16,651 nucleotides of DNA, taken from Sulfurimonadaceae bacterium (GTDB lineage Bacteria > Campylobacterota > Campylobacteria > Campylobacterales > Sulfurimonadaceae). The stretch is taken from NCBI GenBank assembly GCA_041562555.1, contig JBFEXS010000043.1, positions 1-16,651 on the forward strand, in the 5' to 3' direction. Shown here piece by piece: positions 1-16,651 of this stretch (position 1 is its first letter; every line of letters starts with the position of its first letter). The notes beneath the pieces are model-generated. The model was not told the DNA's origin. It saw nothing but the letters and a program-made list of their open reading frames with translations, and did no database searches. The translations under genes were made by a program, and so were the position numbers.

Positions 1-341
1 CGTTCGCCTTCCTTCCCATTGATCTCATTGAGTGCGTTAATGAACATGGAACGTGAGATATTCTTGAATATATTGATACTGCTTCCCCATGGGACACCTA
101 TCTCAATCACGTCTTCCAGTCGAGACTCTTGATTGGCAAGTGCTTTGACCTGTGAATGCAAGTTTCCTTTAAAGTCGATGATAAAGAGTCCATGTCCTTT
201 TTGTATACGATTCAATACATTTGGCAAGATAAAGGAGGTGGTCTTACCACATCCTGTCTCGCCTACACATAAGGCATGACGAAAATCATTTGGAACATTA
301 GGCGTGACCTTTGGGATATCTTCTTGAATAAAACCTGCCAT
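1..341 (-). CDS. VirD4/TraG/TraD-type coupling-protein-like P-loop ATPase (3' end runs off the window)
   Basis: Manual translation from ATG 341 (RBS AAAAGGA upstream): MAGFIQEDIPKVTPNVPNDFRHALCVGETGCGKTTSFILPNVLNRIQKGHGLFIIDFKGNLH... Walker A GETGCGKT preceded by H-hydrophobic strand and followed by the 'IIDxKG' motif typical of T4CP-family ATPases; open to the window edge; not in the ORF track. Confidence 0.8.
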   Translation of the reverse strand, partial: MAGFIQEDIPKVTPNVPNDFRHALCVGETGCGKTTSFILPNVLNRIQKGHGLFIIDFKGNLHSQVKALANQESRLEDVIEIGVPWGSSINIFKNISRSMFINALNEINGKEGE

Positions 342-368
342 GTACATCCTTTTTACAGTTGATGTTGT

Positions 369-401
369 ATTGTAATGTGATGAGGTGACAGGTAGTGTCA
401 C
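369..401 (-). promoter_or_regulatory. Promoter of the ATPase gene: GTGACA-N5-TGTCAC inverted repeat (385-401) with TGTCAC-N10-TACAAT (-10 at 369-374)
   Basis: Minus strand reads GTGACActaccTGTCACctcatcacatTACAAT; the -10 ends 27 nt before the ATG. Spacing matches the WYL-activator (PafBC-type) architecture TGTC..-N10-TANNNT. Confidence 0.55.
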
Positions 402-434
402 ATGGTAGAGATTATTTAAAATGTAAGAGGAAAT

Positions 435-451
435 TGTAGCGGGAATGTAGC
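435..451 (+). repeat. TGTAGC direct repeat, 11-bp period (candidate integrase arm-type site)
   Basis: TGTAGC at 435-440 and 446-451, about 80 bp from the putative att core. Confidence 0.35.
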
Positions 452-473
452 AGTAAAAATAAACATACATAGT

Positions 474-490
474 AAAACTGTTACAGTTTT
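474..490. repeat. Perfect inverted repeat AAAACTGT-T-ACAGTTTT
   Basis: 8-1-8 palindrome read directly; function unknown. Confidence 0.5.
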
Positions 491-499
491 GTTTTAATT

Positions 500-574
500 C
501 CCTATCTTAGGGGATGCAGCTAACGCCGGCTTATAGCTGTGCCATACTCTATAAAGCCCCTATTTTAGGGACTT
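500..574 (+). mobile_element. Putative att junction of an integrative element targeting the 3' end of rnpB (core ~526-543)
   Basis: CCGGCTTATAGCTGTGCC resembles the conserved RNase P RNA 3' end (E. coli ...AACCCGGCTTATCGG...). No rnpB body (GAGGAAAGTCC) upstream. Flanked by CCCTA-N3-TAGGG at 500-512 and 558-570. Confidence 0.5.
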
Positions 575-742
575 GCATAATTCAATTTTCCTGATTTCAG
601 CCAAGAACAAAACGTGCTCTTTTACAAAGCCTTCGATTTTTCCAAATCAGACAAGTATTCTTAACAACAATGTTTTAATTTTTATTCGCTACTATTAAAA
701 ATATTTTTCATGAAACTAGTGGGGTATATGTAAAGGATATCT

Positions 743-1360
743 GTGGAAAAAATATTGAAATATCTATTGGCATTTATAATTGCATTTATCATATTAGGTG
801 TTATAAATCCTTGGCATGATCAGAAAAAAGTAGGAATCGAGCTTAATATGAGTAAGGAAAGAGCACTTATTACATCATTGAAAAAGCATATTTATGAGCT
901 GTCTCAAAACCGTGAGCCTAATCGTGACCTTAGCCTTGTAGTCTTAGATAACAGAACGATTATTCTACCTTGTTATCAATCAAAGGTATCTGGATATGAT
1001 ACTAATATTACAGCACCGTGTGGGTTTCCAAAACAATTAAGCTTAATAGATGTAAACGGTTCGCTTCGATTAACAAATAATACAGACATACCGAAGAAGT
1101 TGAAACTGGTAGAAAAAAATGGCTCATCTAAACTCATCAATACTCTGTCAGATGGAGCAATGGTCTATGAGCTTGGTCTATTTGAAGACCTTTCCGGGAG
1201 CTCGATAACAAGCCAAGAACTTTCAGATGGCACAGTAAAGATTGTAGGGGCTTATTCAGAATTTACAAATGGTTATTGGCTTTATAATCCAGAAGATGGC
1301 ACGATACTGTATTACGTAAATGGCAAACAAGCTGACTATCCTGATCATTTAAAATACTAA
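743..1360 (+). CDS. Membrane-anchored pilin/pseudopilin-like protein (paralog of 1453..2004)
   Basis: GTG start with AAGGA RBS; N-terminal hydrophobic helix ending in Pro, then amphipathic helix; C-terminal YWLYNPEDG; shared blocks with the convergent ORF. Confidence 0.6.
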   Translation: MEKILKYLLAFIIAFIILGVINPWHDQKKVGIELNMSKERALITSLKKHIYELSQNREPNRDLSLVVLDNRTIILPCYQSKVSGYDTNITAPCGFPKQLSLIDVNGSLRLTNNTDIPKKLKLVEKNGSSKLINTLSDGAMVYELGLFEDLSGSSITSQELSDGTVKIVGAYSEFTNGYWLYNPEDGTILYYVNGKQADYPDHLKY

Positions 1361-1452
1361 GATATATGCTTATATACAGTTATCGAAACCATCTGTTTTA
1401 AAGGTTGGTTGTATGTAATTCTCATATCAACAACACACCTCTTCTTGTTAGT

Positions 1453-2004
1453 TTATTCCCACTCTAGAAATCTACTGATGACACCATTGCGGTAAAAGAT
1501 GACATTACCGTCGGCAGGGTCATATACCCAATGACTGTCGGTATTGATATAACTCTCTATGCTGTTTGATGCAAGTCCGAGTATTTTTACCTTGCCGTTT
1601 TCAAGTGCTTCTGTTTTCCATAATCGAGGTTCTTGAAACGATTCAACAGGTATATACAGACCCAAGGGGTATTGGTTTTCAATGCTTCCATCGGCGTTGT
1701 TTGACAGTTTAAGCGTGCCATGGTTTATGACACTGATCTTTTTTGGAAGTCCATCACAATTGATGGTCATATTATGATTCCCAAATTCAGTGTCTTCTAT
1801 ACTTTTCTGATCTTTACAGACAATGGATAAGAGCTTGATATTGGTACGCAACTCATGTATCACATTCAACTCATAGGCCATCTTGGCATCATCACGAAGA
1901 CCATGTTTATGATTCATTGGCAGCAGTATAGTGACTATCAGGAATATGACAATCAGTATAATCAGCAGTTGCAGGATTCTTTTCACAGTGATTTTTTTGT
2001 TCAT
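1453..2004 (-). CDS. Membrane-anchored pilin/pseudopilin-like protein (paralog of 743..1360)
   Basis: N-terminal TM ending LLP, then RDDAK..E...I..LR..I as in Campylobacterota type IV/T2SS pilin-like proteins; C-terminal WVYDPADG. Confidence 0.6.
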   Translation of the reverse strand: MNKKITVKRILQLLIILIVIFLIVTILLPMNHKHGLRDDAKMAYELNVIHELRTNIKLLSIVCKDQKSIEDTEFGNHNMTINCDGLPKKISVINHGTLKLSNNADGSIENQYPLGLYIPVESFQEPRLWKTEALENGKVKILGLASNSIESYINTDSHWVYDPADGNVIFYRNGVISRFLEWE

Positions 2005-2013
2005 ATGTTATTT

Positions 2014-2199
2014 CTACTTCTTCTCAAACAGTGAGGCAATACCTCCGATGACAACTGCCGCAATTAACCCTATAAGGTAGATAGAAACGACAAAGATGCC
2101 GATGGCTGCTAAAATATTGTGGCCATCATTATAGGCTTGCAATTCTATTACGACTGCAATGATGAGGCCAATAGATATTCCTAAATCATCTGCAGACAT
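2014..2199 (-). CDS. Small hypothetical membrane protein (two TM segments)
   Basis: 61 aa, two hydrophobic stretches, AAGGGGG RBS before ATG, ends 9 nt before the next gene. Confidence 0.7.
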   Translation of the reverse strand: MSADDLGISIGLIIAVVIELQAYNDGHNILAAIGIFVVSIYLIGLIAAVVIGGIASLFEKK

Positions 2200-2342
2200 G
2201 TAAACCCCCTTAGAACATACTTAGGTTATCTGTTAATACCTGATCCCGTTTTGCCTGAACCATTTGTGACCCTTATAACTGATCGTAATCAATGGTTGTG
2301 ACTATTGTATCAAGTGGGATTTTAAGGATTGTTAAACACGAT

Positions 2343-3197
2343 TTAATCGTTGTACATATGTATTCGTTCCTGGATATCTTTCAATCGTTTTACATTCATT
2401 ATATGAAGACAGTCATGAAACTCCTGTATAAATAGTCCGCTGTTTACCGGAAAGACATTCAATATTGCTTCACTATGGCAGTGACTGTCACGGTAGTAAT
2501 GCCAGATGTGCTGTTCATCTTCAATGGCTTTCAGTATTTCGCCTATATGTGTGTTGTGTTCTTCATCCTCAGCGGAGAACTGTTTTTTGATAATTCTGTG
2601 CAGTTCACTGAAGGTTTGTTCAAGTGCCTGTTCAGATGATTTGGCCTTTTGTATACTCTGCTTCTTTACAATATTAAACGGGACAGCAGGTTCTTCTTCA
2701 ATATCTGGTTTCAGCGGTTTAGACTTTCTTTTATTATTGAGAAACTTTCCGTCTTCATAGATCATTACCTGATGGATCGGAGGTCCCGGCCTACCGCGTG
2801 TTCCGGGTGATGGCAGTATGGTAAATACAGTACGTAGAGTTGTTTGACCATTGTTGTCGGGCTCAATTTTGATAAAGCGCGGCGTTCCACGCTCGGGAAG
2901 ATTGAAAGAGCCGATCATCTTCTCGTGTTCAAGGTCAAGAATGTAAACAGTATATTGACTATAGGCCAATGCATATGCATGAAGGGGATGGTGTATGCTC
3001 CTGGCGATCTCAATAGATCGAAAATCTTTATCTTTGAGTGAGAAAGAGCCAAAAACATGCAGCCCTTCAGCAGTATGAAAACCTTTTTCATCCAGTTTGA
3101 TATGGAGGTTGTCTCCCCATTCAATATAGGATGTCTTAACAGGTGCACAAAATAGGTCAGACATCGTTAGCAAGATTAGAAAAATGTTTTTGATCAC
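2343..3197 (-). CDS. Secreted protein with C-terminal LprI (DUF1311) lysozyme-inhibitor-like domain
   Basis: Start moved to GTG 3197 (AAGGAG RBS 6 nt upstream; removes overlap with the upstream gene). Signal-peptide-like MIKNIFLILLTMSDLFCA; C-terminal 'EQHIWHYYRDSHC...SG...HDCLHIMNVKRLKDI' fits the LprI pattern Q..W..YRD..C...C......R...L. Confidence 0.7.
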   Translation of the reverse strand: MIKNIFLILLTMSDLFCAPVKTSYIEWGDNLHIKLDEKGFHTAEGLHVFGSFSLKDKDFRSIEIARSIHHPLHAYALAYSQYTVYILDLEHEKMIGSFNLPERGTPRFIKIEPDNNGQTTLRTVFTILPSPGTRGRPGPPIHQVMIYEDGKFLNNKRKSKPLKPDIEEEPAVPFNIVKKQSIQKAKSSEQALEQTFSELHRIIKKQFSAEDEEHNTHIGEILKAIEDEQHIWHYYRDSHCHSEAILNVFPVNSGLFIQEFHDCLHIMNVKRLKDIQERIHMYND

Positions 3198-3216
3198 GGT
3201 TTTCTCCTTCCCATGT

Positions 3217-4482
3217 TTAAGACTTTTTCCTGTTAATGTGCAGGGCAATATTGGCGACCCGGACGCTTTGGTCATAGGGGATTGTCTCCAGATGCTTGGG
3301 ATCGAGACCATAGCGCGCCATTGCTCCCCTAAGCATCTCTAGTGCATGCCTATTAAAAGATTGTTCATCCAACAGGACAAATCCATGCTCATCGTTGTTT
3401 TTTGAGAGAAGTTTCAAAACATATTCTAGTACATGATCGAAGGTGATCTTTGAAAGAAGTCGTGTTGTTGTCTCATCATCAAAGAGCATCAGCATAAGCA
3501 ATAGTGTGTAGGGTGATGTGTCCTTTACCGTTTTCTGTAAGGGTGTAAGCGGATAGAGCGTGAGCATACGATGGATATTTATCCCCTTGTTCTCTGTCTC
3601 CAGCATCTCTTTGTGTTGTGTTGCACCCATAAGCCTTTGAATGATAGAACCGTCGATGAATAGCTCGATATTGGCGCCATGCGATATGATCTCCTTGCCA
3701 TCTTTAAAACGGTAGTCCTCATCACACATAAGTGAAAACCTGATCTTAATGTGATGGTTTTCAGGCTGAAGTTTCAAATACTCTTTTGCCTGTAAAAGTG
3801 ATATTGGATACGGAGTATTGGGCAAGATATCATCAAAAGCGAGTGAGACCATCTGAAGTATGGTCGCGTAGTAAGGTGTCAGCATGGCATTGTCCAAGAA
3901 GGTAGCGGGTGTATCGGGATAATCAAAACCTGGAATCGTACCTTTTCTTTCAAGGGTACCTTCAAAAAAAGGTGCTTTGATACCGGCAAGTTTTCTTATC
4001 ATGGTCAGTCGAAGCGGGGAGGGTGTCGACAGGAGTACGACCCCGTTATGCGGAGCAAGTTGTGATGCACACTGATAGGAGTGGAAGGAATCATCCATAT
4101 CGTTCATCTTAAGCGCTGTAATGTCAAGAAGCGTGGAGTGTGCAGACAGACCTGTAAACTGTGTGAACTCAAAAGCAAGGGCTTCACTGAGTCTCATTAC
4201 ATGTATACTCAGAACTTCCAGTAAATCATCGGTCAAAACCTTGAGTTTCGGGTCTTCCATCGTGACGATAAAATCATTATTATTAAATCGTACGGTTTCA
4301 CTGTATGCCTCACCACCTTGTACGGCAGAGATATGACTGGCATAATCGGACACTCTGTTTTTGGATTGCATAGGCTTAATATCTTCAGGTTTATAGTCTT
4401 GTGTACTTTTGTTTATGGAAGATAGCATATCATATTGCAGTGAGAAATGATAGTAGTAAGATGTAGATTGAAAGGGTTTCAT
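3217..4482 (-). CDS. Hypothetical protein, possible distant FliM (CheC-fold) plus FliG-middle-like segments; real start may be ATG 4371
   Basis: Long ORF. An extended -10-like TGATATGCT (4424-4432) lies inside the first 37 codons, suggesting start at MQSK (4371). Similarity to FliM/FliG is by eye only. Confidence 0.55.
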   Translation of the reverse strand: MKPFQSTSYYYHFSLQYDMLSSINKSTQDYKPEDIKPMQSKNRVSDYASHISAVQGGEAYSETVRFNNNDFIVTMEDPKLKVLTDDLLEVLSIHVMRLSEALAFEFTQFTGLSAHSTLLDITALKMNDMDDSFHSYQCASQLAPHNGVVLLSTPSPLRLTMIRKLAGIKAPFFEGTLERKGTIPGFDYPDTPATFLDNAMLTPYYATILQMVSLAFDDILPNTPYPISLLQAKEYLKLQPENHHIKIRFSLMCDEDYRFKDGKEIISHGANIELFIDGSIIQRLMGATQHKEMLETENKGINIHRMLTLYPLTPLQKTVKDTSPYTLLLMLMLFDDETTTRLLSKITFDHVLEYVLKLLSKNNDEHGFVLLDEQSFNRHALEMLRGAMARYGLDPKHLETIPYDQSVRVANIALHINRKKS

Positions 4483-5040
4483 GGTTGGATCATATGATTG
4501 AATGTATGCAAACTCTTTTGCTTCAATCTTGTCAAAAGCTCTGAACAGCTGTATCTAGGTCGACATTTTGATAGGGGCTTTTATCACGTCTCTACTAAAA
4601 CGATTAGATTCCAGTTAGTGATAAAGTCAAGGTTTTTAACGTAACAATTCTTTAATAGCAGACGTGTTGGGATTAGGAAAAGTTATTGATCTAAGGCTTA
4701 AGTATGTTGAAATTTTCAGGTTTTTCAGATGTATAGAAAATTCATGAAGGAAATCGTTCCACGACCTTTTCAGTTACCAAAGATGTTCAAAGTGTATCAT
4801 CAAGTACCTCGATTAAGAAAATCCGACTGCAGATGATATTGTTCATTATCAGTATGAATACGAATTTTTAAAAGATATTGATGATACCTGTTTTAGAATC
4901 ATCCTGCCTAAATCGATACACAATCAAGTGTAATATGAGAAGAGTGTCCAATATCCATAACAGGAGTGTTATACGTAAGTAAAGAGTACAGTGTGTACAG
5001 AGCTGCGCATCGGTACAGGCTGTGTTAAGTTTGTTTGTTA

Positions 5041-5745
5041 TTACTGTTTTTCAAATGAAAATCGGTTTCTGAACTCTTTGGCACCGTCTTTGCTTGATTC
5101 TACTTCATCTGAAATACCTTCAAACATAAACCGCAATTTACTTTGTTCTATGGTCTCCATCTCTTTTATCTTATCAATATTGACGAGGTATGAACGGTGT
5201 ACCCGTATGAAATTATAATTTCGCAGCTTTTCTTCAAGGGCGGAAATCTTTTGGGCATAGTAGGAGAAGCCTTTGAGCGTCCGCAGGATAACCTCGGATA
5301 AGTCGGCCTTGACATAAAAAATCTCCTGGGGTTTAAGCAGATAATAGTTATCCCCGTTCTTGCTCAGGATGCGGAGTTCCTCGTCTTGAGTGTTTGGAGT
5401 CTTAATACGTTCAATACTCTGTTTGAGTTGATCAATGCTGAAGGGTTTGACGAGATAAGCGATAGCACCTATATCGAAGGCTTCCAGGGCATGCTCGCTG
5501 TAGGCCGTTTGAAAGACAATTGCCATATCTTCTTGGTGGTAGCGCAATTCATAGGCCAGCTCAAGGCCACTGGTTTGAGGCATATTGATATCCAAGAATG
5601 CGAGATCAAAGCTCTTTTCCTGAATTATTTCAAGTGCCTCTTGTGCACAGCTTGCCTCAACAACCTGGGTGTATCCAAGTGTGTTAAGCATCCGTTTTAA
5701 TCGGGCAAGCCCGAGTTCTTCGTCATCAACGATCAGTATGTTCAT
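5041..5745 (-). CDS. LytTR-family DNA-binding response regulator (AlgR/YpdB-like)
   Basis: REC motifs IVDDE, FLDINMP, FQTAY, YLVKPF; LytTR motif FIRVHRSYLVN. Confidence 0.95.
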   Translation of the reverse strand: MNILIVDDEELGLARLKRMLNTLGYTQVVEASCAQEALEIIQEKSFDLAFLDINMPQTSGLELAYELRYHQEDMAIVFQTAYSEHALEAFDIGAIAYLVKPFSIDQLKQSIERIKTPNTQDEELRILSKNGDNYYLLKPQEIFYVKADLSEVILRTLKGFSYYAQKISALEEKLRNYNFIRVHRSYLVNIDKIKEMETIEQSKLRFMFEGISDEVESSKDGAKEFRNRFSFEKQ

Positions 5746-6736
5746 GGGTGTTTCCTAAGTGAATGTAAAATTGCGGGTGGCTTGTCTCTTTTATCTCTAG
5801 AGAACCTGAAGATAACAGTGCAAGCCGCTGATTGAGATTATTCAGACCTACACCAAAGTCACTGCTCGTCATCGCAGCCCCATTGTTTTTAACCGAAACG
5901 ATCTTGGCCCGGGGCAAAAAGTCTATTGTAATGAGAAGCTCGTTCTGATGGTTTGTATATCCATGCTTGATGGCATTTTCTGCTAGAAGCTGAATCGAAA
6001 ACTTTGGAACCTTCCAGTTTGGGATATTGTCGGCTATCTCTAATCTGATCCTATCAGAAAAACGGATATTCTCTAATTCGATGTAGTCACTGACATTGCG
6101 CAGTTCATCTTTGAGGGGGACAAGCGCTTCTTCTTTCATGGTATTGCGTAAAAATGCAGAGACTTTCAATACGGCTTCTTCGGCCTTTCCTTGGTCATGA
6201 TGGATCAGTTCGGCGATAGAGTTGAGGGCATTGAACAAAAAATGGGGATTGAGTTGTGTCTCAAGGGAACGCAAACGGCTTTGGAGATAATGCTGATCGA
6301 TGACTTCCTTTTCATTACGCATACGTACAAACCGATACAGCAGCGCCCCGACCACATAGGTTAATATCCCGATCGCAATTGAAATCTGAAGGGTGTGGGT
6401 ATGAAACATCGCAATTAACTCGATCTTGAGTGCCTGCGCAGTGTAGGTACTTAAAAGCGTGCCTAAAAACCCGGAGAGAAATGAAAACAGTATGGCAATG
6501 GGGAGCCAATAGACTTTTTTTACACGGGGAAGAATACGCTGATTGATGAAAGTGATAAAGGTCAGGGAAAAAAGTGTAATTAAAAACCCCAGGAGTAGAC
6601 CGTACCAAAGTCCCTCTGTCCATGGTTTTTCCAAGAGGGCATATCCCAAAGAGGAAAGTAACATGCCCAATATTATACCGATCAGCAGGATATAGAGCCA
6701 GTCTTTTGCTTTGATACGCAGTTCGATATCATACAT
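5726..6736 (-). CDS. LytS/YehU-family membrane sensor histidine kinase
   Basis: Several N-terminal TM helices; H-box LETQLNPHFLFNALNSI; N-box QLLAENAIKHG; G2 GVGLNNLNQRL; overlaps the RR start. Confidence 0.95.
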   Translation of the reverse strand: MYDIELRIKAKDWLYILLIGIILGMLLSSLGYALLEKPWTEGLWYGLLLGFLITLFSLTFITFINQRILPRVKKVYWLPIAILFSFLSGFLGTLLSTYTAQALKIELIAMFHTHTLQISIAIGILTYVVGALLYRFVRMRNEKEVIDQHYLQSRLRSLETQLNPHFLFNALNSIAELIHHDQGKAEEAVLKVSAFLRNTMKEEALVPLKDELRNVSDYIELENIRFSDRIRLEIADNIPNWKVPKFSIQLLAENAIKHGYTNHQNELLITIDFLPRAKIVSVKNNGAAMTSSDFGVGLNNLNQRLALLSSGSLEIKETSHPQFYIHLGNTHEHTDR

Positions 6737-8150
6737 CCAGAAGCTTCCTTAGGTTGGCAACACCAAGCATGACCCCAGGCCATCCCTGTGCAGCATACAC
6801 ACTGTCACCAACATGATACAAACCGGTAATTGACGTGTCATTTCCGGGAAGTCTTGGTAGAAAGTTCTTCATAGTGATTGGATTACCTCCCAGTTGCGAG
6901 CGTTTGATGTAGCGTTTAAATGTCTTTGGTGTCGCAGAAAAACAGTGTACAACCTGATCCTCTTGTATGTCTAGTGTAACACAAATGAGTTTAGAAAGTT
7001 CCTGTTCGAGCTGCTTTTTTTGCTGCTTATAGGTTAGTGTATCATCCCAAAACCGACAGTCTGTATGAATAGATGCGGTGATACTGTAGTGACCTTTGGG
7101 CGATATGATATCGTCTTGTATATCCGAAAAGGATACAAAAAGCGCGTTTGAGAGGGTAAAGGGATGAGGCTGTTCCTGAATGATCTGATAATGGTGTGCA
7201 AAGGTCTGCTCACTTTTGATCGTCATATAGAGCATAAAAGAGCTTTGATGGTTTTGCAGATGTGTGTAGCGTTCATAGTACTGCTTTACCGGCTTGTCAT
7301 CAAAAAGTTCAGTGCTGTCATAGATAGTGGAATTGAGTATAAGACGTTTTGCTCTTACGTTTTCTTCGCGTGTATGGACAATAAAATGATCGTGTTTACG
7401 CTCTATTTTGGTGACCGTAGTGTTCAGACGAAGATCCTTTATATTAGCGGTCATAGCATCAAAGACAGCTCCTAGTCCTCCGATCGTATAATGGGTTTCA
7501 TTAAATGTGTACCCCAGGCTTAGTGCCGCAGTAAAAAAGTTGATTTTTTGTGACGGAGCCTGTGCGACAATGAGAATCTGCGATTCGATGAAACGTTCGT
7601 ATTCAGGTGTGATGGAGCCATAAAACCTGCGAATGAAGTCGTGTGCATTGGTACACAGGTATCTTTTGAACTTCCATAAAAGTGGAAGATAGCTTACAAG
7701 TGACAGTACTTTGGACAGCTGCGAACGGTTCTCATAATAATGTCCATGCATACGGTAAAAACGTTCGCCTATGGTATGTACCAGTGTCCAAAACTCCATA
7801 TGTCTCGGATGAGGATAATGTATGTTGAGCTCATATAAAAAGCGTTCAAGGTCTTTGTACCTTGGGACGATCTTGTCTTCTTGTATAACCACGATGGAAG
7901 GATCGGTCTGTATCAGTTTTGGGGTAAACCCAATAGCATCAAACATCTCCTTGACCACATGCCCTGACTGATAGCCTGCCAAGGTTGTAGCCCCGGTGTT
8001 GTAGTAATAGCCTTGATGAGAAAATGTTGAGCTGCAGCCGCCTAAATAGGGCTCCTTCTCAAATAAGACAACCTCATGTCCTTTTGCAGCAAGGTAAGCA
8101 GCGATGCTGGACCCTCCAATCCCGGAGCCTACAACAGCATAATCCTTCAT
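6729..8150 (-). CDS. FAD-dependent oxidoreductase, phytoene desaturase/CrtD-CrtH family
   Basis: VVGSGIGG dinucleotide-binding motif, EKEPYLGGCSSTF...GAT, ATPKTFKRY, C-terminal GLYHVGDSV..AQGWPGV. Confidence 0.85.
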   Translation of the reverse strand: MKDYAVVGSGIGGSSIAAYLAAKGHEVVLFEKEPYLGGCSSTFSHQGYYYNTGATTLAGYQSGHVVKEMFDAIGFTPKLIQTDPSIVVIQEDKIVPRYKDLERFLYELNIHYPHPRHMEFWTLVHTIGERFYRMHGHYYENRSQLSKVLSLVSYLPLLWKFKRYLCTNAHDFIRRFYGSITPEYERFIESQILIVAQAPSQKINFFTAALSLGYTFNETHYTIGGLGAVFDAMTANIKDLRLNTTVTKIERKHDHFIVHTREENVRAKRLILNSTIYDSTELFDDKPVKQYYERYTHLQNHQSSFMLYMTIKSEQTFAHHYQIIQEQPHPFTLSNALFVSFSDIQDDIISPKGHYSITASIHTDCRFWDDTLTYKQQKKQLEQELSKLICVTLDIQEDQVVHCFSATPKTFKRYIKRSQLGGNPITMKNFLPRLPGNDTSITGLYHVGDSVYAAQGWPGVMLGVANLRKLLDV

Positions 8151-9082
8151 TGCTTCATCCCTTCATAGAGTGAAGAAATGCACTTGACAAAAGCGGGATG
8201 ATCATTGGGTGCTTTGGCCACTTTATAGGTATCAAACCCAAGCTGCATAGCAAGCTCTTTATACTCAATATCCAATTCAAATTCTGTCTCGGAGTTATCC
8301 ATCGTGAAGGAAAGAGGATAGATAATGACCTTTTTCTTTTTCAGGCTTGCCAATTTGTCTTCCAGGTAAGGACGGATCCATTCCAAGGGTCCTACTCTGG
8401 ATTGATAGGCCAGGTGGGTCTTATGAAAATAAATACCTGCAGTTACAAGTGCTTTTCTGGCATAGAAAAGGTTGTACTTTATATGACGTTGATAACTGTC
8501 TCCCTTATCAATGAGACGTTGGGTCAGACCATGGGCAGAGAACACAAGCTCATATTCGCCGGGGTCCTCATCTAAAAGCTGTTCCTTGATCCGTTCAACG
8601 ATGGCCTGAATGTAATCAGGATGCTTGTAGTAATGTTCCAGTGTCTTTACGTCAGCAGTGATATTGTGCTGTTTGATACCTTGTTTGAGCTCTTCGAGAC
8701 TTGAGAGTGTTGTTGTTGATGAATAATGCGGATAAAGGGGAATAGCATAGATCTCATCTACGTGTTTTAGCTTCTCTAACACATCGTTAGCAAAAGGCGG
8801 GGTATAGCGCATCACCATATGTACCGTTGCGTCAACCTGTGACTCAAGGGCTTTGATAAACTGCTTGGTATAACCGATAATAGGCGATTTTCCACCGATA
8901 CGGGCATAGTTGTTCCTAGCCTCGTCTTTGCGCTTGAAAGTGATTAGTTTAGAGATGATGGTACGAATCGGTTGAGGGGCACCTATGATGTGTTTGTCAT
9001 TAAACATATTGCTCAGAAACACTTCGACTTCGTCTAGGTTCCTAGGTCCACCCATATTCATAAGCAAGATCGCACGTTTCAT
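8147..9082 (-). CDS. hemH: Ferrochelatase
   Basis: LLMNMGGP, FLSNMFND, Y..IGGKSP, MRYTPP, PLYPHYSSTT, FSAHGL, AYQSRVGPLEWIRP, DNSETEFELDIEY. Confidence 0.97.
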   Translation of the reverse strand: MKRAILLMNMGGPRNLDEVEVFLSNMFNDKHIIGAPQPIRTIISKLITFKRKDEARNNYARIGGKSPIIGYTKQFIKALESQVDATVHMVMRYTPPFANDVLEKLKHVDEIYAIPLYPHYSSTTTLSSLEELKQGIKQHNITADVKTLEHYYKHPDYIQAIVERIKEQLLDEDPGEYELVFSAHGLTQRLIDKGDSYQRHIKYNLFYARKALVTAGIYFHKTHLAYQSRVGPLEWIRPYLEDKLASLKKKKVIIYPLSFTMDNSETEFELDIEYKELAMQLGFDTYKVAKAPNDHPAFVKCISSLYEGMKQ

Positions 9083-9108
9083 ATCTACCTCCCTGTACTA
9101 TATCTATA

Positions 9109-9157
9109 ATGGTAATACAGGGATCATATCTTTGGTAGGTGAAAAATGTCGATTAAT
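9109..9157 (-). promoter_or_regulatory. Conserved motif copy 1 plus -10 (TACCAT) upstream of the hemH-desaturase-HK-RR operon
   Basis: + strand TTTGGTAG(9131-9138)-gtgaaaaa-TGTCGATTAAT(9147-9157); -10 at 9109-9114, 16 nt from the motif. Confidence 0.7.
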
Positions 9158-9163
9158 TGGCTT

Positions 9164-9982
9164 TTATCCCATAAGATCCTCTAAGGCTTTATCGATCCTT
9201 TCAAACTCAAAATGAAACCCTGCTTCTTGCAGCGCCTTGGGATAGACCTCTTTAGAATCGGTCAATACAGAAGCTGCCTCTGCATATATAAGCCGTAGAG
9301 CGAAGAGGGGAACCGGTAAAAGTGTCGGACGTTTCAGTGCCTTTCCCAGTGCTTTTGTAAAGGTTTTGTTTGTCACAGGATGAGGTGCCGTCGCATTATA
9401 GATACCTTTCAGGCGATTTTCGATGATAAAAGTGTAGATGTTTGCAAGGTCTTTGATGTGAATCCAGCTTGTCATCATCGAACCATCTCCTATTGTACCG
9501 CCTAGTCCCAATCTGAAAGGGAGAAGCATCTGTGCCAAAGCCCCACCGTTTTTCCCCAGGACAATCCCAAAGCGTAAGATGGCGGTTGGCTTGTTGCATT
9601 TCAGTGCTTCGCGTTCCCAGGCCATTGTCAGCGATCCTAAAAAATCATCGGCTGTTTGAGTGGATGATTCATCACAGGCAATGTTGTTTGGATAGATACC
9701 GATAGCCGAGGTTGAAATAAAATGTTGGACATCACTTTGGTCAATGGCTTGTACAAGTTTCTTTGTCGTTTCTATGCGACTGTTGATCAAGGTGTTTTTA
9801 TAGGTGTCGTTCCAACGTTTGATAATGGGGGCACCCGCAAGATTAATGACAATTTCGACATCTTTAAGCTTGTCCAGAAGTGCAGGTATATCGTCGTGTC
9901 GGTCAAGGATGACATGGTCTTGAAACCTTTGCTGTAACGCTGTTCCGACAAAACCATGTGCACCGGTAAAAGCTACTTTCAT
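9164..9982 (-). CDS. TIGR01777 (YfcH-like) NAD-dependent epimerase/oxidoreductase
   Basis: Start moved to ATG 9982 (AAAGGAGAG RBS); TGAHGFVG, VINLAGAPI, SRIETT, SAIGIY, WEREA, LRFGIVLG..GGAL, FRLGLGG.IGDG, SWIHIKD. Confidence 0.93.
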   Translation of the reverse strand: MKVAFTGAHGFVGTALQQRFQDHVILDRHDDIPALLDKLKDVEIVINLAGAPIIKRWNDTYKNTLINSRIETTKKLVQAIDQSDVQHFISTSAIGIYPNNIACDESSTQTADDFLGSLTMAWEREALKCNKPTAILRFGIVLGKNGGALAQMLLPFRLGLGGTIGDGSMMTSWIHIKDLANIYTFIIENRLKGIYNATAPHPVTNKTFTKALGKALKRPTLLPVPLFALRLIYAEAASVLTDSKEVYPKALQEAGFHFEFERIDKALEDLMG

Positions 9983-10028
9983 GAAGTCTCTCCTTTGAGT
10001 TGCAGGTGACATTTGTGAAATCGATGAC

Positions 10029-10059
10029 ATCTGTTTATTGTAACGTAATTTAAACAGAT
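10029..10059 (-). promoter_or_regulatory. Inverted repeat ATCTGTTTA-N13-TAAACAGAT overlapping a TACAAT -10 upstream of TIGR01777
   Basis: 9-bp perfect arms 10029-10037 and 10051-10059; minus-strand TACAAT at 10037-10042. Could instead be a terminator/stabilising hairpin after the 31-aa ORF. Confidence 0.45.
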
Positions 10060-10084
10060 CTCGAATCGTATACGTCTATGCTCT

Positions 10085-10180
10085 CTAGCCCTTGTCCCAC
10101 ACATACAAAAGCAGCAGCAGTGCCAGGCCAAAAGGCAGGACAAGCAGTTTCACCTGAAGTTCATCAATGAAACGGTTCAT
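10085..10180 (-). CDS. Unannotated 31-aa single-pass membrane peptide
   Basis: MNRFIDELQVKLLVLPFGLALLLLLYVWDKG*; strong RBS AGAAGGAGGGAG just upstream; preceded by conserved motif copy 2. Confidence 0.7.
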   Translation of the reverse strand: MNRFIDELQVKLLVLPFGLALLLLLYVWDKG

Positions 10181-10202
10181 ATCTCCCTCCTTCTATCTAT
10201 AT

Positions 10203-10251
10203 AGTCTATAGAAGATAGGAGCTTTTTGGTAGCGTATTTATGTCGATTGAT
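10203..10251 (-). promoter_or_regulatory. Conserved motif copy 2 plus -10 (TAGACT) upstream of the 31-aa peptide
   Basis: + strand TTTGGTAG(10225-10232)-cgtattta-TGTCGATTGAT(10241-10251); -10 at 10203-10208, 16 nt from the motif. Confidence 0.7.
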
Positions 10252-10262
10252 AGATATTTGAA

Positions 10263-10793
10263 TCAGTTGTTAGGACTTAGCTGCTTTTCAATGCGTATAG
10301 GCTCAGCTTTGAGTGTGTCATAATAACCTTTTCCCAGGAACAGGGTCGGTCTTATACGCTTTTGTTCCTTGTTCAAAATAAGGTTGACATCTACAATAAA
10401 AAGGTCATGGTCTCCGTAATTAAGTCTATCTGTGAGGGTACACTCATAAATAAGGTACGCCTCTTCAATAAGATCACTTTTTATGGTGAGGGCATTTTTC
10501 TTATGAAGCCCGCTTAGTTTGAATTTATCGGTATATTGGCCATGTACTTCACCGCATAACTGGTAGGCTTTGTGATAAGAGATATCCAAAAAGTTCAGGG
10601 CACACTCTTTATACTTATTCAGGAGTTCATGGGTATGGTTTTCGCTTCGCAGGGCAAATGCATATCGGAAAGGCTCTTTTGATATTGGCATGTGCCAAGC
10701 TAATGGCATGATATTGCTGCCACATGTCAGCAGGGCAGCAACACGGGGTTGAGGATGGGATTTTTCATTTAGGTTTGGTGTTGTGTTAAACAT
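10263..10793 (-). CDS. Flavin reductase-like (DIM6/NTAB) FMN-binding protein
   Basis: Start moved to ATG 10793 (GGAG RBS, overlaps SRPBCC stop); NIMPLAW, ECALNF, DKF..SGL, IYEC, GDHDLFI motifs. Confidence 0.88.
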   Translation of the reverse strand: MFNTTPNLNEKSHPQPRVAALLTCGSNIMPLAWHMPISKEPFRYAFALRSENHTHELLNKYKECALNFLDISYHKAYQLCGEVHGQYTDKFKLSGLHKKNALTIKSDLIEEAYLIYECTLTDRLNYGDHDLFIVDVNLILNKEQKRIRPTLFLGKGYYDTLKAEPIRIEKQLSPNN

Positions 10794-11253
10794 TTTGTTT
10801 CTCCAATATGGTTTTAGTATGCTGATGTCTGTAAGTGAACATCTTTCGCATCTCATGTTTTATAAAGGGTAGGACAAGATGACTGAATGGATACATGGGA
10901 AGAGAAAACTCCAGTTCATCACAGAGCAGGCTTGTCGTATCGTTCAGGGCTTCGAATCTGTGATAATGGATAAATGAGGCAAAGGGACTTTGCATGGCTT
11001 TATCACAGACAAGTTGATGAGGTGTGAGTTTTGCTATTTTCATTCTCCAAGGCTGTGAGAATTTAAAACGGGTGATATCAAGGCTTATCTCACTTCCTTC
11101 ATATAGAGGTGGTGTGAATGAAGTGATTTTGACCTTTAAGTATGGTGGGGTGATCTTAGGCAGATTGTTTGTATCTATATGGAAATCATAGAGTGATGCA
11201 GTATCACATTCAATCTGTGTGCAAAACTTCATGCGTATTGTTTTTTGAAACAT
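10786..11253 (-). CDS. SRPBCC/START-fold (polyketide cyclase-like) ligand-binding protein
   Basis: DFH....NLPKITPP, W...I, D.....PF..F.H.HRF, D.LEF.LP, MF.YRH motifs of the SRPBCC family often linked to TIGR01777. Confidence 0.88.
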   Translation of the reverse strand: MFQKTIRMKFCTQIECDTASLYDFHIDTNNLPKITPPYLKVKITSFTPPLYEGSEISLDITRFKFSQPWRMKIAKLTPHQLVCDKAMQSPFASFIHYHRFEALNDTTSLLCDELEFSLPMYPFSHLVLPFIKHEMRKMFTYRHQHTKTILEKQNV

Positions 11254-11763
11254 TTAATCTCCCTGAGGGGTCCAGATAAGGGGACCTGTCGCATATCCAA
11301 AAGCAGGGAGCTTTGTTAAAATGGTATCAAGTACCTCGTGGCTGAGTTTTGGGGTACGCGATAGGATCCATAAATATTCTCTACTAGGCTCACCGACAAC
11401 AGCATAGCTATAGTCTGTGTCAAGCATAAGAATCCAGTAGTCCCCATAAAACGGTCTGAAAAAACTGACCTTTAGTTTACTGTTGTCTTCATCAACCGGG
11501 TAGGCAACACCGATTGCTTCTGTGAGCGTGCCGTCTTCTTTCATACATCGGTTAAGTACTTTGATATCACCGTCTTCTTTCATGGAGTATGTGGCGGACA
11601 CATCGCGACAACCTTTTTCAAATACATGTTCATATCTGGCTATCTCATACCATGTGCCGAGATACTTTTGAAGCTCTACATTGTCGACGGTGTTGAGGTT
11701 AGGATAGGATTTGCTGCATCCTCCCGATAACAGTAATAATAAGATGAGTAACAAACGTAACAT
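11254..11763 (-). CDS. blc: Outer-membrane lipoprotein lipocalin (Blc family)
   Basis: Lipoprotein signal ending GGC; YLGTWYEIAR, SKLKVSFFRPFYGDYWI, YLWILSRTP. Confidence 0.93.
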   Translation of the reverse strand: MLRLLLILLLLLSGGCSKSYPNLNTVDNVELQKYLGTWYEIARYEHVFEKGCRDVSATYSMKEDGDIKVLNRCMKEDGTLTEAIGVAYPVDEDNSKLKVSFFRPFYGDYWILMLDTDYSYAVVGEPSREYLWILSRTPKLSHEVLDTILTKLPAFGYATGPLIWTPQGD

Positions 11764-11781
11764 TAATGATCCTTTTGGATT

Positions 11782-11830
11782 ATGATGACGTAATAGCCGA
11801 TTGTTTGGTAGGCTCTATTTGTCACTTCAT
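11782..11830 (-). promoter_or_regulatory. Conserved motif copy 3 upstream of blc-SRPBCC-flavin reductase
   Basis: + strand TTTGGTAG(11804-11811)-gctctatt-TGTCACTTCAT(11820-11830); weaker -10 CATCAT at 11782-11787, same 16-nt spacing. Confidence 0.65.
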
Positions 11831-11855
11831 TAAAAAACGTGTCGCAAATGGTAAT

Positions 11856-13802
11856 TTAGAGGTACTGTGCCAATACCTGTTTTAAAGCCTTACTTTCAAT
11901 GGGTTTGGAAAGGTGTGCATTCATTCCCATTTGCATGTACGATTCAATGTCTTCTTTCATCACATTCGCCGTTAAGGCAATGATAGGGATGCTGTTGTTG
12001 GGATACGAGGACTTTCGGATCAGTTGTGTTGCTTCAATGCCGTTTGTATGCGGCATGTTGATGTCCATCAGGATCAGGTCATAGTCGGGGAAGGTTTTAA
12101 AGGCATCGAATGCTTCCTGACCATTTTCTACAAGTGTATAGGTAAGGTTCAAGTCCTCAAGGAGAAGAGAGATAAGAAGTTGGTTGGTCTTGTTGTCTTC
12201 GGCGACAAGAACATGTCCGTGCAGTTCGATGATGGATTCATCCTCATTTTCCTTTTGTATGACACCTGCCTCCGGTGCATGTATTGAAAAAGAGAAGGTA
12301 CTGCCTTGTCCGAGAGCACTCTTCAGATGGATTTCTCCTCCCAAAAGTTCAATGAGTTTTTTGGATATGCTGAGTCCTAAGCCTGTCCCGCCATAGTTTC
12401 TTGTTGTAGATATCTCAGCCTGCTCAAAGGGATTGAAAATACGTTTCTGGGCTTCTTCCGATATGCCGATTCCCTGATCTTTTACAGCCATATGCAAGAG
12501 TTTACCCTGTCTATGCAGGCTAATGGATATTGTTGAATTTTCCGGAGAGAACTTGATGGCATTGGAGATAAGATTGGAGAGTATCTGTTTAAGACGTAAG
12601 GGATCAGTATGAACATAATCTGAAAGTCCATCGGGATAATCAAAGTGTAAGGCAATGTTCTTGGAATCTGTGATCGATGTGAAAAAGGTTATTAGTTGGT
12701 GAAGATGGAGCCTCAGGTCAAAATCGATAGACTCTGTTTTCATACTACCATCTTCGATTTTGCTAAGATCAAGAATGTCGTTGATCACTACAAGGAGAGA
12801 TTTTGAAGCGTTCTCGATTATATCGAGGTACTCTCTTTTTTTCTTATCTGTTTCACCTTTTTGTAAAAGTTCAATAAACCCCATGATGCCGTTTAGAGGT
12901 GTGCGTATCTCATGACTCATATTGGCCAAAAACAGACTTTTTGAACGATTGGCATTCTCAGCTCTTTCCTTCTCTTGTATGAGACTCTGTTCTATCAGTT
13001 TAAGCTCAGTGATGTCCTGTACCGTTCCCTGACTCAGTACGGCCTTTCCTGTTTCGGAATAGAGGGTTTCCCCCCGTTCGATGACATACTTGATACGTCC
13101 GTCTTTCATTAAAAGGCGGTGTTCAATATTATAGGCAGTCCTGTTCTCCAAAGAGGTGTTGAAAGCCGCATTCACCTTTTCAACATCGTCGGGGTGGATG
13201 CTGTTTAAAAATCCTTCGTAAGAGGGTTGAAAAGTATGTGGATCTATCTCAAAAATGGTATATATCTGATCCGACCATAGCAAGGTGTTGCTCCTAAGAT
13301 CAAGCGACCAGCTTCCGATATTGGCAATTCGTTGTGCTTCATTGAGTCTGTTTTTACTGGTACTTAAATCCTCTGCAATACGTTTGCTTTCGGAGATATC
13401 TTTTGCGACACCGATGTAACCGGTCACTTTGCCTGTATTGTCCTTAAGGGCCGTAACCGAAAGAAGTACAGGTATGTGTCTGCCGTTTTTTGCGACGTAT
13501 GTCCATTCGTGCTCATTGGGTAACCCCAAGTCTGTTTTGGCGACGAAGACTTTAAACCCTGGTTGGATCTCTTGAGCCAACTCATCTGAAAATTCTCGGG
13601 CTCTTTTTATGACTTCGGATTCGATATGAAAAACTGCAGGTGTCAATCGCTCGATCAACTCTTGTGCTGTGTAGCCCAATAGATTTTCGGCAGCTTTATT
13701 GAACTTTGTGATGACCCCTTCGGTGTTGGTGGCAATGAGAAGGTGATCGACATTGTCGAATATGGCATTGGTGAGTACTTCGGTGTTGGTTCCCATATAC
13801 AC
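11856..13802 (-). CDS. Cytoplasmic hybrid sensor histidine kinase (PAS-PAS-HisKA-HATPase-REC)
   Basis: PAS (FNKAAENLLGY, EWTYVAKNG), second PAS (IGSW..WSDQIY..IHPDD), FLANMSHEIRTPLNG, NLISNAIKF, YGGTGLGL, REC AEDN/ILMDINMP; no TM. Start may be ATG 13796. Confidence 0.95.
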   Translation of the reverse strand: MYMGTNTEVLTNAIFDNVDHLLIATNTEGVITKFNKAAENLLGYTAQELIERLTPAVFHIESEVIKRAREFSDELAQEIQPGFKVFVAKTDLGLPNEHEWTYVAKNGRHIPVLLSVTALKDNTGKVTGYIGVAKDISESKRIAEDLSTSKNRLNEAQRIANIGSWSLDLRSNTLLWSDQIYTIFEIDPHTFQPSYEGFLNSIHPDDVEKVNAAFNTSLENRTAYNIEHRLLMKDGRIKYVIERGETLYSETGKAVLSQGTVQDITELKLIEQSLIQEKERAENANRSKSLFLANMSHEIRTPLNGIMGFIELLQKGETDKKKREYLDIIENASKSLLVVINDILDLSKIEDGSMKTESIDFDLRLHLHQLITFFTSITDSKNIALHFDYPDGLSDYVHTDPLRLKQILSNLISNAIKFSPENSTISISLHRQGKLLHMAVKDQGIGISEEAQKRIFNPFEQAEISTTRNYGGTGLGLSISKKLIELLGGEIHLKSALGQGSTFSFSIHAPEAGVIQKENEDESIIELHGHVLVAEDNKTNQLLISLLLEDLNLTYTLVENGQEAFDAFKTFPDYDLILMDINMPHTNGIEATQLIRKSSYPNNSIPIIALTANVMKEDIESYMQMGMNAHLSKPIESKALKQVLAQYL

Positions 13803-13902
13803 AAACCTTTTTTGGCTCTTTCTGCATTAAGCTTACATGTAAACAACTTGTATATAACTAAAAACCAAATATTACAATTAATAATACCAAAGAGTGATGC
13901 AT

Positions 13903-14781
13903 CTAAAAGAGCCAGACAATTTTGGCATTCAGACCTATAGACGGCTCGATCGAATAGGATGAATGCTCTTTGCCAAGGGAATCGAAGATCGTAAAGTCAC
14001 GTCTAATACTGTAGAGTATATTGGCTTCGCATTTGAGATGCTGGTTGAACCTGTAGGTAGCGCCTATGTTGCCCATATAGTCTTTGGCCTCGATGAAACC
14101 GGAGTTTTCGATTGTACTCTCGTTACTGAGTTTAATAACGGATTGGGAATAGATGATACCAAGTTTAAAAAGTGTTGACTCATTGGCATGATAGGCAATA
14201 TAGGTTCGTGGAAACCCTAGAATAACTTGAAGTCCGTCATTTTGGCGTGCCCGATAACTATAGCTAATGACAGGCAAAGCAAGTGTGGATACCTTGTGAT
14301 AGTTAGCGAATGCACCCAGTTGGATAGTATGGTCATCATCGATTTTGTATGAAGCAAATGAAAACAGACCAGCCCCATAGGAATCTTTGGTGTTCTTCTC
14401 AAAGGCGGAACGTATCGAAGCAGATGTTAAAAGGAACCATTTCTTATTGATGAAAAAAGGCAGGTTGGCATTGAGCTTAAAGGCATGCATCTGTGTGATG
14501 GGGCTGCTTTGTTGATCTCCAAAGGGAAGAGCATGCAGATCATCCCATGAAAATGCCCAGTGTGTATAGCTTAGGCCGATTATCTCATTATTAACGCGTA
14601 AACGGTTTTTATGGACTTCGACACTTCCCTCACTCCCTTTGATGTCTGCATCTGCCAAATAGGAAGATTCAAACGTGACTTTTGGCTGAATGATCCTTTC
14701 AAGTAGACCCTTTTGAAGCTGTTCTTTGGACCAGGATGGCAAACAGAGTAGTGAGAGTAAAAGAACCGGTCTTAGCATCAT
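13903..14781 (-). CDS. Outer-membrane beta-barrel protein (DUF6268-like)
   Basis: Signal peptide, alternating amphipathic strands, LPVISYSY and LGFPRT motifs, C-terminal Phe (IVWLF); start overlaps the photolyase stop. Confidence 0.65.
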   Translation of the reverse strand: MMLRPVLLLSLLCLPSWSKEQLQKGLLERIIQPKVTFESSYLADADIKGSEGSVEVHKNRLRVNNEIIGLSYTHWAFSWDDLHALPFGDQQSSPITQMHAFKLNANLPFFINKKWFLLTSASIRSAFEKNTKDSYGAGLFSFASYKIDDDHTIQLGAFANYHKVSTLALPVISYSYRARQNDGLQVILGFPRTYIAYHANESTLFKLGIIYSQSVIKLSNESTIENSGFIEAKDYMGNIGATYRFNQHLKCEANILYSIRRDFTIFDSLGKEHSSYSIEPSIGLNAKIVWLF

Positions 14782-16133
14782 GACAAGGTCTCTTTGAAAT
14801 ATTGCAACGCCTTTTGTGAAGCTTCTTTATGACGGATAAGGGGCTGCGGATAATCGCTGAGGTGATAGCTAAACAGCTTCTGTTCATCATGTAAAAGCAT
14901 GGGGTCTATATCCCTTAGCGCCGGAATCCAATGTTTGATGTAACTTGCTTCTTTATCAAACTTCTTGGCTTGTAGGTAAGGGTTGAAAATACGAAAGTAG
15001 GGTTGAGGGTCGATACCTGTTCCTGCACTCCATTGCCAGGATAGCGTGTTTGAAGCGGTATCATAGTCGAGCAGGTGGCGCGCAAAGAACTTCTCACCCC
15101 ATTGCCAGGGGAGCATGAGGTCTTTTGTGAAAAATGATGCGCAGATCATACGGACCCTGTTGTGCATATATCCCGTTTTCACTAGCTGGTTGATACCGGC
15201 ATCAATGATCGGCACGCCCGTCTTCGCTGTGCAGAATGCATTGAAGGTACTCTCATTGGCTACGCCTTTAAAGCGATATTTGTAGTTCTCATGCTCGATA
15301 CGCGGAAAATGGTAGAGAAGATAAGCATAAAAATCCCGAAATACCAATTGTCTGAAAAACGGTTCGGTATCAATACCCGATTCTCTTTTCCGTGCCAAGA
15401 AACGCAATACCTCTCGGATTGAAATGGTGCCAAAACGCAGATGAACCCCCAGCCCAGAGGTTCCTTCAAGTATAGGGAACTCTCTGTTCTTTTGGTATTG
15501 AGAGAGATTCAAATGCTCAAGCAGTGTTTGTGGTTCCCCGATCTGGATATCAACGGATGTAAAGCCCAAAGAACCGAGGGCTATGGGAAAACTGTTTTCT
15601 TGGGTATCGTCTACCTTGAATATCCGGGTGTAGTCGGTATCAAAACGTGTCTGTTGTGCTGAAAGAGATGTTTTTAGGTGCTCTTTGCCAAAGAGTGATT
15701 TTGCTTTGTTGTAAAAGGGAGTAAACATGAGATATGGGGTGCGATCATTTTTCATGACTCCATCTGGTTCAAAAATATAGGTATCATGCATGTAATTGAA
15801 GGGAAGTATATGTGAGACCTCTCGGTCCCTTTGCCGTGCATAACTGTCATAGTCACCGCTGGCGGCAACTTCGTCAAAACCGAGTGTTGCCAGTTGTTTA
15901 AACACCTTGATCGGATCTGCCAGGTATAACTTTAGATCAAGCCCTTTTGACTGTAGAGCTTTTTTCAGTCGGATGACCTGTGCAAAGATGAAAGAGATCC
16001 GTCTGTCATCTGCATCTAGCTTTTGAAGGATATTCGTGTCGAAGATAAAGATAGGCAGCACCTCACCCTCAAGGGATAGTAGGGGATTGTCATCTGTGCG
16101 CAGATCACGTCTGAACCAAAGGATGCGCTTCAT
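14778..16133 (-). CDS. phrB: Deoxyribodipyrimidine (CPD) photolyase
   Basis: WFRRDLRTDDN, PY.MFTPF, TSGLGVHLRFGTISIR, TGVPIIDAG, GYMHNRVRM, DYD.ASN..SWQW, YFRIFNP..Q.KKFD; Asn opposite flavin N5 retained. Confidence 0.95.
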   Translation of the reverse strand: MKRILWFRRDLRTDDNPLLSLEGEVLPIFIFDTNILQKLDADDRRISFIFAQVIRLKKALQSKGLDLKLYLADPIKVFKQLATLGFDEVAASGDYDSYARQRDREVSHILPFNYMHDTYIFEPDGVMKNDRTPYLMFTPFYNKAKSLFGKEHLKTSLSAQQTRFDTDYTRIFKVDDTQENSFPIALGSLGFTSVDIQIGEPQTLLEHLNLSQYQKNREFPILEGTSGLGVHLRFGTISIREVLRFLARKRESGIDTEPFFRQLVFRDFYAYLLYHFPRIEHENYKYRFKGVANESTFNAFCTAKTGVPIIDAGINQLVKTGYMHNRVRMICASFFTKDLMLPWQWGEKFFARHLLDYDTASNTLSWQWSAGTGIDPQPYFRIFNPYLQAKKFDKEASYIKHWIPALRDIDPMLLHDEQKLFSYHLSDYPQPLIRHKEASQKALQYFKETLS

Positions 16134-16651
16134 TTCCCACTTCGGATATCTGAGCGTAAAGCCAGGTTTTTTGGATAAGGAGTCAAAAACTTTTGTCCAA
16201 GAATGTAGGAGGCATCATATTTATGTGCCAACATGGACAGCATGCTTAGCGGAGTGATAAGAGGGATGATCTTGTGTGCATAATCATGGATCTGTTCGTG
16301 TAAAGCACGCTTTTCTATATCTGACATCTCTTTTTTCATGAACCCCGCCATATGTTCAAGTACATTACGAGTTTTTTTAATACTGCTCTTATGGGCTATG
16401 GCGGTTTTAAATCCTTCTTCATAGGCATGGAAAAGCTCACTAAAGTTGTCCTTGTCATGACTTCCGACGAGATTGCCAAGCTGACGGTAACTGCGTTCAT
16501 CTTTTGATTGCAGCATGAATTTATATGATTGATGGAATTGCACAAGTTCTTTGATGGCGGGTTGTGACGCCTTGAATTGTTCAAAGTCCTCATAGGCAAA
16601 AAGCTGCATGATAAAGTTCTCGCGTAGCCAGGGATCGTTTAGTCGGCCTTC
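16130..16651 (-). CDS. ybgA: YbgA-family protein (DUF523/DUF1722), 5' end outside the window
   Basis: Frame stays open to the edge: EGRLNDPWLRENFIMQLFAY...; LVQFHQSYKFML, NVLEHMAGF.K, Q.FL.PYP..L.LR; ATGA overlap with phrB as in E. coli ybgA-phr. Confidence 0.92.
   Translation of the reverse strand, partial: EGRLNDPWLRENFIMQLFAYEDFEQFKASQPAIKELVQFHQSYKFMLQSKDERSYRQLGNLVGSHDKDNFSELFHAYEEGFKTAIAHKSSIKKTRNVLEHMAGFMKKEMSDIEKRALHEQIHDYAHKIIPLITPLSMLSMLAHKYDASYILGQKFLTPYPKNLALRSDIRSGK

Follow-up and report, generated by a model that had tools for sequence, protein, structure and literature searches.

The window analyzed here (16,651 nucleotides) is the whole of contig C43 of a metagenome-assembled genome of a Sulfurimonadaceae bacterium (G000; 137 contigs, 88.9% complete, 42.7% GC), and its sequence also occurs in marine metagenome runs. 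From position 5041 on, it carries chromosomal genes (LytTR regulator, histidine kinase, ferrochelatase and photolyase), and from approximately 5040 it is syntenic with related genomes (71–75% identity). The features identified to the left of this region are listed in Table 1. Elsewhere in the same assembly, the start of contig C28 (1–140) and the end of contig C114 (5800–5945) have the same sequence, and these two contigs probably adjoin.

Table 1. Features of the left part of the window.
Feature	Position	Strand	Description
Gene for a soluble VirD4/TraD-like (T4CP-like, Mad8-like) ATPase, first 113 codons	3–341	−	PF02534, 2.3e-6; cut by the contig end
Putative P arm (element side)	430–525	+	two TGTAGC repeats, AAACTGTTACA, palindrome 500–512; 71–88% identity in relatives
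Inverted repeat CAGCTA/TAGCTG	517–522/534–539 (517–539)	+	read from the sequence; spans the P-arm/core boundary
Putative att core	526–550	+	last 24 nt of rnpB (526–549: end of P4 3′ strand, P1 3′ strand, 3′ tail) plus 1 nt
Presumed truncated P′ arm (stub)	551–596	+	hairpin CCCTA-TTT-TAGGG at 558–570; ends where arm-type repeats should begin
Non-syntenic accessory stretch	597–5040		ORFan genes and a broken Pkinase+AAA_16 remnant
ORFan gene	743–1360	+	
ORFan gene	1453–2004	−	
ORFan gene	2014–2199	−	
ORFan gene	2343–3311	−	
ORFan gene	3217–4482	−	

The truncated T4CP-like gene encodes a Walker A motif (GETGCGKTT), and alignment to full-length homologues (459 and 472 aa) places its start at the ATG at position 341. 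These homologues show weak matches to PF02534 (T4SS-DNA_transf) and TraG-D_C, and match PADLOC mad8 at 2.6e-7 and 2.6e-6; the NCBIfam families score far below their cut-offs. The homologues are soluble, the expected N-terminal membrane part being absent. No PDB relative of a homologue was found by sequence, the profile of the family recovered 0 relatives in viral contigs, and the window's own assembly contains no further part of the gene. In genome G032, the T4CP-like gene is located among ordinary genes.

The accessory stretch has a GC content of 0.39 (vs 0.43), and none of its ORFans matches a Pfam, PHROG, PADLOC or NCBIfam family above noise. For the 421-aa ORFan (3217–4482), a search of 5.8 billion proteins yielded 3 homologues; the protein was assigned to no family, and nothing was found in the protein atlas. 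Its frame overlaps that of the neighboring ORFan (2343–3311, also on the minus strand) by 95 nt, and the downstream frame probably starts later than at its first ATG. A homologue of the 421-aa ORFan (54%) lies 60 nt upstream of a T4CP-like gene, on the same strand, in another genome (G003:C199, locus L047, 147–2131). In the window, the two genes are 2.9 kb apart and on either side of the core. The T4CP-like ATPase and the 421-aa ORFan may constitute a two-gene module that was split.

The remnant near the right edge of the stretch (4704–4930, plus strand) corresponds to the N-terminal part of a Pkinase+AAA_16 gene, with a stop at codon 11 followed by loss of the frame. An intact paralogue is present on another contig of the assembly (C132:76–3597, minus strand) and encodes a 1173-aa protein with Pkinase and AAA_16 (STAND) domains. 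The similarity extends over ~430 nt, including the upstream region (4469–4895; 77% identity). The non-syntenic stretch thus carries, at its right edge, the scar of a deletion or rearrangement.

The rnpB tail and the P arm

The first-pass annotation had singled out a short sequence (CCGGCTTATAGCTGTGCC, 526–543) as a copy of the 3′ end of rnpB, the gene for RNase P RNA (P4 3′ strand and P1 3′ strand), together with a set of repeats and palindromes around it. All of these features can be read from the sequence where they had been placed, and the assignment to rnpB was borne out by comparison with congeners. In a search of 41 genomes, positions 526–550 matched the rnpB 3′ ends of two genomes of the same genus at 25/25 positions (G007, contig C102; G021, contig C67), and positions 527–550 matched that of a third at 24/24 positions (G011:C105), with E ~1e-4 in each case. 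The matches in G007 and G011 overlap the 3′ end of RF00010 hits. The exact 18-mer occurs behind ...AAATACAGAAC in five genomes of the genus (G007, G010, G012, G021 and G022). The Rfam RF00010 alignment of the G022 rnpB ends with ...CCGGCUUAUAGCUGUGCCAUACUU, its terminal part being ...ACAGAACCCGGCUUAUAGCUGUGCCAUACUU, where AUAGCUGUGCCAU closes P1; positions 526–549 therefore correspond to the last 24 nt of the RNA.

No RNase P match (RF00010) was found in the window at the gathering score, nor at E up to 10 within 300–800, which indicates that 526–550 is a fragment of rnpB and not a copy of the gene. The 89%-complete assembly gave no match to RF00010 or RF00011, and rnpB was not found in it. 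A synteny-based search led to contig C4 of the assembly, which contains the 2-oxoacid oxidoreductase genes found next to rnpB in G011 and G022; here, a GGDEF-like gene comes after them, and no rnpB. Since the core is present as a single copy in both the window and the assembly, the existence of a direct-repeat pair is deduced from relatives. Strand exchange must have its place inside this segment of identity (526–550), and comparison at the sequence level indicates that it very probably marks an attachment (att) junction at a displaced rnpB tail.

The DNA to the left of the core is shared with four junctions of other genomes (71–88% identity). Positions 430–549 are 88% identical to contig C63 of G010 (E 5.7e-35), 86% identical to contig C31 of G004 (E 5.3e-31) and 71% identical to the attR of G022 (C5), and another copy of the P arm with the core is present in a 65-kb metagenome contig. 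The conserved parts of these arms are two TGTAGC repeats 11 nt apart and ...CATACATAGTAAAACTGTTACA, followed by the core. To the left of ~430 each copy differs: the window has the T4CP-like gene, G004 a cupin gene, G010 an unknown ORF, G022 lysis genes and the 65-kb metagenome contig tail-fibre genes; other metagenome contigs diverge at 430 and 444 too. A scan with the junction pattern detected only 2 loci in genomes and only 1 in metagenomes, with 0 hits in viral contigs.

The direct repeats of the window (TGTAGC at 435–440 and 446–451, 11 nt apart) form its only exact TGTAGC-N5-TGTAGC (435–451). The same repeats are found in both the P and P′ arms of G022, and TGTGAC variants in G012, G006 and other genera; they are putative arm-type sites, to which an integrase would bind. 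In 61 genomes of the family, TGTAGC-N5-TGTAGC showed no evident excess over a reversed control beyond a recurring 17-mer, which makes up approximately half of the hits (3–4 sites per complete genome). The motif is meaningful only in an att context.

The palindrome AAAACTGT-T-ACAGTTTT (474–490) contains the sequence AAACTGTTACA (475–485), which is its conserved part; the right half is not conserved in related arms, and the symmetry may be incidental. A stretch of 19 nt covering the P-arm motif AGTAAAACTGTTACAGTTT (471–489) is exactly matched elsewhere in the assembly (C121:279–297; E 0.002) by the region around the rpmG stop codon, which precedes tRNA-Trp by 15 nt in a tuf-rpmG-tRNA-Trp-secE-nusG cluster. 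This match may be due to chance, helped by the palindrome.

The inverted repeat CAGCTA/TAGCTG folds no better than shuffled sequences (z −0.6). The pairing ACAGCTA...TAGCTGT is also found in G004 and at a fossil site of G007, and the two halves are candidate core-type integrase binding sites around the crossover region. At the fossil junction (G007:C47, ~4100–4230), the arm repeats are degenerate (GTGTCAC...TGTATC) and the core is decayed (GGCTTATCGCTGGGC), with CAACTGTTACAGTTTT also present; the site and the rnpB of the same genome are on different contigs. MerR genes beside this site and beside the G010 rnpB were considered as an ancestral neighbor and rejected, as they are not homologous.

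Palindromes of the CCCTA-N3-TAGGG type are located on both sides of the core, one as CCCTA-TCT-TAGGG (500–512; center 506) and one as CCCTA-TTT-TAGGG (558–570; center 564). The 2.1-Mb genome contains four such sequences, where an iid model predicts 1.3. The window's pair, 58 nt apart, accounts for two of them, and 3/4 adjoin att or integrase sequences. The third (C68:11759–11772) is situated 28 nt from the contig end, immediately beyond the 3′ terminus of the gene for a P4-type integrase (Arm-DNA-bind_3, Phage_int_M and Phage_integrase domains). This integrase was considered as that of the window's element and rejected, as it is of another, P4-like type and the contig end carries no rnpB core letters; it probably belongs, with its palindrome, to another element at another site.

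When folded as hairpins, the window's palindromes have low stability (−8.6 and −7.2 kcal/mol; z −2.0 and −1.3), and a simple scan called no terminator within 300–800. The hairpin in the attL of relatives separates rnpB from the convergent integrase gene and is followed by a T-rich run. We infer that the element brings this hairpin with it as a terminator; a role as a palindrome bound by a protein is a possible alternative.

Integrases adjacent to rnpB in related genomes

The complete arrangement is present on one contig of G022, in the order rnpB (248 bits), core, hairpin GCCTTGTTTTAGGGC, CTGTAGCGGTATTGTAGCGG, integrase, prophage, CTGTAGCAGAAATGTAGC, AAACTGTTACAA and second core. The integrase is a tyrosine recombinase (PF00589 with Arm-DNA-bind_2) convergent with rnpB. 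The prophage (37 kb) is P2/lambda-like and encodes a CI-like repressor, gpA terminase, lambda-type portal, capsid E, baseplate, tube, holin and M15 peptidase. In G006, rnpB is followed by an integrase 76% identical to that of G022, and G012 has the same attL arm at a contig end.

It had been predicted that rnpB would be found to the left of the junction on the plus strand, ending in the same letters and with an integrase nearby. This was the case in G022 and G006, where rnpB lies on the plus strand, ends with exactly these letters and has the integrase directly behind it. In the window's own assembly, a G022-type integrase was not found by tblastn, and the three integrases present are Xer-like or P4-like and located elsewhere. 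Since the P arm precedes the core on the plus strand, the element, and with it rnpB, would lie to the left of the window's core, in agreement with the original proposal that 526–543 is an att core with the element on its left.

The distribution of this integrase was examined in 151 genomes of the family with the G022 protein as query, and 20 loci were fetched. The integrases of 14 of them are at least 46% identical to that of G022, and in 10 of these 14, from four genera, rnpB lies within 1.5 kb. The remaining four are L089, L090, L097 and L099, the last of which is truncated where its contig ends. A further 6 loci have integrases at 37% identity or less, and rnpB is near none of them. The rnpB-adjacent loci belong to genera g1 (G022 and G006), g33 (G099, G109, G144, G156, G158 and G162), g37 (G110) and g10 (G155). 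In all of them attL consists of the rnpB end, a short hairpin (of CCCTATTTTAGGG type or TCCCTGTACAAGGGA), a pair of TGTGAC-like repeats at 11-nt spacing and the integrase gene. The integrases of the lineage carry Arm-DNA-bind_2, and their nearest counterparts in a phage collection belong to Nitratiruptor phages NrS-1 to NrS-5 (33–34% identity).

Two or three core copies each are present in G022, G099, G156, G158 and G162. In genus g33, core repeats bound islands of 7.0–10.2 kb (G099, G162, G156 and G158); G156 has three core copies, the third of which is located 0.87 kb beyond the island. The P-arm ends of the g33 islands are occupied by (i) RADAR (RdrA, 8e-26; RdrB, 3e-29), (ii) bSEFIR (1e-78) with AbiJ, (iii) an AriA/PtuA-like ATPase with an Mrr nuclease and (iv) NERD nucleases. 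The islands of L118 (G158:C1, 1062–5902) and L119 (G156:C32, 3292–5034) hold a RADAR pair and bSEFIR next to an AbiJ-like gene.

Origin of the right flank and overall reading

For the 46 nt that follow the core (551–596), the best alignments are those to the P′ arms at attL in G006 (z 4.9) and G012 (z 4.1). Their identity to P′ arms is 23–27/46 (50–59%). Scores against the flanks of G002 and G010 are intermediate (z 3.3 and 2.6), and those against the flanks of G007, G011, G021 and G009 and against four attR flanks range from −1.5 to 1.1. The same hairpin is present behind rnpB in the attL of other genera, beside the integrase. A contig of metagenome run X1 matches the window as far as position 596, where the similarity ends exactly, and then reads GTAGCGGAATTGTAGCGGGATTGTAGCGGA, i.e. 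three ATTGTAGCGG arm repeats. On a 628-kb contig of G158, a P arm and core are followed by 49 nt identical to the attL of the same genome, including the hairpin, and then by a gene for an HD-GYP response regulator, with no integrase. The P′ alignment, the repeats of the X1 contig, the stub of G158 and the third core copy of G156 are the grounds for reading 551–596 as a scar left by a previous element of this kind, which we consider fairly likely.

The two-sided, attP-like appearance noted in the first-pass annotation is therefore real, in that 551–596 resembles P′ arms and a metagenome contig continues into arm repeats; the tandem second element proposed with it has no counterpart beyond the 46-nt stub. 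The suggestion that 743–4482 is part of such an element is not supported: this region contains no integrase remnant, second core or arm repeats, and there is one core copy in the window.

Alternatively, the junction could be a plain attR, in which 551–596, with its hairpin, would be the native flank and terminator of rnpB, attP would carry a ~71-nt copy, and no second element would ever have been present. This agrees with the resemblance of the window hairpin (558–570) to ordinary terminator hairpins that occur elsewhere in the genome, and with the result of a profile built from nine P′ arms, in which 552–580 had a non-significant E of 0.93 genome-wide, at rank 4 of the 16 hits listed, the others being ordinary terminator-like hairpins. 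It also agrees with the identity between the two junctions of G158, which spans 49 nt and runs through the hairpin, and with a right side free of integrase remnant, arm repeat and second core. However, integrase-free rnpB flanks vary by species, and those of G007, G011, G021 and G009 have no such hairpin, although the integrase-free flanks of G002 and G010 do score as P′-like. Furthermore, the CCCTATTTTAGGG-type hairpin travels with the integrase across four genera, and G099 and G156, which belong to the genus of G158, share a native flank without it. A plain attR is thus regarded as unlikely. It is still less probable that the contig is an assembly artefact, fusing two molecules across a P arm–core–P′ arm repeat that is multicopy in the community. 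In Logan contigs from four runs of one study, the summed depth is ~88 over 424–517, compared to 11.9 on the left and 5.5 on the right, and this repeat has several alternative left and right flanks. No contig bridges 430–600, which carries no evidential weight since Logan contigs break at every repeat, and the lack of cover to the right of the junction in runs X2–X4 was likewise not counted as evidence. None of the four runs reproduces the window at 364–407 (mismatches at 364–367, 392–393 and 407), and the window and the related contigs G010:C63 and G004:C31 all begin 0.4–0.7 kb to the left of the junction. Against a fusion, separate metagenome contigs confirm both joins, that of the T4CP-like gene with the P arm (1–457, in a contig extending 463 nt further left) and that of the stub with the following DNA (553–1232, i.e. 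stub to 597–1232), and the occurrence of the same P–core–P′ stub architecture on the 628-kb contig of G158 shows that the arrangement is natural.

The palindromes and repeats could also be ascribed to an oriT or operator of a conjugative element, with no att site at all, because the region is rich in inverted and direct repeats and is located directly upstream of a VirD4/TraD-superfamily gene. The same arm is, however, found at the end of a prophage (G022), beside tail-fibre genes (metagenome contig) and beside unrelated genes (G010 and G004), none of them with a T4CP; the ATPase has no N-terminal membrane part and scores below all curated cut-offs; no VirB4 or relaxase was found in the assembly; and the 25-nt identity to rnpB would be left unexplained. 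An oriT or operator is extremely improbable.

The overall reading, an att junction at a displaced rnpB tail with an element on the left and the scar of a P′ stub on the right, is likely as judged from sequence. According to this model, an integrase with an N-terminal arm-binding domain, as expected from its family, would bind the 11-nt-spaced TGTAGC/TGTGAC repeats of the P and P′ arms and the core sites around CAGCTA...TAGCTG, and strand exchange would occur within the 25 nt that attP shares with the 3′ end of rnpB. The rnpB gene would be kept whole at attL because the element supplies a replacement tail and the hairpin, while the original tail would be displaced to attR, i.e. to 526–550 of the window. 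The element would extend to the left of this core, with the integrase, TGTAGCGG repeats, a core and the full rnpB (plus strand) located further left. On the right, an earlier element would have left its 46-nt P′ stub, its arm repeats and integrase having been deleted, so that the junction reads P–core–P′, like an attP. The two-sidedness is probably a scar of serial integration.

By its position, the T4CP-like gene is the element's final gene, occupying the cargo slot beside the P arm, and it would have a cargo role, possibly in defence. Its proposed membership of an element integrated at rnpB is thus upheld by position, while a conjugative function is not, the protein being a soluble ATPase of 460–470 aa below curated cut-offs, with no VirB4 or relaxase found. 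The complete related elements that share this att module comprise a prophage and small defence islands. A wider proposal is that the rnpB tail is, throughout the Sulfurimonadaceae, the dedicated site of one integrase lineage that moves full prophages and 7–10-kb defence islands, that the P-arm slot is an anti-phage hotspot, and that the window ATPase represents a new anti-phage module; taken as a whole, it appears doubtful.

Significance and comparison with known systems

Analysis of the window led to a lineage of integrases that have the rnpB tail as their site in at least four genera of marine sulfur-oxidising Campylobacterota, with a prophage as cargo in one genome and RADAR, bSEFIR and other defence genes in others. 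The rnpB 3′ end is thus a simple marker for mobile and defence DNA in these mostly uncultured bacteria. Integration at this site would also explain why rnpB and its surroundings tend to be absent from their metagenome assemblies.

The gene is hardly documented as an integrase landing site. Within the literature collection searched for integration into rnpB, there was a single relevant report, concerning Clostridium novyi sensu lato, in which, according to extracts of the article, a putative PICI splits rnpB (PMC8473940). A survey of Sulfurimonas phages contains no reference to RNase P in its text and 8 supplementary files (PMC11531552), and the paper on the SNW-1 prophage does not mention it either (PMC11290706). 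The Nitratiruptor phages NrS-1 to NrS-5 are described, in extracts of the corresponding article, as integrating into tRNA-Asn, tRNA-Arg and tRNA-Ser (PMC9723563). As far as the extracts describe it, the C. novyi PICI resembles the present elements in its integration site and defence-type cargo (cas14a and restriction-modification), and differs from them in belonging to an unrelated phylum and to an unrelated, SaPI-like element type (PMC8473940).

Integrative and conjugative elements are recognized by a relaxase and a VirB4-type ATPase that accompany the coupling protein. In the window's assembly, which is incomplete (89%), no match to VirB4 or relaxase families (PF03135, PF03432 and PF08751) was found. 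Serial occupation of an att site (island accretion) is a parallel, given the P arm–core–P′ arm junction, the three cores of G156 and the same stub in G158; it differs in that the window retains a 46-nt stub only, with no second integrase and no third core. A tandem array would show three or more cores bounding two or more elements; the window has a single core and lacks a second set of arm repeats.

Genes for tRNAs and tmRNA are the textbook landing sites of integrases. As in elements inserted at their 3′ ends (att logic of the lambda/P4 type), the core described here copies the 3′ end of a structural RNA gene, which is regenerated at attL, and the integrase, which has an arm-binding domain, lies directly behind the gene and convergent to it, with 11-nt-spaced repeats in both arms. 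Unlike in these elements, the target here is the gene of the RNase P ribozyme.

Follow-up and report, generated by a model that had tools for sequence, protein, structure and literature searches.

A CrtD-like flavoprotein, a LytS-family kinase and a LytTR regulator with a common operator suggest a light-damage switch in sulfur-oxidising Campylobacterales

The photolyase gene phrB is among the targets of sigmaE-ChrR (ECF11), an autoregulated switch of Rhodobacter and Caulobacter in which an ECF sigma factor, acting on alternative sigma promoters, is paired with a zinc anti-sigma factor that carries a cupin domain. Signalling in this system is linked to a desaturase of the phytoene-desaturase type. 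In Rhodobacter, the singlet-oxygen regulon includes UfaD, UfaO and UfaM for furan fatty acid synthesis (excerpts of PMC7380195 and PMC6852236). Other systems use CarH/LitR (MerR-B12) regulators and class II LitR/short LOV proteins (Pseudomonas, Thermus, Streptomyces, Myxococcus), with LitR acting as a repressor released by light. The light-induced set of Pseudomonas comprises phrB, RudS, ufaM, SDR, a FAD-dependent oxidoreductase and cryB in the excerpts of PMC9758184 and PMC11417400, the first of which contains 0 occurrences of ferrochelatase or lipocalin. In the CarF-CarR-CarQ pathway of Myxococcus xanthus, a multi-pass membrane protein needs a lipid desaturase to report singlet oxygen from photo-excited protoporphyrin IX (excerpt of PMC9131029). 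LytS/LytTR-type systems, such as LytSR, BtsSR/YehUT, YpdAB and AlgZ/FimS-AlgR, join a kinase with a membrane-embedded N-terminus and a PF06580 His_kinase core to a REC+LytTR regulator, and are known from pyruvate uptake, murein hydrolase control, alginate and pili.

The locus described here occupies a window of 16,651 nucleotides from a Sulfurimonadaceae bacterium (assembly GCA_041562555.1, contig JBFEXS010000043.1). This window is the entire contig of a MAG with a completeness of 88.9%, so that its flanks are not readable and the remaining assembly was searched instead. A first-pass annotation, made from the sequence alone, had proposed that a LytS/LytTR pair is the dedicated switch of a photoprotection regulon. 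ORF calls and Pfam/NCBIfam profile matches place all the genes that it named on the minus strand, as it had stated, and likewise bear out its chain of overlapping genes (hemH/CrtD-like, 4 nt; CrtD-like/kinase, 8 nt; kinase/regulator, 20 nt).

16130–16651, minus strand: ybgA (RudS-type), DUF1722 part only (PF08349, E 1.9e-33)
14778–16133, minus strand: phrB, class I CPD photolyase (PF03441, E 6.8e-69; PF00875, E 6.6e-25; scores against TIGR03556 and NF007955 both under cut-off)
13903–14781, minus strand: 292-aa signal-peptide protein with weak outer-membrane beta-barrel likeness (OMP-like)
11856–13802, minus strand: PAS-PAS-HisKA-HATPase-REC hybrid histidine kinase, inside the cluster
11254–11763, minus strand: lipocalin Blc (PF08212, E 1.9e-48)
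10786–11253, minus strand: SRPBCC-like protein (PF03364, E 2.2e-4; weak, under cut-off)
10263–10856, minus strand: flavin reductase-like protein (PF01613, E 3.6e-22)
10085–10180, minus strand: 31-codon ORF for a hydrophobic (membrane) peptide, with a Shine-Dalgarno-like sequence
9164–10030, minus strand: TIGR01777 (YfcH-type) epimerase-fold oxidoreductase (TIGR01777, 267.9 bits, cut-off 207.35)
8147–9082, minus strand: hemH, ferrochelatase (TIGR00109, 261 bits, cut-off 125)
6729–8150, minus strand: CrtD/CrtI-fold FAD oxidoreductase (PF13450, PF01593)
5726–6736, minus strand: LytS-family histidine kinase (PF06580, E 2.4e-24)
5041–5745, minus strand: REC+LytTR response regulator (PF00072, E 4.3e-28; PF04397, E 1.8e-19)

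The PAS-PAS hybrid kinase, the OMP-like gene, the flavin reductase-like gene and the 31-codon ORF had not been named in the first-pass annotation. The 5' part of ybgA, encoding the protein N-terminus, and the promoter of ybgA-phrB-OMP lie beyond the contig end, which is why control of phrB is not visible in this genome; full-length ybgA relatives (e.g. in L018) join a 2-thiouracil desulfurase domain to DUF1722. The start of the OMP-like gene overlaps the phrB stop, and the same gene lies 3' of phrB in genome G012. The SRPBCC-like gene recurs in 13 of the 80 best of 233 related loci.

The CrtD-like enzyme, kinase and regulator form a conserved triad. Among evaluable loci within the 80 best of 233 related ones, the CrtD-like gene immediately precedes the kinase gene in 70 of 72, and the regulator gene immediately follows it in 74 of 75. 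The 8-nt overlap of CrtD-like and kinase genes is seen again in most loci, and all 17 loci taken from four families carry the triad. Thus it is the CrtD-like flavoprotein, rather than hemH, that is the invariant partner of kinase and regulator, a correction to the first-pass interpretation. The enzyme scores 176 bits against TIGR02733, under the cut-off of 549.7, and its predicted model (pLDDT 90.4) has carotenoid desaturases as its closest folds (top PDB match 4rep, TM 0.79).

As in the LytS/LytTR-type systems, the kinase has a hydrophobic N-terminal region followed by a His_kinase core, in which H165, the N box and the G box are conserved in all 21 orthologs, and its gene overlaps that of a REC+LytTR regulator. 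Unlike in those systems, Pfam reports no 5TMR-LYT or GAF sensor domain in the kinase, which also matches no NCBIfam model, and a CrtI-family flavoprotein is invariantly present and translationally coupled. The regulator scores far under the cut-offs for BtsR (120.6 vs 246) and LytR (110.6 vs 375), and the putative targets are photoprotection genes.

A candidate operator, AYNAA-N2-GACAWA-N7-TACNAA, has outer repeats 21 bp apart and is located just upstream of a -10 box. In the window it has just three exact copies, one in each of the three promoter gaps and all oriented with the genes:

11801–11831 (core 11805–11823), minus strand: operator of the lipocalin-SRPBCC-flavin reductase operon, exact pattern, PWM 30.2 bits
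10222–10252 (core 10226–10244), minus strand: operator of the small ORF and TIGR01777, exact pattern, PWM 32.6 bits, the best in the genome
9128–9158 (core 9132–9150), minus strand: operator of the hemH-CrtD-like-kinase-regulator operon, exact pattern, PWM 23.9 bits

The last of these stands 5' of the operon that encodes the kinase and regulator, which implies autoregulation. The 31-codon ORF is placed between its operator and TIGR01777; in Sulfuricurvum loci, similar short ORFs seem to be present between the operator and hemH or the CrtD-like gene. A PWM scan of the whole genome gave four sites at 23.9–32.6 bits and a next best at 15.8; the fourth, the sole strong copy outside the window, is 5' of thiD-thiE-THI5, and in other genera thiamine genes again lie downstream of the operator. 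Excerpts of PMC4847170 describe LytTR sites as two repeats of 9–11 nt separated by 11–13 nt, and the putative operator, with direct repeats about 21 bp apart, fits this architecture.

The operator is also found in relatives, where a site of at least 17 bits precedes 62 of 66 related triad operons. Exact matches to GACA-N9-TAC-N-AA number 86 in 1.18 Mb of loci; 70 of them fall into the 6.2% intergenic share, and 69 of these 70 share the strand of the kinase gene. Because the position weights derive from sites anchored on the pattern, the fixed positions are circular; outside the fixed pattern, A at -4 and a pyrimidine at -6 are each conserved in 65/65 sites and A at -3 in 59/65. A variant that keeps the outer repeats lies 5' of ybgA, phrB, hemH, lipocalin, EAL and thiamine genes in other families. 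The enrichment is confined to kinase-carrying genomes: a stricter pattern has 47 copies in the 10 kinase-bearing genomes of 41, against 9 in the reversed control, and 62 in the 31 kinase-lacking ones, against 59. The triad locus of G026 has no site of at least 13 bits, and that genome has 12 pattern matches in all.

Gene neighbourhoods point the same way. In several families, the triad is accompanied by phrB, ybgA, hemH, TIGR01777, lipocalin, GPx, furan-fatty-acid or thiamine genes. Of the 80 best of 233 loci, 65 contain one or more core photoprotection genes, as do 27 of the 29 loci of at least 18 kb; 13 of the 17 loci from four families have phrB and/or ybgA no more than 10 kb from the triad, frequently as part of one gene string. 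The expected synteny is thereby found in relatives. The placement of phrB/ybgA varies by genus, either upstream or immediately 3' of the regulator, and such differences in gene order argue for functional linkage. Of 41 genomes, which as kin overstate the independence of such counts, 8 have both kinase and phrB, 2 only the kinase, 5 only phrB and 26 neither of them; two of the five genomes with phrB in which the kinase was not found are less than 90% complete. Targets can exist without this switch, since G012 (99% complete) has ybgA-phrB-OMP-lipocalin-SRPBCC-DUF2867 and neither kinase nor operator.

Profile searches found no MerR-B12, ChrR, ECF, LOV or BLUF gene in the window, in line with the first-pass annotation. 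The same holds for CarH/LitR-type (MerR+B12), ECF sigma and ChrR genes in the 2.10-Mb assembly (88.9% complete), although regulators next to the cluster could be sought only as far as the contig reaches. B12-binding domains occur only in frames of 504 and 1144 aa, the two MerR proteins are both without one, the only two sigma70_r2 matches are of RpoD and FliA types, and Cupin_7 is limited to small frames, of which the Pfam-scoring one has no other domain.

Taken together, we consider it probable (about 0.62) that the CrtD-like enzyme, LytS-family kinase and LytTR regulator are a conserved, self-regulated Campylobacterales module that passes a photo-oxidative signal on to protective operons. 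A membrane-borne signal of photo-oxidative stress would lead the kinase to phosphorylate the regulator, which would bind the ACNAA-type direct repeats, whose outer copies are spaced 21 bp apart. With its end about 15–17 bp 5' of the -10 box, the operator lies at the place expected for a -35 element, and from there the regulator would activate its own operon and a set of protective ones. In this genome, these would be hemH-CrtD-like-kinase-regulator, the small ORF with TIGR01777, lipocalin-SRPBCC-flavin reductase and thiD-thiE-THI5; in relatives, ybgA-phrB, furan-fatty-acid synthesis, GPx, ABC1, a BLUF protein and CbiX or SOUL proteins may be added. We infer from sequence that the LytTR regulator is the operator-binding protein and is probably an activator rather than a repressor, that the stimulus would be light or singlet oxygen, and that the flavoprotein may help to create or read the signal. 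The light theme counted for this proposal consists of photolyase, BLUF genes behind the operator and UfaD/UfaO/UfaM homologues. A general oxidative or oxygen-stress response would account equally well for the GPx, hemH and thiamine genes.

Such a switch would be autoregulated like sigmaE-ChrR, with an overlapping set of targets (UfaD-like amine oxidase, DUF1365 (UfaO), CMAS-type methylase and SDR operons; excerpts of PMC7380195 and PMC6852236) and a desaturase of similar kind tied to signalling, but with a putative activator site 5' of a sigma-70-type -10 box in place of an alternative sigma promoter. Its gene set resembles the light-induced set of Pseudomonas, whereas the activator-type site abutting the -35 position differs from the mode of LitR. 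The closest analogy for the proposed roles of enzyme and kinase is the pathway of CarF, a plasmanylethanolamine desaturase (excerpt of PMC9131029). One possibility is that the flavoprotein desaturates a membrane lipid reactive with singlet oxygen, comparable to CarF and plasmalogen in Myxococcus or UfaD and furan fatty acids in Rhodobacter. The protein families are unrelated, CarF being a TMEM189-type desaturase and CarR an anti-sigma factor.

A second reading, which we regard as unlikely, is a porphyrin or heme homeostasis switch, in which the kinase senses membrane protoporphyrin or heme, the CrtD-like enzyme acts on a tetrapyrrole, and light genes are co-regulated only because free porphyrin is a photosensitiser. 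Consistent with this, 45 of the 80 best of 233 loci have hemH immediately 5' of the CrtD-like gene, a CbiX-type chelatase can replace a missing hemH (L056), genes for SOUL heme-binding proteins are found behind divergent operators (L023, L024), and the cluster hemH is an extra copy, the genome having another, 48% identical, on contig C1. In L033, a CbiX gene instead closes an operator-controlled furan-fatty-acid operon. The CrtD-like enzyme shares a superfamily with the protoporphyrinogen oxidase HemY, but the model of that oxidase matches only its FAD-binding start (residues 1–96), its top folds are carotenoid desaturases, and HemJ is present in the genome. The triad also occurs without nearby hemH, beside phrB or furan-fatty-acid genes. 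This reading overlaps with a photo-oxidative switch more than it excludes it.

Less likely still is that the true light sensor is a dedicated photoreceptor (a short BLUF protein or the PAS hybrid kinase), with LytS/LytTR as no more than a target or amplifier. These candidates temper the claim of a dedicated LytS/LytTR switch, which synteny and the common operator otherwise favour. BLUF genes adjoin phrB in G007, G010 and G015, and one lies elsewhere in this genome (G000, contig C17); however, BLUF was found only in one genus (7/41 relatives) and not in triad-bearing genomes of other families (G013, G026, G031, G033, G038). The linked BLUF genes also stand behind the operator, first in G010 and last in an operon of L072, and so look like targets. 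The PAS hybrid kinase has a 75%-identical ortholog 3' of phrB in G010, and in G014 a different PAS kinase gene is transcribed divergently from ybgA-phrB. The hybrid kinase is, however, missing between the OMP-like gene and lipocalin in L021 and G012, and no operator-independent regulator was found adjoining the clusters. The pattern search of the window gave no operator 5' of the hybrid kinase gene, and the first PAS domain of this kinase is without the usual LOV cysteine motif. It may be a second sensor, not a conserved member of the module.

Least likely of all is a general oxidative or oxygen-stress regulon of microaerophilic sulfur oxidisers, with photolyase and RudS as passengers: GPx, flavin reductase, thiamine synthesis, hemH and ABC1 kinases are what an ordinary oxidative-stress response would include, and the Caulobacter ChrR system also responds to organic hydroperoxides (excerpt of PMC6852236), but any photolyase activity needs light, RudS, BLUF and the photolyase-related DPRP gene among the neighbours in relatives give a light context, and phrB and/or ybgA stay close to the triad in those 13 of 17 loci.

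In summary, comparative genomics largely supports the first-pass interpretation, and no published description of such a switch was found, in line with the annotation, which knew of none. The triad, and an operator common to its own promoter and those of DNA-repair, heme, lipid and vitamin genes, suggest a light-damage switch in sulfur-oxidising Campylobacterales.

From 16651 down to 5041, every gene of the window lies on the minus strand, as annotated from ORFs and Pfam/NCBIfam profiles. The window forms an entire contig (C43, 16,651 bases) of a 2.10 Mb MAG in 137 contigs, estimated to be 88.9% complete. The features discussed here, including two from other contigs of the same assembly, are as follows.

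Features of the cluster, in the order in which its genes run, and related features elsewhere in the assembly
From 16651, minus strand: ybgA, DUF1722 part only, the rest past the contig end
Next, minus strand: phrB
Next, minus strand: OMP-like gene, 292 aa
11856-13802, minus strand: PAS-PAS hybrid histidine kinase with a receiver domain, within the cluster
11805-11823, gene strand (minus): operator core before lipocalin, exact pattern match
Next, minus strand, consecutive: lipocalin Blc, a weak SRPBCC match and a flavin-reductase-like gene
10226-10244, gene strand (minus): operator core before the small ORF and TIGR01777, exact pattern match
10085-10180, minus strand: ORF of 31 codons encoding a hydrophobic peptide; it has a Shine-Dalgarno-like sequence and lies between operator and TIGR01777
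Next, minus strand: TIGR01777
9132-9150, gene strand (minus): operator core before hemH, exact pattern match
Next, minus strand: hemH
6729-8150, minus strand: CrtD-like FAD enzyme
5726-6736, minus strand: LytS-family kinase
5041-5745, minus strand: REC+LytTR regulator, the last gene
C54:5120-5150 (locus L108), minus strand: fourth strong operator site, before thiD-thiE-THI5/NMT1, the sole strong copy outside the window
C17:25646-25921 (locus L113:5494-6231), minus strand: BLUF gene beside ribA (GTP cyclohydrolase II) and hemB

The first-pass annotation had described these genes as co-oriented and chained by overlaps from hemH to the regulator, and both points hold: the hemH and CrtD-like genes overlap by 4 bases, the CrtD-like and kinase genes by 8, and the kinase and regulator genes by 20. 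It had omitted the hybrid kinase, the OMP-like gene, the flavin reductase and the 31-codon ORF. Several Sulfuricurvum loci (L072, L082, L085-L088) likewise seem to have short hydrophobic ORFs after the operator and before hemH or the CrtD-like gene. A second ferrochelatase gene in the assembly (C1:54002-54940) is 48% identical to the cluster hemH, which is therefore an extra paralog, probably an inducible one. Between the regulator and the next gene, which encodes a 421-aa protein of unknown function, 558 bases (4483-5040) contain no ORF of at least 60 aa and no operator copy. Sigma-70 promoter and terminator sites predicted across 4400-16651 were no more numerous than in shuffles. The left end of the window holds a VirD4/coupling-protein-like fragment (3-470) and two distantly related ORFs of unknown function (27-28% identical) on opposite strands (743-1360, plus; 1453-2004, minus), and the cluster may border a mobile element. 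The sequencing runs listed with this DNA are three DNA runs from one study, with no RNA run among them.

The CrtD-like enzyme, the kinase and the regulator form a triad that recurs across relatives. Ten of the 41 relatives sampled have an ortholog of the kinase, and wherever context was available the CrtD-like gene and the regulator lie on either side of it. A wider scan found 233 relatives, and its counts rest on the best 80, all Campylobacterales MAGs (Sulfurimonas, Sulfurovum and Sulfuricurvum), among which Sulfurimonadaceae and Sulfurovum MAGs are nearest to the window locus. Within these best 80, all evaluable loci but L089 and L092 (70 of 72) have the CrtD-like gene directly upstream of the kinase, and all but L056 (74 of 75) have the regulator directly downstream, with the 8-base overlap of the CrtD-like and kinase genes found again in most loci. 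The triad was present in 17/17 loci from four families; in one, the CrtD-like gene is divergent, behind phrB. An even sample of 401 genomes from the phylum contained the kinase in 30 at E <=1e-60, including 17/23 genomes of coded family f10, 6/34 of f1, 3/19 of f20, 2/20 of f6 and 1/2 of f8; at this threshold it was not found in the two largest families sampled (0/118 and 0/158). In a protein atlas, the kinase matched only clusters of generic LytS type, from Campylobacterota and Bacteroidota. Cultured Sulfurovum strains also carry the family, so experiments are feasible.

Synteny with photoprotection genes, on which the first-pass reading of the kinase and regulator as a dedicated photoprotection switch leaned, is borne out in these loci. 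At least one core photoprotection gene was found in 65 of the best 80 loci (of 233), and in 27 of 29 among loci of at least 18 kb. Within the same best 80, hemH occurs in 45 loci, TIGR01777 in 28, ybgA in 21, phrB in 20, lipocalin in 19, GPx in 16, SRPBCC in 13, and UfaD-like, DUF1365, CMAS and DUF3833 genes in 9-11 each. Likewise, phrB and/or ybgA accompany 13 of the 17 loci from four families, for example as ybgA-phrB-CrtD-like-kinase-regulator or phrB-CrtD-like-kinase-regulator-GPx-SRPBCC-hemH. Gene order differs by group: in Sulfuricurvum, ybgA-phrB directly follows the regulator, and elsewhere the order is lipocalin-UfaD-DUF1365-CMAS-DUF3833-GPx-(TIGR01777)-hemH-triad. Of the 41 relatives, 8 have both the kinase and phrB, 2 have only the kinase, 5 have only phrB and 26 have neither, a purely descriptive count, as these genomes are kin. 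Individual loci show further variants. In L056 (8168-8578), hemH is replaced, immediately ahead of the CrtD-like gene, by a small gene for a CbiX-type chelatase, and in L033 (5389-5766) a CbiX gene ends the operator-controlled lipocalin-UfaD-DUF1365-CMAS-DUF3833 operon, with hemH present too. In another relative (G013, locus L014), pdxJ-pdxA follows the regulator.

Aligning the gaps upstream of triad operons revealed a conserved element, which was searched for with the pattern GACA-N9-TAC-N-AA. The full element, AYNAA-N2-GACAWA-N7-TACNAA, consists of three ACNAA-like repeats at offsets 0, 8 and 21, and ends about 15-17 bases ahead of a TAnAAT-like -10 box. Exact copies of the pattern number three in the window, each in a promoter gap and on the gene strand. 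Weight is given only to these exact copies, because a search tolerating one mismatch yields 9 matches where 4.3 are expected. The whole sites cover 9128-9158 before hemH, 10222-10252 before TIGR01777 and 11801-11831 before lipocalin. In 81 sequences (1.18 Mb), 86 exact copies were found; intergenic sequence makes up 6.2% of the total and holds 70 of them, 69 on the kinase strand. Positions outside the pattern are also conserved among 65 distinct sites, with A at -4 and a pyrimidine at -6 in 65/65, A at -3 in 59/65 and A at -7 in 52/65.

In a position-weight scan, for which the pattern-fixed positions are circular, 62 out of 66 triad operons are preceded by a site scoring at least 17 bits. Sites also precede operons of lipocalin-UfaD-DUF1365-CMAS-DUF3833-GPx, SDR-SnoaL-MFS, TIGR01777, GPx, ybgA-phrB, ABC1, flavin reductase and EAL genes. 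Previously unlabelled genes behind a site include thiD, thiE and THI5/NMT1 (in several genera), CbiX, SOUL heme-binding proteins and a BLUF protein. Only four sites in the whole assembly score 23.9-32.6 bits, the next best reaching 15.8; three are those of the window and the fourth is the site before the thiamine genes on C54. In distant families the central GACA varies, and the outer repeats, 21 bp apart, are kept before ybgA, phrB, hemH, lipocalin, EAL and thiamine genes. One locus (L125, G287:C23:36400-56399) has a split module: kinase-regulator-thiE-SRPBCC and phrB-CrtD-like lie on opposite strands and diverge from a shared gap, in which a variant of the operator precedes phrB; a second variant lies directly upstream of thiE. 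These sequence comparisons support the regulon and its operator well.

The operator is probably bound by the LytTR regulator (REC, PF00072, E 4.3e-28; LytTR, PF04397, E 1.8e-19), on three indirect grounds: in nearly all loci the regulator's own operon has the site in front of it, as expected of an autoregulated two-component system; the build of the site fits published LytTR sites; and enrichment of a stricter pattern is confined to genomes with the kinase. LytTR sites have been described as two repeats of 9-11 nt with 11-13 nt between them (PMC4847170), and the operator's outer ACNAA-type repeats, 21 bp apart, fit this description. Copies of the stricter pattern number 47 in the 10 kinase-bearing genomes, where the reversed control gives 9, and 62 in the 31 others, where it gives 59. 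One relative in which no kinase was found (G010, 84% complete) has a 24.1-bit site before BLUF-TIGR01777-ybgA-phrB-PAS kinase, which is consistent with a link between operator and kinase once its incompleteness is allowed for. Arguing against strict dependence, another (G012, 99% complete) has ybgA-phrB-OMP-lipocalin-SRPBCC-DUF2867 with neither kinase nor operator.

The kinase itself carries a His_kinase domain (PF06580, E 2.4e-24, residues 154-230), in which H165 of an NPHF motif is invariant in 21 orthologs. Its HATPase_c match (PF02518, E 0.0068) is below cut-off, with E253, N254, K257, H258, G259, N284, G286 and G297 invariant in the same orthologs. LytS proper (LytS, YehU/BtsS, YpdA) has 5TMR-LYT and GAF domains, whereas neither was found in the 336-aa window kinase with Pfam at E up to 0.01. 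No NCBIfam model matches it.

To our knowledge, known bacterial responses to light and singlet oxygen use B12-MerR repressors, LOV or BLUF partners, or ECF sigma/anti-sigma pairs. The window contains no MerR helix-turn-helix fused to a B12-binding domain. In the 88.9%-complete assembly, B12-binding domains occur only in frames of 504 and 1144 aa, and the two MerR proteins (125 aa, adjoining a DnaJ-like gene, and 218 aa, adjoining the RNase Y gene) lack one. The only two sigma70_r2 matches in the assembly are RpoD-type and FliA-type, with no ECF sigma found. The only Cupin_7 matches there are in two short frames (about 150-160 aa), neither adjoining a sigma gene; the frame that scored in Pfam has cupin-type domains only, and at the other site no called ORF scored. 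Thus the assembly yielded neither CarH/LitR nor a sigmaE-ChrR pair, in line with what the first-pass annotation had said of the window; an assembly 88.9% complete does not prove their absence. Its reading that the window lacks LOV and BLUF also agrees with the profiles: Pfam gave no BLUF match there, and a LOV assignment for the hybrid kinase's first PAS domain was rejected, as the cysteine motif that we take to mark LOV domains is missing.

The PAS hybrid kinase or BLUF proteins could possibly be the primary photoreceptors in the genus of the window. A 75%-identical ortholog of the hybrid kinase follows phrB in G010 (L111:2195-4135), and BLUF genes were found in 7 of 41 relatives, all of this genus, often beside phrB and in two cases behind the operator. 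The hybrid kinase is missing from the equivalent place in another locus (L021) and in G012, and in the window it has no operator upstream and no adjoining Hpt domain or partner regulator. There is no operator copy near the BLUF gene on C17, whose frame, at 245 aa from its GTG start, is probably too long. Both kinds of gene look like lineage-specific additions.

The CrtD-like enzyme begins with an FAD-binding Rossmann segment (PF13450, E 4.3e-17), and its model (pLDDT 90.4) has a confident CrtI-type fold, with 4rep (gamma-carotenoid desaturase, TM 0.79, E 3.9e-28) and 4dgk (CrtI) as best Foldseek matches. It scores far under the cut-offs of the curated CrtD and CrtI families (176 bits against 549.7 for TIGR02733; 76.7 against 238.1 for TIGR02734). 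Phytoene/squalene synthase (PF00494) was not found in the assembly, making a carotenoid substrate unlikely. A role as the housekeeping protoporphyrinogen oxidase was rejected: HemJ is present, so the enzyme need not fill it, and the match to the protoporphyrinogen oxidase profile covers only the FAD-binding end. A complex prediction for the kinase and the CrtD-like enzyme (both with 21-row alignments) scored 0.00 against a mark of 0.32, which counts neither for nor against binding.

The gene content is that of the known bacterial light and singlet-oxygen set. Published accounts list phrB, RudS, ufaM, SDR and FAD oxidoreductase genes as targets of Pseudomonas LitR (PMC9758184, PMC11417400) and furan-fatty-acid genes within the core sigmaE-ChrR regulon (PMC6852236). 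Of the genes that the first-pass annotation assigned to this known set, phrB and RudS (the ybgA-type desulfurase plus DUF1722) are named there; membership of ferrochelatase, lipocalin and TIGR01777 in those regulons was not confirmed from these papers. The module is set apart from every described light or singlet-oxygen system by its LytS-family kinase, LytTR activator-type site and coupled CrtI-family enzyme, and by thiamine synthesis among its predicted targets. A search of openly accessible literature found no published description of it.

Singlet-oxygen-reactive membrane lipids are needed for signalling in two published systems: furan fatty acids, made with the lipid desaturase UfaD, for ChrR (PMC7380195, PMC6852236), and plasmalogens, made with the lipid desaturase CarF, for CarR (PMC9131029). 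The route by which the membrane signal reaches ChrR or CarR is described as still open (PMC6852236, PMC9131029). By analogy, the CrtD-like enzyme might supply or process a singlet-oxygen-reactive membrane molecule, as UfaD and CarF do, and the kinase, for which no soluble sensor domain is reported, would read that molecule in the membrane. The module may tentatively be a third, independent bacterial route by which membrane lipid chemistry serves to sense singlet oxygen or light, a reading we put at roughly three chances in ten: a CrtI-family flavoprotein would make, or be photochemically changed into, a sentinel molecule, and a minimal LytS-type kinase would read this sentinel inside the membrane and signal to a LytTR activator.

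If true, this would be the first LytS/LytTR system responsive to light or photo-oxidation, belonging to chemolithoautotrophic Campylobacterales, with no ECF sigma found here and a regulon that includes thiamine resynthesis. With two-component wiring, a defined operator, a kinase and one enzyme partner, it could make the lipid-signal question directly testable. The operator also offers a means of predicting regulon members in MAGs. Thiamine synthesis is an unexpected member of a photo-oxidative regulon, and the module suggests how Campylobacterales control photolyase, RudS, furan fatty acids and an extra ferrochelatase.

Follow-up and report, generated by a model that had tools for sequence, protein, structure and literature searches.

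A conserved bipartite promoter element as the candidate autoregulated activator site of a LytTR response regulator in a Sulfurimonadaceae bacterium

Overview

A 26-base bipartite element precedes three transcription units in the window, that is, the whole stretch of 16,651 nucleotides from a Sulfurimonadaceae bacterium that was analysed, and is probably the autoregulated activator site of the LytTR regulator encoded in the same stretch, placed so that it overlaps the −35 position. This reading, which is drawn from sequence and was already put forward in the initial annotation, is supported comparatively by the conservation of the element, its co-occurrence with the regulator, its fit to the LytTR consensus, and the presence of a single LytTR protein in the genome.

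Anatomy of the element

On the minus strand, where all genes of the window lie, the element has the consensus AYnAAnyGACA-N8-CTACnAA, followed after 16 nt by a TAnnAT −10 box, and its N8 consists of four mostly A/T bases and then four free bases. The three copies, scored with a matrix trained on other genomes only, and their predicted −10 hexamers are as follows.

9132..9157, minus strand: operator copy 1, AATTAATCGACA-N8-CTACCAA, 6–31 nt past the SDR stop codon and upstream of hemH; 26.5 bits
10226..10251, minus strand: operator copy 2, ATCAATCGACA-N8-CTACCAA, upstream of a 31-codon ORF and a YfcH-type SDR; 35.3 bits
11805..11830, minus strand: operator copy 3, AATGAAGTGACA-N8-CTACCAA, upstream of blc-SRPBCC-flavin reductase; 28.0 bits
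9109..9114, minus strand: predicted −10 hexamer of copy 1, TACCAT, 16 nt past CTACCAAA, from spacing statistics
10203..10208, minus strand: predicted −10 hexamer of copy 2, TAGACT, from sequence and spacing statistics
11782..11787, minus strand: predicted −10 hexamer of copy 3, CATCAT, from sequence

The initial annotation had reported motif copies at plus-strand positions 9131, 10225, and 11804, intergenic and in one orientation, each at a common distance from a −10-like hexamer. The coordinates were verified, the copies stand upstream of the minus-strand hemH, of the 31-codon ORF followed by the SDR, and of blc, and the hexamers TACCAT, TAGACT, and CATCAT lie exactly 16 nt past CTACCAAA on the minus strand. 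For copy 1, transcription is predicted to start near 9102, with the hemH ATG at 9082. In copy 3, a CATAAT overlaps the predicted −10 hexamer 3 nt further down (11779–11784). Copies 1 and 2 share leader and ribosome-site sequence over 24 nt with 83% identity (9074–9097 versus 10172–10195).

The 16-nt distance between element and −10 box is general, since TAnnnT occurs at a spacer of exactly 16 in 55 of 65 non-redundant sites that were picked by the upstream motif alone. In a logo of 80 non-redundant sites, positions not used for selection are strongly conserved, namely A−7 (66 sites), Y−6 (78), A−4 (79), A−3 (73), A+18 (79), and A+19 (77), and the −10 box TAnnAT is also retained (T in 67, A in 75, and T in 77 of the 80). 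If transcription starts about 7 nt past the −10 box, the element spans approximately −56 to −30, with its centre near −43. The −10 box occupies +37 to +42 and the proximal box +15 to +23, which places the latter over −35, the position to which the invariant half had been assigned. No TTGACA-like −35 hexamer is found there in the 80-site logo, which carries TACnAA instead. With a good −10 box, no −35 hexamer, and a fixed register relative to the predicted start, these promoters have the features of a class II activator-dependent sigma-70 promoter, in which the activator site is centred near −41.5.

The logo has no dyad symmetry at any centre, the best score being 0.81 versus 2.14 for the direct register, and its similarity to itself is highest at offsets 13 (2.14) and 21 (1.82). 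Degenerate echoes of the motif, said to lie 20 bp further out, can be seen in the sequence; since the 80 aligned sites show no conservation at positions upstream of −8, they are ascribed to chance. An operator of the MerR/LitR type, a palindrome in an over-long −35/−10 spacer, was considered and rejected, as dyad symmetry is lacking and the element is located upstream of that spacer instead of within it; the two MerR genes of the genome are away from this locus.

Resemblance to LytTR sites

The distal half had been noted to resemble the AgrA/LytTR consensus, [TA][AC][CA]GTTN[AG][TG] (PMC5600425), and this likeness holds across the 80 sites: with two positions per box fixed by site selection, at least 8 of 9 positions fit in 44 sites, versus 0.6% of control 9-mers, and all nine in 15. 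The proximal box, counted under the same selection, fits at 7 or more of 9 positions in 39 of the 80 sites, versus 6.1% of controls, a match carried by AYnAA only, with the other four positions at background frequency. A LytTR operator would be expected to comprise two direct or inverted repeats of 9–11 nt, 11–13 nt apart. AYnAA recurs at a period of 21 bp, equal to 9-nt boxes plus a 12-nt spacer, an arrangement described for LytTR sites (PMC5600425, PMC4847170), and the remainder of the boxes differs. The most conserved bases (C+3, A+4, C+13, and T+14) are outside the 9-nt boxes, and the two halves of the logo do not form a clean direct repeat. Moreover, the repeats described in PMC6193735 are located 4–11 bp upstream of the −35 hexamer, whereas this element overlaps the −35 position.

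The regulator and its operon

The proposed binder is the product of the last gene of the copy-1 operon. The genes of the window relevant to the argument are listed below.

5041..5745, minus strand: REC-LytTR response regulator (RR), 234 aa, proposed binder (Pfam Response_reg 4.3e-28, LytTR 1.8e-19)
5726..6736, minus strand: LytS-type histidine kinase (HK, PF06580), four predicted membrane helices, no known sensor domain
6729..8150, minus strand: CrtI/CrtD-like FAD oxidoreductase ("AOX"), always adjoining the kinase and the regulator
8147..9082, minus strand: second, island-specific ferrochelatase hemH, first gene after copy 1
9164..10183, minus strand: copy-2 unit, a 31-codon membrane-peptide ORF (10088–10183) and a YfcH/DUF1731 SDR (9164–9982, or 9164–10030 from the first start codon)
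10263..11763, minus strand: copy-3 unit, lipocalin Blc, SRPBCC protein, and flavin-reductase-like protein
11856..16651, minus strand: ybgA (5′ end cut by the contig end), photolyase, outer-membrane-like ORF, and PAS hybrid kinase

The regulator gene is 3.4 kb downstream of the element and is the sole LytTR match in the genome. The kinase start overlaps the AOX stop and the kinase end overlaps the regulator start, forming a conserved, translationally coupled trio, with AOX counted in 62, the kinase in 55, and the regulator in 50 of 62 related loci. Another hemH is present on contig C1, and the hemH genes of congeners that lack the regulator are only 46–49% identical to the island hemH.

Copy 1 heads hemH-AOX-HK-RR, and a site is located at most 1.4 kb upstream of the regulator's own operon (hemH/AOX-HK-RR) in 45 of the 52 loci with at least 1400 nt of upstream sequence, as found with a matrix trained partly on these same loci. 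Because the element heads this operon so regularly, the autoregulation that the initial annotation deduced from copy 1 seems likely. We infer binding, its stoichiometry, the signal, and activation instead of repression in the following mechanism. The four-helix LytS-type kinase would phosphorylate the regulator at Asp52, the regulator would bind in head-to-tail arrangement to a pair of unlike LytTR-type boxes with a period of 21 bp, and the bound protein could act like a class II activator, recruiting the housekeeping RNA polymerase and switching on hemH2-AOX-HK-RR, which would constitute positive autoregulation. Such autoregulation is described as typical of LytTR systems, whose characterised regulators are mostly activators (PMC6193735).

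Rarity, conservation, and co-occurrence with the regulator

Allowing at most one mismatch, TTTGGTAG-N8-TGTC has 3 matches in the window, versus a mean of 0.07 in 200 shuffles of it, none of which reached 3, and the whole genome (2,099,561 bases) contains exactly 3 TTTGGTAG-N8-TGTC matches, all inside the window. The genome scan that had been suggested as a check, performed with a matrix of 76 training sites, all from other genomes, returned four matches of 26.5–35.3 bits, the next best scoring 16.1; they are the three window copies and a site upstream of thiD-thiE-THI5 on contig C54.

The element is kept upstream of orthologous operons in Sulfurovum, Sulfurimonas, and Sulfuricurvum relatives. 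In the 62 loci (739 kb), which were found via the AOX protein, the bare core GACA-N8-CTAC occurs 56 times, 51 of them with a −10-like xAxxxT in register (offset 35–37), and 98 matrix matches of at least 18 bits were counted in 63 loci. Genome G003 has the orthologue of copy 1 upstream of hemH, while G004 and G015 have orthologous blc sites together with sites equivalent to copy 2, which precede the same small ORF and an SDR of the classical rather than the YfcH type. Directly upstream of ybgA-phr, no motif was found in same-genus relatives, and none was found for this operon in G013; in G003 and G004, ybgA-phr sits further down a motif-headed thi operon, the site being weaker in G015. The ybgA-photolyase unit of the window is a probable further member of the regulon, with its promoter beyond the window.

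Among 401 genomes of the order, a strict form of the pattern is present in 24 of the 70 with the regulator versus 14 of the 331 without it, and the backwards pattern used as a control occurs in 14 of the 401. Genomes without the regulator match only at this control rate. Most of their matches are within coding regions, and a single conserved radical-SAM gene accounts for five. The regulator is within about 6 kb of a strict match in 15 genomes. The other 46 regulator-bearing genomes lack the strict pattern, and those inspected carry variants (GACAC in G013, still scoring 32.6 bits; ATAC in G354; a diverged form in G033). Within a same-genus sample, only 4 of 16 genomes have the regulator, and in the congeners without it no site was found near hemH (five genomes) or near the sole blc orthologue found (G012), the best scores near these genes being −5.4 to 3.8 bits.

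Alternative explanations

A different transcription factor could bind the element, the AOX-kinase-LytTR operon being merely one member of its regulon. This is unlikely, although the element departs from the textbook direct repeat of LytTR sites, overlaps −35 instead of sitting upstream of it, and has plausible sites in four genomes in which neither kinase nor regulator was found (G001, upstream of AOX; G010, upstream of a BLUF gene; G327; and G402). The first three of these assemblies are each 84% complete, and G402, 99% complete, was searched minus 4188 bases. Moreover, the regulator's is the only transcription-factor family that recurs in the 62 loci, the strict pattern goes with the regulator and drops to the control rate without it, and in several families sites immediately adjoin the regulator gene. 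If the LytTR regulator is indeed the binder, it could still act as a repressor or dual regulator, for instance when unphosphorylated, on promoters that are otherwise constitutive. The direction of regulation is not readable from sequence, and a protein covering the −35 region could block RNA polymerase; however, with TACnAA where a −35-like hexamer would be, with a −10 spacing whose constancy is seldom seen for repressor sites and fits an activator contacting polymerase, and with characterised LytTR regulators being mostly activators with positive feedback (PMC6193735), repression seems quite unlikely.

It is very improbable that an alternative sigma factor, whether of the ECF/sigmaE-ChrR or another kind, recognises the element itself as its promoter. 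The strictly fixed distance from the element to the downstream hexamer would suit such a promoter, and sigmaE-ChrR runs the same gene set in alpha- and gamma-proteobacteria (PMC6852236). However, no ECF sigma factor was found in the assembled genome (89% complete), whose only two sigma-70-family (Sigma70_r2) genes encode an RpoD-like protein and a 240-aa protein resembling FliA. Furthermore, the downstream hexamer is of the housekeeping type TAnnAT, the 8 nt between GACA and CTAC are too few for a −35/−10 pair, and a sigma-54-type GG-N10-GC is absent, with relatives replacing the GG on the opposite strand. That the three copies have no part in regulation, and remain from a local duplication or recur by chance, is scarcely credible. 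Promoter duplication may have contributed, given the 24-nt leader (83%) common to copies 1 and 2, but in many genera operons both orthologous and non-orthologous are preceded by the element, its core kept and its free bases varying, and three copies were observed where 0.07 would be expected by chance. An activator site of the encoded LytTR regulator is the preferred reading in what follows.

Regulon content and significance

The four sites of the genome head hemH2-AOX-HK-RR, small ORF-SDR, blc-SRPBCC-flavin reductase, and thiD-thiE-THI5. In relatives, the element precedes blc, SRPBCC, SDR, glutathione peroxidase, CFA-synthase/DUF1365, thiamine, and BLUF genes, and their regulon also includes a furan-fatty-acid-type cluster (amine oxidase, DUF1365, CFA synthase, and DUF3833), ybgA-photolyase, and PNP oxidase, CbiX, and SOUL genes. 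A similar gene set is under the ECF sigma factor system sigmaE-ChrR in alpha- and gamma-proteobacteria (PMC6852236) and elsewhere under MerR/LitR regulators (PMC5241685). The regulon thus compiled appears to serve photo-oxidative (light or singlet-oxygen) defence in sulfur-oxidising Campylobacterota. More tentatively, AOX, the four-helix LytS-type kinase, and the LytTR regulator might form an undescribed sensory module for light/singlet-oxygen (lipid-oxidation) damage, in which the flavoprotein would make or sense a signal, the intramembrane kinase would read it, and the operator would be the output. Such a module could have taken over, in chemolithotrophic Campylobacterota, the regulon run elsewhere by sigmaE-ChrR or LitR, and the second ferrochelatase could drain the photosensitiser protoporphyrin.

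Most of what is known of LytTR regulators concerns quorum sensing, virulence, and pyruvate sensing, and to our knowledge few LytTR operators have been defined and they have no common consensus. The element adds a well-resolved candidate LytTR operator, with about 100 sites in several genera and an unusual placement over the −35 region, and assigns a whole predicted regulon to an uncharacterised two-component system. On the best reading, a widely shared photo-oxidative defence set (photolyase, furan-fatty-acid genes, lipocalin, and glutathione peroxidase) would have come under the control of a third type of regulator, unrelated to the other two. Sulfur oxidisers are usually thought to be dark-adapted, and here a light-damage regulon would be kept by them as an accessory island.

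Comparison with known systems

The promoters activated by AgrA (Staphylococcus aureus agr P2/P3) resemble the present ones, according to PMC5600425 and PMC4227749, in having a REC-LytTR regulator that activates its own operon, as proposed here, through imperfect consensus boxes, with a 12–13 bp spacer between them and a weaker promoter-proximal box. In contrast, the proximal box overlaps −35 here, the boxes are unlike each other, and the best-conserved GACA and CT are at box edges or in the spacer; the setting is that of Campylobacterota and stress defence, whereas AgrA belongs to Firmicutes and quorum sensing.

YpdA/YpdB and BtsS/BtsR of Escherichia coli likewise combine a PF06580 kinase with a REC-LytTR regulator, and BtsR is the nearest named NCBIfam model for the regulator; since the score (120.6 bits) is below the cut-off of 246, the protein is not regarded as a BtsR orthologue. 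The E. coli systems sense pyruvate and control single transporter genes, whereas the regulon described here covers many operons. Moreover, the kinase here, in which no sensor domain was recognised, has only four membrane helices, and the gene immediately before it, whose stop codon overlaps the kinase start, always encodes a CrtI-like flavoprotein. YpdB is described as binding a direct repeat of GGCATTTCAT (PMC4847170).

The sigmaE-ChrR (ECF11) and MerR/LitR regulons, as presented in PMC6852236 and PMC5241685, share photolyase, CFA-synthase/furan-fatty-acid, DUF1365, amine oxidase, and glutathione peroxidase genes with this one, and in them the operon of the regulator is autoregulated, as proposed here. 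However, a two-component LytTR system occupies the place of an ECF sigma factor with its anti-sigma factor or of a B12-MerR protein, and the promoter signal differs. Finally, in HdrRM/BrsRM of Streptococcus mutans a LytTR protein activates its own operon, as proposed here, from repeats spaced by 11–13 bp near the promoter, but this protein stands alone, its partner being a membrane inhibitor and not a kinase, and its repeats lie 4–11 bp upstream of −35 (PMC6193735).

The Shared Promoter Element

The bipartite motif that the initial annotation had noticed before three transcription units, TTTGGTAG-N8-TGTC, was confirmed at 9131, 10225, and 11804, with three matches in the window against 0.07 expected (200 shuffles), and a search of the whole genome returned these three copies and no others. 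The three hexamers read as −10 boxes also stand, each lying 16 nt past CTACCAAA on the coding strand. The degenerate upstream "echoes", which had been taken as a second repeat 20 bp further out, do not, since nothing is conserved upstream of position −8 in 80 aligned sites, and they are therefore chance resemblances. Every relevant gene of the window lies on the minus strand, on which the core of the element reads GACA-N8-CTAC (GACA at +1 to +4, CTAC at +13 to +16), and the units are as follows:

First unit transcribed, minus strand: ybgA (DUF1722, 5' end cut by the contig end), photolyase, 292-aa outer-membrane-like ORF, PAS hybrid kinase
Copy 3 unit, minus strand: lipocalin Blc, SRPBCC protein, flavin-reductase-like protein
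Copy 2 unit, minus strand: 31-codon ORF, YfcH-type SDR
Copy 1 unit, minus strand: ferrochelatase, AOX (a CrtI/CrtD-like FAD oxidoreductase), LytS-type histidine kinase (PF06580), REC-LytTR response regulator (5041-5745)

The window is the entire contig C43 (16,651 bases) of an assembly of 2.10 Mb in 137 contigs (42.7% G+C, 89% complete), whose relatives, found via one protein of the genome, are by name Sulfurovum, Sulfurimonas, Sulfuricurvum, or Sulfurimonadaceae MAGs. Copies 1 and 2 also share the leader, ribosome site, and first codons (9074-9097 versus 10172-10195; 24 nt, 83% identity), a likeness which hints that one of these promoter regions may have been copied from the other. The 31-codon ORF behind copy 2 (10088-10183, minus strand, MNRFIDELQVKLLVLPFGLALLLLLYVWDKG) has no Pfam match and probably encodes a conserved membrane peptide; in the congeners G004 and G015, the equivalent site is likewise followed by a small ORF resembling it (MNHF.EEL...). 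The hybrid kinase that closes the photolyase operon (11856-13802, PAS-PAS-HisKA-HATPase-REC) is devoid of the LOV signature NCRFL and is present in only 2 of 62 related loci, thus it is not the conserved sensor of the regulon. An Rfam search of the window returned no family above its threshold and, thus, no riboswitch explains the leaders. Among the sequencing runs listed as containing 8000-12000 of the window, four are DNA runs, all of one study, and none is an RNA run.

The alignment comprises 80 non-redundant sites, chosen by the core GACA-N8-CTAC with xAxxxT in register, after removal of sites within open frames and of near-duplicates (from 83 to 80). At positions outside this selection, conservation is found at A−7 (66/80), Y−6 (78/80), A−4 (79/80), A−3 (73/80), Y−1 (74/80), A+18 (79/80), and A+19 (77/80); in the same sites, +5 to +8 are A/T-rich and the −10 hexamer at +37 to +42 reads T-A-n-a-A-T. 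When sites are picked by the upstream part alone, the spacer before TAnnnT is exactly 16 in 55 of 65. No dyad symmetry was found in the logo, whose self-similarity peaks at offsets of 13 and 21; the latter stems from a common AYnAA and corresponds to two boxes of 9 nt spaced by 12 nt.

If the distal half of the element is taken as a −35 box, a generic scan matches the TCGACA of copy 1 to a TATGAT at a distance of 18 nt, but a −10 box of this sort is missing from copies 2 and 3 and the 80 sites show no conservation over +22 to +28, and this reading was rejected. The same applies to a −35/−10 pair made of GACA and CTAC, which are separated by only 8 nt, and to a sigma-54 promoter, since there is no GG-N10-GC and the opposite-strand GG is lost in relatives. 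Moreover, only two sigma-70-family genes are found in the genome (89% complete), neither of the ECF type. Concerning other DNA-binding proteins, both MerR genes of the genome lie outside this locus, the related loci show no other recurrent transcription-factor family, and a LytTR search of the genome returned the regulator of the window alone.

Sites in the Genome and in Relatives

A matrix trained on 76 sites, all from other genomes, recovers four sites in the genome under study, scoring 35.3, 28.4, 28.0, and 26.5 bits; the best of the remaining matches reaches 16.1 bits, and none of these weaker matches has a −10 box in register. The fourth site, on contig C54, precedes thiD-thiE-THI5 and has a TACAAT box at the same 16-nt spacing. 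This thiD-thiE-THI5/NMT1 operon (about 2808-5150, minus strand) carries the operator at its head with a leader of ~20 nt, and several relatives also have thiamine synthesis genes in the regulon. Within the genus, the element precedes hemH (genomes G003, G004, and G016), thiD (G004 and G015), blc (G004 and twice in G015), the small ORF and SDR (G004 and G015), AOX (G015 and G001), and a BLUF gene (G010), and in a genome of a different family, G031, it precedes AOX.

The 62 loci fetched via AOX contain the bare core 56 times, 51 of them with a −10-like xAxxxT at an offset of 35-37, and matrix matches of at least 18 bits number 98 in 63 loci, the window included. The genes behind the sites encode HemH, AOX, the kinase, the regulator, SDR, Blc, SRPBCC, flavin reductase, and glutathione peroxidase, a cluster of amine oxidase, DUF1365, CFA synthase, and DUF3833, and also ThiD/ThiE/THI5, CbiX, YbgA-photolyase, PNP oxidase, ABC1 kinase, SOUL, and PAS-GGDEF-EAL proteins. 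Judged from these occurrences, the element appears to be a regulon signal and not a local oddity. Operators also occur as back-to-back pairs on opposite strands, ~20 bp apart, at divergent operons, as in loci L039/L025 of G031, in G084 (contig C3, 18534-18598), and in locus L068 of G380.

The Candidate Binder

Among the 62 loci, AOX is present in 62, the kinase in 55, and the regulator in 50, and stop and start codons overlap within this trio. At 5726-8150 of the window, the kinase frame begins before that of AOX has stopped, and the regulator frame begins before that of the kinase has ended; in the 40 loci that were listed, AOX and the kinase overlap likewise. The element is found ahead of the trio in 45 of the 52 loci whose upstream sequence is long enough, rising to 50 at a threshold of at least 12 bits; one locus was skipped in these counts, and the matrix had been trained partly on those loci.

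Of 401 genomes sampled within the order, 70 encode the regulator at an E of 1e-30 or better. The strict pattern AANYGACAWWWNNNNNCTACNAA occurs in 38 of the 401, namely in 24 of 70 genomes with the regulator against 14 of 331 without it, and the same pattern read backwards, as a control, in 14 of 401. Most of the matches in regulator-less genomes lie in open frames, five of them in one conserved radical-SAM gene; seemingly real promoter sites are those of G327, one of two sites in G402, and perhaps that of G074. A strict match lies within ~6 kb of the regulator gene in 15 genomes, and in several it directly follows that gene and precedes the next one, which such sites may drive. Against the regulator as the reader of the element stand the plausible sites of G001, G010, G327, and G402, genomes in which no regulator was found, and the absence of the strict pattern from 46 of the 70 regulator-bearing genomes; those of the latter that were inspected carry variants. 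In the genus of G354 (locus L149, contig C17) most sites have ATAC or GTAC in place of CTAC, and the cores of the Arcobacter-like G033 are further diverged (GGCA, GTAC). The operator varies from lineage to lineage, and the strict pattern undercounts it.

The membrane part of the kinase comprises four helices and contains many invariant polar residues (D12, N65, S57, S85, T126, and Y127), as one would expect of a site that senses a ligand or a lipid; the protein has no known sensor domain. The flavoprotein AOX is only distantly related to carotenoid desaturases.

The ybgA-Photolyase Operons

The site that the initial annotation had predicted upstream of ybgA-phrB falls outside the window, since the contig stops within ybgA. 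No site above 9 bits lies within 1.5 kb of ybgA in congeners, and ybgA-phr there sits further down longer operons headed by the element. A 28.5-bit site in G003 is followed by thiE, THI5, CbiX, ybgA, phr, and the 292-aa ORF, a 27.8-bit site in G004 by thiD, thiE, THI5, CbiX, and ybgA, and a weaker 18.3-bit site with CTAT in G015 by BLUF, SDR, ybgA, phr, and the PAS kinase; no site was found heading the ybgA-phr operon of G013. In Sulfuricurvum-like loci, ybgA-phr lies behind the regulator in the same operon, and in genome G218 a site directly precedes a DUF523-ybgA gene. The only DUF523 match of the genome under study, on contig C81, was rejected as the missing 5' end of ybgA, since it lies inside its contig; it also reads as a separate open frame of 162 residues, with no site nearby.

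The Second Ferrochelatase and Possible Mobility of the Island

The genome contains two ferrochelatase genes (window 8147-9082 and contig C1, 54002-54934), thus the island copy is a dedicated paralogue. Regulator-less congeners have a single housekeeping hemH, 46-49% identical to the island copy and with no site nearby, and the blc orthologue of one such congener also has no site. The island ferrochelatase is found in 40 of the 62 AOX loci as the first gene past the operator.

Beyond the regulator, the contig end (3-4482) carries a VirD4/T4CP-like fragment (3-470) along with four ORFs that match no family; two of these ORFs are mutual paralogues (743-1360, plus strand; 1453-2004, minus strand). 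The regulator is present in only 4 of 16 same-genus genomes, and that of the window is closer to regulators of genus g70, from another family (65-69% identity), than to that of the congener G013 (58%). Taken together, these features suggest that the island moves horizontally.

Proposed Mechanism and Comparison with Known Systems

LytTR sites are described as imperfect repeats that fit [TA][AC][CA]GTTN[AG][TG], lie 12-13 bp apart ahead of the −35 hexamer, and show weaker binding at the proximal box (PMC5600425), or as repeats of 9-11 nt with spacers of 11-13 nt and no common consensus (PMC4847170). In the element, 44 of 80 sites have a distal box that agrees with at least 8 of 9 consensus positions, a level reached by 0.6% of control 9-mers, and 39 of 80 have a proximal box, 21 bp on, that agrees with at least 7 of 9, as do 6.1% of controls, site selection having fixed two positions in each box. 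Nevertheless, the proximal box resembles the consensus via AYnAA only, the best-conserved bases (CA at +3/+4 and CT at +13/+14) fall outside the 9-mers, and the ambiguous register of the repeat, with self-similarity at 13 as well as 21, counts against a LytTR-repeat reading.

In the proposed mechanism, the phosphorylated regulator would bind at about −56 to −30 and recruit the housekeeping polymerase to promoters with a good −10 box and no −35 hexamer, in a class II-like activation with positive feedback via copy 1. We infer the activation, the stoichiometry, and the signal of this regulator-element system. Literature searches that covered few subscription journals found no paper describing this system, and none that ties photolyase, light, or singlet-oxygen genes to LytTR regulation.

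A further caveat is one of position, as known LytTR repeats are set 4-11 bp ahead of the −35 position (PMC6193735), whereas the element overlaps it. The regulon genes are largely those which sigmaE-ChrR controls in the singlet-oxygen response of other bacteria (PMC6852236), and a CFA synthase induced by blue light is described for Vibrio (PMC5241685). The element is probably a LytTR operator at an unusual position, governing a regulon that other bacteria place under unrelated regulators.
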